DNA of 64,000 nt from an uncultured bacterium (lineage in GTDB: Bacteria > Acidobacteriota > Thermoanaerobaculia > Multivoradales > JAHZIX01): the NCBI GenBank assembly GCA_965368975.1, contig CBDUPA010000002.1, forward strand, positions 384,001 to 448,000, written 5' to 3'. A program made the translations under genes and the position numbers. A model generated the notes under the pieces. It was given only the letters and a program-made list of their open reading frames with translations, did no database searches and was not told the DNA's origin. Of this stretch, positions 1 to 64,000 are shown one piece after another; positions within the stretch are counted from its first letter, which is position 1, and every line of letters starts with the position of its first letter.

Positions 1-1
1 G

Positions 2-418
2 CGGATCGCCCACGGACGTTTGCTGGCTGAGCTTTGGCAGCTGCGCGATCACATTATCGGTCGCGAAGTCCCTGTCTGGCTGCCACCGCAGGGAGACGAG
101 GAAGGACAGGACAACGTGCGGAATCCACTGGAGGTCGTCGCGGGCACGATCGACCTGCTGTACGTGGAACCCGGAAGTGGACGCCTCGTGATCGTGGACT
201 ACAAGACGGACCAGATTCACGACGACCAGGAACTACAGCAACGGACCGGAGCCTACCGGCGTCAAGGACGTGTCTACCAGCGCGCCCTGGTGGACGCCCT
301 GGGTCTGCCGCAAACACCCTGGTTCGAACTCTGGTTCCTCACACTCGATCTGCGCATTCGAGTGGAGGAGCCGGCACGGTACAATCGCGATCATGTTTCT
401 CGCCCTGAACAGTCCTGA
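2..418 (+). CDS. addA: C-terminal PD-(D/E)XK nuclease domain of an AddA/UvrD-type helicase-nuclease (5'-partial)
   Basis: Frame open from position 2; RecB-family motifs GTIDLL...VIVDYKTD...Q-x-x-x-Y (RQGRVY). Confidence 0.75.
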   Translation, partial: RIAHGRLLAELWQLRDHIIGREVPVWLPPQGDEEGQDNVRNPLEVVAGTIDLLYVEPGSGRLVIVDYKTDQIHDDQELQQRTGAYRRQGRVYQRALVDALGLPQTPWFELWFLTLDLRIRVEEPARYNRDHVSRPEQS

Positions 419-443
419 TGACTATGACCGACGGAGACCCGCT

Positions 444-1022
444 GTGAACCAAGCCAAGTCCTTCCTGTTGTCCCTCGCGGCCGCGGGCATTCTGCTCGTG
501 GCTTGCCAGCCGTCCAACTCCAGCGCGCCTGAGCAAGACGCACCAGCCACGTCCGAGCGGGCTGAGAGTCCGCAGCTCGGTCTGGCTCTGGCCAATGTGC
601 CCGAGGGCTTCCAGGTCGTCGAGGAGAACGAGCTGCGGTTGCAGCGGACCGACGATCAGACCGGTGAAGTGTGGATCGAGGTCGGCCCAGTGGTCGAGAG
701 CATCAACTTGGTGCAGGAAGTTCGCAACTGGGAGAAGCGCTTCGATGAGATGCCCGGCGGTGACTTCAAGGGACAGATGGAACTAGGTACCCAGTTTGGT
801 TCCGCCTACTCGGTCCGCGGGCGCTATCTGGAGGGCGACTTGGAGGTCGAGCAGTTCCGACTAATGAGCCTGCATCCGAACGAGTACCGACTGCTCAGTC
901 TCATCTACACCTACCCCGCCGGCGAGGACTCGACGATGCGGAGCAACCAGGTCATGGAAGTCTTCGGTGAACTCGAAGGTCTCACCCCGGCGCCCAGCGC
1001 TACAGAAAACGCAGCTGAGTGA
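444..1022 (+). CDS. Hypothetical lipoprotein
   Basis: GTG at 444 after GGAG; N-terminus NQAKSFLLSLAAAGILLVAC with lipobox LVAC. Confidence 0.7.
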   Translation: MNQAKSFLLSLAAAGILLVACQPSNSSAPEQDAPATSERAESPQLGLALANVPEGFQVVEENELRLQRTDDQTGEVWIEVGPVVESINLVQEVRNWEKRFDEMPGGDFKGQMELGTQFGSAYSVRGRYLEGDLEVEQFRLMSLHPNEYRLLSLIYTYPAGEDSTMRSNQVMEVFGELEGLTPAPSATENAAE

Positions 1023-1066
1023 GTGGAGCGAGTCGCTCGCTCTGGTAGACACGCTAGCGGGAACTA

Positions 1067-1100
1067 CAAAAGGGGGAGGAGCAGAGTGCCCCTCCCCCTT
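1067..1100 (-). terminator. Rho-independent terminator downstream of the Zn-peptidase gene
   Basis: Stem AAGGGGGAGG...CCTCCCCCTT; followed by TTTTGT on the minus strand. Confidence 0.7.
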
Positions 1101-1190
1101 GAGGTTAAACCAGACTTCAGTAATGCGTTACCGCCTACTGCCGTCACTGCACTGTGACCACGAAGCGTAAGACGGCCCCGTGAGTTTTCT

Positions 1191-1868
1191 TCAGTCGCGG
1201 CTCATTCCCAAGACGATGAATGCATAGTAGAGCAGCGTCATGATGCTGGAAACTGCGGCGGCGACGTAAGTCATGGCGGCAGCGTTCAGCACCTTCGACA
1301 TTCCGCGCTGCTCCTCCTGAGTCACCAAGCCGAATTGCATCGCCAGTTTCTTCGCGCGACTCGAGGCGTCGAACTCAACCGGCAAGGTCACCAGCTGGAA
1401 CAGCACGACCGCCGAAAATAGAAAGACACCCAACATCGCCAGACCGGCCATGTTGAGGAAGAGACCGGCGAAGATGACGATGATGCCGAGGTTGGAACCG
1501 ATGCCGGCACTCGGCACCAGGATAGAGCGGATCCAGAGCGGCTTGTAGGCTTTGGCATGCTGGATCGCGTGTCCTGCTTCGTGACAGGCGACCCCGACGG
1601 CGGCAACGCTGTGCGAGCGATACACATCCGGTGACAGCGCGAGCGTCTTGTTCATCGGATTGTAGTGATCGCTCAGGAAACCCTGGGTCTCACGGATCTG
1701 CACGTCGTGAATACCCGCCCGCTCGAGCAGGACCTGGGCCGCTTGCGCGCCGGTAAAGCCGCGGGCGGCCGGCACGCGAGAGTACTTCTTGAAGGCCGAG
1801 CGGGTCTTCCAGCTCGCCCAGCCGGAGAGCAGGAGCGCCGGCAGCATGACGAATAGGATGTAGGACAT
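1191..1868 (-). CDS. Membrane neutral zinc metallopeptidase (YugP / Zn_peptidase_2 family)
   Basis: Motifs LSDHYNP, VACHEAGHAIQH (HExxH), TLPVEFDASSRA, AAAMTYVAA; GGAGG SD. Confidence 0.9.
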   Translation of the reverse strand: MSYILFVMLPALLLSGWASWKTRSAFKKYSRVPAARGFTGAQAAQVLLERAGIHDVQIRETQGFLSDHYNPMNKTLALSPDVYRSHSVAAVGVACHEAGHAIQHAKAYKPLWIRSILVPSAGIGSNLGIIVIFAGLFLNMAGLAMLGVFLFSAVVLFQLVTLPVEFDASSRAKKLAMQFGLVTQEEQRGMSKVLNAAAMTYVAAAVSSIMTLLYYAFIVLGMSRD

Positions 1869-2096
1869 GTAGCCTCCTCGTGATGTAGGTTCTCTTGAGA
1901 GTGGAGACAGCGGGGAATCTCTCCCGCACGTTAGACCTGAGTCTTCCGGACTTACATTCCGGAGCCGCCCTATCTTAGCAGGTACTATGGCCTGTGCGTA
2001 GAGACGCGATTGGGCGTGATTTGGCGAGGGAAGAGGGGCAGGCGGGTCGTACAGCTGTGCAGGGGGGGGATCAGCAAGCTGGATTAGCTCGGACGA

Positions 2097-2258
2097 TCAG
2101 TGGGGATCCACGGGGGCACCGGGGCTCGGACTGTGACGGCCGTCACGGCGCAGAAAGCGCGTCAACTCTCGCCCAACATACAGAACCAGGACCACGACCA
2201 CCACGTAGGCAGCGGTCCAGGCCAGCTCTGAAGTAGGGTTGTAGCTGAGAATTTCCAT
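2097..2258 (-). CDS. Small single-TM membrane protein (53 aa)
   Basis: ATG 2258 preceded by GGAG; hydrophobic AWTAAYVVVVVLVLYVG followed by basic residues. Confidence 0.45.
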   Translation of the reverse strand: MEILSYNPTSELAWTAAYVVVVVLVLYVGRELTRFLRRDGRHSPSPGAPVDPH

Positions 2259-2406
2259 CGTCGTCTCCGATCTCGCGCTCATCTTGGCCCGGGCACCTTG
2301 CGTCCCGCCCTCGTTCTGTTGAAACAAGGCTCGAGGTGCTACCTATTCCAGCATCACGAGCCCCGAGACCCGTCGCCCGGGGCTCCACCTGGGGTAGCAT
2401 CCGCCC

Positions 2407-2850
2407 ATGAGCGACACCCGCAAGCAGAGTCCATCGCCCGACTACTATCCACCTCTGACTGCTCAGGGCCGGGATCCGGCCATCCGCGTGATGCTCCTGC
2501 CGCGTGACACCAATGCCGTCGGCACCATCTTCGGTGGCATCATCCTGTCCTACATCGATCAGGCGGGCGCCGTGGAGGCACACCGCTGGGTCAGCGGACC
2601 GGTGGTTACCGTCGCTATGCGCGAGGTCGAGTTTCACGAACCGGTGTTCGTGGGCGATCTCGTCAGCCTCTATACCCGCACACTACGACTGGGTCGGACC
2701 TCGATCACCGTCAAGGTCGAAGTCGAGTCGGAGCGACGTTGCCAGGATGGTGAGGTGGTCAAGGTCACCGAAGCCGAAGTGGTCTACGTCCATGTGGACG
2801 ACCAGCGCCACCCGATCCCGCTCGATCTGGCCCCGGAAGGGTCTGGCTAG
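2407..2850 (+). CDS. Acyl-CoA thioesterase (YciA-type hotdog fold)
   Basis: [46 protein letters not shown]. Confidence 0.9.
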
Positions 2851-2854
2851 CCCT

Positions 2855-3499
2855 TCAGCTGAAGCCCTTGTCAACGACCGCATCGATATCCTCGGTGCTT
2901 CTCGAGGAACCCGCTCGGTCTCCGGCGCCTCGTGCCTGGGTCGCGGGAGAGTAATCCTCGAAGCAGCGCCGGCAGCGAGCCTCGTACGCATCCAGGTCGC
3001 CAACCTGTACCTGCTCGGCACCGCCCGCGATCCGCTGACTGTAGTGAGCCGGTTGGCCACAGCGAACGCACACCGCGTGCATCTTGTCAACGTACTCTGC
3101 CATCGCCAGTAGGTGCGGCATCGGGCCGAATGGCTGGCGCTGGAAGTCTTGATCCAGACCGGCGATGATCACACGAACGCCCGCGTCCGCCAGTTCGGTG
3201 ACCAGCGCCACCAGCCCATCGTCGAAGAACTGCGCTTCGTCGATACCCACCACCTGTACACCGAAATGCAGCTGTGCTCGCAGGGCTTGGCTGTTGATCA
3301 CTGAGCGGGCCTCCTGCTCACGATTGTCCCGTGTCACGACACCATCTGGATGGTGGCGCGTGTCGGCGCGCGGCTTGAAGACCTGCACTCTCTGCCGAGC
3401 AATTTCAGCCCGGCGGATGCGCCGGACCAGTTCCTCGCTCTTGCCGGAGAACATGCCTCCAGCGATCACCTCGATGTGTCCCGTCGTACGTTCGTTCAT
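2855..3499 (-). CDS. tdk: Thymidine kinase
   Basis: GGMFSGKSEEL P-loop, IDEAQFF, AGLDQDF, CVRC...YEARCRRC zinc/lasso motifs. Confidence 0.95.
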   Translation of the reverse strand: MNERTTGHIEVIAGGMFSGKSEELVRRIRRAEIARQRVQVFKPRADTRHHPDGVVTRDNREQEARSVINSQALRAQLHFGVQVVGIDEAQFFDDGLVALVTELADAGVRVIIAGLDQDFQRQPFGPMPHLLAMAEYVDKMHAVCVRCGQPAHYSQRIAGGAEQVQVGDLDAYEARCRRCFEDYSPATQARGAGDRAGSSRSTEDIDAVVDKGFS

Positions 3500-3963
3500 T
3501 CCTGTCCACGATAGAGAGTTTCCACCGCCTCTGCCGTCAGGCCGGCAATCTCGCCCGCCACGATCCGCGCAACCGCCAGGCCAGCCTCGGCGGCGGCGGC
3601 GGTCCCCGCTTCCGAGGCCTCGAGTGCGAGAACCTCATGCGGATGCACCAGCCGGTCCGGGAGCGGTGGCAATGAGTTGAAATCTTCCAAGGCTCTTACG
3701 TAGGCGCGCGCCCCGTGCGCACCGCCGCCGGGACTTTCGCTGCTGACCACCACCTTGACGATGTCCGACAGTCGGCTCTGCTGCAGTGCGGAGTGCATCT
3801 CCTGCAAACGGGCCGCACCCACGGCACCCACCATCCAACCGCGTGCCACGAAGCTGGCCAAGAGTTCCTCAGCGCCTGCGACAACCATTGCCCGTCGGGA
3901 ATCGACGCGTCTCACGAGAACACCATCGTAGGCGAGCAACACAGCACGCAGCATGCGGACCAT
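3496..3963 (-). CDS. HAD-superfamily-like protein, capless, catalytic residues lost
   Basis: MLRAVLLAYDGVLV (motif I DxD changed to AxD); VLALEASEAG (motif IV EDS changed to EAS); ATGA overlap with tdk; start may be 3954. Confidence 0.6.
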   Translation of the reverse strand: MVRMLRAVLLAYDGVLVRRVDSRRAMVVAGAEELLASFVARGWMVGAVGAARLQEMHSALQQSRLSDIVKVVVSSESPGGGAHGARAYVRALEDFNSLPPLPDRLVHPHEVLALEASEAGTAAAAEAGLAVARIVAGEIAGLTAEAVETLYRGQE

Positions 3964-4061
3964 CCTATCCGGCCGGGCGCCCAATCGCGACCGTATTTGA
4001 CTTGCTGTTGCAGCGGGGGCTATTCTGGGATTTCCTGAAACGGAAGGAGACACTCATAGCT

Positions 4062-4448
4062 ATGGAACAAACGCAGCAATTGCAAGAGAGCCCCGAAGCT
4101 CAGCCGCCACAGGAATTCATCCCGGTCCACCTGACCCCGAAGGCGGTCAACATGGTGAAAATCACCCGTGAGCAGGAAGGAATCGACCCTACCTTTGGCT
4201 TGCGGATCGCGGTGCGCGGTGGCGGCTGCAGTGGCTTCGAGTACGCTCTCGACTTCGAGGAGGCCAGCCGTGACAACGACTGGGTCTATGAGCAAGAGGA
4301 TCTGAGAGTCATGGTCGACCCCGTGAGCGCGCGCTACCTCGATGGCACCGAGATCGACTACGTGCTCGGCGCCACCGGAGCCGGTTTCAAATTCAACAAT
4401 CCGAAGGCCGTAGGCACCTGCGGCTGCGGTTCGTCATTCAGCATCTGA
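4062..4448 (+). CDS. erpA: A-type Fe-S cluster carrier (HesB/IscA/ErpA family)
   Basis: GGGCSGFEY, GFKFNNP, CGCGSSF; AAGGAG SD. Confidence 0.9.
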   Translation: MEQTQQLQESPEAQPPQEFIPVHLTPKAVNMVKITREQEGIDPTFGLRIAVRGGGCSGFEYALDFEEASRDNDWVYEQEDLRVMVDPVSARYLDGTEIDYVLGATGAGFKFNNPKAVGTCGCGSSFSI

Positions 4449-4480
4449 TACGTCTCGGCTGACGCCGAGTCACGCAAGCA

Positions 4481-4517
4481 AAGAAAAGGGGACTCCACGG
4501 AGTCCCCTTCTCTGTTT
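4481..4517. terminator. Probable bidirectional intrinsic terminator
   Basis: AAGAAAAGGGGACTCC-A-CGGAGTCCCCTTCTCTGTTT hairpin between convergent genes. Confidence 0.75.
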
Positions 4518-4550
4518 CGTTGGCCAACACCCGACCTGCAGACAACGAGA

Positions 4551-5714
4551 TCAGCGCGGCGGGCCGCTCTCCAACTGCTCGAGCTGGCGCTTCAGTTCTT
4601 CTTCTTCCCGCTTCAGGCGCTCGTACTCGGCCTCTTCCTGCGCGACCTCTGCGTTGTGCTCCGCCACCTCGGCGTTCGTGCGCACACGCTCGGCCGCCGC
4701 TGGATCGCCGGCCCTGATATAGGCCTGCTCCGCATCGCTGTACTTCTTCAGCTTCTCGTAGACGAAAGCGAGCTGCTTCAACACGCGAGTCTGGTTAGCC
4801 TGACTCGGGTTGTTGGCCAGGGAACGCTGCAGTGCGGCTTCAGCTTCAGCGTAGTTGCGGGTCGCAGTGTGTGCCTGGCCGATGTAGAAATGAGGTAGCC
4901 AGTCACTGCCGCGCTTGGCAGCTGCCTGGTCGAAGCTTGAGACGGCACCAGCATAGTCCGTGGAGCCGAGCTGCGCTTCACCGAGCAGCAAGAAATTCTC
5001 ATAGGTGCCGGACAGCTGCGTCAGGCGGGTCGCATTCTCGACCGCCTTCCGGTACGTTGCGACCTTGCTGTCGCCTCGGCTCTGGCGCCCGATGCGCAAC
5101 AGCGCGTCAACATAGGCCTTCCGCTTGGCTGCATCGTTCGGATCGAGCTGCACAGCACGCCCCAGGGCCCGCTCCGCTTCGTTCATCTGGCCCGCGTTGA
5201 AGGCTGCGGCACCGTAGTTGAAGTGCGCCGCTGCACTGCTTGGATTGGCAGCCGCAGCTTGCTTGAGCGATACCAACGCACGATCGCCCTGGCCACTCTT
5301 GTCCAGCGCCACCGCCATCAGTTGGTGGTAGGTACCCTGCAAGCTGGCTGGCAGGCTCGATGGATTGATGCTCCCCAGGACCTCCGCAGCCTCCCGATAC
5401 TTGCGAGCTTTAACGTAAGCCTCACCAAGCTTGAACTTGGTATTTGTGTCGTCCGGATTCAGCTCGTAGGCTTGGCGGAACGCGGCGACAGCGTCACTGT
5501 CCCGCTTGAGCTTCTGCAGCGCCTGACCGAGCATCATGTAGCCACCCGGAAAATCGGGGCTCTGCTCCGTAACCGCTTGAAACTGGCGTGCCGCTTCCGC
5601 CCAGTTTTCACTTTTGAAAGCTGCAACACCTTGCTGCCAATCGGCCTGCGCCGGAATGGTCAGGGTCGCCAGCAGAACTGCCGCGGCGATCGCGGCGCTC
5701 CAATTGCTTCGCAT
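4551..5714 (-). CDS. Secreted tetratricopeptide-repeat protein with C-terminal coiled coil
   Basis: Signal peptide MRSNWSAAIAAAVLLATLTIPAQA; repeated TPR helices (e.g. AHFNYGAAAFNAGQMNEAERALGRAVQLDP). Confidence 0.85.
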   Translation of the reverse strand: MRSNWSAAIAAAVLLATLTIPAQADWQQGVAAFKSENWAEAARQFQAVTEQSPDFPGGYMMLGQALQKLKRDSDAVAAFRQAYELNPDDTNTKFKLGEAYVKARKYREAAEVLGSINPSSLPASLQGTYHQLMAVALDKSGQGDRALVSLKQAAAANPSSAAAHFNYGAAAFNAGQMNEAERALGRAVQLDPNDAAKRKAYVDALLRIGRQSRGDSKVATYRKAVENATRLTQLSGTYENFLLLGEAQLGSTDYAGAVSSFDQAAAKRGSDWLPHFYIGQAHTATRNYAEAEAALQRSLANNPSQANQTRVLKQLAFVYEKLKKYSDAEQAYIRAGDPAAAERVRTNAEVAEHNAEVAQEEAEYERLKREEEELKRQLEQLESGPPR

Positions 5715-5787
5715 CACTTGGCTCCTTTGAGAGAAGTCGAGAGGCAACAGATAAGAGAGACTCGGGTCAGCATGGACTGACAACAGA

Positions 5788-6609
5788 TCAGAAGGAGGAC
5801 AGGTACTCGTTGATACCCTCAAGGAACGTCTGAGCCTGATTCGGCCCCAGAGCTCCTGACACCACCTTCTCCGCCGACCGCACCAAATCGAGTAGCGCGT
5901 CCAGCTGACGCCCAGCCTCGACCTCGGCGAGACTCAAGCGGTACTGCTGGTCCAACTCTTCTCGGTCACCCGGACTGGAGAGCAAGGCTTGTGCTTGATC
6001 GCGGATCTTCTCGGCGATCTGCGGCAGCAGCTCGGCCGGTATCCTCTGCAGCTGTTCCCCCGACAAGCCGCTCAAGCTGTCCTTGAGCCCCACGAGTTGT
6101 GAGGTGATCAGACCGAAGAGCAACTTGCAGATCTCGAACGGGCTCTTACCCAGGCCGATGGCGATCTCTTCGATCGACCGCCGCTCGTCCACCTTGCTAA
6201 TCAGGCTCCACTCCTGCGGCGACAACGAGACCGACGTCGTTGCGGAGTGGTTTGTGAACACCGGCACCATGCGAGTGGAAGGTATGCGCTTGGACAGCAC
6301 CTTCCACTCGTCGATGCGGCGTGCCGCTTCCATGAGCAGGTTCGTATTGGAACGCTTCACCGATTTCTCGGTGTTCTCCTCACCCGGCTGGAAGACAAAG
6401 TCACCTTCCTGCCAGATAGCCATTTCGTAGACGGCTTCTTCCCCGGACAGCTTGCCGGTTTCGCCATGCACGATCTGCCCCTGAAGGAGGTAGATCTTCC
6501 CCTCCGAGTCACCATTCTTCAACAGGAACATCCCCGTCTTCCCTGAGACGGAGACGAGTTGAATGATGTCCGGTAGTGGGAGCTCGCTGAGCGACCCCTG
6601 AAACGCCAT
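5788..6609 (-). CDS. DUF4388 domain-containing protein
   Basis: N-terminus FQGSLSELPLPDIIQLV..SGKTG, WQEGDFVF, LLMEAARRIDEW. Confidence 0.85.
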   Translation of the reverse strand: MAFQGSLSELPLPDIIQLVSVSGKTGMFLLKNGDSEGKIYLLQGQIVHGETGKLSGEEAVYEMAIWQEGDFVFQPGEENTEKSVKRSNTNLLMEAARRIDEWKVLSKRIPSTRMVPVFTNHSATTSVSLSPQEWSLISKVDERRSIEEIAIGLGKSPFEICKLLFGLITSQLVGLKDSLSGLSGEQLQRIPAELLPQIAEKIRDQAQALLSSPGDREELDQQYRLSLAEVEAGRQLDALLDLVRSAEKVVSGALGPNQAQTFLEGINEYLSSF

Positions 6610-6629
6610 GGATGGACGGTTGACCTAGT

Positions 6630-7355
6630 CTATTGCAACGTGAAGTTGACAGTCAGGTTGTAGTAGACGGAAACAGGCTTGCCATTGAGCGTCGCCGGGC
6701 GGAACTTCCACCCTTTGATCGCGTCGATGGCTGCCTGATCGAGTCCCATCGGGAGACCCTTGAGCACCTTGACGTTCGTGACGTTACCGTCCTTGTCGAT
6801 AATCGCTTCCACGATCACGACACCAGTGATGCGCGCCTTGCGGGCGATCTCTGTGTACTGCGGCGGCGGAGCGTGCAGCTTCTCCGGCGCCTTGACGTCG
6901 CCACCGACGCGAATCGGACCGGAGGGCTCTACTGGTGGCGGACCGTCCGGGATGTCGAACACGATGTCGGTGTCCGGCATATCGATTTCCGGCTCGATCT
7001 CGTCTTCCAGACGAATGGGCTCTGGCTCGTCCGGCGTCGGGTCCGGAATCGGCACCTTCTTGGTACGCGGCTTCGGCAACTCCTGCTGCTGCGGAGGTGG
7101 CGGCGGACGGAAACGTACCTGCTGCACCACGAAAACCTTCGGCTTCTCCTTCTCGAAGTCGTCAGCCTCGGTTTTCTCCGGGAAGTACATGAAGAGCAGC
7201 ACGGCGTGGAAGACAGCCGCGAAGGCAACGCCGATCCAGAAGTTCCGGCGGTCCTGACTTTCCTCTTCGAGGAAGTGTACGAACTCGTTACCTACCTGCT
7301 CTTCCAGGGAGCCCTGGGGGGCCTCACCCGGCTTCGTCTTGTTGTCTTTCGCCAT
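6630..7355 (-). CDS. tonB: Energy transducer TonB
   Basis: TM with HAV; Pro-rich linker; C-terminal PQYTEIARKARITGVVIVEAIIDKDG...W-F-PA. Confidence 0.9.
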   Translation of the reverse strand: MAKDNKTKPGEAPQGSLEEQVGNEFVHFLEEESQDRRNFWIGVAFAAVFHAVLLFMYFPEKTEADDFEKEKPKVFVVQQVRFRPPPPPQQQELPKPRTKKVPIPDPTPDEPEPIRLEDEIEPEIDMPDTDIVFDIPDGPPPVEPSGPIRVGGDVKAPEKLHAPPPQYTEIARKARITGVVIVEAIIDKDGNVTNVKVLKGLPMGLDQAAIDAIKGWKFRPATLNGKPVSVYYNLTVNFTLQ

Positions 7356-7415
7356 CTTGACCTCCTGCTCGTCAGACGAGCTTAACCGAAATCCGCGCCA
7401 GCGTCACGGGCGACA

Positions 7416-7850
7416 CTAGAACCAGAAGCGTTCGATTTCGCGCTGGGTGGGAATCGAGACGTTGATCTTGATTTCGTGCTCTTCCTCACCTTGGCGTAAT
7501 GTGTCGAACACCTTGACCATGGCGCCGTACGGAGCATTGCCGTCCGGACGGATGATCACAGGCTTCTTGGGATTGTTCTCGAGCTTCGGCAAGAGGTAAC
7601 CCACGATGTCGCCAGCCTGCATCGGCTTGCCATCAACCAGGATGTTCTCGTAGCCGCGAATCTCGATCAGAACCGCCTCTTCCTTCTCGATCTCGGGCGG
7701 ATTGTCCTCTTCTTCCGGCAGTGCGAAGTCGAGGCCACGGGTCGCCGCGAAGGTCGTGGTGACCATGAAGTAGATGATCAGCAGGAAGGCGATGTCCGCC
7801 ATCGAAGATGTTGGAATCTCGTCGCTGACGTTGCGTTTTGTCACTTTCAT
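7416..7850 (-). CDS. exbD: ExbD/TolR family protein
   Basis: SSMADIAFLLIIYFMVTTTF TM with conserved Asp; VIIRPD..APYG. Confidence 0.9.
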   Translation of the reverse strand: MKVTKRNVSDEIPTSSMADIAFLLIIYFMVTTTFAATRGLDFALPEEEDNPPEIEKEEAVLIEIRGYENILVDGKPMQAGDIVGYLLPKLENNPKKPVIIRPDGNAPYGAMVKVFDTLRQGEEEHEIKINVSIPTQREIERFWF

Positions 7851-7874
7851 TGGGTTCCTCCCGCTGGTTCCGGC

Positions 7875-8303
7875 TCAGCGTGCCTGGATGGTGTCCTGCT
7901 GCGACAGCAGGTAAACCACCCTGACGCGCGCCTGCTTGAGGCTGTCGATCACTTCGTCAACGACCCTGTAGGGTACGCCCTCGTCCGCCTTCAGCACCAC
8001 GGCTCGGTCCGGATAGGTCTGCACCAATCCGCGGCCGAAAGAGAGCACGTCTTCTGACGATGGCACCACGTAGCTCATTTCTTCACCGTCGCTGACTCGG
8101 ATCTGGCCCGCCTCGGTCACCGACACGTAGGCCGACTCACGAGGAATCTCATAGCGCAAATGAGTCTGCGGCAAGGTCACCTGGGTGCGGTCGACCTCGA
8201 CCACGAAGGTGATCATGAAGAAGATGATGAGCAGGAACGCGATGTCTGCCATCGAAGCGGTCGGAATGACCGCCGGCGCTGCCTTTGTGGCATGTAGTTT
8301 CAT
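7875..8303 (-). CDS. exbD: ExbD/TolR family protein (second paralog)
   Basis: ASMADIAFLLIIFFMIT; VVLKADEGVPYRVVDEVID. Confidence 0.9.
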   Translation of the reverse strand: MKLHATKAAPAVIPTASMADIAFLLIIFFMITFVVEVDRTQVTLPQTHLRYEIPRESAYVSVTEAGQIRVSDGEEMSYVVPSSEDVLSFGRGLVQTYPDRAVVLKADEGVPYRVVDEVIDSLKQARVRVVYLLSQQDTIQAR

Positions 8304-8385
8304 AGCGTGCTATCCCGCCTTCCTTGATTCGTGAAGGGAGTCGGCAACCGGACCGCCCGCAAGCGGCCCGGTGACCTCGCCCCGA

Positions 8386-9081
8386 TCAGCTCTTCTTCCC
8401 AGCATCCGCGGCGCCGGACGTGCTAACAGCCTCGGCAGAGATACCGCTACGCTCCATCTCGGAGAAGGTCTCGAGCAGCATGTTCGTCGCCGTCTCGATT
8501 TCACGCACGAAGCGGTTGATGCGGCTCATGAAGAAGTTGTAGGCAATCTGCACCGGAATCGCCACCGCCAAACCACCAGCGGTGGTGGTCAACGCCTCTT
8601 TGATACCGCTGGCCACCAGACCCGGGTTCGACAGACCGGCCTTCGCCAGGGCGTCGAACGAGCGAATCATGCCGGTAACGGTACCGAGGAAGCCGAGCAA
8701 CGGCGCTACGTTGGCTGTCGTGGCGAGCACGACCAGACCCCGCTCGAGGCGGCCCATCTCGTACAGCGCTGCATTTTCGATGGTCTTCTCTACTTCATCC
8801 TTGGGCTGGCCGTACTTCAGCAGACCAGCCTTCATGATCGAAGCGACCGGGCCCCGGTAGTTCTCGCATACCTTGATGGCTTCCCGCACGGAGCGGTTCA
8901 CGATCAGAGCCTTGCGAATCTTGGCCAGGAACTCGTTGACGTTGATCCGTGCCCGCCAGAGAGCGATGAACCGCTCGATGATGATGGCCAGGGCGATGAT
9001 CGAGAACGCCAGCAGCAGCCACATAATGAAGCCGCCTTGATCCATCAAATCCCAAAACCTGAAGGCCTCTTGGCTGTTCAC
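8386..9081 (-). CDS. exbB: MotA/TolQ/ExbB proton channel protein
   Basis: APLLGFLGTVTGMIRSF, GIKEALTTTAGGLAVAIP; GGAGGAG SD before GTG. Confidence 0.92.
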   Translation of the reverse strand: MNSQEAFRFWDLMDQGGFIMWLLLAFSIIALAIIIERFIALWRARINVNEFLAKIRKALIVNRSVREAIKVCENYRGPVASIMKAGLLKYGQPKDEVEKTIENAALYEMGRLERGLVVLATTANVAPLLGFLGTVTGMIRSFDALAKAGLSNPGLVASGIKEALTTTAGGLAVAIPVQIAYNFFMSRINRFVREIETATNMLLETFSEMERSGISAEAVSTSGAADAGKKS

Positions 9082-9429
9082 GCTACTCCTCCTACGTTGT
9101 GGTTAGATCCACCACGGGTCGTCTGTTTCCTTAGACCAGGGCAAGGCGGATCGAGTTCCCATTCGAGCCTCACAAGATCATCCTTGTCGGCACAGGGTGA
9201 CCGACGCTGAACGCGGCCGCACTCCTATAGATGCTGCAAGACGGTGATCTCGGGACACTGTTTTTTCTGAACGACGCGTTTTTCTGGACGACGTGTCTCT
9301 CGGAACAAGCGAATCCAGATGATTTCACACTCCCCAGAGAGACGCCTCTCGGAAGCGTGGCTGCCCTCTCGGTGACGGCGGTTCGCGGACAAGCTACTGC
9401 TGGCCTGCTACTCCATACTGAGCTAGCGG

Positions 9430-9459
9430 ATGCTAGCACAGGCTGAAAAAACCGGTCAA
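9430..9459 (-). promoter_or_regulatory. Candidate sigma70 promoter for the exbB operon
   Basis: Minus strand TTGACC-N18-TAGCAT with TG extended -10. Confidence 0.4.
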
Positions 9460-9499
9460 GGACCAGCCGACAGAGCTTAAACTCCGAACGTTCAGTCAC

Positions 9500-10027
9500 T
9501 TAGAGGACCTTTCGAGATGATCGCCCAGCTTCGCCGAGGCGATCCAGGCGGAGTCTTTGAGCACAGCAGATGGCGACGGCCAAGGCATCGGTGACATCGT
9601 TGCTCGCCTTGGCGGCGAGCGCCGGATCGTGCAGCCCGAGCAGCATGCGAACCATGCGCCCGACCTGCTCCTTGGGGGCGCGGCCGTTGCCGGTCAACGC
9701 CGACTTGATCTCCGCCGGACTGTGCTCGCGAATTTCGATCCCCCGCCCTGCCAGAGTCGCCAACAAAGCGCCGCGTGCCTGCGCCAGAACGATCAGGGAG
9801 CGGCTGCTGCGACCGTGAAAGGCGGTCTCCAGTACCGCAAGCTGCGGGGGGTAGCGCTCTAGCAAGCCCTGCAACTGCTCGACCAGGAGAGCTAGACGTC
9901 CCGGCACTGGCTGCGCCGGAGGACAGGCAAAGCAGCCGTAGTGGACGGCACGCAGGCGCGAGCCCCGCTTCTCGATAACGCCGAAACCCGTGCGTATGCT
10001 GCCGGGATCGAGGCCGAGTATCCACAT
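9500..10027 (-). CDS. ruvC: Holliday junction resolvase RuvC
   Basis: ILGLDPG, LAQARG, GNGRAPKEQV, DVTDALAVAIC. Confidence 0.95.
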   Translation of the reverse strand: MWILGLDPGSIRTGFGVIEKRGSRLRAVHYGCFACPPAQPVPGRLALLVEQLQGLLERYPPQLAVLETAFHGRSSRSLIVLAQARGALLATLAGRGIEIREHSPAEIKSALTGNGRAPKEQVGRMVRMLLGLHDPALAAKASNDVTDALAVAICCAQRLRLDRLGEAGRSSRKVL

Positions 10028-10045
10028 GACGGTTGCTAGATCGAA

Positions 10046-10798
10046 TCATTCAGTAGTGCTGGCCAGGACTTCGTCGCTGAACGACTCGCTTGACCACGCG
10101 TGTTGCACGTCATCGTGATCGTCGAGGGCGTCCAGGAAGCGCATCAGCTTGCTGGCCTGATCAGGATCGGTGATTTCGGTGGAGTTCTGGGGCAGCATCG
10201 CTAGCCGCTGCGTCTGTAGTGGAATCTCGCGCTGCTCCAGCTCGTCGCGAATACGGCTGAAGTCTTCCGGGGCGGTGAAGATGGTGTGCTCACCATCTTC
10301 CGACGTGATGTCGTCGGCCTCCAACTCCAGAGCCAGCTCCATGAAGGCCTCTTCATCCATCACGTCGGCGCTGATCACGAAGTAGCCCCTGCGGTCGAAC
10401 ATCCAGGCCACACAACCGCTCTCACCCAAGTTTCCACCGGAACGGGAGAACAGGTTGCGAATCTCGGACACCGTACGATTACGATTGTCGGTCACGGCCT
10501 CCACGAGCACGGCGACCCCTCCGGGACCGTAGCCCTCGAGGATGCACTCCTCGTAGCTTTGGCCTTCCAGTTCGCCGGTACCCTTCTTGATGGCGCGGTC
10601 GATATTGTCGTTCGGCACATTGCTGTTACGCGCATCTTGGATCGCCGCCCGCAAGCGCGGATTGCCTGTCGGATCGCCGCCACCCAGCCGTGCCGCAACC
10701 GTGATCTCCTTCACCAGTTTGGTGAACAATTTGCCGCGCTTGGCGTCTACCGCAGCTTTGCGGTGCTGGATGTTGGCCCATTTACTGTGACCTGCCAT
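10046..10798 (-). CDS. yebC: YebC/PmpR family protein
   Basis: MAGHSKWANIQHRK, YEGYGPGG-like EGYGPGGVA, TDNRNRT; directly upstream of ruvC. Confidence 0.95.
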   Translation of the reverse strand: MAGHSKWANIQHRKAAVDAKRGKLFTKLVKEITVAARLGGGDPTGNPRLRAAIQDARNSNVPNDNIDRAIKKGTGELEGQSYEECILEGYGPGGVAVLVEAVTDNRNRTVSEIRNLFSRSGGNLGESGCVAWMFDRRGYFVISADVMDEEAFMELALELEADDITSEDGEHTIFTAPEDFSRIRDELEQREIPLQTQRLAMLPQNSTEITDPDQASKLMRFLDALDDHDDVQHAWSSESFSDEVLASTTE

Positions 10799-11103
10799 GG
10801 TCCTTTCTTGCTCCTCGAGTCGGCGAAAATTCGCGTGGCTGCGGGTGGGACCCGGCAACGACGCTGCCGCTGATGCCGAATGCGAGCTGCCCGTATGACA
10901 ACCGCAGTCACTCTGCCTGTATTCCGTATTCGCTTGTCGAATTTTGTCGGGCCTCCTCCGGCCGGCTATCACCACAGTCGCCCGGCAGCGCCCAGAAGGC
11001 GCACCTTACAGTAAGAAGCCAGAAAGTGCCAGGGGTAGTCACGTCCGAGAGGGGGGGCACGCTCCCAGTGGCAGCAAGGCGACTCGAAGCGCCGGCTCTC
11101 GGT

Positions 11104-11132
11104 TTGACGGATGGCATAGGGAGTGCTAGAAA
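11104..11132 (+). promoter_or_regulatory. Candidate sigma70 promoter for the kinase gene
   Basis: TTGACG-N17-TAGAAA with TG extension, about 30 nt before the GGAG/ATG at 11166. Confidence 0.4.
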
Positions 11133-11165
11133 GCTTTTCGCTATAGTAACTATGGAGTCCCGACC

Positions 11166-14100
11166 ATGCCCGCTTTCTTGATTGTCGACCAGGATCCTCG
11201 CTTCGCCAGCGGCCTGCGTAGCGCGCTGGAAGCAGAGGGCTGGCCGGGCAAGACCACGACAGACGCACGAGAGGCGGCGCAGCTCGCCGTAACCGACCGG
11301 CCGCAGCTGCTGCTGGCCAGCGTCGAAGTGGACGGCGCGCGGGTCTTGCTGGAACGTTTTTCGCAGCGCGCCGGCACGGGCTGCTCCTCGATTGCCTTCG
11401 TTCCAGCAGCCCGGGCGGCCGAGGTCAAGGCGGAGCAACTGGGTGCCGACGGCTTGCTGCCGCGCCCCTGTACCCGCGACCAATTCTGGAGCATGATTCG
11501 GCGCGTCCTGTCGGAAGCCCAGCGCAAGGCATCGCAGCAACCGGCTCACACGGACAGCACGAAGTTGACATCTGCCGAGATCTTCGGTGATCTGCTCGAG
11601 GAAGTCGACAGCCAGGATAGCTCCCAGGAGCCCCCACCTCGGGCGTTGCCACGTTCCGCCCCGGTCAAAATACAACTCGGCCAGCAAGGGACCGCGTCAA
11701 CACCAGCCGATGCACCGACAGGAGCAACACCGGCAGCACCCGAACAAGCGAGACCTGCCAGCCCCAACCTCGGCGATGATCTCGAAAGGAAGCTAGAGCA
11801 GACACTGTCGGGCGTGCTGGATCTCGGCGCTCAGAAATCGAGAAGCGCCAAGGCGGCTGCCGCCAGACCGATCGCGGCTCCGACGACACAGGTGCCAGCG
11901 GCACCGGCTCCAGCTCCAAGGGCCCCAGTTCCAAGGGCCCCAGTTCCAAGGGCCCCAGCCGCGCAGGCCCCGCCAGCGCAGGCCGCGGAGGCACCCGTCG
12001 CAACACCCGCAGCCACCCCGACGGCTGCTGAAGAGCCGGCACCGGCGAAGACGGGAACTGCGGCCAAGCCCAGGCGGCGTGACGCCAATGTTGATGACCT
12101 GCTGAACCAGACCCTGTCTGGACTGGTTGACCTCGAGGCCCTCGGACGGTCACGTAAGACTACTGTACATACTGAAGCGAGACCCGCCACGCCCACGGCC
12201 CAGCCGGAACCGCCAGCGGAACCACCGATCCGCACGCAACCGAAGGCGCAGATCGAGCCAATCGTAAGTGTCGAGCCCGAGTTCACCACCATGAAACTGC
12301 CCACGGGACTGGGAGCCCTCGCGGCAGCCGCGGAATCTGAAGCCGAGGCGGCCGCGGCCAGCGCGGTCGAGGTTGGGGCGGGCCAAATCGAGGCGGACCA
12401 AGTCGAGGCGGACCGAGTCGAGGCGGACCGAGTCGAGGCGGGCCAAGTCGAGGCGGACCAAGTCGAGGCGATGGAGGCTGCGCCAACAGAGGCGCCCCCC
12501 GAGGCAGAACCCCCGGGAAGATCCTCGGCACCTATCGAGTCAGCCACCGAGGCCCCCTCCACCAGCGCAGAGCACCCGATGGCCACGGGTCTGGCGAAGG
12601 TGTCAGGCTTGGCGGAAGCGTCGACCGAGAGCAAGGCCGAAGGAGGCGACCTCGAACCCGACCGAAGCGGCGAACCCGACACGGACAGCGCCGCAGGCAC
12701 AGCGCTGCCACACCCGATGTCCCTGGAGCCGCCGGGCTTCGGCTCGGTGCGGCAGGATCGAACCGCCGACACCGAGAGTGCTCTAGAGGCCGCTCTGAAG
12801 GAACAGGCAGAATCCAGAGCTGCCCGGAGCGCTGCTTCGCCCGAGGAAGCCGGATGGTTCGACGAACTGGTCGGTGATGAGTCAGCTATCCCTCGAACCA
12901 CCAAGTCCGACTCACCGCTGGCGGCGGCTGGACGCCGCTTCGGTTCCTATACCCTCGTCGAACGCATCGCCATCGGTGGCATGGCCGAGGTCTGGAAGGC
13001 GCGCATGAGCGGCGCGGCCGGCTTCCAAAAAATCGTCGCAATCAAGAAGATTCTCTCGCACCTGACGGCCAACCTCGAGTTCGAGAAGATGTTCGTCGAC
13101 GAGGCAAAGCTGGCTGCCCAGCTGAACCATCCGAATATCACTCAAATCTACGACCTGGGCCAGGTGCGCGGCGAGTACTACATCGCCATGGAGTACGTCG
13201 ACGGCAAGGATCTGCGCACCATCCTCGACCTGGCGCAGCGTTATGAGTACCCACTCGGCGAAGGCTTGGCGCTGCTCATCGCCTCCCGCCTGGCCAGCGG
13301 CCTCGACCACGCGCATCGACGGCGTGACGAAAATCACCAGGAACTCGGCTTGGTGCACCGGGATGTGTCACCGCAGAACGTGCTCATCGGATACGAGGGC
13401 GACGTCAAGCTCTGCGACTTCGGCATCGTCAAGGCAGTCGCCAAGGCGAGCCAGACTCAGATGGGCGCCCTCAAGGGCAAGCTGCAGTACATGTCCCCCG
13501 AACAGGCCTGGGGCAAGACGGTCGACGCGCGTACAGACCTCTTCTCGGTCGGCGCGCTACTTTTCGAGATGCTGACCGGTCGACGCCTGTTCGCTGGTGA
13601 CAGTGAACTGTCCGTTCTCGAAGCCGTGCGCGAATGCCGCATCGAAGAGCCACGCGCCCTGGTGCCGGAGATCTCACAGGAGGTCAATGGCGTTGTGCTG
13701 CGAGCCTTGGCCAAGGAGCCCGAGGATCGCTTCCAGACGGCAGCAGCGCTGCGACTCGAGCTAGATGAACTGCTCCTGCAGGTCAGCAAGCGACCTGGGC
13801 CTCACGAGCTGTCCTATTACCTCAAGCATCTAACGGCTGTGGCCGAGGGGCGCCAACCACCACCGCTGCTGGCCCACCACGCGGAGATCTCGGTGACCGC
13901 AGCCGGGACCGACTCGGCGTCCGCCGAAGATCCCGTCATCGAACAGCCGCTCGCGGAGGAGGCACCGGCCGAAGCGTCAGCGCCCGAAGCGTCGTCGCCT
14001 CTCGCCGAGACCGATGGATCGGAACCTGAAACCGCCGAAGAGCCCGCCTTCGATCTGCCCTCGTGGGAAGGCGTGGAGGCGCCGGAATTCGACCTGAGCA

Positions 14101-15254
14101 CCGACGAAGAACCGCCGCTCGGAGCCGCTGCCGTGTTGTCAGCGCTGGAGAAAGGGCCGGCGCCGGAGGTCGAGGCCCAACCGGAACCACCGTCCGAATT
14201 CGAACTTGCGGAGGAGGACACCGGCACCGGCAGTCACAGCTTCGACCTACACCCGATGGCAACCGGTGCGTTCCAGCTCGACGAGGTGCACGAGGAAGAG
14301 GCTCTGCAGGACATCCTCGACCTGAACCCGAGTACCGATGACCTGCCCGAAGACCTGGCCTTCGACGCCGCAGCACAGGAATACTCGGACATCGACCTCC
14401 CAGCAACCGGAGCAGTGCCAGAAGAACCTGGGCCACTCGAGGAAGCTAGGCTCAGGATTGGGCCTGACCTGCAAGAAGACGTCGCCGCGACCACACACTT
14501 CCAAGAGAGCAATGAATCGACACCCAGCTCGGACTTCTCTGAGCCAGCCGGGACCGCGACGATGCCGGCGGACAACGGCAGCTCGCCCGCGGCGGGAATC
14601 GCCATCGCCGAGCCCGCGGCCGAGAACACGAACTTGCGGCCCGTGGCCCAGATGTCGGTTCGCCAGGCGCGTGAATCCAACTGGCGACGCTGGCTCGGCG
14701 TGCTGCTGCTGCTGCTGATCCTCGCGGCAGCGGCCGCGATCTATCTCTTCGTCGAGGGCACTTTGACCCTGCCGGGCGAACCGACTCCGGCAACAGCTCC
14801 TCCGGAAGCCGTCCCGGACACGGATCCAGCGCTGCCCCCCTCGGAGAGCAGCGACGACACAGACGCCGGGGACTTGGGAGCCGTGAGCAGCAGCAGCGGA
14901 GGCGAAGTACGGGCTGCCGTTCTCGCCGGACTCCAGGATGTCGACGGACAACCCGGGGGCCCGCTGCGCGGCATCGAGGTACAGCCGCCCAAGCTTGTCA
15001 ACATCGGGAAAGCACAGTATCCTCGCGCAGGTCGCCAGCATGATCTTGACGGACACGTTGTTCTCGCATTGCTGGTCGACCCCGAGGGCAAGGTCGAACA
15101 GGTTCGCGTGCTGGAAGAGCTGGAAGCCTCGCCTTCCCTGGTCCAGCTAGCTCTGGACTTGGCCGCCGAGGCAGACTTTCTACCCGCGCGGAGTTCCACC
15201 AGCGGTAACCGTATCCGTATGTGGACGCAGTTGCGGATCGCGTTCGAATCCTGA
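11166..15254 (+). CDS. Pseudo-receiver / Hanks Ser-Thr kinase / TM / TonB C-terminal fusion protein
   Basis: Receiver-like N-terminus; kinase motifs IGGMAEVWKA, VAIKK, HRDVSPQN, DFG, YMSPE; TM WLGVLLLLLILAAAAAIYLF; TonB-C like YPRAGRQHDLDGHVVLALLVDPEGKV. Confidence 0.85.
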   Translation: MPAFLIVDQDPRFASGLRSALEAEGWPGKTTTDAREAAQLAVTDRPQLLLASVEVDGARVLLERFSQRAGTGCSSIAFVPAARAAEVKAEQLGADGLLPRPCTRDQFWSMIRRVLSEAQRKASQQPAHTDSTKLTSAEIFGDLLEEVDSQDSSQEPPPRALPRSAPVKIQLGQQGTASTPADAPTGATPAAPEQARPASPNLGDDLERKLEQTLSGVLDLGAQKSRSAKAAAARPIAAPTTQVPAAPAPAPRAPVPRAPVPRAPAAQAPPAQAAEAPVATPAATPTAAEEPAPAKTGTAAKPRRRDANVDDLLNQTLSGLVDLEALGRSRKTTVHTEARPATPTAQPEPPAEPPIRTQPKAQIEPIVSVEPEFTTMKLPTGLGALAAAAESEAEAAAASAVEVGAGQIEADQVEADRVEADRVEAGQVEADQVEAMEAAPTEAPPEAEPPGRSSAPIESATEAPSTSAEHPMATGLAKVSGLAEASTESKAEGGDLEPDRSGEPDTDSAAGTALPHPMSLEPPGFGSVRQDRTADTESALEAALKEQAESRAARSAASPEEAGWFDELVGDESAIPRTTKSDSPLAAAGRRFGSYTLVERIAIGGMAEVWKARMSGAAGFQKIVAIKKILSHLTANLEFEKMFVDEAKLAAQLNHPNITQIYDLGQVRGEYYIAMEYVDGKDLRTILDLAQRYEYPLGEGLALLIASRLASGLDHAHRRRDENHQELGLVHRDVSPQNVLIGYEGDVKLCDFGIVKAVAKASQTQMGALKGKLQYMSPEQAWGKTVDARTDLFSVGALLFEMLTGRRLFAGDSELSVLEAVRECRIEEPRALVPEISQEVNGVVLRALAKEPEDRFQTAAALRLELDELLLQVSKRPGPHELSYYLKHLTAVAEGRQPPPLLAHHAEISVTAAGTDSASAEDPVIEQPLAEEAPAEASAPEASSPLAETDGSEPETAEEPAFDLPSWEGVEAPEFDLSTDEEPPLGAAAVLSALEKGPAPEVEAQPEPPSEFELAEEDTGTGSHSFDLHPMATGAFQLDEVHEEEALQDILDLNPSTDDLPEDLAFDAAAQEYSDIDLPATGAVPEEPGPLEEARLRIGPDLQEDVAATTHFQESNESTPSSDFSEPAGTATMPADNGSSPAAGIAIAEPAAENTNLRPVAQMSVRQARESNWRRWLGVLLLLLILAAAAAIYLFVEGTLTLPGEPTPATAPPEAVPDTDPALPPSESSDDTDAGDLGAVSSSSGGEVRAAVLAGLQDVDGQPGGPLRGIEVQPPKLVNIGKAQYPRAGRQHDLDGHVVLALLVDPEGKVEQVRVLEELEASPSLVQLALDLAAEADFLPARSSTSGNRIRMWTQLRIAFES
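11916..11958 (+). repeat. 15-nt tandem repeat x3 (CCAAGGGCCCCAGTT; PRAPV)
   Basis: Read directly from sequence. Confidence 0.85.
12378..12470 (+). repeat. 15-nt tandem repeat x6 (GCGGACCAAGTCGAG; A-D/G-Q/R-V-E)
   Basis: Read directly; six near-identical units in the kinase linker. Confidence 0.9.
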
Positions 15255-15269
15255 CATGCGGAGGAACTG

Positions 15270-15512
15270 ATGAGTCTTTCCGAACAACAAAAGAGCTTCT
15301 ACGAGAATACCCTTGGCGTGGTTCGCGGCGAGATCGAGGAACTGGACCGCCAGATCGAGGAAGAACTGGCCAAGGTCAAGGACCGCCTCGCTGAACTGCA
15401 GTCCGCCAAGAAGGCCGCGCTCGCCATGTACGACGCCGCTTGCTTGCGCCTGGGCGTTGCCAACGAACTCAACGAAGATGACGGTGAGGAGGACGACGGC
15501 GGCAGCTTCTGA
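15270..15512 (+). CDS. Small acidic coiled-coil hypothetical protein
   Basis: GGAGG SD; heptad-like EIEELDRQIEEELAKVKDRLAELQ. Confidence 0.75.
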   Translation: MSLSEQQKSFYENTLGVVRGEIEELDRQIEEELAKVKDRLAELQSAKKAALAMYDAACLRLGVANELNEDDGEEDDGGSF

Positions 15513-15540
15513 GGCTTCGTCGGCGCTTTATCGTCCCACC

Positions 15541-16374
15541 ATGGCCTGGTTCAAGAAAAACAAGAAACCGAAGCCCGTTCGGCAGCACCGCAGCGCGGTG
15601 CCCGAAGGCTTGTGGATCAAGTGCAGCGGTTGCCGCGAGGTCGTGTACTCGAAGGAACTCGAGAACAACATCTGCCCGCGTTGCGGTTACCACTTTCGCA
15701 TCGATCCGCCGCAGCGAATTCGGCTCCTGCTCGACGATGAAGCACCGCGCGAGCTGTTCACCGACATTCGCCCCACGGACCCGTTGCAGTTCGAGGACAC
15801 CAAGCCCTACGCGCAGCGACTGAAGGCATACCAGCGCAAAGTCGACGTGCTCGACGCCCTGATGGTGGTGAGCGGCCACCTCGAGAAGCAGCCCGTGATC
15901 CTGGCGGTCATGGACTATCGCTTCATGGGTGGCTCGATGGGCTCGGTGGTTGGCGAGAAGGTCACGCTCGCGGCCGAGGAAGCCTTGCGGCGCAAGCAGC
16001 CGCTGATCGTGGTCTCGGCCTCCGGCGGTGCGCGCATGCAAGAAGGCGTGCTGTCGTTGATGCAGATGGCCAAGATCTCCGCCTCCCTGGCACGCTTGCG
16101 GGAAGCGCATCTACCCTACATCTCGATCCTCACGGATCCGACGACCGGCGGTGTGACGGCTTCGTTCGCCATGCTCGGTGACGTCAACATCGCGGAGCCG
16201 GGTGCCTTGATCGGCTTCGCCGGGCCACGCGTGATCCAGCAAACGATCCGCCAGAATCTGCCCGAGGGCTTCCAGCGCTCGGAGTTCTTGATGGAGCACG
16301 GCTTCCTGGACCTGGTCGTGCCACGCCCCGAGCTGAAGGCGACGGTCGCCCGCTGCTTGCGGCACTTCTCCTGA
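15541..16374 (+). CDS. accD: Acetyl-CoA carboxylase carboxyltransferase beta subunit
   Basis: PEGLWIKC..C...CPRC zinc finger, FMGGSMGSVVGEK, SGGARMQEG, IGFAGPRVI. Confidence 0.95.
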   Translation: MAWFKKNKKPKPVRQHRSAVPEGLWIKCSGCREVVYSKELENNICPRCGYHFRIDPPQRIRLLLDDEAPRELFTDIRPTDPLQFEDTKPYAQRLKAYQRKVDVLDALMVVSGHLEKQPVILAVMDYRFMGGSMGSVVGEKVTLAAEEALRRKQPLIVVSASGGARMQEGVLSLMQMAKISASLARLREAHLPYISILTDPTTGGVTASFAMLGDVNIAEPGALIGFAGPRVIQQTIRQNLPEGFQRSEFLMEHGFLDLVVPRPELKATVARCLRHFS

Positions 16375-16416
16375 GCCGCGGCCAGCTGCTCCACGTCCTC
16401 CTGTTGCCGTCCACCC

Positions 16417-17787
16417 ATGAGCCACGCACGTGAGCCCCGGGTAAGCGTCGAAGACCGAGTCGGCGTCGAGGACGTCGAAGCCCTGCTCGGCCATCTCGAG
16501 CACTTCGGGCTCAAGCTCGGCCTGGAGCGCATTCGCGCCCTGCTCGCCGAGTTGGGCGACCCGCAGCTCCAGGTGCCGACGGTGCTGGTCGCGGGCACCA
16601 ACGGCAAGGGCTCCACCGCTTCCCTGCTGGCATCGATAGCGACGCACGCCGGCTATCGCACCGGACTCTTCACCTCTCCGCACCTGGAGTCGCCCACCGA
16701 ACGCCTGCGCGTCGATGGCCGAGCCCTGGGTCTCGACACGCTCTACCACCTCCTGCGCCGTGTCGTCGACACTGGAGAACGACTCCACGGCGACGCTCCC
16801 ACCTACTTCGAGAGCTTCACCGCCGCAGGCTACCTGCACTTCGCCGAGACCAAGCTCGACCTTGCGGTCATGGAAGTCGGCCTCGGTGGCCGCCTCGACG
16901 CGACCAACGCTGGCGACCCGAGGCTGTCGCTGATCACCGAGATCGACCTCGACCACCGCAAGCAGCTCGGCGACACGCACGCTGCGGTGGCTCGCGAGAA
17001 GGCCGGCATCCTGCGCCCGGGACGGCCAGCGCTGGCATGGAGCCAGCATCCGGAAGCGGTAGCCGAGTTGCAGCGCTGTGCCGACGCCGTCGGCACCGAC
17101 TTCGAGCTGGTTTCCAACCGGGTCGAGATCCTGCGAGCGACCGACGACGGCAACTTCCGGATACGCACCGACCTCGACACCTACGATGTCCAGCTCCGGC
17201 TCTCCGGCAGGCACCAGGCCGGTAACATGTCACTGGCGATCCGAGCAGCCGAAACCCTGCGCCAGCTCGGCTGGAAGAACTTCGACAGCGCGGCAATCCT
17301 GAGGGGCGCTGCCGCCTGCCGCTGGCCGGGACGCCTGGAGTGGATCGACTTGCCGCACGGCGCATCGCCTGGGCAGCCACAGAAGCAGCGCGTCCTGCTC
17401 GACGCCGCCCACAACGCCCATGCCGCAGAGCATCTGGGACGATTCTTGCGCGACCTGCAGCAGCCCTACGACCTACTCTTCGGGGCCGTACGCGACAAGC
17501 CGGCCGAGTCGATGCTGCCCCTCTTGGCCCAGGGTGCGACGCGCGTCGTGCTCACCAATCCGGACTCCGTGCGCGCGCGGCCGGCGGCCGAGCTGCTGCC
17601 GCTACTGGCTACCTCCGAGCACGAGTTGGTGGTCGAAGAGAACCTCTCGCGCGCGCTCGACGTGGCCCTACAATCGGAGCGTCCGCTGGTCGCCTGCGGT
17701 TCCATCTACCTGATCGGAACGGTGCGCCGCCTGCTACGGGAACGTTTCGGCGTGCCGGCGGCAGCGGATCAGACACCGCTCTGCTGA
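16417..17787 (+). CDS. folC: Bifunctional folylpolyglutamate/dihydrofolate synthase
   Basis: VAGTNGKGST, FTSPHL, EVGLGGRLDATN, WPGRLE, LDAAHN; classic accD-folC order. Confidence 0.95.
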   Translation: MSHAREPRVSVEDRVGVEDVEALLGHLEHFGLKLGLERIRALLAELGDPQLQVPTVLVAGTNGKGSTASLLASIATHAGYRTGLFTSPHLESPTERLRVDGRALGLDTLYHLLRRVVDTGERLHGDAPTYFESFTAAGYLHFAETKLDLAVMEVGLGGRLDATNAGDPRLSLITEIDLDHRKQLGDTHAAVAREKAGILRPGRPALAWSQHPEAVAELQRCADAVGTDFELVSNRVEILRATDDGNFRIRTDLDTYDVQLRLSGRHQAGNMSLAIRAAETLRQLGWKNFDSAAILRGAAACRWPGRLEWIDLPHGASPGQPQKQRVLLDAAHNAHAAEHLGRFLRDLQQPYDLLFGAVRDKPAESMLPLLAQGATRVVLTNPDSVRARPAAELLPLLATSEHELVVEENLSRALDVALQSERPLVACGSIYLIGTVRRLLRERFGVPAAADQTPLC

Positions 17788-17852
17788 CCCGACCGAGACA
17801 GGTCGACGGTTCCCGCTCCGCTTCCTGGCCCGGCTCAGCCACCTGGCCCGCC

Positions 17853-19679
17853 TCAGCCACCATAGCCCAGCGACTCCAGGCGCTCGCGCTCTTCCTCGGT
17901 CAACGAAGCATCTCCGGCTGCGTCGATCTGCAGCAGCTTGTCACGCAGGCGCAGGCTCTGCGCCTGGTGGGCATCCAAGACCCCGCGCAGCCGGGCGAGG
18001 ATCTCGGGCCGCTCAGCACTGAGGTCATAGGCCTCTTGCGGATCCACCCGCAGGTTGAAGAGACTCGGCGCAGCGGACGAAAGGCGCGGGAAAATCGCCT
18101 TGTACGGACCGTCCCAGACGATCTGAAAGCTTGTCATAGCACTGAACATCGGCCGGTCCCGGCGGCGCGATAGCAGCGGCACACCCTGCAGGTCCGGATC
18201 GAGCCGCTGGCCGACCGCCTGCAGCAACGTAGGAACCAGATCGACTGCCGCCGAGGGTACCTGGCGGCGCTCCCCAGCGAAGCGCCCTCCCGGCCACTTG
18301 ATCAACAGCGGCACCTGGGTCACCGGCTGCCATGGCAGACCGTGGAGGGTCATGCCGCGTTCGAGCAGCATTTCGCCGTGATCGCTGGTCACCACGATCA
18401 GCATCCGATCGTAGAGTCCAAGGTCTTTCAAGTGCCGGAACAGGCGCCCCAACTGACGATCTGTGTGCTCAACGCTTCGCCGGTAGAGCTCGCGCAGGAT
18501 TTGCGGTTCGATTGGCAGCGCCGGAAACTGCCCTTCGCGAATACGCTTCAAGCGCAGCGAAGCACACGGCTCCCCGGGGCTGCACGGATAGGGCCGACGA
18601 AGCGCGAACAACTGGCGGATCTCCTCAGAGGTGGTCCCAGGTGCCTCATACGGCAGGCGGTGGAAGTCGGAGTGCGGCTCGAAAGTGTGGAAGAAGGCAA
18701 AGAACGATCGATTGCGATGCGCTCCAAGCCAGTTGGTGAGCTCACGGACCATGGGCTCCACATGCCACGGCACCGAGCGATAGGATTCGAAGCCACGGTC
18801 GAAGTCGAACTTGGGGTCGAGCCAGACGCAGTCGTGCACCAGTCCCCAGGTGAGCAGCCCGGTATCGCGCATGCGCTCGGCTAGGGTCGGCAAGCCGGCG
18901 GGGAGCGCACTTTCATCGACGCCGTGAACGGCGAAGTCGAAACCCGTGAACAGGGTCGCATGCGACGGTTGGGTCCAGCTGGAACCTGCATAGTGCGGCT
19001 GCCACGCCTGGGCATCACCCAGGAAGGCGTCCAGGTGCGGCGTCCGGCCGTCACCACCCAGCGCTCCGATGCTGTCCGCACGCAATGTATCAACGGAGAT
19101 AAGGAGGATCTGGTGTGCCTCCAGGGGCGCCGGCGGCGGTGCAGTGACACGCTGCTGGACCACCACATCCTTGAGGTGAAGCTGCTGCCCGCTGCGCAGG
19201 GCGAGGCTCAGTCGCACCTTCGCCCGGGTTCCGGCGAGCTGGTTCAGATCGGTGGTCCACTGCCACCACCCGGGACGTCCCAGTACCTGGACCGAGTCCC
19301 GGACCAACCGCCCGTCTCCGGTTTCGACCTCGACTCGCAGCGTTCCTTCCGCTGAAAAATCACCCCAGCGGCGTGTACAGCCGGACAGCTGCAAGCGTGG
19401 CAAGCTGCCCAGGTCGACTTCCGCCTGCAGCACGTCGCCTCCTTCGAGCGACAGGGCGTACGCGGTCTCGTCGTTGCAGGTCAGCTGTCGTGGTGGCTGC
19501 GCCAATTGCGCATCGAAGCGACCCTCGGTCAGCAGATCGGCGTAGACCCAGCGGCTGCCTTCGACTGCAGTGGACGCCGTACCAGCCGGACCCGGTCGAT
19601 CCATGCAGCCTGCCGCCAGCCACAACAACAGGAGCAGGATCGTTCCTCGACCGCCTTCGACAGCGGTGTCTCGCTTCAA
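17853..19679 (-). CDS. Sulfatase-fold (alkaline phosphatase superfamily) lipoprotein with N-terminal beta-sandwich region
   Basis: Lipobox LAAGC; ISVDTLRAD, SSWTQPSHATLFTG, VTSDHGE, VPLLIKWP; TTG start overlapping the upstream TGA (inferred start). Confidence 0.8.
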   Translation of the reverse strand: MKRDTAVEGGRGTILLLLLWLAAGCMDRPGPAGTASTAVEGSRWVYADLLTEGRFDAQLAQPPRQLTCNDETAYALSLEGGDVLQAEVDLGSLPRLQLSGCTRRWGDFSAEGTLRVEVETGDGRLVRDSVQVLGRPGWWQWTTDLNQLAGTRAKVRLSLALRSGQQLHLKDVVVQQRVTAPPPAPLEAHQILLISVDTLRADSIGALGGDGRTPHLDAFLGDAQAWQPHYAGSSWTQPSHATLFTGFDFAVHGVDESALPAGLPTLAERMRDTGLLTWGLVHDCVWLDPKFDFDRGFESYRSVPWHVEPMVRELTNWLGAHRNRSFFAFFHTFEPHSDFHRLPYEAPGTTSEEIRQLFALRRPYPCSPGEPCASLRLKRIREGQFPALPIEPQILRELYRRSVEHTDRQLGRLFRHLKDLGLYDRMLIVVTSDHGEMLLERGMTLHGLPWQPVTQVPLLIKWPGGRFAGERRQVPSAAVDLVPTLLQAVGQRLDPDLQGVPLLSRRRDRPMFSAMTSFQIVWDGPYKAIFPRLSSAAPSLFNLRVDPQEAYDLSAERPEILARLRGVLDAHQAQSLRLRDKLLQIDAAGDASLTEEERERLESLGYGG

Positions 19680-21133
19680 GAAGCTCCTCGGCCGCTGAGC
19701 ACTACCGGGATGGTCTTGAACAGGATCTTGATGTCGAGCAGCGGCGACCAGCTGTCGATGTATTCGAGGTCGAGACGGATCCAGCGCTCGAAGTCGATCT
19801 GGTTGCGACCGCTGATCTGCCACAAGCAAGTGAGACCCGGCTTCATCGACAGCCTGCGGCGCTGCCACGGCTGATACTGCGCAACTTCTTCCGGAATCGG
19901 TGGCCGCGGCCCGACCAGGCTCATGTCCCCGCGGAGCACGTTCCACAACTGCGGCAGCTCGTCGAGACTGAACTTGCGTAGGAACTGCGCCACCTTGCCG
20001 TTGATCCGTGGATCGTTGGACAGCTTGAAGGCCGGTCCGTCCATCTCGTTGAGGTGCAGCAGCTCCTGGCGCCGGGCCTCGGCCCCCTCGATCATGGTGC
20101 GGAACTTGTAGAGCGTGAAGCGTCGGCCGTTGAGCCCACAGCGCGTCTGGGTGAACAGTACCCGGCCACCAGACGTCGCCTTGATCGCCAGCGCCACCAG
20201 TCCTACAACCGGCATGCCGAGCAACAAGAGCAGACCCGAGACGGACACATCGATAGCTCGCTTGACCAGCAGCAGTAGGTGGTTGGTCGGCGTCGAGGAA
20301 AAGGCCAGCATCGGGATGCCGTCGAGGTCTTCCAGCTGCGGCGTTTCGCGGGTGTGCGGAAAGAAGTTGAGCGCGAAGCGGGTGTTGACACCGCGCTCCT
20401 GCAGGCTCAGGAAGACGTTCTCGAGCCGATCGAGATCCTGGCGGCTGACCGAGAAGATGACGTCGTCGACCGGCTGCGTCTCGACGATGCGGATCAGGTC
20501 CGGCACGCTGCCCAGGACTTCGGCGCCAGCCGGCAACTTGGACGGTGGCGCCTTCTCATTGATCACGAAGCCGAGTAGCTTCAAGCCCCAGTAGCGGTGG
20601 CTCTCGATCGAGCGCGCAATCTCCAGCGCCGTCGGGTTGGTGCCGACGATCAGCACAGTCCGATAGTTGAAGCCCTTGGTACGCACGTAGCGAGACGTGA
20701 CACGTAGCGCCAGCTTCTCGAACAGCAAGAAGAGACAGGACAACACGCCGAAGAGCACGATCCAGACACGGCTGGCCTGGTCCTGATCGAGCAACTCTTC
20801 ATCCAGGCGCAGCGCGTAGAGCACTAGCGAGAACAACACCACGCCCCAGACACAGATGCGGATGATCGCCCAGGCTTCTTCCAGAATGGGCATAGTCCGG
20901 TGCGACCGGTAGCGGCCAGAGGTGTAGAGCAGCAGCCCCCAGAGCATCAACGCGACGGGCAGAAAGAGCAAGTAGTCGGCGAGCGGGTAGAGCTCGTTGG
21001 GAAACAGCTCGGGCGCGATCATCGGCAGAACCCAGCTGCGCAGCCAATAGGCCGCGACGAAGGCGGCCGTCACCAGGCCGAGATCCAGCAGAAAGACGAA
21101 GGTGTGGAGGATCCTTGCTCGCTCTTTTAGCAT
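19676..21133 (-). CDS. Undecaprenyl-phosphate glycosyl-1-phosphate transferase (WcaJ/WchA-like initiating sugar transferase)
   Basis: Four N-terminal TMs; KRAID, YKFRTM, DPR, SLDELPQLWNVLRGDMSLVGPRP, KPGLT. Confidence 0.92.
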   Translation of the reverse strand: MLKERARILHTFVFLLDLGLVTAAFVAAYWLRSWVLPMIAPELFPNELYPLADYLLFLPVALMLWGLLLYTSGRYRSHRTMPILEEAWAIIRICVWGVVLFSLVLYALRLDEELLDQDQASRVWIVLFGVLSCLFLLFEKLALRVTSRYVRTKGFNYRTVLIVGTNPTALEIARSIESHRYWGLKLLGFVINEKAPPSKLPAGAEVLGSVPDLIRIVETQPVDDVIFSVSRQDLDRLENVFLSLQERGVNTRFALNFFPHTRETPQLEDLDGIPMLAFSSTPTNHLLLLVKRAIDVSVSGLLLLLGMPVVGLVALAIKATSGGRVLFTQTRCGLNGRRFTLYKFRTMIEGAEARRQELLHLNEMDGPAFKLSNDPRINGKVAQFLRKFSLDELPQLWNVLRGDMSLVGPRPPIPEEVAQYQPWQRRRLSMKPGLTCLWQISGRNQIDFERWIRLDLEYIDSWSPLLDIKILFKTIPVVLSGRGAS

Positions 21134-21312
21134 GCCTCGATCCAGGTCCCCTCTAGTTGTCCAATCGGTGTGGCGTCAAAGCTTCGGACCACCGCACTGG
21201 CAGTTGTCCGGAGTCTTAGACCCCGCTGAATGTCATAGCACCATATCTTACGCAAAGATATCCGCCTCCGTCTACGGATGTCAATGTTGCGCTCAGGACT
21301 GTTCTTTAGAAT

Positions 21313-23589
21313 TCAGGACTCAGGTCGCGCCAGACGGGTCAGCAGCTGGACGTACTGGTCGCAGACCCGAGGCCAAGAATACACCGTTTGCGCACGTTTG
21401 GCAGCTGCGGCCCCGTGGCGCCGCGCCTGCTCCGGCTGCAACCGCAGATCGTCGAGCACGGCGGCCAGCGAAGCCAGATCACTGGCCTGGAAGTAGAGCC
21501 CGCTGTCGGCCGCGACTTCACGATTCTCGGGCGTGTCATTGACCACCGGGCAGCAGCCGTAGCCCATGGCCTCGACCAGTGCCGGATGTGTACCGCCAAC
21601 GTCAGTGGCGTGAATGTAGGCGAAGGCGCCGCTCAGCAGCTCGCGGTAGCCGCTGCCGTAGATCGGCCCGGGCACCAGGATGCGGGGATCTCGATCCTCG
21701 GACCAGGAACGGTTGAAGCTGGCAGCGTATGGAGCGCCACCGACCATCACCAACGGCAGGTCACCGCCGACCTGGCGATAGGCATTCGCGACCTGGTGCG
21801 GGTTGTTCTCCGGCTCGAAGCGACTGACGTATAGGAAGTAGCGGCCGGGTTCGAGGCCCAAGCGCGGTAGCACGTCCGGCGTCTGCGGCGGATCGGGATC
21901 GACACCGTAGGCGATATCGACCGACTCGGCACCATAGCGCCGCAAGTAGTGCTGGCGGATCACCTCGGCGTCGGTCACCAGGGCGTTGGGCAGACGGCAG
22001 GCCAGGCGCTCGGAAAGAGCGTAGACCATGCGGCCGAACCAGCCCCACTTGGCGCGCCGCTTCTCGATGCCGTCGACGTGCAGTGCCGTCGGCACGCCGG
22101 CCAGACGCAGCAGCGGCACGAAGAGAGCGTTGGCCGAGTTGACCAGCAAGGCCGCGTCGTAGCCACTGGCGGCGTTGCGACTCAGCCGGGCCCGTAGCTG
22201 GTGCCAGAGCACGTGCAGTCCACTGAGCAAGGTGTGCACCGGGGTGTCGAAGTACTTGCCGCGTAGCGTCGGCAGCACGACGAGACGCACCCCCTTGAAT
22301 TCACGCAGCTCGGGCGGCGTGACGTGACTCCGGCAGTAGACCGTGACTTGGTAGCCACGCCCCACCAAGCGCGTTGACAGCTCCTCCATCAACGTCTCGT
22401 AGCCGCCGTAGCGATTGGGGATACCGCGGCTGCCCAGGAGTGCGAAGTGCAGAGGCGAACCGGTAGCGGCCCCGGGAGAGTCAGTCGTCTGGGTCATGTC
22501 GAGCGAGGTTGGCGAGGCCGTCGGAAGAGGCAGGGATGTGTACTCGAACCAGCGGTCGATGTCGGCTTCGGGCACGGTACGGCGAGCTTGTAGCCACCGC
22601 CGTCGACGCAGGATACTCTGCCGCTGGCGCCAGAGCCAGCCATAGGCGGGCAGCGACGCGCGCTCGACCAGCAGCACGTAAGCCAGCGCCAGGATGTCGC
22701 GCACCAGAGTCGGCAGCAGGGTGCGCAGGAAGTTGCGCGGCGTCTGGTGGTAGGCGCGCAGCAGGTAGCGATTCTTGAGCGAGTGCAGGTTGACATAGGC
22801 TGGCATCTGACGCCGTCGCTCGGGCAGGTTGCAACGTCGGTGTACGGCCCGAGCTTTGGGTTCGTAGATCACCGCCCAGCCACGCTCGGCGAGCCGGAAA
22901 CACAGCTCGGCATCCTCGCGGAAAGAGTGAAACCAGGAGTCGAAGATTTCCCCCTTTGGCGCGACGTCTTCAAGGGCGGCATCCTCGAGAGCTACATCCT
23001 CGAGAGCAGTACGCAGCCACAGCGTGGCGGCACCAGTGCCGCCGAAGACCTGCTCGGCATGCGCGTAAAACCCACCGTCCGCCTCCCCCGAGCCACGGTC
23101 CAGGTGCCGCCACGTAGGCAGCAGGTACATACCGCAGGCGTCGAGGGTCGGCCGGGCCGCTTCATCGCAGCGTGTTCGCTCGCGCGTGAGACGTCCAGTG
23201 ACGGCACCGACCTGCAACTTGGGATTCGTAGCTCCGGGGGAACTGTAGACCAACGCCGTTTCGACCAGCCGCTCGACATAATCCGGGGCCGGACGTGCGT
23301 CGGCGTTGAGGGTGAGTAGCAGCGGCGCGTCGGTGGCGGCAAAGGCTTGATTCATCCCTGCCGCGAAGCCGAGATTGTCGTCGTTGGCCAGACAACGACC
23401 CACCAGCCACGAGGGCAGCGACCGCACAAGTTCGCGCGCCACTCGAGCGGAACCATCGGCACTGGCATTGTCGACCACGACCAGCTCCAGCGGCCGGAAG
23501 CTCTGCGCACACACCGCCTCGACGCAGGCGGGGAGGTCCTCGGCGTCGTTGTAGGTGACGATGCAGACGGCAACCTTCTGCGACTTCAT
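21313..23589 (-). CDS. GT2 + GT4 (DUF1972/WchF-like) fusion glycosyltransferase
   Basis: N-terminal IVTYN..VVVDNAS..NLGFAAGMN..REDAEL; C-terminal GSRGIPNRYGGYET, SRFEPEN, GGTHPALVEAMG; ATGA overlap with the upstream gene. Confidence 0.85.
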   Translation of the reverse strand: MKSQKVAVCIVTYNDAEDLPACVEAVCAQSFRPLELVVVDNASADGSARVARELVRSLPSWLVGRCLANDDNLGFAAGMNQAFAATDAPLLLTLNADARPAPDYVERLVETALVYSSPGATNPKLQVGAVTGRLTRERTRCDEAARPTLDACGMYLLPTWRHLDRGSGEADGGFYAHAEQVFGGTGAATLWLRTALEDVALEDAALEDVAPKGEIFDSWFHSFREDAELCFRLAERGWAVIYEPKARAVHRRCNLPERRRQMPAYVNLHSLKNRYLLRAYHQTPRNFLRTLLPTLVRDILALAYVLLVERASLPAYGWLWRQRQSILRRRRWLQARRTVPEADIDRWFEYTSLPLPTASPTSLDMTQTTDSPGAATGSPLHFALLGSRGIPNRYGGYETLMEELSTRLVGRGYQVTVYCRSHVTPPELREFKGVRLVVLPTLRGKYFDTPVHTLLSGLHVLWHQLRARLSRNAASGYDAALLVNSANALFVPLLRLAGVPTALHVDGIEKRRAKWGWFGRMVYALSERLACRLPNALVTDAEVIRQHYLRRYGAESVDIAYGVDPDPPQTPDVLPRLGLEPGRYFLYVSRFEPENNPHQVANAYRQVGGDLPLVMVGGAPYAASFNRSWSEDRDPRILVPGPIYGSGYRELLSGAFAYIHATDVGGTHPALVEAMGYGCCPVVNDTPENREVAADSGLYFQASDLASLAAVLDDLRLQPEQARRHGAAAAKRAQTVYSWPRVCDQYVQLLTRLARPES

Positions 23590-24554
23590 GACGGCTCCCG
23601 AGGTCCCTGCATCCGCCCTGGATAGCGCCAGCCGGTCAACGCACCCGCGATCACCTGCAACAAGCCCTGTGCCGCCTGCCTTCGTGAAGCAGCACGGCGC
23701 GGACACCGTAGCGGCAGCAAGCACAGACGCAGCAGCATGCCTGCCGTGGTGGTGAAGGGCACCAGCAGGTGCCAGGGTCGATGGTGCTTGGCGAGGTAGC
23801 GCTGCAGATTCCGGTAGTAGATCCACAGGAAGCGACCGTAGCCGAGACGCGGCACGGTGCCACCCAGCTCATGCCGGAACACGGCGAGTGGATGGTAGCG
23901 CAGCTCCAGACCGGCATCCCACAGCCGCCGAGCCAGGTCGACATCCTCGAACCAGGCCGGCTGGAAACCCTCGTCCATGCCACCGACGGCTCGCAGGGCC
24001 TCCTTGCGTAGCAGCAGCACCGCCGCGGCAGGCTGCTCGACGCGCGCACCGGCTACCGGCTCGACGCGCGCACCGCCGCCCGCCGGCAGCAACAACGTCT
24101 GCAAGAGCAACGTCCAAGGCCGCGGCAAGGGGCGCAGCTGCCAGGCGTGCTGCGGCACGCCGTCCACTCCGAGCAGGCGCGGCGCCAGGCCGGCGGCGTC
24201 CGGATAGCGTTCCAGGCCGGCGAGTAGGGCCTCCAGCGCTGCCGGCTGTTGCGCGCTGGCGGCGACAGGTTCGGCATCTGGATTGAGCAGCAACACCACC
24301 GGCGCCCGGGCCACCTCGACGCCCGCGTTGACCGCGCCAGCAAAACCCAGGTTGCGCCCCGCGTCCAAGAAGTGAACGCCCGCAGCGCTGGGCTGGGCAT
24401 CGAGCAAGTCCCGCAACGGACTCGACGAACCGTTGTCGACCACCACCAGCTCGAAGCGCGGGTCCGCCGGCCAGGCGGCGAGCAGGCGTGCTAGCTGCTC
24501 CTCGTTGTGCCAGTGCACGACGATGCCGGTCAGTCGCGGCACCGTCGGGCTCAT
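23586..24554 (-). CDS. Glycosyltransferase family 2 (WbbL-like)
   Basis: VVVDNGS, NLGFAGAVNAG, LLLNPD, WFEDVDLARR. Confidence 0.88.
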   Translation of the reverse strand: MSPTVPRLTGIVVHWHNEEQLARLLAAWPADPRFELVVVDNGSSSPLRDLLDAQPSAAGVHFLDAGRNLGFAGAVNAGVEVARAPVVLLLNPDAEPVAASAQQPAALEALLAGLERYPDAAGLAPRLLGVDGVPQHAWQLRPLPRPWTLLLQTLLLPAGGGARVEPVAGARVEQPAAAVLLLRKEALRAVGGMDEGFQPAWFEDVDLARRLWDAGLELRYHPLAVFRHELGGTVPRLGYGRFLWIYYRNLQRYLAKHHRPWHLLVPFTTTAGMLLRLCLLPLRCPRRAASRRQAAQGLLQVIAGALTGWRYPGRMQGPREPS

Positions 24555-25570
24555 GCATCCCTCCGGAAACGAGAGTCGAAGAGGTCGTCGAGGCGCTGCC
24601 CGAAGTGGATATAGGACGGTAGATGCCGGAGTGCACGCATCCAGCCGCTCAGAATTCCGGTCACGTCGTCGACAGTACCGCGGAGGTCGGCTCGCACAGG
24701 GGAGCCCACCAGATCACCCACGTCACGCAGCAACAGACGGGGCAGGCAGAGCCCGTACGAGCGCCCTAGCGCGCGTGCCAGTACCAGGTGTCGGTTGCCG
24801 TAGAGCTGACGCAGCCGCCGGCGCGGACGCGTCTTGCCGGTGGTCGAAGCGGCATGCCAGGCCCGCGCCGCGGGCACCGTCCACGCCGTGCCGCACTGAC
24901 GCAGTCGACACGCCAGGTCGACATCCTCGTAGTAGGACTCCAGTTGGCCATCGAACACGCCTTTCGAAGCCCCACCCGTCAGGCGTACCGTCTCCAACGC
25001 CGACCGCCGGTAGAGCGCCGCGGTCGCCGAAACACCGAAGACAGGGTGCGGCGGTGCGGTAGGACTTTCTGGCACCTCACCGTGGTCGATCTGCAGCGCC
25101 TGTAGCCAACGATTCCAGGCAATACCCGCACCGTCTGCCCGGGTTCCTGGGGCCTCCTCCAGCGGCAGAATCAACTTGTCCTTCGGCTCCGACGCCGGCT
25201 CCGACGGGGGTTGCCAGCGCAAGTTGATGCCTTGAACGGCGACCACGTCCGGGCGCACCGCGATCGCTTCGAGCAGCGCCGGCAGCCAATCCGGCATGAC
25301 GAGTACATCGTCGTTGACGGTCGCGATCCAGTCCCCCTGTGCTGCCTCTATACCGGCATTCGTGCCCCCGGCGAAGCCGAGATTGACGTCGAGACGGATC
25401 ACCTGATCCGCTTCGACGACATGCTCCCTCGGCACCGGCTCGGTACCCTGGTCGACGACGATCAGCTCCAGTTGCGCGTCGCCGGCACTGCGGCGTAGTG
25501 AGGCCAGGGTCGATGCCAGCCACGGACTGGCCCCGAGCGTCGGAATCACGGCGCTGACGCTCGGCGTCAC
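24551..25570 (-). CDS. Glycosyltransferase family 2
   Basis: SAVIPT, IVVDQG, NLGFAGGTNAG, VNDD, YYEDVDLACR; GTGA overlap start. Confidence 0.85.
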   Translation of the reverse strand: MTPSVSAVIPTLGASPWLASTLASLRRSAGDAQLELIVVDQGTEPVPREHVVEADQVIRLDVNLGFAGGTNAGIEAAQGDWIATVNDDVLVMPDWLPALLEAIAVRPDVVAVQGINLRWQPPSEPASEPKDKLILPLEEAPGTRADGAGIAWNRWLQALQIDHGEVPESPTAPPHPVFGVSATAALYRRSALETVRLTGGASKGVFDGQLESYYEDVDLACRLRQCGTAWTVPAARAWHAASTTGKTRPRRRLRQLYGNRHLVLARALGRSYGLCLPRLLLRDVGDLVGSPVRADLRGTVDDVTGILSGWMRALRHLPSYIHFGQRLDDLFDSRFRRDA

Positions 25571-27900
25571 GGTAGCCACTGCAGCTCCACGCGGTCGACG
25601 ACCACCGCCTCTTGGGGGATCCCATGGTCACCCGGGCGTCGCCACAGACGCGCGTGAACGACCAGCGGTTGCCCGTCGTCCGGCCACTCGACGGCTTCGC
25701 TTTCGAGCTCGATCCAGCCGGCGGCTGCCTGCTCCGGTGTCGGGTACCAGCGCGTGAGCACCTGGCGGCCGGCGCGGGCTTCCAGAAACACCCGCGGACT
25801 CGATGGCTCCTTGCACACGAAGTGCACCGCGACCCGGAGCCGCAGGCGTTGACCCGCCGGCCGCACCGGGGCTGACAGCCAGTTGCGGATGCGTAGTGCC
25901 CAACCGCCACGGAAGGACGGCCGCAGTAGAGCCCAGCGTTCCGGATACAGACGGCCACCCTCGTGATGCACGTAGGCGTCCTCGGCTTCGACCACGTGCG
26001 TTGGCCAGCGAGCCGCCGCTACCGGTAGCAGCGAAGCGACGAGCAACAGGAGCGTGGCAGCCGAGAGTAGCGAGGAGCCTGTCCCTCGTCTTCGTTTCGG
26101 CTCCTCGCCACGGCGGCCGGGCCAGGCCCACAGAAGCCCTGCCAGGGCAAGCGCCACCAGCGGCCAGAACCAAGAGGCCAGGCGCGGCCGCACAGCACTG
26201 GGGAAGAAGCGGATGGCGTCCTGGCCCCAGGCGAGACTCAGGTGGTCCAGCAGATGATGGCTGCCGGCCGCCAGGTTGTAGGTCCAGCCCGGTACTGCCA
26301 CCCACAGCGCCGTCGCGGTCAAGGTCGTGATTCCGAGCAGCGACACGAGCAAGCTGCGACCCGCAGAGCACTTCCGGCACTCAGAACGGTAGTGAAAACG
26401 GGCGAGCATGGGCACCAAGCACAGGGCCAGCAACGGCAAGGTAACCAGCGCATAGCGGAAAGGCGGCGCCCAACCCCCGTACCATTCGCCGCGCGGCAAC
26501 ACGGTAACCAGGTACGGCAAGAAGAGCAAAGCCGTGTGCACGGCCAGCCGACGGTGATGCCGCAGCACGGCCGGCGTCGCGGGTGCCAGCAGCAGCCAGA
26601 GCGGAGCGCAGAAGAAGAGACCAAAGGCGACATCGAAGAGCAGGCCCGAAGCACCCTTGAGATAGTCCTCCAGGGGATAGCGGTACAGTTCCAATTCTTC
26701 AGCGCTATGGACCTTGAGCGCGTTGCCAAAGACGAGATGATTGAACAGCAGCACACCACCTGCCAACAAGACCAGAATCGCTGTCAGGCCGAACCAACGA
26801 CGACGTTGCACTTGCGGTAGCCGACGGCCGCGCAGCAGCGCTAGCACCACCAGCGGCACCACCAGCAGCAGGAAGCGTAGCTTGAGCAGCGGCAGCGCGA
26901 GCAGCCACAACAAAGCCAGCAGCCAGCGTACCAGCGGGCGACCCGGTGCCGAGCGGCGCGTGAGATCGAGCACGGCGGTCAGCGCCAGCACCACCAGCAG
27001 CGCAGCCGGCACTTCGACCCACACCTGGTACGAGTAGCACAGTAGCGGCGGCGTGAAGGCGAGCAGGGCCCACGCCAGCAACAACGGTCCGCGACGCCGG
27101 CTCACTTCGGGATAGTGCCGTGCCAGGCGCAGTGTGGCCCACGAGAGCAAGGCACTGAGCAGGGCCATGGTGAGTAGGGCTCCATGCTTCGACGCGACTA
27201 GATACCCCGGCACCAGCAGGAGTGGCAGCAGCCAGTTGTGCCGCGAATATTGCTGCCCCTGCGCGCCGAGGGGATCGCCAAGCTGCGGTTCGAGCTGCCT
27301 GTTACTGAAGCTCAGGGCCGCCGATTCCGCGTACTCGTCGGCCAGGTCGACATCCAGATCGCTGATCAGGCTGTGCGTGACCAGCAGGTAGTAGGGCTCA
27401 TCGCCATCCGGCGGCCGCTCCTGCGTCGACCACGGCAAGAACGCCAGGTAGACGGCGAACGGCAACGCCACGAACGCCAGCGACGGCCGCCGGCAGTTGG
27501 CAGCCAGCAACGGCACCAGACGCGGCACCTGCCAGGCCAGGCGCACCGCCAGCAACACCACCAGGCCCGCGATCCAAACCGGCGCTGCATCGGGCAACGA
27601 GAGCATCGGTAGGCAGACGCCCAGCAGCGCCCAGAGCGAGAACAGAAACCAGAAAGGAGCAGTGCCGCCCCAGCCACCCGAGGTCGACAGTAGAATCGCG
27701 TGGCGCCCACCGGCGGCCCGGCGCTCGACCCAGAGCAAGAGGAGTGCGACGCAGGGTAGAACAGCGAGCGTCGAGGCCAACTCGGACGTGCCCTGCAGAA
27801 CCACACCGAGGAAGGCGCTGAGCGCCAGAGCCGCCGCAGCCTCGCTGACGACACGCTTGCCCCCACCCCAGCTGGCCAGCACCACCTGAGCCCGGTTCAC
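25567..27900 (-). CDS. Polytopic membrane protein, putative GT-C fold glycosyltransferase
   Basis: Many TM segments; acidic loop motif DGDEPYYL...SL..DLDVDL after a TM; soluble C-terminal domain. Confidence 0.65.
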   Translation of the reverse strand: MNRAQVVLASWGGGKRVVSEAAAALALSAFLGVVLQGTSELASTLAVLPCVALLLLWVERRAAGGRHAILLSTSGGWGGTAPFWFLFSLWALLGVCLPMLSLPDAAPVWIAGLVVLLAVRLAWQVPRLVPLLAANCRRPSLAFVALPFAVYLAFLPWSTQERPPDGDEPYYLLVTHSLISDLDVDLADEYAESAALSFSNRQLEPQLGDPLGAQGQQYSRHNWLLPLLLVPGYLVASKHGALLTMALLSALLSWATLRLARHYPEVSRRRGPLLLAWALLAFTPPLLCYSYQVWVEVPAALLVVLALTAVLDLTRRSAPGRPLVRWLLALLWLLALPLLKLRFLLLVVPLVVLALLRGRRLPQVQRRRWFGLTAILVLLAGGVLLFNHLVFGNALKVHSAEELELYRYPLEDYLKGASGLLFDVAFGLFFCAPLWLLLAPATPAVLRHHRRLAVHTALLFLPYLVTVLPRGEWYGGWAPPFRYALVTLPLLALCLVPMLARFHYRSECRKCSAGRSLLVSLLGITTLTATALWVAVPGWTYNLAAGSHHLLDHLSLAWGQDAIRFFPSAVRPRLASWFWPLVALALAGLLWAWPGRRGEEPKRRRGTGSSLLSAATLLLLVASLLPVAAARWPTHVVEAEDAYVHHEGGRLYPERWALLRPSFRGGWALRIRNWLSAPVRPAGQRLRLRVAVHFVCKEPSSPRVFLEARAGRQVLTRWYPTPEQAAAGWIELESEAVEWPDDGQPLVVHARLWRRPGDHGIPQEAVVVDRVELQWLP

Positions 27901-27913
27901 GGTCGCGCCCCAT

Positions 27914-29614
27914 TCACGGCCACAGCTCCACGCGCATCAAGGTCACCACGACTTCCGGCGGCAGCGCAGGATGTCGACGAACTTCGAGGCGCCGGACCGG
28001 ACCCGGCTCGAGACGCGCCAAGCGGGCCCGGTAGCATTGGGCGAAGAAGGTGCCGCTGGCGGTGACGCGCGCCTGCCACAACACCGGCACGACCGGCTGC
28101 TGGCGGGCAACGTCCGGGCGCCGGGCAGCCCATTCACCAGTGTCCCGACCGGCATGCAGCTCTCCGACACGTTCGGCCCCCAGATAGATCTCGGCTACCG
28201 GCGTTCCCGCGGTCAACCCCAAGCTGTTGGCCAGATGGGTATCCAAGGTCACCGATCCGACAGACATCGCCGTCTCCAGCGAGATCTTCCAGACAGGCTG
28301 CTCCGCGCTCAGCTGCACGTCATCCTGCAGCACAACACTCGGTCCATGAACACCGCCCGCCAACCAGTGCGGCACGCTCGGCACTGCGCTGGTGATCGGC
28401 GGTCGCAGCCACGGATAGCCCGCGAGCAGCGCTACGGCCAGCAGGGTCGAGAGTGTCCAGGCGAGCTGCAGACGGTGCGGTCGATCGTGGCGAGAGGATC
28501 CGTCGCAATCTTCGGGACGATCCACCAACGACGGCGTTTCGGCGGGAGTCGACTCGGCGAGCGACAGAGCGAGCACCGCGAAGGCCAACGCTGCCGGATC
28601 CGAGACCCAGCGCAAGGCCAGTAGTGCGAGCAGCCAGGCGGTGAGCATTGGATAGATCCAGCCGCTCGAACGGCGCAACCAAAGGCACAGAAAAGGCAAC
28701 AGGATCAGCAGCCAGAGAGAGCTGGCCCCGGCGGCATCCCAGGCACGCACCGGTAGCCAAGAAGTGACGATGCCCGCGGCCACGACGCCCTCCGCCACCC
28801 ACACGAGGGCCAACAACGCGACGACCGGGACCAGCGGCCTTGCTACGATCGCCCGCACTCCGCGCAGCGCCGCCACTGCTCCGAGTAGGAGTAGCACAGC
28901 GAACGCGAATGCGGCTAGCCGCAAAGAACCTGCCAGGAGCAGGGCTCCGAGCAGCAGCACCAGTGGGCCCAGCATCCGACGCGCGGCAGCAAACGGTTGC
29001 CTGATGCCATCACGACCAGCCTCGACCGTCGCACTGACCGCCAGCGCGGCCGCAACCGCCGGGGTCCATCCCTGAGCCAAGCTCAGCACGGCACCCACAG
29101 GTATCAGGAGCCGGCACAGCGGCCAGCGGCCGGTGAACTGCAGCAGCGCCGAGACGCCCAGAATGGGGGGACCGACGAACTGGATCCCGCGGGGTAACGA
29201 GAGCGCTGCCGGCAGCAGAAGGTCAGCGCGCAACAGTGCCTGGGTGGCGAGCGCCAGCAACAGTAGGGTCGTCCAGCGTGGCGCCCGGCGCCAGGTCGGC
29301 CAACCGGCCACGGCGACAAGGCCGACGGCCAGCACCAGCACCAGACCGGTAGCGGCGCCCCGCGTCGGCCCCGCCGGCAGCGTCCAGGCCAGCACACCCA
29401 CCGCGGTGGCGGCCAGGGCCAGCACCGCCGTCGAACCAGCTCTGAAGCCCGAGCTTCCCGCTGTGAGCAAGGCCAGGGGGGCCAGGACGGCGAATGCCCA
29501 GATCGCGAGAAAACGCGTCTCGGCCGCGGCCGCCGGTTGCGGCGTTGCGGCGGCATACCCAGCGAGGGCAAAGACAACAGCGATGGGTAGAGCGCAGCGC
29601 GCGGCGTAATTCAC
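27914..29614 (-). CDS. Polytopic membrane protein with C-terminal soluble domain
   Basis: More than 10 hydrophobic segments; start uncertain (GTG 29614, or 29680). Confidence 0.6.
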   Translation of the reverse strand: MNYAARCALPIAVVFALAGYAAATPQPAAAAETRFLAIWAFAVLAPLALLTAGSSGFRAGSTAVLALAATAVGVLAWTLPAGPTRGAATGLVLVLAVGLVAVAGWPTWRRAPRWTTLLLLALATQALLRADLLLPAALSLPRGIQFVGPPILGVSALLQFTGRWPLCRLLIPVGAVLSLAQGWTPAVAAALAVSATVEAGRDGIRQPFAAARRMLGPLVLLLGALLLAGSLRLAAFAFAVLLLLGAVAALRGVRAIVARPLVPVVALLALVWVAEGVVAAGIVTSWLPVRAWDAAGASSLWLLILLPFLCLWLRRSSGWIYPMLTAWLLALLALRWVSDPAALAFAVLALSLAESTPAETPSLVDRPEDCDGSSRHDRPHRLQLAWTLSTLLAVALLAGYPWLRPPITSAVPSVPHWLAGGVHGPSVVLQDDVQLSAEQPVWKISLETAMSVGSVTLDTHLANSLGLTAGTPVAEIYLGAERVGELHAGRDTGEWAARRPDVARQQPVVPVLWQARVTASGTFFAQCYRARLARLEPGPVRRLEVRRHPALPPEVVVTLMRVELWP

Positions 29615-29709
29615 AGCAGAGTCACTTCTGGAAACGGACCAGCATGGCGCGAGACCTCGAGAATTGTACCGTCCCGGCACCCTTCCGCGTTGACCGGGAG
29701 CACAGCTGA

Positions 29710-31053
<1,344 letters not shown>

Positions 31054-31130
31054 TCCACCGTAGCCGGCAGCGCCGGCGACCGGATGATCAGATCAGATAA
31101 ACTCCGGAGCACGGCGCAAGCCCACCTCGC

Positions 31131-31220
31131 GGAGGGGTGGCAGAGTGGTCGAATGCAGCGGTCTTGAAAACCGCCGTCGGTTCACGCCGACCGTGGGTTC
31201 GAATCCCACCCCCTCCGCCA
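31131..31220 (+). tRNA. tRNA-Ser(UGA)
   Basis: GGAGGGG/CCCCTCC acceptor stem, anticodon arm GCGGT-CT-TGA-AA-ACCGC, long variable arm, GGTTCGAATC, 3' GCCA. Confidence 0.97.
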
Positions 31221-31247
31221 ATCTTGCCGTTTCAGTGCCTCCCTGGT

Positions 31248-31910
31248 TCAGCGCGACGTCCGACGCAGGTACGCATCGAGCCGGATACGGTCTTCGGCGG
31301 TGAGGAGGCCATCGGGTAGCAGGAAGGTGTCACCTTCCCGTGGCAGTGGCACAGTGGTCGTGGAGAGGCCGCCTTCGATGCCGTCGCAAGCGCCGGTGCC
31401 AAGCGTGAGGAGAGAAAACTGGCGACAGGTAGCGACGATGCCCTTGGCCAGATCGCTGCGGATGCGCACCTCGACTTCCTCCTGCTGCATCTCGACGAGT
31501 TCGATCAGATAGCCCTCGTCGCCGCGCCGCATCCGGATCCGGCCGTTCAACTCGAGATTCTGAGCCGGCAGCACCACGCGGTCGTTGAGCTTCTGCACCA
31601 TGCCGCCGATTTCCAACTCGGCGATGAGATCCCCGTCACCTTCGAAGCGTGTCCACAGGCGGGCGTCGTGACTGCCGTCGGACCGTGGGGCGAGGGTCAG
31701 CTGGTGGCCGAGCAAGTGCAGGGAGTTGCGCGGCGAGCTGAGGCGTACGGTCATCGGCCCCTGCGACACCGGCACCATGTCCGAGGTGGGACGTGTGTAG
31801 CGGCCATTGACGCGCGCGAACTCGAAGTCGTCGGCAGCAGCCGGCAGGGGTACGAGCAGCGTCAGGCACAGTGTGAGGCACGAGCTGAGACGGGCGAACA
31901 AGTGGCGCAT
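31248..31910 (-). CDS. Hypothetical secreted protein
   Basis: Signal peptide MRHLFARLSSCLTLCLTLLVPLPAAA; GGAGG SD. Confidence 0.7.
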   Translation of the reverse strand: MRHLFARLSSCLTLCLTLLVPLPAAADDFEFARVNGRYTRPTSDMVPVSQGPMTVRLSSPRNSLHLLGHQLTLAPRSDGSHDARLWTRFEGDGDLIAELEIGGMVQKLNDRVVLPAQNLELNGRIRMRRGDEGYLIELVEMQQEEVEVRIRSDLAKGIVATCRQFSLLTLGTGACDGIEGGLSTTTVPLPREGDTFLLPDGLLTAEDRIRLDAYLRRTSR

Positions 31911-31963
31911 GGGTGATCCTCCACCCAGAGAATACTCCATCCGTTGCAAGAGAGTTTCGGCCG

Positions 31964-34630
31964 CTAGTTGTAATAGCCCCGTGCCGTCCTCGCCTTCAGG
32001 CCACGCTTGGTCACCTTCACCTCGACCTCCCGGTAGGCACCATCTCGCGACACCGTGTCCGGCGCGTAGGCGATCAGGTACTGGCTACGCAGTTCTTCCT
32101 CGATCTCCTTGTAGACCGAGAACAGCTCATCAGCATCGCTGATGAAGAAGGAGCGGCCGCCGGTCTCGCGCGAGAGATCCTTCAGCTTGTCGCGAATGCC
32201 CAGGTCCAAGGTGCCGACATCGAGACCGATGGTATAGACCGAGACACCGGTGCGGCGCGAGTACTCCAGCGCTTCGCGGAAAGACAGGTTGCTCGACGTG
32301 TCATCACCATCGGACAGCAGCACCAGAGCCCGGCGGCCGGTGACACCGCGGAAGTAGTACAGGCTGGTGACGATGGCATCGTGCAACGAGGTGAAGCCCG
32401 CGGCCAGCAGGCCCTGTAGGCTGAGCTCCACCGCATCGACGTCGTTGGTGGGAGGCATCAGCATCACTGGTCGGTCCGAGAAGCCAACCGCGAAACAGCG
32501 GTCCCGGCGCGTGACGATGTTGGCGAGGAAGTCGGTCGCCGCTTGCTGTGCCTCAATGATCGAGTTGGCCATCGAACCGGAGGTGTCGATGACGATGCCG
32601 ATGGTCAGCGGTAGGTTCTCGACCAGCTCGAACTTGGCGATCTTCTGGCGCCGACCGTCCTCGTAGACTTCGAAGTCGTCGACGGTCAGGCCCTTGGCCA
32701 GGCGATCGTTGCGGTCGACAACGGTGGTGTAGAGCTCGACCAGGCTGACATCGACTTCCTCCAGGTACTGGGGCGTAGTCAGGAAGCGCACGTCTTCGGC
32801 CCGCGCGTCGTCGTCGAGTGTGGCCACGACGGTCAGATAGTTGAGGTCATTGCCGACCACCTGCGGCACCTCGACCTGCGCCTGCCAAGGCGGGCGTTCG
32901 AGCGTCCGAATCAGCTCATTGTTGACGAAGAACTCGACCTTCTCGACCCGCCGGCCCTCCGGCACCACGACTTCGGCGCGCGCCTGCACGGTACTGCCAG
33001 CCGAAACACCCCGCTTGGGTTCCAGGATGCGCACTCGCAGCGAACCACGGGGCTGGTTCAGAATCACTTCGTCCGAGGCCACCAGCTCACCGGCTTCGTC
33101 GTACCCCTCGGCACGTACGATCTGCTCGGTCGGGAACTGCGACAGGCGTACTTCGGCGGTGAAGGGCGGTCGGCCGCGCGTGAGCTGTCGCTTGCCGTCG
33201 ACATAGAAGATGACACGCGCGATGCGCTCACCGGTGACCAGAGCTTCGGCACGCCACAAGCCGAGGATGACGTCCGACTCCGGTGGCACCAGCACCAGAC
33301 TGTCGTGACCGGCGATGCGCTGGCGTGCCAGCTTGTCACCCAAGGCCACGATCGCTTCTTCCGGCAGCGGCGGCTCCTCAATCTTCTGCGGGCCGTCCGG
33401 CACGTCGATCGTGCGCACGTAGCGTTTCTCCGCTCCCCCCACCTCATCGCGCACCATCAGGCGCGCCAGGTAGCGCCGGCCCGGTCGCAACGGCCGCTCG
33501 GCCACCAAGGCCAGCGGCGCCGGGTCCTTGGGAGCCTCGAGATTGAAGCGCACGCGGAAGGTGTCGAACACGGCACCGTCCTGCTCGATGACGCCGGAGA
33601 CTGTGAGGTCCAGCTCCGGCGGCTCGAGCTCGGTCGCGATCTCGAAGTTGGAACTCTCCGGCAACAGCCAGGTGAAACGGGCCAGCAGGCGCTGCCCCTG
33701 GCGCTCAGGGTACTGGATCGTCAACTCCTCGACCTGCAGCTCGGACGGCGGCTCGACATCCGGCCCGGTGCTGGCGGAGCGGGCCCAGGCGGCCAGATCG
33801 CTCGGTGGCTCCAGGTACTGGGCGAACACCTGGTTGCTCGGACGGTCTTCCTCGAAACCGAAGAGGCCATCGATACCGGTGATCTCGTCGATCAGCTCGG
33901 CCTGCGGACAGATCTGGTAGTCGAAGCGACGGCCGCGAATGCGCCCGCGCAGCTCCTCCCACTGCTCGAGGAAGTATTCGAGTTCCGGCGTGTAGAGCGA
34001 ACGCTTGGAATCCAACGGCAGCCACAGACGGAAGAGTTCACCACCGGTACGCTGGTAGACGAGCAAGAAGCGCCCGGCGTCCTTCAGGTCGATGTCATCG
34101 TCGTCCTTGTCCTGACTACCTTCGACGGCAGCGGACGGAGCAGTCAGTGTCTTCGTGGGATCGCTCACTCGCAGCTCAGGGCGCACGTCGTAGGCCCAGA
34201 TCTCGATCGGTCGGAACGCCGAGGCGCAGTCGATCACCTTGCGGTATTCGGGTGGCCCGTGCAGGAAGACCAGCTGGGCGCGCACGTCGAGCGACGACAG
34301 ACCGACCTGACGCAGGAACTGGAGGCGCCGACGGATACCTTCCCGCAGCTCGTTCTCGGGCGTTTGCGGGATCGGATCGGCATCGAGAAAGGCGTCGATC
34401 AACGCTTGTCGAGCCACCGGGTCTGCAGCTGACAGCAGGACCTCGACTTGCGCCTCTGAGAGCAGCCAACCAGGACCATCTTGCAGAAAGGCGCGTTGCT
34501 CTTCCGGCCAATCGAGCGGCGCCTGGCCGCCGAGCTGAGCCGCAGCGGCCGGCGACGGGGAGGACGGCGTCAAAGCCATCACCAGAGCGAAGCAGAGGAG
34601 GGAGAGGAACGTTCGGGGACTGCGTTGCAT
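31964..34630 (-). CDS. Secreted GWxTD-like / Ig-like / VWA (Acidobacterial VWFA-type) protein
   Basis: Signal peptide; N-terminal DPIPQTPENE...LHGPP...IEIW; two Ig-like repeats (V.FYVDG...RPPF / V.FFVNN...RPPW); MIDAS DTSGS, LSDGDDT, ETGGRSF, LRSQYLIAY. Confidence 0.82.
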   Translation of the reverse strand: MQRSPRTFLSLLCFALVMALTPSSPSPAAAAQLGGQAPLDWPEEQRAFLQDGPGWLLSEAQVEVLLSAADPVARQALIDAFLDADPIPQTPENELREGIRRRLQFLRQVGLSSLDVRAQLVFLHGPPEYRKVIDCASAFRPIEIWAYDVRPELRVSDPTKTLTAPSAAVEGSQDKDDDDIDLKDAGRFLLVYQRTGGELFRLWLPLDSKRSLYTPELEYFLEQWEELRGRIRGRRFDYQICPQAELIDEITGIDGLFGFEEDRPSNQVFAQYLEPPSDLAAWARSASTGPDVEPPSELQVEELTIQYPERQGQRLLARFTWLLPESSNFEIATELEPPELDLTVSGVIEQDGAVFDTFRVRFNLEAPKDPAPLALVAERPLRPGRRYLARLMVRDEVGGAEKRYVRTIDVPDGPQKIEEPPLPEEAIVALGDKLARQRIAGHDSLVLVPPESDVILGLWRAEALVTGERIARVIFYVDGKRQLTRGRPPFTAEVRLSQFPTEQIVRAEGYDEAGELVASDEVILNQPRGSLRVRILEPKRGVSAGSTVQARAEVVVPEGRRVEKVEFFVNNELIRTLERPPWQAQVEVPQVVGNDLNYLTVVATLDDDARAEDVRFLTTPQYLEEVDVSLVELYTTVVDRNDRLAKGLTVDDFEVYEDGRRQKIAKFELVENLPLTIGIVIDTSGSMANSIIEAQQAATDFLANIVTRRDRCFAVGFSDRPVMLMPPTNDVDAVELSLQGLLAAGFTSLHDAIVTSLYYFRGVTGRRALVLLSDGDDTSSNLSFREALEYSRRTGVSVYTIGLDVGTLDLGIRDKLKDLSRETGGRSFFISDADELFSVYKEIEEELRSQYLIAYAPDTVSRDGAYREVEVKVTKRGLKARTARGYYN

Positions 34631-34887
34631 GGCGACTCCGTGTTGGACTGCGGCGTGTCCGTGGCGCGTGACAAGGGATCAGCTCGGGCTCTGCGACTCG
34701 ACCAGTGACGCTGGCTCGCGCTGGCTGCACTCGGATCACCTGGCCCCACTTCTGCCCAGGCTTCTTGCACGCCCGATGCCAGGCTGGGTGCAGGGTACCG
34801 CGAACGGCACAGCGCCAACAGCGCCGATGATGTTACTGTTGGAAGCCTCAACCTCGAAATTCACGGCGCAATCGATAGGAAGGCAGA

Positions 34888-35943
34888 ATGGGTCGGCACC
34901 TCAGCAACGAACCAATCAAGAACTGGCGCGACGGCGACCACATCCAGGGTTTTGCCCTGCTGACGCGGAAGCAACGCCGTACGGACCGCAACAACCGCGA
35001 ATACCTAGACCTCGAGCTTGCTGATCGCAGCGGCTCGATCACCGCCAAAGTGTGGCCCGATAGTCCAGCGTTGCAGGCCGACTTCAAGGAACACCAGTTC
35101 GTAGTCTGCCGCGGTCAGGTGAAGCAGTTTCGCGAAGAGCTGCAGCTGAGTGTCGATAGCTGCCGCACGGCCAACGAACTCGACCGCCAGTTCGGCTTCG
35201 ACGAGTCTCAGCTGGTACCGTCCACTTCCGAGGACATCGACGATCTCTGGCGACGCCTGGAGACCACACTCCTCGAAGGCGTGGAGCGGCCCGTGCTGCA
35301 ACGCCTGGTCACCGAGACGCTCGCCAGAGTCGGCAAGGATCTGCGTGAGCACCCAGCCGCCAAGGGTATCCACCACGCCTACCGCGGCGGTCTACTCGAA
35401 CACACGACGTTCATGGCCGAGCTGGCCAATCGTACCTGCGACCAGTACCCCTACGTCGACCGTGATCTGGTGCTGGTGGGCGTGCTCTTTCACGACCTGG
35501 GCAAGATCCGCGAACTCGGTGCCATGCCCTACAACGACTACACCGTCGAGGGCCGGCTGATCGGCCACGTCGTGCTCGGCCGGGACCTGCTGCGCGAGTG
35601 CTGCGCCGAGGTCGAAGAGTTTCCCGCGGATCTGCAGATGGAGCTGGAGCACCTCGTGCTGTCGCACCAGGGCCGCCGGGAGTACGGCTCGCCAGTCGAG
35701 CCGATGACCACCGAGGCAGTCGTGCTGCACTTCGTCGACGATCTCGATTCGCAGCTCAATCAGCTGCGCCGTGCCGCGCTGCAGGGCGGCGATGGCCTGC
35801 ACTTCCTCAAGGGGATGGGCCGCTACATCTACAGCAGTCGCAACGGTGACCAGACCGAGTCGGCGGAGGAAGAGGCAGCCGACCCGGCAGCGGAGCCGGA
35901 CGAAGACTTCGCTCGTCGCGGCCCCGCAGAAGGTCAGCTCTGA
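34888..35943 (+). CDS. yhaM: OB-fold + HD 3'-5' exoribonuclease YhaM family
   Basis: YLDLELADRSG, PAAKGIHHAYRGGLLEHT, FHDLGK, GRLIGH, LSHQG, DDLDS. Confidence 0.88.
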   Translation: MGRHLSNEPIKNWRDGDHIQGFALLTRKQRRTDRNNREYLDLELADRSGSITAKVWPDSPALQADFKEHQFVVCRGQVKQFREELQLSVDSCRTANELDRQFGFDESQLVPSTSEDIDDLWRRLETTLLEGVERPVLQRLVTETLARVGKDLREHPAAKGIHHAYRGGLLEHTTFMAELANRTCDQYPYVDRDLVLVGVLFHDLGKIRELGAMPYNDYTVEGRLIGHVVLGRDLLRECCAEVEEFPADLQMELEHLVLSHQGRREYGSPVEPMTTEAVVLHFVDDLDSQLNQLRRAALQGGDGLHFLKGMGRYIYSSRNGDQTESAEEEAADPAAEPDEDFARRGPAEGQL

Positions 35944-35973
35944 GGTAGGAGCAGCAGGGCGGGTGGCGCCGGC

Positions 35974-36906
35974 TCAGCGGCCGCCGCCGCCACGCACTCG
36001 GTCGAGGGTTCGCCGGAAGCGGCCGCCGAGACCTCCCTCGTCTTCCTCCTCTTCGTCGGCCGAATCACCATTGCCGGCAGCGAGACCGTCGAAGATGGAG
36101 GGCTGTTCCGTATAGCCAGCCGGCACCTTGAAGGCATCCGCGCGGACGCTCTCGGCGCGCAGCGTGGTCACCTCCTGGCTACCTCGACTGGTGGTGACAT
36201 TGCCCTTCTGATCGGTGTTCTTGGTCACCGACGTGCTGCGCAGCACAACGCCTTCGATCCGATTCAGCTCCTGCTGGATCATGCGATCGAGATCTTCGTT
36301 GCCGGTCTGGGGTGGCTCCTTGCGCAGGAACACCTCCATGCCCGGATCTCCCAGCGCCGTGGTGGTCCACAGATCCTGGATGGTCTCGCTGGAACTGGTG
36401 CGCTTGATGCCGATGACCTTGACCTGCATGTCGTAGCTGGTCTTGTAGCGGTAGTGCGTGGTGGCGTACCCGAGAAGACGGCCGCCGTTCTCCTTCAGCA
36501 GCAACTCGGACTCGGGGGACGAGAACTCGATGTTCACCAACCCCTTCATGCTGTCCATGATGTTGCCCACCGTCGACAGCATGCCACGGATGTCCCACTT
36601 CTGGTAGGTCTGGTTCTCTGGGTCGACCAGGAACATGGTTTCGCCCCCGTCCTCGGTGACGAAGTACATGCCGGGACGCAACATCGGATTGCCGGTCGAC
36701 TCTTGGAAGACCACTTTGGCCTTTGGACCGTCGGTCCAGGCCTGCATGTTCTGGGACTGGATGACCTTGCCGTTGTCATCCTCGACAGTGGTCACGGCTT
36801 CCATGTACATGCCGCGCGCCAGTGCCGGCGTCGCGGCCACGGCCGCGAGGGTCAGGATGATCAGGGCGCTGCTGAGAATATTGAGCTTCGTCTTGCGGAG
36901 CTTCAT
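35974..36906 (-). CDS. Secreted DUF4412-like protein
   Basis: Signal peptide ending PALA; LLGYATTHY, C-terminal DAFKVPAGY. Confidence 0.65.
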   Translation of the reverse strand: MKLRKTKLNILSSALIILTLAAVAATPALARGMYMEAVTTVEDDNGKVIQSQNMQAWTDGPKAKVVFQESTGNPMLRPGMYFVTEDGGETMFLVDPENQTYQKWDIRGMLSTVGNIMDSMKGLVNIEFSSPESELLLKENGGRLLGYATTHYRYKTSYDMQVKVIGIKRTSSSETIQDLWTTTALGDPGMEVFLRKEPPQTGNEDLDRMIQQELNRIEGVVLRSTSVTKNTDQKGNVTTSRGSQEVTTLRAESVRADAFKVPAGYTEQPSIFDGLAAGNGDSADEEEEDEGGLGGRFRRTLDRVRGGGGR

Positions 36907-36969
36907 GATGATGTCTTGCCTCCTTGGGGGGTTCATTGCATCTAGATCGACTTTGGAGCATATCAAGAG

Positions 36970-37764
36970 CTACTCTCCACGCAAGGGCGAGACCAACCTC
37001 AGCGTATGCTCGAGGAGTTCGCGACCACCCGGCTTGCCGTGTCCAGGCAGGACGATATTGACCTCCGGATAGGCCTTCAGAAGAACCTGGATCGAGCCGG
37101 GCCAGGCTTCGAGATCCGCGTCGGCGACGTTGCCGCGGCTCGTCGAGCCGGTGGAACGTACCAAGCAACCACCATACAGAGCCTTGGCCGACGGCACCCA
37201 CACGACGCTGTTGTCGCGCGCATGGCCGCCGCCCGGATAGCGCAGCTCGATATCGAGCTCACCAACACTCAAGCTGACCGTCTCGGTAAAGGTATGGGTC
37301 GGCACCTGCCAACCAGCCTCGGCTGCGAACTCAGCCGTCAACGCCGAGCTGTAGCTCGGAATGTCGCGGCGGTGCGCTTCCGCGATTCCGGCGATGCGGT
37401 CGTCATGGGCGTGCGTGACGACTAACGCGACGGTCCGGGCACCGAGCTGGGTCTCGACCCAGTCCAAGAGGGCACTGGTTTGGGTCTCGCTCCAGCCGGT
37501 GTCGACCAAGATCGCTTCGCCGCCATCGACAATCACCAGGCCGTTGGCAGCGACCATCCCCCACTGGGGCACCTCGCCGTAGGTCACATGCTGCCAGACG
37601 CCGGGTGCGAGGGCGTGCACCGCGACGTCCGACTGCAGCGTCTGAGCCCCTTGCGGGAAGGCCAGCGAGAAAGCCAGTGGCTCCGGAGCAGCCACTGACG
37701 GTGCGTTGAAGCTGGCCAGCAGAAGGTGCGTGACGAGGAGAAAGACTGTGCCCAGCTGCCTCAG
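36970..37764 (-). CDS. bla: Subclass B1 metallo-beta-lactamase
   Basis: All B1 Zn ligands: THAHDDR (H116/H118/D120), GGHARDN (H196), YGGCLV (C221), PGHG (H263), plus ANGLV, VDTGW, GNVADAD. First canonical start is GTG 37695; in-frame CTG 37764 adds a signal peptide. Confidence 0.9.
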
Positions 37765-39113
37765 TCCATCTGCTTGCGCAAGACGGTCGGGATGTCGTAG
37801 TCGTCGACATTCGACCAGTTCGGCCCGTATGCACCGGGATCGTCCGCTCGCTGGTGCGCCAGTACCTTGCGGTAGAACGGGACTTCGACGTCCTCCTCCA
37901 CCGGCGGGCGGACCGCCTCGAGGTCGTCGCCGTCTTCGATCGGTGCGGCCATGCGCGGCGCTGGCGCCGGCTCTGGGGCCGGACGAGCATCGATCTGACG
38001 GCTGGCCGCGGTCACGGAACGGCGGCGCTCAGCCTGCGCGTCCATCGCTTCGACGTCGAAGCCGGTGGCGATGACCGTGACCTTCATGGCGTCTTCCATC
38101 TCCTCATCGAGCACCATGCCGGAGATGATGTTGGCATCCGGGTCGACGGCGGCGGCGATGATCTCGGCGGCTTCCGCAACCTCGTGCAGGGTCAGGTCCT
38201 GGCTACCGGAGATGTTGATCAGCACGCCCTTGGCACCCTCGATCGACGTCTCTTCGAGCAGCGGGGAGGAGATCGCACGCTGTGCAGCCTCGACGGCGCG
38301 ACTCTCGCCCTTGGCGACACCGGTTCCCATCAGCGCCATACCCATACCAGTCATGATCGTGCGCACGTCGGCGAAGTCAACGTTGATCTCGCCAGGAACA
38401 GTGATCAGGTCACTGATGCCCTGGACCGCCTGGCGCAGCACGTCGTCGGCGATCCGAAAGGCCTCCGACAGCGGGGTGCCGCGCTCGACGAACTTGAGCA
38501 GGCGCTCGTTGGGAATGGTGATCAGAGTGTCGACGGCCGCACGTAACTCTTCCAGCCCCTGGTCGGCCAGGTGCAAGCGGCGGCGGCCTTCGAAGCTGAA
38601 CGGCTTGGTGACCACCGCGACGGTGAGCGCACCGATCTCGGCGGCCAGCGACGCCAGGATCGGCGCAGCCCCCGTGCCGGTGCCACCACCCAGGCCGGCG
38701 GTCAGGAAGATCATGTCCGAACCGTCGAGCAAGGACAGGATCTGCTCCGTGTCCTCGAGCGCGGCCTTGCGGCCAATCTCGGGATCCGAGCCAGCGCCCA
38801 GGCCCTTGGTCAGCTGGTTGCCGATCTGCAACTTGGTGGGCGCCCGGCACTTGTTGAGTGCCTGCAGATCGGTGTTGGCGGCTATGAACTCGATGCCGCG
38901 CAGGTCTGCGTCGATCATGCGGTTGACGGCGTTGCCGCCACCGCCGCCGATACCGATGACGCGGATCTTGGCCGGTGCACCGGCGTGCGCGCTGACGGTG
39001 AGGTCCGACGGCTCGACCGGCAACACCGCCGGCAAGCTCGCCTGGACCTCGCCGCCCTCGGCGTCGGTATCCGACTGCGCCATCGCTTCTTCTGTATCTT
39101 CAAATAGGATCAT
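37761..39113 (-). CDS. ftsZ: Cell division protein FtsZ
   Basis: [32 protein letters not shown]-terminal DIPTVLRK. Confidence 0.98.
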
Positions 39114-39172
39114 CGCCCTCTCCCTGTTGGGTTGTCTCCGGAACCCATGCGTAGGTTCTACGATTTCGGCGC

Positions 39173-40411
39173 TTACAGCAAGTCTTCGAACATACCGCGC
39201 AGGCTGCCCATCATGTCCCGCACGCTGAAGCCGCTGCGGCCTCGCTTTCGCTGTTGTTTTCTATCGGCCATTTGCCCCCACAGCAGCAGGCCGGCGGTCG
39301 TGCTCCAAGCCGGACTGTGGATGACTTCGACCAGGCCGCCCAGGCCTCGGGGAAGCCCGTGGCGAACGCCGGTGTCGAAGATCGGCTCGACCAGTTCGAG
39401 CAGACCGTCCATCTGGGCACCGCCGCCGGTGAGCACGACCCCGGCCCGGGGCGCCTCTTCATAGCCGTGACGGTGCAGGTCGCGCCGGATCAGGTTGAAG
39501 ATCTCCTCGGCGCGCGGCTGCAGGATGTCGCTCAGCTCGCGCCGCCGCACCACGCGGGTGGTGCCACCGCCGACCGGTGGCACGGAGATGCCTTCGTCTT
39601 CTTCCACCAGGTGCGGCAGGCAGCAGCCCTTGCGGATCTTGATCCGCTCGGCTTCGGCGAACGGCGTACGCAGCACGACGGCCAGATCATTAGTGAAGTG
39701 ACCGGCACCGACCGGCAGAACGCCCGAATGCTGCACCTCACCGTTGTGGAACAGCGCGTACTCGGTGGTGCCGCTGCCGACGTCGACCAGCAGGACGCCA
39801 AGTTCTTTCTCGTCACGGCTGAGAACCGACTCGGCGGTGGCCAGCACCTCGAACACCATGCCGTTGATCTCGACGCCAGCGCGGTTGACGCAGGTCAGCA
39901 AGGTGCGCGTGCGCGTCGTGTTGCCGGTCACCAGGTGCAGCATCACTTCCAGCCGGCTGCCCAGCATGCCGATCGGGTCCGCGATGTCGCCCTGCTCGTC
40001 GACGAGGAATTCCTGCGGAATGGCGTGCAGGATCTCGCGATCGGACGGCAGTGCCGCCGATTGGGCTGCTTCCAGCACGCGTTCGATGTCGTCGCGGGTG
40101 ATCTCACGATCCTTGCGCTTGACGGACACCATGCCGCGGCAATTGACGCTGCGGATGTCCGAGCTGGCAATGCCGACCCAGGCTCGAGTGATCTCGACCC
40201 CGGCCATGACCTCCGCCTCCTCGCTGGCCATGCGCAGTGCCTCGACAGTGGATTCAACGTTCACGATGTTGCCTTTGCGGGCACCGTGGTTGGGCGCTTC
40301 ACCTTTGCCCACTACCTCGATTCCGCCTTGGCCGTCCGTGACGCCAATGAGCACGCCGATCTTCGACGAGCCGATGTCGATTCCTACCAGGTAGTCTTCT
40401 GGTCTGGCCAT
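39173..40411 (-). CDS. ftsA: Cell division protein FtsA
   Basis: [29 protein letters not shown]. Confidence 0.96.
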
Positions 40412-40420
40412 GTCTCCGCC

Positions 40421-41647
40421 TCAACCTTGGTTCTGGGAGCCGGCGACTGCCGAAGGGACAGCCACTGCGTCTCCGGATTGCTCGATAGTGCCGCGCTGCG
40501 CGGGAAGGGATGTCATCTCGGCCTCGTCGCGGGTCCAGACCATACGGCCCGACACCCTCAGATCGAGCAGCCAACCGCCCTCGGGGTAGCGTGCTCGTAG
40601 TTCTGGCAACACTCTGGTCAGTCCGGACGCCTGGTGCTCCAGGTCACCGAAGCGGACCAACAGTGGGAAGAGCCCACGAGGCCGAAGGAGAAAGTCGTCG
40701 TCACTCAGAATTTCGATGCTCTGCAACTCGCCGCGCCACGGCGCGTCGACGCGCTGCCACTGACGCATCAGGTCGAGACAGCGCAGCACGTCCGTCTCGG
40801 AACGCAGCCCCTGCAGCTGCGGCAGTGCTTGCGCCAGCGGTTCGTCGGCAGGTTGAGCGCGTGCGATCGGCTGGCCCGCCGCATCGACGTAGCGGTAGCC
40901 ACTGCGGTCGAGCGCCAGGGCAACGGGTTGGCGCGCCACCGCCTCGACGCGCAGGCCGTCCGGCAACTGCTTGTCCAGACTGACGTCGGCGAGCCACGAG
41001 TGCTCCGAGAGCACGTGACGCCGCACCTCGCCCAGCGGCAGCAACAGCAAGTTCTTGCCCTGGTAAGGCTCGAGCGTCTTCAGCAACTCGGCTGCCGGCA
41101 CCCGCTCGGTGCCGTGCACCTCCAGCAGGCGGAGCGAGAACTGCTGCGCGGTGAAGACCCAAGCCACCAGCGCCAGCGGCAGCCCGACGGCGAACAGCAA
41201 CATCAGCAACCGGCGCGCGACCTGCAGCCAGCGGCGCGGCCGCCGGTGCTGCGGCACCACGTGACGCCGCGGGCGCGGCATTGCCGGTGCCAGAGGGGAC
41301 TCGGCGAGCGGTCGGCGGCGCGGTGTCGGCAGCACCTCGGCCCAGCCGGCACGCTGGGCCTGAGGCTTTCCTGCCGAGAGCATGCTGGCCGGCAGCGGGG
41401 CCATCGAGGGACGGCTCCCTGAAGACGCCACGCCCGAAGACGGCACCCAGGGCCGCGGCCTGCGCACGCAGGTCACCGAGGAGGCACCCGACGGACGGGC
41501 GTTGCTACGGTGCACGGCCGGAGCATCGAGGTTCTCACTAGCCGGTACCGGGCGATCGGTATCGAACTCGGGCGACCCGAGGGTTGGCTCCGCGGCTCGA
41601 TCACGACGCGGGCGATCTTTCGGCGGGAAGGCGTGGACGGTACCCAT
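40421..41647 (-). CDS. ftsQ: Cell division protein FtsQ/DivIB (long N-terminal extension)
   Basis: Single TM followed by POTRA-like VHGTERV...NLL...WLADVSLDKQLPDGLRV; C-terminal LDLR; position before ftsA. Confidence 0.8.
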   Translation of the reverse strand: MGTVHAFPPKDRPRRDRAAEPTLGSPEFDTDRPVPASENLDAPAVHRSNARPSGASSVTCVRRPRPWVPSSGVASSGSRPSMAPLPASMLSAGKPQAQRAGWAEVLPTPRRRPLAESPLAPAMPRPRRHVVPQHRRPRRWLQVARRLLMLLFAVGLPLALVAWVFTAQQFSLRLLEVHGTERVPAAELLKTLEPYQGKNLLLLPLGEVRRHVLSEHSWLADVSLDKQLPDGLRVEAVARQPVALALDRSGYRYVDAAGQPIARAQPADEPLAQALPQLQGLRSETDVLRCLDLMRQWQRVDAPWRGELQSIEILSDDDFLLRPRGLFPLLVRFGDLEHQASGLTRVLPELRARYPEGGWLLDLRVSGRMVWTRDEAEMTSLPAQRGTIEQSGDAVAVPSAVAGSQNQG

Positions 41648-43035
41648 CAAGCGGCCTCCTCCTGCACCAACTGTTGACCGAGGCGGTAGACATCACCGGC
41701 ACCGAGGGTCAGGATCAGATCGCCTTCGGCGGCATCTGACAGCACTTCTGGCGCTTGCTTCCAGTGCGGCACGAAGGTCACGTGCCGATGCCCGCTGGCC
41801 CGCGCCGCCGCCACCACCAGTTCACCGCTGACACCCGCGATCGGTGCCTCGCGCGAGGCGTAGACATCGGTCACCACGACTCTGTCGGCAGCCAGCAGAG
41901 CACGGCCGAAGTCTTCCGCCAGCAGGCGCGTGCGGCTGTAGAGATGGGGCTGGAACACGGCATGAACACGGCCGCCCGGGCACACCTGGCGGGCTGCACG
42001 CAGCACGGCGGTGACTTCGGTCGGGTGGTGGGCGTAGTCGTCGACCACGGTGGCACCGTGCCAGCTTCCAAGCTGCTCGAAGCGCCGGTGCACACCGCCG
42101 AAGCCGGACAAGGCCTCGGCGATGGCGGTGAAGCTCAGGTCCAGCGCCCGGCCGACGGCAACCGCGGCGAGGGCATTCTGGACGTTGTGCACGCCCGGCA
42201 TCGGCAGGGCAATCTGCCCCAGCTCGCCGAGTTCGGCAGCGCGTACCGTAAAGCGGCTGCCGTGATGATCCTGCGTCACTTCGGTGGCACAGAGCTCGGC
42301 CTGCGGACTCAAGCCATAGGAGGTCACGCGCCGTCCCGCCAGACGGGGAAGGATCTGCTGGATCTGGGGATCGTCGAGACACAGGATCACTTGACCGAAG
42401 AAGGGCACTCGGTTGGCAAAGGTGACAAAGGCCTCCTCGATCTCGCTGAGGTCACGGTAGGTGTCCAGGTGGTCGCAATCGATCGAGGTGATGACGGCGA
42501 TGATCGGCGCCAGGGTCAGGAAGCTGCGATCGAACTCGTCGGCTTCAGCGACCATCAGCTCGCTCTTGCCGTGCCGCGCCCCGGTACCCGTGACGCGCAG
42601 GCGACCACCGACGATCACGGTCGGGTCCAGCCCAGCCTCTGTCAGCACCGTGCCGACCAGCGAGGTGGTGGTGGTCTTGCCATGGGTGCCGGCAACCGCG
42701 ATGCCGTACTTGAGACGCATCAGCTCGGCCAGCATCTCGGCGCGGCGAACCACTGCGATACCCTGCTGACGGGCGGCCTGCACTTCCGGGTTGTCCGGTG
42801 GCACCGCAGACGAGACGACGACCAGATCCGCACCCGCGACATGCGCCGGGTCGTGCCCCTGGTGGATCTCGATACCCAGACCGGCGAGCCGGCGGACGGT
42901 CTCGCTCCGCGCCTGATCACTACCCGAAACCTTCAGCTCGTAATCGCGCAACACCTCGGCGATGCCACTCATGCCGGCACCGCCGATGCCGACCAGGTGA
43001 ATGTGGTCGAGACCGGTGAAACGTTGGAAGAGCAT
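41647..43035 (-). CDS. murC: UDP-N-acetylmuramate--L-alanine ligase
   Basis: IHLVGIGGAGMSGIA, AGTHGKTTTT, EADEFD, DDYAHHP, FQPHLYSRT. Confidence 0.96.
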   Translation of the reverse strand: MLFQRFTGLDHIHLVGIGGAGMSGIAEVLRDYELKVSGSDQARSETVRRLAGLGIEIHQGHDPAHVAGADLVVVSSAVPPDNPEVQAARQQGIAVVRRAEMLAELMRLKYGIAVAGTHGKTTTTSLVGTVLTEAGLDPTVIVGGRLRVTGTGARHGKSELMVAEADEFDRSFLTLAPIIAVITSIDCDHLDTYRDLSEIEEAFVTFANRVPFFGQVILCLDDPQIQQILPRLAGRRVTSYGLSPQAELCATEVTQDHHGSRFTVRAAELGELGQIALPMPGVHNVQNALAAVAVGRALDLSFTAIAEALSGFGGVHRRFEQLGSWHGATVVDDYAHHPTEVTAVLRAARQVCPGGRVHAVFQPHLYSRTRLLAEDFGRALLAADRVVVTDVYASREAPIAGVSGELVVAAARASGHRHVTFVPHWKQAPEVLSDAAEGDLILTLGAGDVYRLGQQLVQEEAA

Positions 43036-44186
43036 CAGCTGACCCTCCCCGCGGACGTCTTCGAGGCCAGCGCCAGCAGGTGGTTCGCAATGCGGGCAGC
43101 GGCATCTGGACGCGCCAGGCCGCGGGCAGCACGAGCCATGGTGCCGAGTTGGTCCGCATCGCGCAGCAGGCTGCTCAGACGGTCGGCGAGCACGGTGGCG
43201 GTCAAGTCGGCTTCGCTCTCGAGCAACTCGGCAGCGCCAGCCTCGACCAGCGTGCGCGCGTTGTCGCGCTGGTGGCCGAGAGCGAGCGACAGCGGAATGA
43301 GCAGCGACGGCCGGCCGGCCGCACACAGCTCGGCGAGCGTGATGGCGCCTGCACGGGAGACGACCAGGTGCGCACGCGCCATGGCACCGGCGACGTCGTC
43401 GAGGAAGGGGGTGACTTCGACCTGCAGATCGGGCAGGTCGGTACGCACCTCCTGGTAGGCCTCCTGGGTCAACTCCAGGTGACGCTGGCCGGTCTGGTGG
43501 AGCACGTCCAGGCGACCCAGCGTGCGCGCCGCCTGAGCGACCGCCGCAGGCACCAGACGGTTGAGCTGCAGCGCGCCCTGACTACCTCCCAGGATCAGCA
43601 GCCGGACGGGAGCATCGTCGCCCGGCGCTTCCAGGTCAGCGACCTCGTGGAAGGTCCGGCGGACCGGAATACCGGTGACCTCGGCGTCGCAGCTCAGTTC
43701 GCTCCGGGTGTGCTCGTAAGCGACCGCCGCGGCGTGGGCGAAGCGTGCCAGCTGACGGTTGGCGACGCCGCTCACCGCGTTGGGCTCGAAGAGCATCACC
43801 GGTCGACGGGCCAGACGGGCTCCGACCACCGCCGGCGCCGAGACGTACCCTCCGGTGCCCAACACCACGTCGACCCCCAGGCGGCGTACCAGGCTTCGTG
43901 CGGTGAAGGCCGAGCCGGTCAGCGTCAAGACAGCGCGCACCTTGCCCGCGAGCCCCTGCCCGACCAAGGGCCGGGCACTGAGCGGATAGAAGGCCAGCCC
44001 GTGCCGGGGTACCCAGCGTGCCTCCGGACCGGTGGCGGAGCCCGTGAAGCTCACCTGCCACCCCCGGTCACGCAGCTCATCCGCCAGGGTGAGCGCCGGA
44101 AAGACGTGCCCACCCGTACCGCCGCCAGCCAGCAGCACGTGCAGCGGCGGGGGTGCAGATGTGGAGGTGTGAGCGTCATCGTGCAT
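43035..44186 (-). CDS. murG: MurG N-acetylglucosaminyl transferase
   Basis: GGGTGGHVFP, GGYVS, GGSQGA, SRAGAITLAE, HQRDNA. Confidence 0.96.
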   Translation of the reverse strand: MHDDAHTSTSAPPPLHVLLAGGGTGGHVFPALTLADELRDRGWQVSFTGSATGPEARWVPRHGLAFYPLSARPLVGQGLAGKVRAVLTLTGSAFTARSLVRRLGVDVVLGTGGYVSAPAVVGARLARRPVMLFEPNAVSGVANRQLARFAHAAAVAYEHTRSELSCDAEVTGIPVRRTFHEVADLEAPGDDAPVRLLILGGSQGALQLNRLVPAAVAQAARTLGRLDVLHQTGQRHLELTQEAYQEVRTDLPDLQVEVTPFLDDVAGAMARAHLVVSRAGAITLAELCAAGRPSLLIPLSLALGHQRDNARTLVEAGAAELLESEADLTATVLADRLSSLLRDADQLGTMARAARGLARPDAAARIANHLLALASKTSAGRVS

Positions 44187-44192
44187 ATCCGT

Positions 44193-45269
44193 TCACGCAT
44201 GCTGGGAGACATTGAGCAGCAGGCCGCTGGCGGCCAAGGTAACCACCAGCGACGAACCGCCGTAGGAGATGAAGGGGAGTGGCACACCGGTCGGTGGCAG
44301 CAACGCCAGCGCGACGCTCACGTGGGCCAGCGCCTGCATGCCGAGCATGCCGGTCAAGCCCCAGGCGAGGGCGGAACCGAACTCGTCGGGCGCGGCCAGG
44401 CCGGCAACGATGCCGCGCCAGATCAGGAGTGAAAAGGCGCACAGGGTCGCCAGGGCTCCCACGAAGCCGAGTTCCTCGCAGATGATCGAGAAGATGAAAT
44501 CCGACTCCGCGTGCGGCAGGAAGTGCAACTTCTGCACGCTTCCTCCCGGCCCGAGGCCCGAAAGGCCGCCCGTACCGACGGCGATCAGCGACTGCAAGGG
44601 CTGGAAGCCACCACCCAGGGGACTGGCCGAGGGATCGAGGAAGGTGGTCACCCGCTCCAAACGGTAGGGCTCGAAGGCGATCAGGAGCACCAGCACGCCC
44701 AAGCCGATCACCGCGGCTGCCGTGACATAGCGTAGCGGCAGGCCGCCGAGGAAGAGCATCAGAGCGCCAGTCGCCAGCAGCAGGCCGCCGGTCCCCAAGT
44801 CCTGGCCGAGAATCAAGCCCGACAGCAGCAACATGACGACGCCGGCAGGCACCAGGAAGGTCGGCTGCTCGATCTCTTCCCCTCGACTGCCGATCAGGTA
44901 GGCCAGGTAGATGACCAGCGTCAGCTTGGCCAGCTCCGAGGGCTGGAACGAGACGCCACCGATGAAGATCCAGCGATGCACGTTGTTGAGCTGCGGCATG
45001 AAGTACACGCTGACCAGCAGAGCGACCGTGGCCAGCAAGATGCCGTAGACCACTTGCTTGCGCCGCAGCCACGTGTAGTCCAGGTGCATGGTGACACCCA
45101 TGACCACCGCGCCAAGAAGCGCCGCCAACATCTGCTTGACCAGCTGCAGGTTGACGGGATCACCCAGTGCCTTCGGGGAGCTGGCGGAGGCCACCATGGC
45201 CAAGCCGAAGACGGTCAACAGGGTGATGGAGGTGAACATCCACTTGTCGAAGGCGAGCTTCTTGGCCAT
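44193..45269 (-). CDS. ftsW: SEDS peptidoglycan glycosyltransferase FtsW
   Basis: RWI..GGVSFQPSE, DLGT, LPHAESDFIF, GVPLPFISYGGSS. Confidence 0.95.
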   Translation of the reverse strand: MAKKLAFDKWMFTSITLLTVFGLAMVASASSPKALGDPVNLQLVKQMLAALLGAVVMGVTMHLDYTWLRRKQVVYGILLATVALLVSVYFMPQLNNVHRWIFIGGVSFQPSELAKLTLVIYLAYLIGSRGEEIEQPTFLVPAGVVMLLLSGLILGQDLGTGGLLLATGALMLFLGGLPLRYVTAAAVIGLGVLVLLIAFEPYRLERVTTFLDPSASPLGGGFQPLQSLIAVGTGGLSGLGPGGSVQKLHFLPHAESDFIFSIICEELGFVGALATLCAFSLLIWRGIVAGLAAPDEFGSALAWGLTGMLGMQALAHVSVALALLPPTGVPLPFISYGGSSLVVTLAASGLLLNVSQHA

Positions 45270-46753
45270 CAGTTCACCACCTCCGGCAGCGCGGCCACCA
45301 GTTCGCAGAAGCGACGGCCACGGTGAGCGTAGCTCTGGAACTGGTCGTAGCTGGCACAGGCGGGCGACAGCAGCACCGCCTCGCCGGCACGGGCGACGCG
45401 CGAGGCCCGCTGCACGGCACTCTCCAGGGTGACGCTGTCCTCGCAGGGCGCGGCACCGGCGAAGGCCTGCTGGAAGGCCGACTTGGCCTCTCCGATCAGG
45501 TACAGGCGGCGGACCTTGCGCTGCACCAGCTCGCGCAGATCGCTCAGGTCGTCGCCCTTGTGCACACCGCCCAGGATCAGGTGAACCGTGCCATCGGGCA
45601 GGTCGGCCAGCGACTTGGCGGTGGCCGCTGCGTTGGTGCCCTTGGAATCGTCGTACCAGGCGACGCCGTCCAGCTCGCGCACCACCTGCATCCGGTGAGG
45701 CAAAGGACGGAAGTCGGCCAGGGCCCGGCGCAGATGCTGGGGTGCTGCGCCACGGGCACGTGCCAGCAGGGCCGCTGCCATGGCGTTCTCCAGGTTGTGC
45801 AGCCCACTCAGGTGGACGTCGGTGCGTCGGAAGAGTTCGACCGGTGCGCTCTCCGGCTGCACCTCGATGATCGCGTCACCGTCCAGGTAGCAACCGTCGG
45901 CCACCGGAGCGCGGTGCGAGAAGGTGCGTCGACGCGCGGTGCCGTGCATCCCCGGGCAGCCGTTCTCGATCCAAGCGGCAATCCACGGATCGTCGGCATT
46001 CAGTACCGCCACGTCGTCCGCCTCCTGGCGCTCGAAGATCGCCTTCTTGGCGCCGGCGTAGGCGTCGAAATCGGCGTAGCGATCGAGATGGTCCGGCGTC
46101 ACGTTGAGCAAGGCCGCGGCCCGGCAGCGGAAGGTCGACAGCGCCTCCAGCTGGAAACTCGACAGCTCGACGACGAAGCAGCGACCCTCTGCACCCCTGC
46201 CCGGCTCACCGCTGACACGATCGCTCAGCGGCTGCCCGATGTTGCCGCACACCTCGACCGCCTGGCCGGCGGCCCGCAGCATGGCACCGGCCAGCTCAGT
46301 GGTCGTGCTCTTGCCGTTGGTACCGGTGATGCCGAGGACCGGACCCGCGAGCAGCGGAAAGGCCAGCTCGACTTCCGCCACCACCGGCAGACCGGCCCGT
46401 CGGGCCGCGCTCAACAACGGCTTGCTGGGTGGCACGCCAGGACTCACCACGATGGCGTCGATCCTGGACAGTAGGGTTGACGTTGCTCCTGCAGCGTCAC
46501 TGCCGGTATCGAACTCTGCGCGCAGCTCGAACGCCTCGTGTTGGATCAGCTCGCGCAAAGCCTGTTGTTGCGGATCGATCTCCATCGACGGTCGGTCGTC
46601 GAGTCCCACCACCGTCACCCCGCGGGCGAGCAACAGGCGCGCCGCGGCACGCCCGGACAGACCGAGCCCGTAGACGGCCACGCGCAACCATCCCTGCTGC
46701 GTCCAGGGCAGGCAGCGGCTCGTCGGCGCGGGGTGGGGGGGAGTGCGTGACAT
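45269..46753 (-). CDS. murD: UDP-MurNAc-L-Ala--D-glutamate ligase
   Basis: GLGLSG, SPGVP, TGTNGKSTTT, ELSSFQL, DHLDRY, DDSKGTN, SPACASYDQF. Confidence 0.96.
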   Translation of the reverse strand: MSRTPPHPAPTSRCLPWTQQGWLRVAVYGLGLSGRAAARLLLARGVTVVGLDDRPSMEIDPQQQALRELIQHEAFELRAEFDTGSDAAGATSTLLSRIDAIVVSPGVPPSKPLLSAARRAGLPVVAEVELAFPLLAGPVLGITGTNGKSTTTELAGAMLRAAGQAVEVCGNIGQPLSDRVSGEPGRGAEGRCFVVELSSFQLEALSTFRCRAAALLNVTPDHLDRYADFDAYAGAKKAIFERQEADDVAVLNADDPWIAAWIENGCPGMHGTARRRTFSHRAPVADGCYLDGDAIIEVQPESAPVELFRRTDVHLSGLHNLENAMAAALLARARGAAPQHLRRALADFRPLPHRMQVVRELDGVAWYDDSKGTNAAATAKSLADLPDGTVHLILGGVHKGDDLSDLRELVQRKVRRLYLIGEAKSAFQQAFAGAAPCEDSVTLESAVQRASRVARAGEAVLLSPACASYDQFQSYAHRGRRFCELVAALPEVVN

Positions 46754-46766
46754 CAGCGTTGGATCG

Positions 46767-47852
46767 TCAACGTAGTTTCAGGGTCGAGAGACCGATCAGG
46801 GCGAAGATCAGCGCCAAGATCCAGAACCTGACGATGATCTTGGGCTCCTTCCAGCCCAGGAGTTCGAAATGGTGGTGCAACGGCGCCATTCGGAAGATCC
46901 GCTTCCCCGTCAGCTTGAAGGATGCGACCTGCAGAATCACCGACACGGCCTCGGCGACGAAGACGCCCCCGACCAGGACTAGCACCAGCTCCTGCTTGCA
47001 CAGCACCGCTACCGAGCCGATGGCGGCGCCGATCGACAGGGAACCGACGTCACCCATGAAGACTTCCGCCGGATGACTGTTGAACCACAGAAAGCCGAGG
47101 CTCGCACCCACCAGAGAGGTGCAGAAGACGGCGACTTCGCCGGTCCCGGGCATGTGCTGCACCTGCAGGTAGTTGGCGACGACGGCATTGCCGGCGACAT
47201 AGGTGAAGACGGCGTAGGTCCCGGCCGCGATCAAGGTGGCGCCAATCGCCAGGCCGTCGAGCCCGTCGGTCAGGTTGACGGCATTCGAAGAGCCAACCAG
47301 TACCAGCATGACGAACGGCACGAAGAAGAGGCCCAGCGGCACCACCAGGTCCTTGAAGAAGGGGAACGTGAGGGTCGGTTCGAAAGGCGTCTCCAAGGGC
47401 AGACGAGTGACCACCAGCGCCATGGCGGCGGCCACCAGGCATTGCGCCAGGAACTTCTGGCGCGACGTCAGGCCCAAGTTGCGGCCCCTGCGTACCTTGA
47501 TGAAATCGTCGAAGAAGCCGATGAGACCAAAGGCAACGGTCACCACGACCACCACCCAGACCAGCGGATTGTCCAGCCGTGCCCACAGGAGGGTCGCCGA
47601 CAGCCAACCGAAGAGGATCAGCAGTCCGCCCATGGTCGGCGTGCCGGCCTTCACCTGGTGACTCTCAGGACCGACGTCTCGGATGTTCTGCCCCACGGAC
47701 AAGCGGCGTAGCATGGCGATGAAGCGCGGACCGAGCAGCAACATCAGGATCAGAGCGGTCAGCGTTGCCCCCGCCGCCCGGAAGGTGATGTAGCGGAAGA
47801 CGTTGAACAGCGCGAACTGGTCGGCCAGTGGAAACAGGAGGTGGTAGAGCAT
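46767..47852 (-). CDS. mraY: Phospho-N-acetylmuramoyl-pentapeptide transferase
   Basis: KAGTPTMGG, NAVNLTDGLDGLA, FMGDVGS, MAPLHHHFE. Confidence 0.97.
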   Translation of the reverse strand: MLYHLLFPLADQFALFNVFRYITFRAAGATLTALILMLLLGPRFIAMLRRLSVGQNIRDVGPESHQVKAGTPTMGGLLILFGWLSATLLWARLDNPLVWVVVVVTVAFGLIGFFDDFIKVRRGRNLGLTSRQKFLAQCLVAAAMALVVTRLPLETPFEPTLTFPFFKDLVVPLGLFFVPFVMLVLVGSSNAVNLTDGLDGLAIGATLIAAGTYAVFTYVAGNAVVANYLQVQHMPGTGEVAVFCTSLVGASLGFLWFNSHPAEVFMGDVGSLSIGAAIGSVAVLCKQELVLVLVGGVFVAEAVSVILQVASFKLTGKRIFRMAPLHHHFELLGWKEPKIIVRFWILALIFALIGLSTLKLR

Positions 47853-49345
47853 CAGGCACTCCCCTCCGTCCCACCATGGCCCGACAGAGCCAGCTGCTCG
47901 TGGAGCGCTCTGACGACAACGTCGAGGCCAGCACCACGGGAGGCCTTGACCAGCACCAGATCGCCGGCGGACAGACGATCCGGCAGTTGCCGCGCCGCCG
48001 TCTCGGCATCGTGCAGCTCTTCGGCATCACCGCCGGCCGCACGTGCCGCCTGAGCGATCAACGATCCCAGCTCCCCGACGCCGAGCACGTGGAAGCCCAG
48101 CCGCGCGGCCACCCGGCCGACCTCGCGGTGCAGTTCCGGTCCGCGCGGTCCCAGCTCCAACATGTCACCCAGCACGGCCCAGCTACGACCAGCACCCCGA
48201 TGCTCAGCCAGTGTCGCAGCACCGGTGAGTGCGCTGCGCACAGCCTCCGGATTGGCATTGTAGGCGTCGTCGATCAAGGTGATGTCCTGCGCCAGTGCGC
48301 ACACCTCGCCGCGACCGGCGAGGGGCCGCACGTCGGACAGCGCGGCAGCGATCGCGGGCAACTCGACACCGAGGGCCCAGGCACAAGCAGCCGCGGCAAG
48401 GGCGTTGGCCACGTTGTGCCGGCCGTAGAGTGGTAGGGAGATGTTCTGCCGTCCCGAGGGCGTCTCCAAGACAAAGCGACTGCCGGTACCACTCTCGTCG
48501 GCACTGACAGCCCGGGCCACGACTTCGAGTTCGTCTGGAGCCCGCTCGTCGAGAGATGCGCTATCGCCTGCAGGATGAAAGCCAAAGTGGACCAGGCGGG
48601 TACCAGGATGCTGCGCGTGGTGCCGGCGCGCGATGCGCAGCACGCGCTCATCGTCGGCATTGGCGACGATCAGACCCTCGGCGCTCAGGCCCTCGAGTAC
48701 CTCGGCCTTGGCCTCGGCAATCGCGTCGAGATTGGGAAAGGACTCGAGGTGGGCGGCACCGACGTTGGTCACGACGACGGCTTCCGGCCGGGCCAGCTGG
48801 GACAGCTGCGACAACTCGCCGGGCGTCGACATTCCCATCTCGGCCACCATCCACTCCGTGTCCCGCGGAATCCCCAGCAGAGCCAGCGGGAAGCCGAGCA
48901 AATTGTTCAGGTTGCCAGGGTTGGCGGCAGTGCGGAAACGCGACGCCAAGAGGGCGGCGAGCATCTCCTTGGTGGTGGTCTTGCCGGCCGACCCGGTGAT
49001 ACCGACCAGGTGCCGAGGTAGATCCTGGCGTACAGCTAGGGTCAGATCGTGCAGCGCACCCAACACTTCCGGCACGGCGAGCAGTGCCCCCGCCTGGCAC
49101 CAGGACGCCCAGACCTGCGGGTCGCCCTGCGCTCGGCCAGCGTCGACCACCGCGGCCGCAGCCCCCGCGGCGAGGGCCGCGGCGACGAAGCGGTGTCCGT
49201 CGGTATGCTCCCCCGGTAGCGCGAAGAAGAGATCCCCGGCTTGCACACGACGCGAGTCGATGGCCGCACCAGTGAAGGACACCGCGCCATCGCCCGTCAG
49301 GTTGGCGTTCATCGCTCGTGCTGCGTGCTGGAGTGTCCGTTCCAC
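47852..49345 (-). CDS. murF: UDP-MurNAc-tripeptide--D-Ala-D-Ala ligase
   Basis: IDSRR, DGHRF, TGSAGKTTTKE, EMGM, DDAYNANP, LGDMLELG, KASRG. Confidence 0.95.
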   Translation of the reverse strand: MERTLQHAARAMNANLTGDGAVSFTGAAIDSRRVQAGDLFFALPGEHTDGHRFVAAALAAGAAAAVVDAGRAQGDPQVWASWCQAGALLAVPEVLGALHDLTLAVRQDLPRHLVGITGSAGKTTTKEMLAALLASRFRTAANPGNLNNLLGFPLALLGIPRDTEWMVAEMGMSTPGELSQLSQLARPEAVVVTNVGAAHLESFPNLDAIAEAKAEVLEGLSAEGLIVANADDERVLRIARRHHAQHPGTRLVHFGFHPAGDSASLDERAPDELEVVARAVSADESGTGSRFVLETPSGRQNISLPLYGRHNVANALAAAACAWALGVELPAIAAALSDVRPLAGRGEVCALAQDITLIDDAYNANPEAVRSALTGAATLAEHRGAGRSWAVLGDMLELGPRGPELHREVGRVAARLGFHVLGVGELGSLIAQAARAAGGDAEELHDAETAARQLPDRLSAGDLVLVKASRGAGLDVVVRALHEQLALSGHGGTEGSA

Positions 49346-49348
49346 GGC

Positions 49349-50956
49349 TCAGACCTCTTCCTGGTGCGAAGGGGGTTGTGAGGAACTCTCCGCGGCAGCG
49401 CTCGTAGCAGCGGTGCGCGCGGCTACCGCCGCCAGCGCTCCGCAGAGTTCTGCGTGATCGGAGAAAGGGGTCTTGACGCCGCCGATGTCCTGGGTCGCTT
49501 CGTGCCCCTTGCCGGCCACCAGCACCAGAGCCTCGGGCGGCGCCAGCTCGATGGCAAGCCGGATCGCCCGGCGGCGGTCGGGTTCGACCAGATAGTGAGG
49601 ATTGCCACTGGCCTCCAGGCCCTCTTCGACTTGCGCCAGGATGCGTTGCGGATCCTCGCCGCGCGGATTGTCGTTGGTGGCGATCGGCAGCTCGGACAGC
49701 TCACCAGCGATGCGCCCCATCGGCACCCGCTTGTCACGATCACGGTCCCCACCGCAGCCAAAGACCACGACCACGGGGCGTCGGCCGAACGGCGTCTCGG
49801 CCAGCTCGCGCAAGGCGCGCAACGCGGCTTCGAGAGCGGCCGGCGTGTGCGCGTAGTCGACGAAAGCCGGCGGTGCCTGGCCTGGCGGCGTCACCAATTC
49901 CAGGCGTCCGGGGACCGGCGGGAAGGTAGCGATCGCCTGCAAGACGGGACTGGTGTCCAGCTCCAGCGCTTCGGCCACGGCCAGCGCCGCCAGGAGGTTC
50001 TCCAGGTTGAAGCTACCCACCAGTTGGCCTTCGAAGTCGTGATCGCCGCGCGGCGTACGCAGCCGCCCCCGGCTACCCTGGACCGTCATGTCGGCGTCTT
50101 CAATGGTCACGTCGGCACCCAGCTCCGCAGCGACGCCATAGGTCAAGACTCGGGTCCCCTGCTGCTGCAGCATGTCGCGCAGCCTACGACCCCAGGCGTC
50201 ACCAAGGTGCACCACCGCGGTACCGCCGGCTTTCAGTTGCTCGAACAGCCGCTGCTTGGCCGCGAAGTAGCGCTCGAAGTCACCGTGGTAGTCGAGATGG
50301 TCGTGCGTCAGATTGGTGAACACGGCGACGTCGAAGGTCGCACCATGGACACGTCCCTGGTCGAGACCGATCGACGAGACCTCCATCGCCGCCGCTTCGG
50401 CACCGGCCGCGCGCATCGCGCGCAGCATGCGGAACAGATCCGTAGCCTCGGGCGTCGTGCGCCCGGTTCCCCAGCCTTCGCGGCTGAAGTCACGATTGGC
50501 GAAGCGGTAGCCGAGGGTACCGAGCACACCCGCGGGCCGGCCGGCGGCCTCCAGCATCGCTGCACACAGCGCTGCGACCGTCGACTTGCCATTGGTGCCG
50601 GTGATGCCGACCAGGGTCAGCTCGCGGTCTGGATGGCCATAGATCTCGGCTGCCAGCGGCCCCAACCACGGACGCGGGTCCTCACTCGTGCGGATCCACG
50701 GCAGCTGCGCTCCGGCCGCGAGAGAGGCGAGCGCTTCGGGCTCGCCTTCAGCCAGTACCGCGACCGCACCGCGGGCGACTGCGGCGGCAGCATGCTGGCG
50801 GCCATCGACGTGCGCTCCAGAGAGGGCCACGAACAGCTCGCCTGGACCTACGCTACGCGAATCGTGGCTGATGCCCACAACGTCGAGGGTCGCCAGCTGC
50901 TGGGACAGCTCGGCGACCGACAGAGGAACGGCGTTCAGCGCATCTCGCAGAGTCAT
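49349..50956 (-). CDS. murE: UDP-MurNAc-dipeptide diamino acid ligase
   Basis: HDSR, GITGTNGKST, DHLDYH, VDYAHTP, GCGGDRD, DNPR (DAP-type motif), AGKGHE; ATGA overlap with ftsI. Confidence 0.95.
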   Translation of the reverse strand: MTLRDALNAVPLSVAELSQQLATLDVVGISHDSRSVGPGELFVALSGAHVDGRQHAAAAVARGAVAVLAEGEPEALASLAAGAQLPWIRTSEDPRPWLGPLAAEIYGHPDRELTLVGITGTNGKSTVAALCAAMLEAAGRPAGVLGTLGYRFANRDFSREGWGTGRTTPEATDLFRMLRAMRAAGAEAAAMEVSSIGLDQGRVHGATFDVAVFTNLTHDHLDYHGDFERYFAAKQRLFEQLKAGGTAVVHLGDAWGRRLRDMLQQQGTRVLTYGVAAELGADVTIEDADMTVQGSRGRLRTPRGDHDFEGQLVGSFNLENLLAALAVAEALELDTSPVLQAIATFPPVPGRLELVTPPGQAPPAFVDYAHTPAALEAALRALRELAETPFGRRPVVVVFGCGGDRDRDKRVPMGRIAGELSELPIATNDNPRGEDPQRILAQVEEGLEASGNPHYLVEPDRRRAIRLAIELAPPEALVLVAGKGHEATQDIGGVKTPFSDHAELCGALAAVAARTAATSAAAESSSQPPSHQEEV

Positions 50957-52728
50957 GGTGCCCCCCTGGCACGGACACCACCGGCCAGGACAGTACCGGG
51001 CAGCGGCGGTACCGCGTGGCGAGCGACTTGCTGCTGACCAGGCCACGCGGTGGCTGGTGAGACGTCCGGCGGTACGCCGAGGTAGAGCAGGGAGCGGTGG
51101 ACGATGCGGGCAAAGACGGGTGCCGCCACTTGACCGCCGTAACGTCCGTTGCGCGGCGCATGCAGCACGACGATGCCGGCCACCGCCGGCGCTCCAGCGG
51201 GTGCGAAACCGGCGAAGCTGGCCGAGCGCTTCCAGTCCGAGTAGGCGCCGAGTTCGGTATCGAAGATCTCACCGGTACCCGTTTTGCCGGCGACACGGTA
51301 GCCCGGGATCGCCGCTGCCTTGCCGCCGCCATCGGTGACCACGAGTTCGAGCACCTCCCGCAACTCCTCGACCACGCGCGGCGGTGCCACTCGACGAATC
51401 ACCGTCCGCCAGCCGCGCGGCTCGCGCTCGCCAGCCACCCGGTGCACCACATAGGGGCGCAGCAGGTTGCCGCCGTTGGCCAGCGCCGCAAAGGCGTTGG
51501 CCATCTGCAACGGTGTCACCGACAGGCCCTGGCCGAAGCTCAGGTAGGCCGACTGGTCGGGTGTCCACGACGACACCGGAGCCAGGCTGCCGACCGCCTC
51601 ACCACCCAGGTCGATTCCAGTACGCTCGCCGAAACCGAAGTCGCGAATGGTGCGGTAGAAGTCCGCCTCCTCCATTTGCTGGGCGACCTTGATCATGCCG
51701 ATGTTGCTCGAGTGAGCCATCACTTCTCGAAAGGACAACCAGCCGAAGGGACGGTGGTCGTGAATGGTGAGCAGCGTGCCTCGAGCACCGCGCACGCGGA
51801 TCGAGCCCATCTGACAGTCGATCCGCTCGTCGAGATCCACGGTGTCGCGAGCCCGGGCAGCGGCGGCGGTGACCACCTTGAAGGTCGAGCCCGGCTCATA
51901 GGCGTCGGTGATCGCACGGTTGCGCCAGGCATCCTTCTGCCCTTGGAAAGCGTTGGGGTCGAAGTCCGGGTAGTTGGCCATTGCCAGCACGGCACCGCTA
52001 TTGGGGTCGAGCAACACAACGCTGCCGCTCTCCGCCTGGTGCTCCTCGACGGCTTCGCGTAGCGCCTGCTCGGCGAAAAATTGGATACTGGCGTCGATCG
52101 TCAGGTAGACGTCACTGCCCAGTTCGACGTCGGGCAGGAAGCTGTGCACCGTCTCGCGACGACCGTCACGGACCAGCTGCTTGCGCTTGCCGCGAGGGTC
52201 GCCAGCGAGCACGTCTTCAAGATGAGCTTCGAGCCCTTCCAGGCCCTGGCCGTCAACGCCGGCGAAGCCGAGCACCGGTCCGGCGGACGCCGCCATCGGA
52301 TAATAGCGACGGTACTCCCGCGTCACGTGCACATCCGCCAGCTCGGCAGCGGCGACGCGCTCGGCCACATCCGGCGACACCTGCCGCTGCAGCCAGATGA
52401 AGCGCCCCGCCCCGGACAGCAGCTCTTCCAGCTCGGCCGCCGGCTGCTGCAGGAGCGGCGCAAGGACTTCGGCGGTACCGTGCGCATCCTCGACCTGGGC
52501 GGGATCAGCGAACAGCGAATCGCTCTGCACGGAGATCGCCAGAATGCGCCCGCGTGCATCGTGGACCGTGCCTCGCGGCAGCTGGATTGCCACGAGGCGC
52601 TGCTGCTGGCGCGCGGCACGCTCGGCATAGGCTTCGCGGTCGACCAGCTGCAACTGCACCAAGCGCGCCAGGATCAGCAACGACCACAGGGCGAACAGTA
52701 CCAACACCAGCGCCAGACGGCGGCTCAT
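50953..52728 (-). CDS. ftsI: Class B penicillin-binding protein (FtsI/PBP3)
   Basis: N-terminal TM, RG.I.D, RYYP, GLE, SxxK (PGSTFK), SSN, KTGT. Confidence 0.92.
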   Translation of the reverse strand: MSRRLALVLVLFALWSLLILARLVQLQLVDREAYAERAARQQQRLVAIQLPRGTVHDARGRILAISVQSDSLFADPAQVEDAHGTAEVLAPLLQQPAAELEELLSGAGRFIWLQRQVSPDVAERVAAAELADVHVTREYRRYYPMAASAGPVLGFAGVDGQGLEGLEAHLEDVLAGDPRGKRKQLVRDGRRETVHSFLPDVELGSDVYLTIDASIQFFAEQALREAVEEHQAESGSVVLLDPNSGAVLAMANYPDFDPNAFQGQKDAWRNRAITDAYEPGSTFKVVTAAAARARDTVDLDERIDCQMGSIRVRGARGTLLTIHDHRPFGWLSFREVMAHSSNIGMIKVAQQMEEADFYRTIRDFGFGERTGIDLGGEAVGSLAPVSSWTPDQSAYLSFGQGLSVTPLQMANAFAALANGGNLLRPYVVHRVAGEREPRGWRTVIRRVAPPRVVEELREVLELVVTDGGGKAAAIPGYRVAGKTGTGEIFDTELGAYSDWKRSASFAGFAPAGAPAVAGIVVLHAPRNGRYGGQVAAPVFARIVHRSLLYLGVPPDVSPATAWPGQQQVARHAVPPLPGTVLAGGVRARGAP

Positions 52729-53108
52729 GGTGTGGCTCCCATCGACGCGGGCTCGGCGCGACCGTAGCGGTCGGCCGGCATGGTCACCAACTGCTCCGGC
52801 GTCGGCGGCCGCATCCCCAGCAATTCGGTGGCCAGACGCTCCACCCGCCGCGGCGTCGACAACGCCGCCGCCTGCTGATGCAGAGCGCGCTCTTGCTGCT
52901 GCACCTCGTCGAGTTCACGCTGCAGCTCGGTGACGTCGTAGCCCACCTGCCGAATCTGCGCCTGGAGATGGATCTGCGCCAGCAGCAGTGCCACCAACGG
53001 CAGCACCACAACCAGGATCCACCACAGTTCCCGGCGCCGGCGGCGGTCCCGCTGGCGTACCAGGAAGGTGTTGTGCACCTCGCGATCGACGGCGTAGATA
53101 CGACTCAC
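52725..53108 (-). CDS. ftsL: Cell division protein FtsL
   Basis: TM plus leucine zipper and RVERLATELLGM; between rsmH and ftsI; GTGA overlap. Confidence 0.85.
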   Translation of the reverse strand: MSRIYAVDREVHNTFLVRQRDRRRRRELWWILVVVLPLVALLLAQIHLQAQIRQVGYDVTELQRELDEVQQQERALHQQAAALSTPRRVERLATELLGMRPPTPEQLVTMPADRYGRAEPASMGATP

Positions 53109-54115
53109 AGAGCTCCTTTGCCTCCTGGCAGCCGCTGACCTTCGAGGGCCTCCACGTCGCGACGGCGGGCAGCGCGCAGACGTGCGGAGCGGCACCGCGG
53201 GTTGCGCTCGATTTCCTCTTCCGAGGGGCGGATCGGCTTGCGGGTCAAGGCTTCGATCAGCTGGGTCTCGGCCCGGGCACGGCCGGTCACCATGTCGACT
53301 TCACCCCGCGCCAAGCCGCGCAGCGTGCGCTTGACGATGCGGTCTTCCAGGCTGTGGTACGAGATCATCACCAGCCGTCCGTCGGGCTCGAGCAGGCGCA
53401 GAGTGTCTTCCAGGTACTGCTCCAGACCGGCCAACTCCTGGTTGACCTCAATGCGCAATGCCTGGAACACCTGCGTCGCCGGGTCGATACGCTCTTTCTT
53501 CCAAGCTGGGCGTCGGCCCTTGGCTGCGATGACCGCCTCGCGTAGCTGCTCGGTCGTGGCCAAAGGGGCCTCTTCGCGCGACGCCACGAGCGCCCGCGCG
53601 ATTCGCCGCGCCTGCCTCTCCTCACCGTAGTCGCGAAAGATCCGTTCCAATTCGGCCTCCGAGTAGTGATGGACGATGTCGGCGGCCGTCTGCTCGTCGC
53701 GCGTCCCCATTCGCATGTCGAGGGGGCCGTCGAAACGGAAGCTGAAGCCGCGCCGGGCTGTATCGAGTTGCAACGACGAAACGCCGAGATCCGCGAGCAC
53801 GGCTCGCGGTCGCTCGGGAGAGACACCCTCGGGCGCCGACGTCTTCAAGATGGATTCGAGCTGATGGAAGTTGCCCTCCACCAAGCGCAGCCGATCGCCG
53901 AAGCCCGCCAGCTCCCGCTCGCAGTGAGCCAACGCCTCCGGGTCGCGGTCGATCCCCAGGCAACGTGCCTGGGGGCAAGCTTCGAGCAGGGCTCGCGTGT
54001 GGCCGCCGAGCCCCAATGTGCAATCCACGAACAGCCCGTCGGGCCGCCCATCGAAGGCCGGAATCAACAGGTCCAACGTCTCTTGCAAGAGGACCGGAAT
54101 GTGTTGCGCCGCCAT
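53105..54115 (-). CDS. rsmH: 16S rRNA C1402 N4-methyltransferase
   Basis: HIPVLL, DCTLGLGGH, DLGVSSLQLD, PLDMRM, FQALRIEVN, SYHSLEDRIVK. Confidence 0.97.
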   Translation of the reverse strand: MAAQHIPVLLQETLDLLIPAFDGRPDGLFVDCTLGLGGHTRALLEACPQARCLGIDRDPEALAHCERELAGFGDRLRLVEGNFHQLESILKTSAPEGVSPERPRAVLADLGVSSLQLDTARRGFSFRFDGPLDMRMGTRDEQTAADIVHHYSEAELERIFRDYGEERQARRIARALVASREEAPLATTEQLREAVIAAKGRRPAWKKERIDPATQVFQALRIEVNQELAGLEQYLEDTLRLLEPDGRLVMISYHSLEDRIVKRTLRGLARGEVDMVTGRARAETQLIEALTRKPIRPSEEEIERNPRCRSARLRAARRRDVEALEGQRLPGGKGAL

Positions 54116-54138
54116 GGCTCACCTTTGCGCTCCGCGCT

Positions 54139-54579
54139 TCAGATGCCATGCTCGTTGAGGACCTGGTAGTCCTCGTCGGTGAAGGGCTCCTCCTCGAGAC
54201 GGGTCTCGATGTGGTCACGATTCCACACCACCAAGTGGTCGAGTTGAGCACTGACCACGACGTCACCGTTCATCCCGGCGCTCTCGCGCAGGAGCTGCGG
54301 CAGCAGCAAACGGCCCTGGCCGTCGAGCTTGACCTGTTGACCGAAGTAGTTCACCCGCTGCAGGAAGCGGCGCCGGGAAGGGTTACTGGCGGGGAGAGCG
54401 GCCAGACGGCCTTCGATCTGCTCCCAGACCTCCAACGGATAGAGCAGCGCGCTGTCACCATGGATGGAAGTGACGAACAGCTCGTCGCCGTAGCGATCGG
54501 ACAGCTGGCGGCGAAAGTCCGTGGGGACTTTCAGTCTGCCTTTGTCGTCGATCTTGGCTGGTGAGCTGCCGCGAAACAT
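54139..54579 (-). CDS. mraZ: Division/cell wall cluster repressor MraZ
   Basis: MFRG...IDDKGRLKVP and LDGQGRLLLP duplicated motifs. Confidence 0.96.
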   Translation of the reverse strand: MFRGSSPAKIDDKGRLKVPTDFRRQLSDRYGDELFVTSIHGDSALLYPLEVWEQIEGRLAALPASNPSRRRFLQRVNYFGQQVKLDGQGRLLLPQLLRESAGMNGDVVVSAQLDHLVVWNRDHIETRLEEEPFTDEDYQVLNEHGI

Positions 54580-54703
54580 AATCCGTTACCCGCTGGCGCC
54601 GGCAGGAAGTTGGAAACCCCGCTTCGAGGACGTCGTCTCCGCCCTCCTCTGTGCCTCTACTGATTCCCGTAGACCCGCTGCCCGCGCAGGTTAGAGTTGG
54701 CGC

Positions 54704-54763
54704 AGTCTACCACCGACCCCCACTTTTGTCTATTTTCTTCCACCCGCGACCACTCTTGACCAC
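54704..54763 (-). promoter_or_regulatory. dcw promoter with MraZ-binding GTGG-N6 repeats
   Basis: CCAC on the plus strand at 54710, 54720, 54740, 54750, 54760 (10-bp phase); overlapping minus-strand TAGACA-N17-TAGACT (54732 to 54704). Confidence 0.8.
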
Positions 54764-54864
54764 AAGTACTTCATAAAACCACAGATGCGGTGCTCTCGTC
54801 GAGTCGCGTTATGCTGTGCAACCACCCAGTTCGGGCTTCGCAGACGGATGAAAGAGACCTCCAG

Positions 54865-57800
54865 TTGACCCAAGACAGCTCGTCTCAGCAAGGCTTTCGC
54901 TGTTCGCCGCAGCAACTGCGCGCCTGGCGCACGGCGGCATCCGGCTGTCTACTCGCCGTGCCCTGGCCAGCCTACCGGCCGCGACAGCTGCAGCAGCGGC
55001 TGAACGCCACCGTCGACCGCCACGAAATCCTGCGCACGCGCGTCGAACTGCCGGAGGGTACCGCGGAACCGGAGCAAGTCCTCGACGAGTGCGGCAGCCT
55101 GCACCTCGTGACGCTCGACCTACGGCGACTGAGCGAGGTGGACGCCGAGCAGATGTTGCCACGCCTGCTTGGCGGACGAGCACCGGTCGTGCTGCGAGTC
55201 CCGGGACCGAAGGCACCTCGACTGGTGCTGGCGCTGCCAGCGACGCTCGGCGACCTGCATAGTCTCGAGCTGTGGGCAGCGGAGCTGGGGGCGATGCATG
55301 AGGAAGCGGAAGAGCCGGAAGAGCCGGTCCAGTACGCGGACGTCGCGGAGGTGTTCCAGCAGCTGCTGGAGTCCGAGGAGACGGCGGAGGGACGGTCGTT
55401 CTGGGATGGGAAGGTGGTCGAGGACCAGCTAGCGGAGATGCCGCCCTCACACCCAGGGCACCCACAGGGAGGCGCCCCTACAGCGGGCACCACTCCGGCA
55501 CCTACCACCTCGGCATTGGCGGAATCGACGCTCCTCGCCACCTACCTGCTCTGGCTCCACCACCTCACCGGACGCGTACGACGCACCCTCGCCGTGCGCC
55601 GCGACGGTCGCGGGCACCCCGGGCTCGACACCGCGCTCGGCCCCTTCGCCCGCTACCTGCCACTCACCGTCACCTACCACCCCGACCTTACCTGGACCTC
55701 TTGGGTCGAGCACGTCGAGGCGGAACTGCGCCAGCTCGACGCGCGGCAGGACTACTTCGATCCGGCACGACTGGGCACCAGCGCTGACGAGGCGTATTTT
55801 CTGCCGTTTCGTTTCGACATCGTCCCGGAAGTTCCTGGCTACCAGCCCACTCTGGCGCTCGACCTCGGCGAACCCTGCCACCTGGGCCTGAGCTGCCGCC
55901 GACAAGGTGCCGGCAGGGAAAGAGAAGGAACCTGGGAGACAACCTGGATCCACGATCCACGCATCTATCCACAAGACGAGGCGGACAAGCTGGCGCGCAG
56001 CTTCACCCAGCTACTCGACGCCTGCGTGAGCGCTCCGGCTAGCACTCGGCTGCCGCCCCTCGTCGAGGTTCTCGACGCCGCGACGCTGCCGATCCTCTAC
56101 GAACCGTCCCCGTTGCCGGATCGCATCGTGCCACTGGCTCGACCCGAGCGCGTGCCGGCATCGTTCGCCCAGCAGCGGCTGTGGCTGGTCGATCGCCTGC
56201 ATCCCGGCTCGGCCATCTACAACCTGCCCCAGGCGTCGCGGCTGCGCGGACCGCTGCAGCTCAATCGCTTGCAGGCCGCGCTCGATACGGTCGTACAGCG
56301 GCACGAGTCCCTGCGCACCGTCTTCGAGGAGCACGATGGCGCGCCGTGGCAGCGCATCCTGCCGCCGTACCATCTGCCCTTGCCGATCGTCGACCTCTCT
56401 GCACTGCCCGAGTCGCGACGCTGGCAGCTGGGCCACGTACTGGCGGCGCGCGAGGCGCGGCGCCCCTTCGATCTGCGCCATGACCCCATGCTGCGAGGCT
56501 TGCTGCTACGCCTGCACACGGACGAGAAGCAAGCGAACGACCACGCCCTGCTGCTGACCCTACATCACATCGCCGGCGACGGCTGGTCCTTGCCGATCCT
56601 GCAGCGCGAGATCGCGACGCTCGCGGCCGGCGGTCCGCGGGCGTTGCCACGCCTACACGTCCAGTACGCGGATTTCACCCTCTGGCAGCGCGCACGGCTG
56701 CAGGGAGCTCACCTGCAGACTCTGCTCGACTGGTGGCGCCGGCAGCTGGCCGAGCAACCAGAGTCCCTCTCCTTGCCCTTCGACCACGCACACAAGCGCG
56801 ACCACAAAGGCCGTCCCATCGCCCCGACCCGCGGCGGCAACCATCGCCACGTGCTGTCGCCAGAGCTGGCTGGGGCCCTCCAAGACCTGGCCGCGACCGC
56901 TGGCGCCAGCTACTTCATGGTGCTGCTGGCAGCGCTGCACGCCTGGTTGAGCCGCATCACCGGCCAGCGCCACGTGGCCGTCGGCAGCGCGACCGCCGGC
57001 CGTGACCGCGTCGAGATCGAGGGGTTGATCGGCTTCTTCGTCAACACGCTGGTGCTGCCGGCCGACCTGGGTTCCGGAAGCGGCCCGAGCTGCTGCCGGC
57101 CGAGCTTCCGGGATCTCCTCGGCCAAGCTCGCAACACCGCACTCGAAGCACAGGCTCACGCCGAGATCCCCTTCGAGCGACTGGTCGCCGAGCTGGCTCC
57201 TCGACGCAGTGCCGACGACGCACCGCTGGTGCAAGTCATGCTGGTGGTGCAGAACCTACCCCAGCAAGCCACCTCTGCAACACCAACTTCGGACACTGCC
57301 GGCGGCCTGCGCCTGGAAGGCCTGCCGAGCGATTCCGTGACGGATGAGGCGGACACCAAGCAGGACTTTCCCGCCCGCTTCGACCTGACCCTCACCGCCG
57401 ATGTCCCGGTACCCGGCCAGGGCGGCTGGCTCAGCCTGACCTACCGCCGTTCGCGCTTCGACTCGACCACCGCGCAGCGGTGCTTGGCACAGCTGGTCCA
57501 GATGCTGCGTGCCGCCGTGGCACGCCCGGACACGGCGGTCGCCGAGCTGGCCCTGTTCGATGCCGGCCAACAACACCAGCTGCTACACGAGTGGAGCCAG
57601 CAAGACGGCCCGCGCTTCGATGTCGACCTGCTCGCGGACAGCTCCCGTGGCAGCGGCACGCTGGCGCGCGATTCCACGACGCTGGCGGGGGTGCTGCCCC
57701 GACAGGTACGGCGCTGGCCCGACGCCATCGCCGTGGTCGACGGCCGGCGCCACCTCAGCTACAACCGCCTTCTCGTCGAAGCCGAGCGGGTCGCGGCTCG

Positions 57801-60800
57801 ACTGCACACGCTCGGCCTCCCGACGAACGAGGAAGCGGTCGCGGTCCTCACCGCCGGCCGCCCCGAGCCAGTGGCCCTACTGGCCGTTTACCTGGCGGGC
57901 GCCGCCTTCCTGCCGCTGGACGCCGACCAGCCACCAGCGCGCCTGGCCCGCATCCTCGACGACGCCCGTCCGTGCGCCGCCCTGCTTCCTCCCGGCACCG
58001 AGGACCGACTCCCCTCGGATCCCGAGATTCCGCATCGCCTGGCACTCACTCCCGACAGCTCAGCGAGCGAGCCTGTACTTCGGACGAAGCACGGCACGCC
58101 CCACCCGGACCAGCTGGCCTACGTCATCTACACCTCCGGTACCACCGGCCGCCCCAAGGCCGCCGGCAACACCCACCGCGGCATCTTGCCGTTCCTCGCC
58201 TGGGTGCTGGAAACCTATCCGCTGCGCCGCGGCTGGCGCACGCTACCGCACCTATCTCCCGCCTTCGACGTCGGCTTCCTCGAACTGAGCAGTACCCTGC
58301 TGGCCGGCGGCACCCTGGTGCTCGCGCCTGAGCGCGACCTGCGACGGATGGCGCGTTGGATCGAGCGCTGGAGCATCCAGATCGTGCACGGCACGCCGTC
58401 GTCGCTCACTGAGATCGTCGAGGCGGCGCGACGTGAGCGGCGCAGCCTGCACAGCCTGCGCGTGGTCGACGTCGCCGGGGAGGCCTTCCCGCTGGCGTTG
58501 CAGGAGAAGCTGCAAAGCACGCTCGCACCCGATTGCCGGATCTGGAACCTCTACGGCCCGAGCGAAGCCTCGATCGCCTGCACCGCCTACCTGCTGCCGG
58601 CACACCGACCCGACATCGAGCAAGGCGCACGTGGCAGCGTACCGATCGGCACCGCGCTGGGCAACGCCCGCGTCTTGCTGCTCGATGCTGCCGGACAGCC
58701 GGTGCCGCCCGGGGTCGCTGGGGAACTGTTCGTCGGAGGTGTCGATCTCGGGAACACTGGAACTGGGCTCTCTGAGACGGACTGCACGGGCGTCGGGCGC
58801 GGCTACCTCCGCCGCCCGGCGCGCACCGCCGGCAGCTTCTTGCCCGACGCCTTCTACACTTCCGGCAAAGGCGGCGCGCGCCTCTACCGCACCGGCGACC
58901 TGGTACGCCGCCACGCCGATGGTCGACTCGAGTTTCTCGGCCGCCGCGATCACCAGGTCAAGCTGCGCGGCATCCGGATCGAGATCGGTGAAATCGAAGC
59001 CGCGTTGCACCGCCACCCCAAGGTCGCCGAAGCAGCGGTCGAGCTGCGCCGCGACCTGCCCGGCGGCCCAGCCCTGGTCGCCTTTGTCGTGCCACGCACC
59101 GGGAAGCCGGCGCAGCTCGACAATCCGCGTGCCTTCCTCACGGATCGGCTGCCGGCGGCCATGGTGCCCACTCGCTACCACCACCTCGACGCTCTGCCGC
59201 GCACGCCCAACCGCAAGCTCGACCGCAAGCGGCTCAGGCAGCTCGACCTCGGGCAGATCGACCTCGGGCCCGGACGTAGCGCGCATTCACGGCGCCCCAC
59301 GCTCGACGCGGAGCAAGATCCCCTGCTGGCGACGATCCGCGACGTCTGGGCCACCGTACTGGAGCAGTCCGCGGCATCCATCTCACCGACCGATGACTTC
59401 TTCCAGCTCGGCGGGCACTCGCTGCTCGCCACCCGCGTCGTTGGGCGCCTGCACGAATGCCTGGGCGTCGACCTGCCCTTGCGCTCGATGTTCGACCATC
59501 CAACACTGGAGGCTCTCTCAAAACTAGTAGGAACCAAGCTCAACAAAGACGGACATGGCCAGGAGAGCATCGGCACATCTCTTCCCGCTATCGAGCCCCG
59601 ACCCGACCTTCTAGAGGCCCCGCTGTCCCTTGCGCAGCAGCGCCTGTGGTTCCTCGACCAGCTCGAGCCCGGCGATCCCGCATACAACCTGCCTTCGGCC
59701 CTGCGGCTGCGCGGCCCCTTGAACGTCGAGCGCCTGACCCTTGCCCTGACCCACATATGTGCGCGCCACACCAGCCTGCGCACAGTCTTTCTGAGAGACT
59801 TGAGCAATCTAGAAGACCTCGTCGAGGCAGGCGGAGGCATACCCGCGAAACAGGTCGTCCAGCCCGTGCATCGTCGATCCTTTCCCGTGGTCGACCTGGA
59901 ACGCTTGGCACCGGCGACCCGGCCCCTGGCGCAGCAGCTAATCCTCCAGGAAACCAGCAGACCCTTCGACCTGCGGCACGGCCCCGTGCTGCGCGCCCTG
60001 CTGCTGCGACTCGGGCCGCGCGATCACGCGCTGGTGATCAACCAGCATCACATCGTCTCCGACGGCTGGTCGATGGGCATCCTGACCTCCGAGTTGACCG
60101 CGCTCTACGCCGCCGGCTCCCCGGAAGCGGCACAGCTACCAACTTTGCCGGTGCAGTACACCGACTACGCACGCTGGCAACACGAGCAACTCGGCAAGGC
60201 GGTGCTGCAACGTGACCTCGAGTATTGGCGGCAACGCCTGGACGGTGCACCCGAGCGCTTGCAACTTCCATTCGACCGCCCTCCCCAGGCGCGACCCAGA
60301 CGCGGCGGCGCCACCGTGCCCGTGCGCATCGCGGCCGACGTCGTGGAGACGTTGCACCCCCTCGGCCGCGAGACGAGCGCCACGCTCTTCATGACGCTAC
60401 TGGCCGCCTTCCAAACCTTGTTGGCGCGGCACATCTGCACCGATCACCGCGACACTGATTACAGCGACACTGATTACAGCGACACTGATTACAGCGACAC
60501 TGATCACAGCGACACTAGCCACATCGGTATTGGCGCCAGCACCGCACCACGCTGGGACGTCAGCGTCGGCACACCGCTCGCCGGACGCGCCCGCCCGGAA
60601 CTCGAAGCCTTGATCGGCTTTTTCGTCAGCACCTTGGTGCTACGGGCTCGCCCCCGACCCCGCGAGGGCTTCGTCGAGTTGCTGCGGCGCGTGCGCGACC
60701 ATGCCCTGGATGCACACGCGCACCAACTCTTGCCCTTCGAACGCCTGGTCGAGGCCCTCTCGCCACGGCGCAGCCCGGAGCACACGCCGCTGTTCCAGGT

Positions 60801-63800
60801 GCTCTTCGCGCTCCAGAACGCTCCCAAGGGTCGCGTCGCCAGTGGCGCTCTAGTGCTCGAACCCCTGCCGTCTCATAGCGCCTCAGCCAAATTCGACCTT
60901 AGCCTCCTCCTTTCGGAGAACGCAGGCAGCATCGAAGGTTCGCTGGAGTACGACACCGACCTCTTCGATAGGACGACGGCACAGCGGCTCGTGCGACGCT
61001 ACCTGCGTCTGCTCGCCGCCGTCGCCAAGGAACCTCAGCAGGGCTTGGCGCGTCTGCCGATGCTGACCGCCTCGGAACACCACCAACTCCTGTGGGAAGC
61101 CGGGCTCGGTGCCTGGCACCCGTGGAGTCCCGCTGGTAGCAGTACTGCCAATAGTACCGGCAGCAGTACTGGCAGCAGCCAGCTAGACCTCGAAACCCAC
61201 CAAGGCGTAGACAGCTCCATCGATGTCGGCAAGCGCGCCGAGACCGAGATCGGCGATGCCCTCCTCGGCGATGCCCTCCTCGACGCTCCCCTGGCCGGCA
61301 TCGTGCGCGGCATCTGGGCGGAAGTCCTCGAACGGCCCACCTCCTCGATCCACCTCGACGACGATTTCTTCCAGCTCGGCGGACATTCCCTGCTGGCAAC
61401 GCGCGTCACCGGCCGGCTCTTGGATGTACTCGGCGTCGACCTACCGCTGCGCACGCTGTTCGAACATCCCACGCTGGCCTCGCTCAGCCAGGAGATCCAA
61501 AGGCGGCGGGGTCAGGCAGGTGGAACAGAGTCACCCTCGACCGTGCCTCCCTTGACGGCACCGAAACCCGACCACGAGCGGACGGAAGCGCCGCTGTCCT
61601 TTGCCCAGCAACGCCTGTGGCTGCTGGAGCAGCTGCGACCGGGCGACCCCGCCTACAACTTGCCGCTGGCGCTGCGTCTGCGCGGGCCGCTGGAACTACG
61701 GCGCCTGGCCCGTGCCTTCGACGCCGTCGTCGCACGGCATCACAGCCTGCGCACCGTCTTCGCGCCGGGAGAGGATTCAGTGCGCCAGCCCCGACAGCCC
61801 CGGCAGCTCGTGCAGCCGCCTGCTCCCGTGCCCCTGCCCGTCGTCGACGTGGCGGGCGTGCCCGGCACCGTCGCTGATGCGCTCGTGCGGGCGTTGATCC
61901 AACGCGAGGCAGCACGCTCCTTCGACCTTCGCCGAGGCCCCCTTCTACGCACCCTGCTGCTACGCAGGAGCGCGCTCGAGCACGCGCTGGTCGTCAACCA
62001 GCACCACATCGTCTCCGATGGCTGGTCCCTGGGCTTGCTGACCTCCGAGCTGAGTCGGTACTACGCTCAGCCAACCACCTCCGCGTCTGGCTCGGATGGG
62101 CTACCGGCGCTGCAGTACCCCGACTTTGCCGCCTGGCAGCGCTCGGAGGCGGGGCTACAAGCGCTGGAACGTGACCTGGCCTGGTGGCGTCACCAGCTCG
62201 CTGGCGCGCCACTGCGCCTGGAGTTGCCCTACGACCGGCCCCCGACGCTGGCCACCTCCAGTGACGCAGGCCCCAGGCGCCCCGGCGCCATGTGCGCGAT
62301 CCGCCTCGACAGCGCGTCGACCGCCAGCCTGCACCGGCTCGCCCGGCGCGAAGGGGCCACTCTCTTCATGGTGCTGCTCGCCGCCTTCCAAACACTGCTG
62401 GCGCGGCACCTGGCACCCGATGTCGCTCCCAACACTGGAGTCTGGGATATCAGCGTCGGCATCCCGACCGCCGGACGCACCCGGCCCGAACTCGAGACGC
62501 TGATCGGCTTCTTCGTCAACACCCTGGTGCTGCGCAGTCAGCTCCACCCCGAAGAGTCGTTCCAAGACCTGCTGCGGCGCGTGCGTCAATTCACCCTCGA
62601 CGCCCACAACCACCAAAGCGTCCCCTTCGAACGCCTGGTCGAAGAAGTCGCCCCGGAACGCAGCCTGCTGCACACACCGCTGTTCCAGGTCATGCTGGCG
62701 CTGCAGAACGTCCCCCAACAAGCCACCGCTGGTGGTGACCTGGTGCTCGAACGCCTGCCTGCGCACAGTGCCGCGGCCAAGTTCGACCTGACACTGAACC
62801 TGACGGAGACCCGCACTACAGGAGTCTCTACGACAGCAACGAGTGCAGCGGGTCTGCACGGATCCTTGGAATACGACACCCTCCTCTTCGACGCCACCAC
62901 CGCCCAGCGCCTGGCCCACCGCCTCGAACGCGTGCTCGTCAGCCTGGCCAGATCGACGGAAGATCCGGCAGAAGAAGCGCCGAGGCTGCGCGACCTCGAC
63001 CTGCTGGGCCCTGCGCAGCGACACCAGCTGCTGCTCGAATGGAGCCAGAGTTGCACCTGGAACAGTGACATCCATGGTGCGAGTGAACCCTGCCCTCTCT
63101 TCGCCGGCATCTACGAGCAGGCCCAACGTCGACCGGACGCCATCGCGGTCGCGGGCGAGCGGCTGCACCTGAGCTACGGCAGCCTGCGGCATCGCGCCGG
63201 CAATCTGGCGTCCACGCTGCGGGCGCGCGGCCTGCGACGCGAAGACACCGTGGGCGTGCGCCTGGAGCGCAGTGCCGAGCTGGTAGTGGCGCTGCTCGGC
63301 GTCCTCGAAGCGGGCGGCACCTACCTGCCACTCGACGCCCAACACCCCCTGACGCGCCAGCAGCAAGTGCTCGACGCCGCCGCGCCACGCCTTCTGTTGA
63401 GCCACCACCTGCTGAGCCGGGCAACGTCGAGCCCGTCGACCGAGCGCGAGACACCCGAGGACAGGGCACCGAGTAGCGTCGAAACCCTGGACCCCCTCGC
63501 CGCCGACGAAGCGCCCGTCGCGGGTCTCGCAACGCCGGCCGTCGTCCCCGACCAACTCGCCTACCTCATCTTCACCTCCGGCACCACCGGCCGCCCCAAA
63601 GGCGTTGCCCTGACGCATGCTCAGGCGGCCCCCCTGATCACCTCGACACCGCGGCTGCTCGGCCTGCGCCCTGGTCATCGAGTGCTGGAGTACATCTCGC
63701 CGGCCTTCGACTACTCCGTATTCAAGTTGCTGAGCACCCTGCGCGCCGGAGCCACGCTGGTCGATCCCGGTGCTCACCGTCGTCGGGATGCAGCCCGCTT

Positions 63801-64000
63801 CGAACAGCTGCTGCGGCGCTACGACATCGACGTCTTCCTCGCCACCCCGTCGCTCGTCGCGCAGCTGACGTCGCGGCTCGTGGAACCGACACTCCCAGCC
63901 GTCGAGATCCTGCACCTGGCCGGCGAAGCCCTGCCCGCGAACCTCCTGCCGCAGCTAGGTAGAGCCTTCCCACGCGCCCGCCTCTACGGCCACTACGGCC
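54865..64000 (+). CDS. Non-ribosomal peptide synthetase, 3'-partial; C*(interface-like)-C-A-T-C-T-C-A...
   Basis: Frame +1 open to the window end (start TTG 54865 or ATG 54811). C motifs HHIAGDGWS (56563) and HHIVSDGWS (60046, 62002); A motifs YTSGTTGRPK, NLYGPSE, YRTGD, KLDR and FTSGTTGRPKG; T motifs FFQLGGHS (Ser codons 59419, 61387). Confidence 0.92.
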   Translation, partial: MTQDSSSQQGFRCSPQQLRAWRTAASGCLLAVPWPAYRPRQLQQRLNATVDRHEILRTRVELPEGTAEPEQVLDECGSLHLVTLDLRRLSEVDAEQMLPRLLGGRAPVVLRVPGPKAPRLVLALPATLGDLHSLELWAAELGAMHEEAEEPEEPVQYADVAEVFQQLLESEETAEGRSFWDGKVVEDQLAEMPPSHPGHPQGGAPTAGTTPAPTTSALAESTLLATYLLWLHHLTGRVRRTLAVRRDGRGHPGLDTALGPFARYLPLTVTYHPDLTWTSWVEHVEAELRQLDARQDYFDPARLGTSADEAYFLPFRFDIVPEVPGYQPTLALDLGEPCHLGLSCRRQGAGREREGTWETTWIHDPRIYPQDEADKLARSFTQLLDACVSAPASTRLPPLVEVLDAATLPILYEPSPLPDRIVPLARPERVPASFAQQRLWLVDRLHPGSAIYNLPQASRLRGPLQLNRLQAALDTVVQRHESLRTVFEEHDGAPWQRILPPYHLPLPIVDLSALPESRRWQLGHVLAAREARRPFDLRHDPMLRGLLLRLHTDEKQANDHALLLTLHHIAGDGWSLPILQREIATLAAGGPRALPRLHVQYADFTLWQRARLQGAHLQTLLDWWRRQLAEQPESLSLPFDHAHKRDHKGRPIAPTRGGNHRHVLSPELAGALQDLAATAGASYFMVLLAALHAWLSRITGQRHVAVGSATAGRDRVEIEGLIGFFVNTLVLPADLGSGSGPSCCRPSFRDLLGQARNTALEAQAHAEIPFERLVAELAPRRSADDAPLVQVMLVVQNLPQQATSATPTSDTAGGLRLEGLPSDSVTDEADTKQDFPARFDLTLTADVPVPGQGGWLSLTYRRSRFDSTTAQRCLAQLVQMLRAAVARPDTAVAELALFDAGQQHQLLHEWSQQDGPRFDVDLLADSSRGSGTLARDSTTLAGVLPRQVRRWPDAIAVVDGRRHLSYNRLLVEAERVAARLHTLGLPTNEEAVAVLTAGRPEPVALLAVYLAGAAFLPLDADQPPARLARILDDARPCAALLPPGTEDRLPSDPEIPHRLALTPDSSASEPVLRTKHGTPHPDQLAYVIYTSGTTGRPKAAGNTHRGILPFLAWVLETYPLRRGWRTLPHLSPAFDVGFLELSSTLLAGGTLVLAPERDLRRMARWIERWSIQIVHGTPSSLTEIVEAARRERRSLHSLRVVDVAGEAFPLALQEKLQSTLAPDCRIWNLYGPSEASIACTAYLLPAHRPDIEQGARGSVPIGTALGNARVLLLDAAGQPVPPGVAGELFVGGVDLGNTGTGLSETDCTGVGRGYLRRPARTAGSFLPDAFYTSGKGGARLYRTGDLVRRHADGRLEFLGRRDHQVKLRGIRIEIGEIEAALHRHPKVAEAAVELRRDLPGGPALVAFVVPRTGKPAQLDNPRAFLTDRLPAAMVPTRYHHLDALPRTPNRKLDRKRLRQLDLGQIDLGPGRSAHSRRPTLDAEQDPLLATIRDVWATVLEQSAASISPTDDFFQLGGHSLLATRVVGRLHECLGVDLPLRSMFDHPTLEALSKLVGTKLNKDGHGQESIGTSLPAIEPRPDLLEAPLSLAQQRLWFLDQLEPGDPAYNLPSALRLRGPLNVERLTLALTHICARHTSLRTVFLRDLSNLEDLVEAGGGIPAKQVVQPVHRRSFPVVDLERLAPATRPLAQQLILQETSRPFDLRHGPVLRALLLRLGPRDHALVINQHHIVSDGWSMGILTSELTALYAAGSPEAAQLPTLPVQYTDYARWQHEQLGKAVLQRDLEYWRQRLDGAPERLQLPFDRPPQARPRRGGATVPVRIAADVVETLHPLGRETSATLFMTLLAAFQTLLARHICTDHRDTDYSDTDYSDTDYSDTDHSDTSHIGIGASTAPRWDVSVGTPLAGRARPELEALIGFFVSTLVLRARPRPREGFVELLRRVRDHALDAHAHQLLPFERLVEALSPRRSPEHTPLFQVLFALQNAPKGRVASGALVLEPLPSHSASAKFDLSLLLSENAGSIEGSLEYDTDLFDRTTAQRLVRRYLRLLAAVAKEPQQGLARLPMLTASEHHQLLWEAGLGAWHPWSPAGSSTANSTGSSTGSSQLDLETHQGVDSSIDVGKRAETEIGDALLGDALLDAPLAGIVRGIWAEVLERPTSSIHLDDDFFQLGGHSLLATRVTGRLLDVLGVDLPLRTLFEHPTLASLSQEIQRRRGQAGGTESPSTVPPLTAPKPDHERTEAPLSFAQQRLWLLEQLRPGDPAYNLPLALRLRGPLELRRLARAFDAVVARHHSLRTVFAPGEDSVRQPRQPRQLVQPPAPVPLPVVDVAGVPGTVADALVRALIQREAARSFDLRRGPLLRTLLLRRSALEHALVVNQHHIVSDGWSLGLLTSELSRYYAQPTTSASGSDGLPALQYPDFAAWQRSEAGLQALERDLAWWRHQLAGAPLRLELPYDRPPTLATSSDAGPRRPGAMCAIRLDSASTASLHRLARREGATLFMVLLAAFQTLLARHLAPDVAPNTGVWDISVGIPTAGRTRPELETLIGFFVNTLVLRSQLHPEESFQDLLRRVRQFTLDAHNHQSVPFERLVEEVAPERSLLHTPLFQVMLALQNVPQQATAGGDLVLERLPAHSAAAKFDLTLNLTETRTTGVSTTATSAAGLHGSLEYDTLLFDATTAQRLAHRLERVLVSLARSTEDPAEEAPRLRDLDLLGPAQRHQLLLEWSQSCTWNSDIHGASEPCPLFAGIYEQAQRRPDAIAVAGERLHLSYGSLRHRAGNLASTLRARGLRREDTVGVRLERSAELVVALLGVLEAGGTYLPLDAQHPLTRQQQVLDAAAPRLLLSHHLLSRATSSPSTERETPEDRAPSSVETLDPLAADEAPVAGLATPAVVPDQLAYLIFTSGTTGRPKGVALTHAQAAPLITSTPRLLGLRPGHRVLEYISPAFDYSVFKLLSTLRAGATLVDPGAHRRRDAARFEQLLRRYDIDVFLATPSLVAQLTSRLVEPTLPAVEILHLAGEALPANLLPQLGRAFPRARLYGHYG
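60451..60516 (+). repeat. 15-nt VNTR (GACACTGATTACAGC x about 4.4; DTDYS) inside NRPS C domain
   Basis: Read directly; three perfect units, one variant unit and a partial unit. Confidence 0.9.

Follow-up and report, generated by a model that had tools for sequence, protein, structure and literature searches.

At the locus described here, a metallo-beta-lactamase frame begins exactly where the cell-division gene ftsZ ends, and the signal-peptide-like segment at its head has no canonical start codon. The questions raised by this arrangement are what enzyme the frame encodes, how an exported form of it could be made, and whether its place behind ftsZ is a selected design or a by-product of rearrangement. 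The window analyzed is a single stretch of 64,000 nucleotides, and the features of it that bear on these questions are listed in Table 1.

Table 1. Features of the window around the ftsZ-lactamase junction.
Feature	Coordinates	Strand	Basis or remark
B1 metallo-beta-lactamase ORF, canonical part	36970..37695	-	GTG 37695 to stop; NF033088, VIM-1 match, model fold
Lactamase frame as a whole	36970-37764	-	CTG 37764..37762 to stop at 36970
CTGA overlap (ftsZ stop TGA and lactamase-frame CTG)	37761..37764	-	Read from the sequence
23-codon signal-peptide-like segment	37696..37764	-	Hydropathy, random-window test, codon-position GC, VIM-1 precursor alignment
ftsZ, 450 aa, last native dcw gene	37761..39113	-	Pfam Tubulin and FtsZ_C
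dcw cluster upstream	39173..54115	-	Pfam matches, junction sequences
ftsI, class B PBP transpeptidase	50953..52728	-	Pfam
Spacer between lactamase and DUF4412 gene, 63 nt	36907..36969	-	Strong Shine-Dalgarno for the DUF4412 gene; no stable hairpin
Secreted DUF4412-type protein gene, 310 aa	35974..36906	-	Pfam DUF4412, 22.2 bits (cut-off 21.6)
YhaM-like HD/OB exoribonuclease gene	34888..35943	+	First gene of the next native block
VWA-domain gene	31964..34630		Same native block as the YhaM-like gene
Gene 31248..31949	31248..31949		Same native block as the VWA-domain and YhaM-like genes

The gene encodes a genuine, intact and divergent subclass B1 metallo-beta-lactamase of a lineage that so far has no name. 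The protein scored 255.7 bits against the NCBIfam model NF033088 (bla_subclass_B1; cut-off 200), which places it in subclass B1. Residues 44-258 matched profile positions 3-216 of 217, and the catalytic domain spans approximately residues 40-258 of the 264-residue form counted from the CTG. Subclass B1 is defined by a Zn1 site of three His and a Zn2 site of Asp, Cys and His, as distinct from the His121 of subclass B3 and the Asn116 of subclass B2. The zinc ligands His118, His120, Asp122, His181, Cys200 and His242 (ORF numbering of the lactamase) were invariant in a 15-sequence alignment; all six align with those of VIM-1, and the residue directly after D122 is Asp, not His. The alignment with VIM-1 also showed that the Gly-Asn at the Asn233 position is retained and that an Arg, three residues past the Cys ligand, lies opposite a His of VIM-1; we take this Arg to occupy the Lys224 position and the Asn to be Asn233 in BBL numbering. 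An AlphaFold2 model of the lactamase had a mean pLDDT of 88.5, with values below 50 for residues 1-5 and 25-37 and low confidence for the others among the first ~38 residues. Foldseek matched this model to solved B1 enzymes, including CcrA, CIM-2, 9c3d, 1a7t and 9gx8, at E values of about 1e-30 and TM scores of 0.93-0.97 on target length, with rmsd values of 1.0-1.5 Å to the last three. As modeled, the lactamase has the alpha-beta/beta-alpha sandwich fold of B1 enzymes. A previous sequence-only reading of this DNA had described an intact B1 enzyme with all zinc ligands, Asn233 and an Arg at the Lys224 position, and the profile score, the invariant ligands, the predicted fold and the Arg that faces the His of VIM-1 bear out that description.

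The same reading had called the enzyme divergent, which also agrees with our results. Among the 25 NCBIfam models listed, all 23 models of named B1 families, which include VIM, MYX, PYX, COR, IMP/DIM/SIM, NDM, GIM and CfiA, gave scores below their cut-offs. The best of them were MYX, PYX and COR (202.8, 196.1 and 193.0 bits vs. cut-offs of 520, 473 and 450, respectively), and the scores for VIM and CfiA were 187.9 and 178.7 bits (cut-offs 500 and 550). In a collection of 5.8 billion proteins, the sole close relative was P0004, a metagenome protein of 212 aa with 81% identity, while the identity of all other relatives was at most 51%. The closest PDB sequences were VIM-1 (E = 2.4e-55) and CcrA (E = 3.5e-55). 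VIM-1/VIM-2 and CcrA (CfiA) share ~35-42% identity and the same zinc ligands with the lactamase, whose model superposes on them at about 1.1-2 Å, and the N-terminal signal region of the VIM-1 precursor aligns with the signal-like segment found here. Unlike the genes for VIM and CcrA, the lactamase gene described here is chromosomal, lies behind ftsZ and has no canonical start; VIM genes are integron cassettes. The myxobacterial MYX, PYX and COR enzymes and unnamed B1 enzymes from Acidobacteriota MAGs are environmental and chromosomal and are 40-51% identical to the lactamase. Many of these homologues have a Cys-containing, lipoprotein-like N-terminus, whereas the lactamase has no Cys there, and, in contrast to the lactamase, they have ordinary start codons.

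Two other B1-domain proteins encountered in the searches differ in architecture. In the metagenome protein P0012 (442 aa), a B1 lactamase domain follows a glutamine-amidotransferase domain, and at locus L053 an open upstream frame of 223 codons, without a signal peptide, leads into the B1 domain. P0012 and L053 are possible non-exported B1-domain fusions.

Between its bounding stops, the lactamase frame spans 352 open codons and extends upstream into ftsZ. Its first ATG, GTG or TTG is the GTG at 37695, and none of these codons is found further upstream. From this GTG, the best 12-residue Kyte-Doolittle window of the first 35 residues was 1.19, compared to 2.28 when the protein was read from the CTG at 37764, as expected from the previous claim that the signal peptide is missing from the GTG form and present in the 23 codons that precede it. 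These 23 codons encode one Arg, a hydrophobic core and a small-x-small motif and include no canonical start codon. Among 136,087 stop-free 25-codon windows drawn at random from the genome, just 1.2% reached a hydropathy value of 2.28, and 0.12% also had a basic N-terminus, no acidic residue and a small-x-small motif. The GC contents of the 23 codons by codon position, 0.65/0.35/0.78, are coding-like and near those of the rest of the lactamase gene. Judged by hydropathy and composition, the signal-like segment is real coding sequence. The predicted exported form of the lactamase would be reachable only from a CTG, and the near-cognate codons that still yield a signal peptide are CTG 37764 and CTG 37755. 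It should be noted that a Pro stands right after the cleavage motif that is most obvious by eye, so the cleavage site is uncertain.

The ftsZ stop codon TGA (37763..37761) and the CTG (37764..37762) share a 4-nt overlap, CTGA, the C of which occupies the wobble position of the final Asp codon in ftsZ; this overlap, already pointed out in the sequence-only reading, was read directly at 37764..37761. Its geometry is that of the 4-nt stop-start overlaps of coupled genes (ATGA, GTGA), in which bases 2-3 of the start are bases 1-2 of the stop. Classic coupled overlaps have a canonical start, whereas the start of the lactamase frame is a CTG with no Shine-Dalgarno sequence in ftsZ, and the arrangement is not conserved; the ftsZ-lactamase pair thus shares the 4-nt overlap of coupled pairs, and lacks their canonical start, their ribosome-binding site and their conservation. 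Elsewhere in the dcw cluster, the ATGA (52728/52725) and TGATG (47852, 45269 and 41650/41647) overlaps that had been cited for comparison were found, while the GTGA type cited with them was not among the junctions listed.

Start codons were also compared among homologues from metagenomes and GTDB genomes, a check that had been suggested previously. By script, 156 of the 160 homologous loci had a canonical start before a hydrophobic N-terminus, which leaves the CTG-only lactamase as an exception. Of the four misses, two were cut by contig ends, L168 had an ATG and a signal peptide on inspection, and L053 was odd.

Three other ways of producing a longer protein were considered and rejected. A frameshift fusion of FtsZ and the lactamase would need a slippery site, and none precedes the ftsZ stop, where a slip of one base backward would leave the Asp codon unable to re-pair. 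As for starts located deeper within ftsZ, the sole near-cognate codon is an ATA, from which a long charged leader would result. As a Tat signal, the leader from this ATA has its twin Arg too far, by eye, from the hydrophobic core.

With regard to transcription, a scan of 35700-39400 revealed one promoter site, which lies inside ftsZ at 38380-38353, and no terminator site. There is no spacer between ftsZ and the lactamase frame and hence no room for a promoter. Given that both a spacer and a terminator-like site are absent, transcripts that finish ftsZ would have to run into the lactamase gene, and read-through from ftsZ would be the only evident source of its transcript, which is in line with the earlier claim that the lactamase is appended to the dcw transcript. 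At the junction, in the spacer and at the operon end, folding was no different from that of shuffled sequences, and a search of Rfam gave nothing above chance. The DUF4412 gene is probably co-transcribed with the lactamase. It is the last gene of the transcription unit and converges on the YhaM-like gene, and the spacer in front of it had a Shine-Dalgarno duplex of -11.4 kcal/mol and a fold z-score of +1.42. The atlas features of its product matched DUF4412 clusters at 0.95-0.96. The protein also has an acidic and Gly/Arg-rich tail.

With regard to translation, Shine-Dalgarno duplexes computed with a generic anti-Shine-Dalgarno motif were -2.4 kcal/mol for CTG 37764, vs. a background median of -3.1 kcal/mol, and +1.2 kcal/mol for GTG 37695; neither codon is preceded by a Shine-Dalgarno match. 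CTG 37755 has a GAGG, at a distance of just 2-3 nt. Of seven further gene starts that were scored, six had duplexes of -6.5 to -11.4 kcal/mol, the remaining one being murG (-3.3 kcal/mol), and the overlapped starts of mraY and ftsW had values of -10.0 and -10.8 kcal/mol. Throughout the genome, XTGA junctions between two coding-like frames numbered 224 for A, 123 for G, 53 for T and 165 for C, and most of the C-type cases were ordinary TGATG overlaps or had a canonical start nearby. Among the 16 CTGA junctions examined in which the first canonical start lies 12 or more codons away, the lactamase alone needs the CTG. In the other 15, the extension looks like junk and the canonical N-terminus behind it is good; three of these proteins have a signal peptide after the canonical start. 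Because 15 of these 16 comparable junctions have good canonical N-termini, the genome appears to have no habit of CTG starts and to make no general use of CTGA-type starts.

The genes on both sides of the lactamase and DUF4412 genes are native to the family. Upstream, the dcw string is complete (rsmH, ftsL-like, ftsI, murE, murF, mraY, murD, ftsW, murG, murC, ftsQ and ftsA), and FtsZ is 69-73% identical to its counterparts in five relatives over its full length, with the C-terminal peptide and the stop conserved in same-family genomes. In the five same-family genomes, ftsZ ends with the same peptide, encoded as GAC-TGA in four and as GAT-TGA in one. As relatives without the lactamase end ftsZ with GAC-TGA in four of five cases, the CTGA would be ancestral to the ftsZ end and not created for the lactamase. 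In none of these five genomes does the lactamase follow ftsZ, so the synteny check that had been suggested for this pair went against its conservation. A non-coding spacer and a sigma-54-type regulator gene follow instead; the regulator, of ~460 aa, was present in all four same-family genomes whose region downstream of ftsZ was read. On the other side, the block made up of the gene at 31248..31949, the VWA-domain gene and the YhaM-like gene keeps its synteny in three same-family genomes with 55-64% identity, and in those genomes it is distant from ftsZ or not on the same contig. The lactamase and DUF4412 genes have no counterpart in the same-family genomes; the DUF4412 gene has no paralogue in its own genome and no copy beside the B1 genes of relatives.

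At two of the related loci, L031 and L034, the gene order behind ftsZ continues after the regulator with a kinase gene and a third gene. The corresponding genes of the genome studied here are on contig C4 at about 76-81 kb, with 51% and 77% identity, and sit behind a sigma-54-type regulator that has a different N-terminal part. No simple reciprocal junction of a rearrangement was visible at C4 76-81 kb.

Beyond the family, 40 other genomes of the same order contained five B1 genes with 39-45% identity to the lactamase, none of which is beside ftsZ. No ftsZ was found in the flanks of any of the 165 other B1 loci, which comprised these 5 same-order loci, 80 metagenome loci and 80 loci of GTDB genomes, at least 1 kb of upstream sequence being available at 53 of the 80 metagenome and 74 of the 80 GTDB-genome loci. 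The arrangement has been seen in a single genome so far, and a title-level literature search found no report of a lactamase in a dcw cluster or behind ftsZ. At another locus of the same order, L011 (G037 contig C15), a B1 homologue with 39% identity has one in-frame TAG inside the match and may be a broken copy.

Within 35800-37900, the search for flanking inverted or direct repeats or a recombination site revealed only short, chance-level repeats, and by this search the lactamase piece does not have the marks of an integron or other mobile cassette. The GC content and codon-position GC of the lactamase and DUF4412 genes match those of their neighbors. Compared across these genomes, the two genes make up a lineage-specific piece of 1.8 kb with a native block on either side, joined exactly at the ftsZ stop. 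Because the piece is lineage-specific and lies between native blocks, its own start was probably lost by rearrangement, which would have removed the initiation region of the lactamase. In the simplest history, the two breakpoints would have fallen immediately behind the ftsZ stop and at the start codon of the lactamase.

The coding sequence itself shows no decay by comparison with its homologues. In an alignment with 118 homologues, the lactamase departs from the consensus at one of the 31 columns with a conservation of 90% or more, and that column is the initiator Met; all of the 30 conserved non-start columns are kept, and the homologues' own departures at the 31 columns had a median of 1 (range 0-5). 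Differences between the lactamase and P0004 avoid conserved columns (2 of 60 vs. 39 of 152; Fisher p = 7.6e-5), a pattern that points to purifying selection somewhere between the two proteins and that does not distinguish the branch. P0004 was called from an internal start that corresponds to residue 49 of the lactamase, and such a call would fit a gene that also lacks a canonical start, although this is a weak hint. No FtsZ could be attributed to the contig of P0004: among proteins of 247-788 aa, the best match was 73% over residues 230-450, and among those of 30-246 aa, the best full-coverage match was 61%, from which the absence of ftsZ there does not follow.

We give an approximately even chance to a weak, coupled CTG initiation of the lactamase that arose as a by-product of rearrangement. 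The rearrangement would have stripped the lactamase of its own initiation region, so that its only transcript would be the far end of the dcw/ftsZ message. After termination at the ftsZ UGA, ribosomes could then re-initiate on the overlapping CUG 37764, or on the CUG three codons later, and yield a low, constitutive level of lactamase tied to ftsZ translation. The signal peptide would carry the enzyme to the periplasm, where, like other B1 enzymes, it would use two zinc ions to hydrolyze beta-lactams, and the link to cell division would be a by-product of the rearrangement and not a selected design. In favor of this reading, the enzyme is intact and without decay, its signal segment is coding-like, stop-start overlaps are used elsewhere in the dcw cluster, and CUG does initiate in E. 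coli reporters, if at a low level. Against it, the CTG is ancestral and was not selected for a role as a start, Shine-Dalgarno pairing is absent before CTG 37764, the genome shows no habit of CTG starts, and the arrangement is known from one genome. The wobble C of the CTG is unchanged here, though one relative carries a T. A stricter version, in which lactamase synthesis is slaved to FtsZ translation via the CUG, the dose follows the output of the division genes and the junction is kept in the organism of P0004, appears improbable to us; if it held, a resistance enzyme would in nature be hard-wired, through a non-canonical start, to the operon of its drug target. Alternatively, the gene may have lost its start and ribosome-binding site recently and no longer give rise to an exported enzyme, at most a cytoplasmic product from GTG 37695, its intact look reflecting too little time for decay; we regard this as a serious possibility, if one that falls short of an even chance. 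A Shine-Dalgarno match is missing at every candidate start, relatives without the lactamase already have the CTG, the lactamase is the sole CTG-dependent case among 16 comparable junctions, and the arrangement was seen in none of the five same-family genomes and at none of the 165 other B1 loci, all of which would fit a start-less gene. The same is true of the poor performance of CUG as an initiator, at 1-2% of AUG in the E. coli reporters described in one study (10.1101/063800). What speaks against a recent loss is that the 30 conserved non-start columns are all kept and that the differences from the 81% relative show a purifying pattern, the branch of which is not distinguished; the signal-peptide segment, moreover, is still open and coding-like, and the truncated call of P0004 hints that a start-less state may be old.

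Two further explanations concern the junction itself. The sequence-only reading had proposed that the lactamase was recruited into the division transcript for co-expression with FtsI, the beta-lactam target that it could shield, and a fuller form of this proposal has the enzyme track the division genes behind ftsZ, with the CTG serving as a deliberately low dose. We consider such a selected design quite unlikely. It is true that ftsI lies in the same gene string, that stop-start overlaps are common in the dcw cluster and that the enzyme is intact. Nevertheless, the design is conserved in no relative examined and the junction is without sign of optimisation, and a periplasmic lactamase would protect every PBP whatever its transcript, so that there is no obvious gain from this position. 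The claim of recruitment is not supported, in view of the ancestral CTGA, the lack of the pair in all five family genomes and at all 165 B1 loci, the missing Shine-Dalgarno sequence and the lack of any other CTGA-dependent gene among the comparable junctions. Alternatively, the contig could have been wrongly joined at the ftsZ stop, which we judge to be very improbable. The genome is a draft of 59 contigs, and in the DNA runs X1 and X2 no independent read or contig was seen across 37700-37800. X1 contained a 197-nt identical piece at 37277-37473, inside the lactamase gene, X2 contained pieces that, at low depth and with a similarity of 80% or more, covered parts of the DUF4412 and lactamase genes, and the ftsZ pieces in these runs were from other organisms only. 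Against a misassembly, two wrong joins would be required, both flanks being native to the family, and the piece resembles its neighbors in GC content and in GC by codon position; contamination is 0.09%, and the frame runs cleanly from the junction into the signal peptide.

What has been found is a known enzyme class in an unusual position, a single-genome oddity and no new kind of system. If the CTG is used, the locus would be a clean natural test of near-cognate re-initiation without a ribosome-binding site. If the CTG is unused, the locus would be a snapshot of a resistance gene silenced by rearrangement. In both cases, a divergent B1 lineage from sediment Acidobacteriota (Thermoanaerobaculia-like) is added to the environmental reservoir of carbapenemase-type enzymes. 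The stored gene call starts at GTG 37695, lacks the signal peptide and would mislead resistome surveys for exported enzymes.

Other starts and frames among the cell-division and cell-wall genes also deserve mention. FtsZ has about 26-42 extra N-terminal residues compared to the matches in relatives. The longest murC frame (41647-43326, minus strand) and murG (43035-44186, minus strand) have 292 nt in common, and the longest murE frame and ftsI have 94 nt in common; murC and murE probably start further downstream than these longest frames do. In addition, the minus strand of G000 contig C5 carries an 818-codon frame (L202:1488-3942) in which a full alanine racemase (TIGR00492, 279.9 bits), with GTG starts nearby, is joined in frame to a Mur-ligase-like C-terminal part; the dcw cluster has its own murF. 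This 818-codon frame is possibly a fused cell-wall enzyme.
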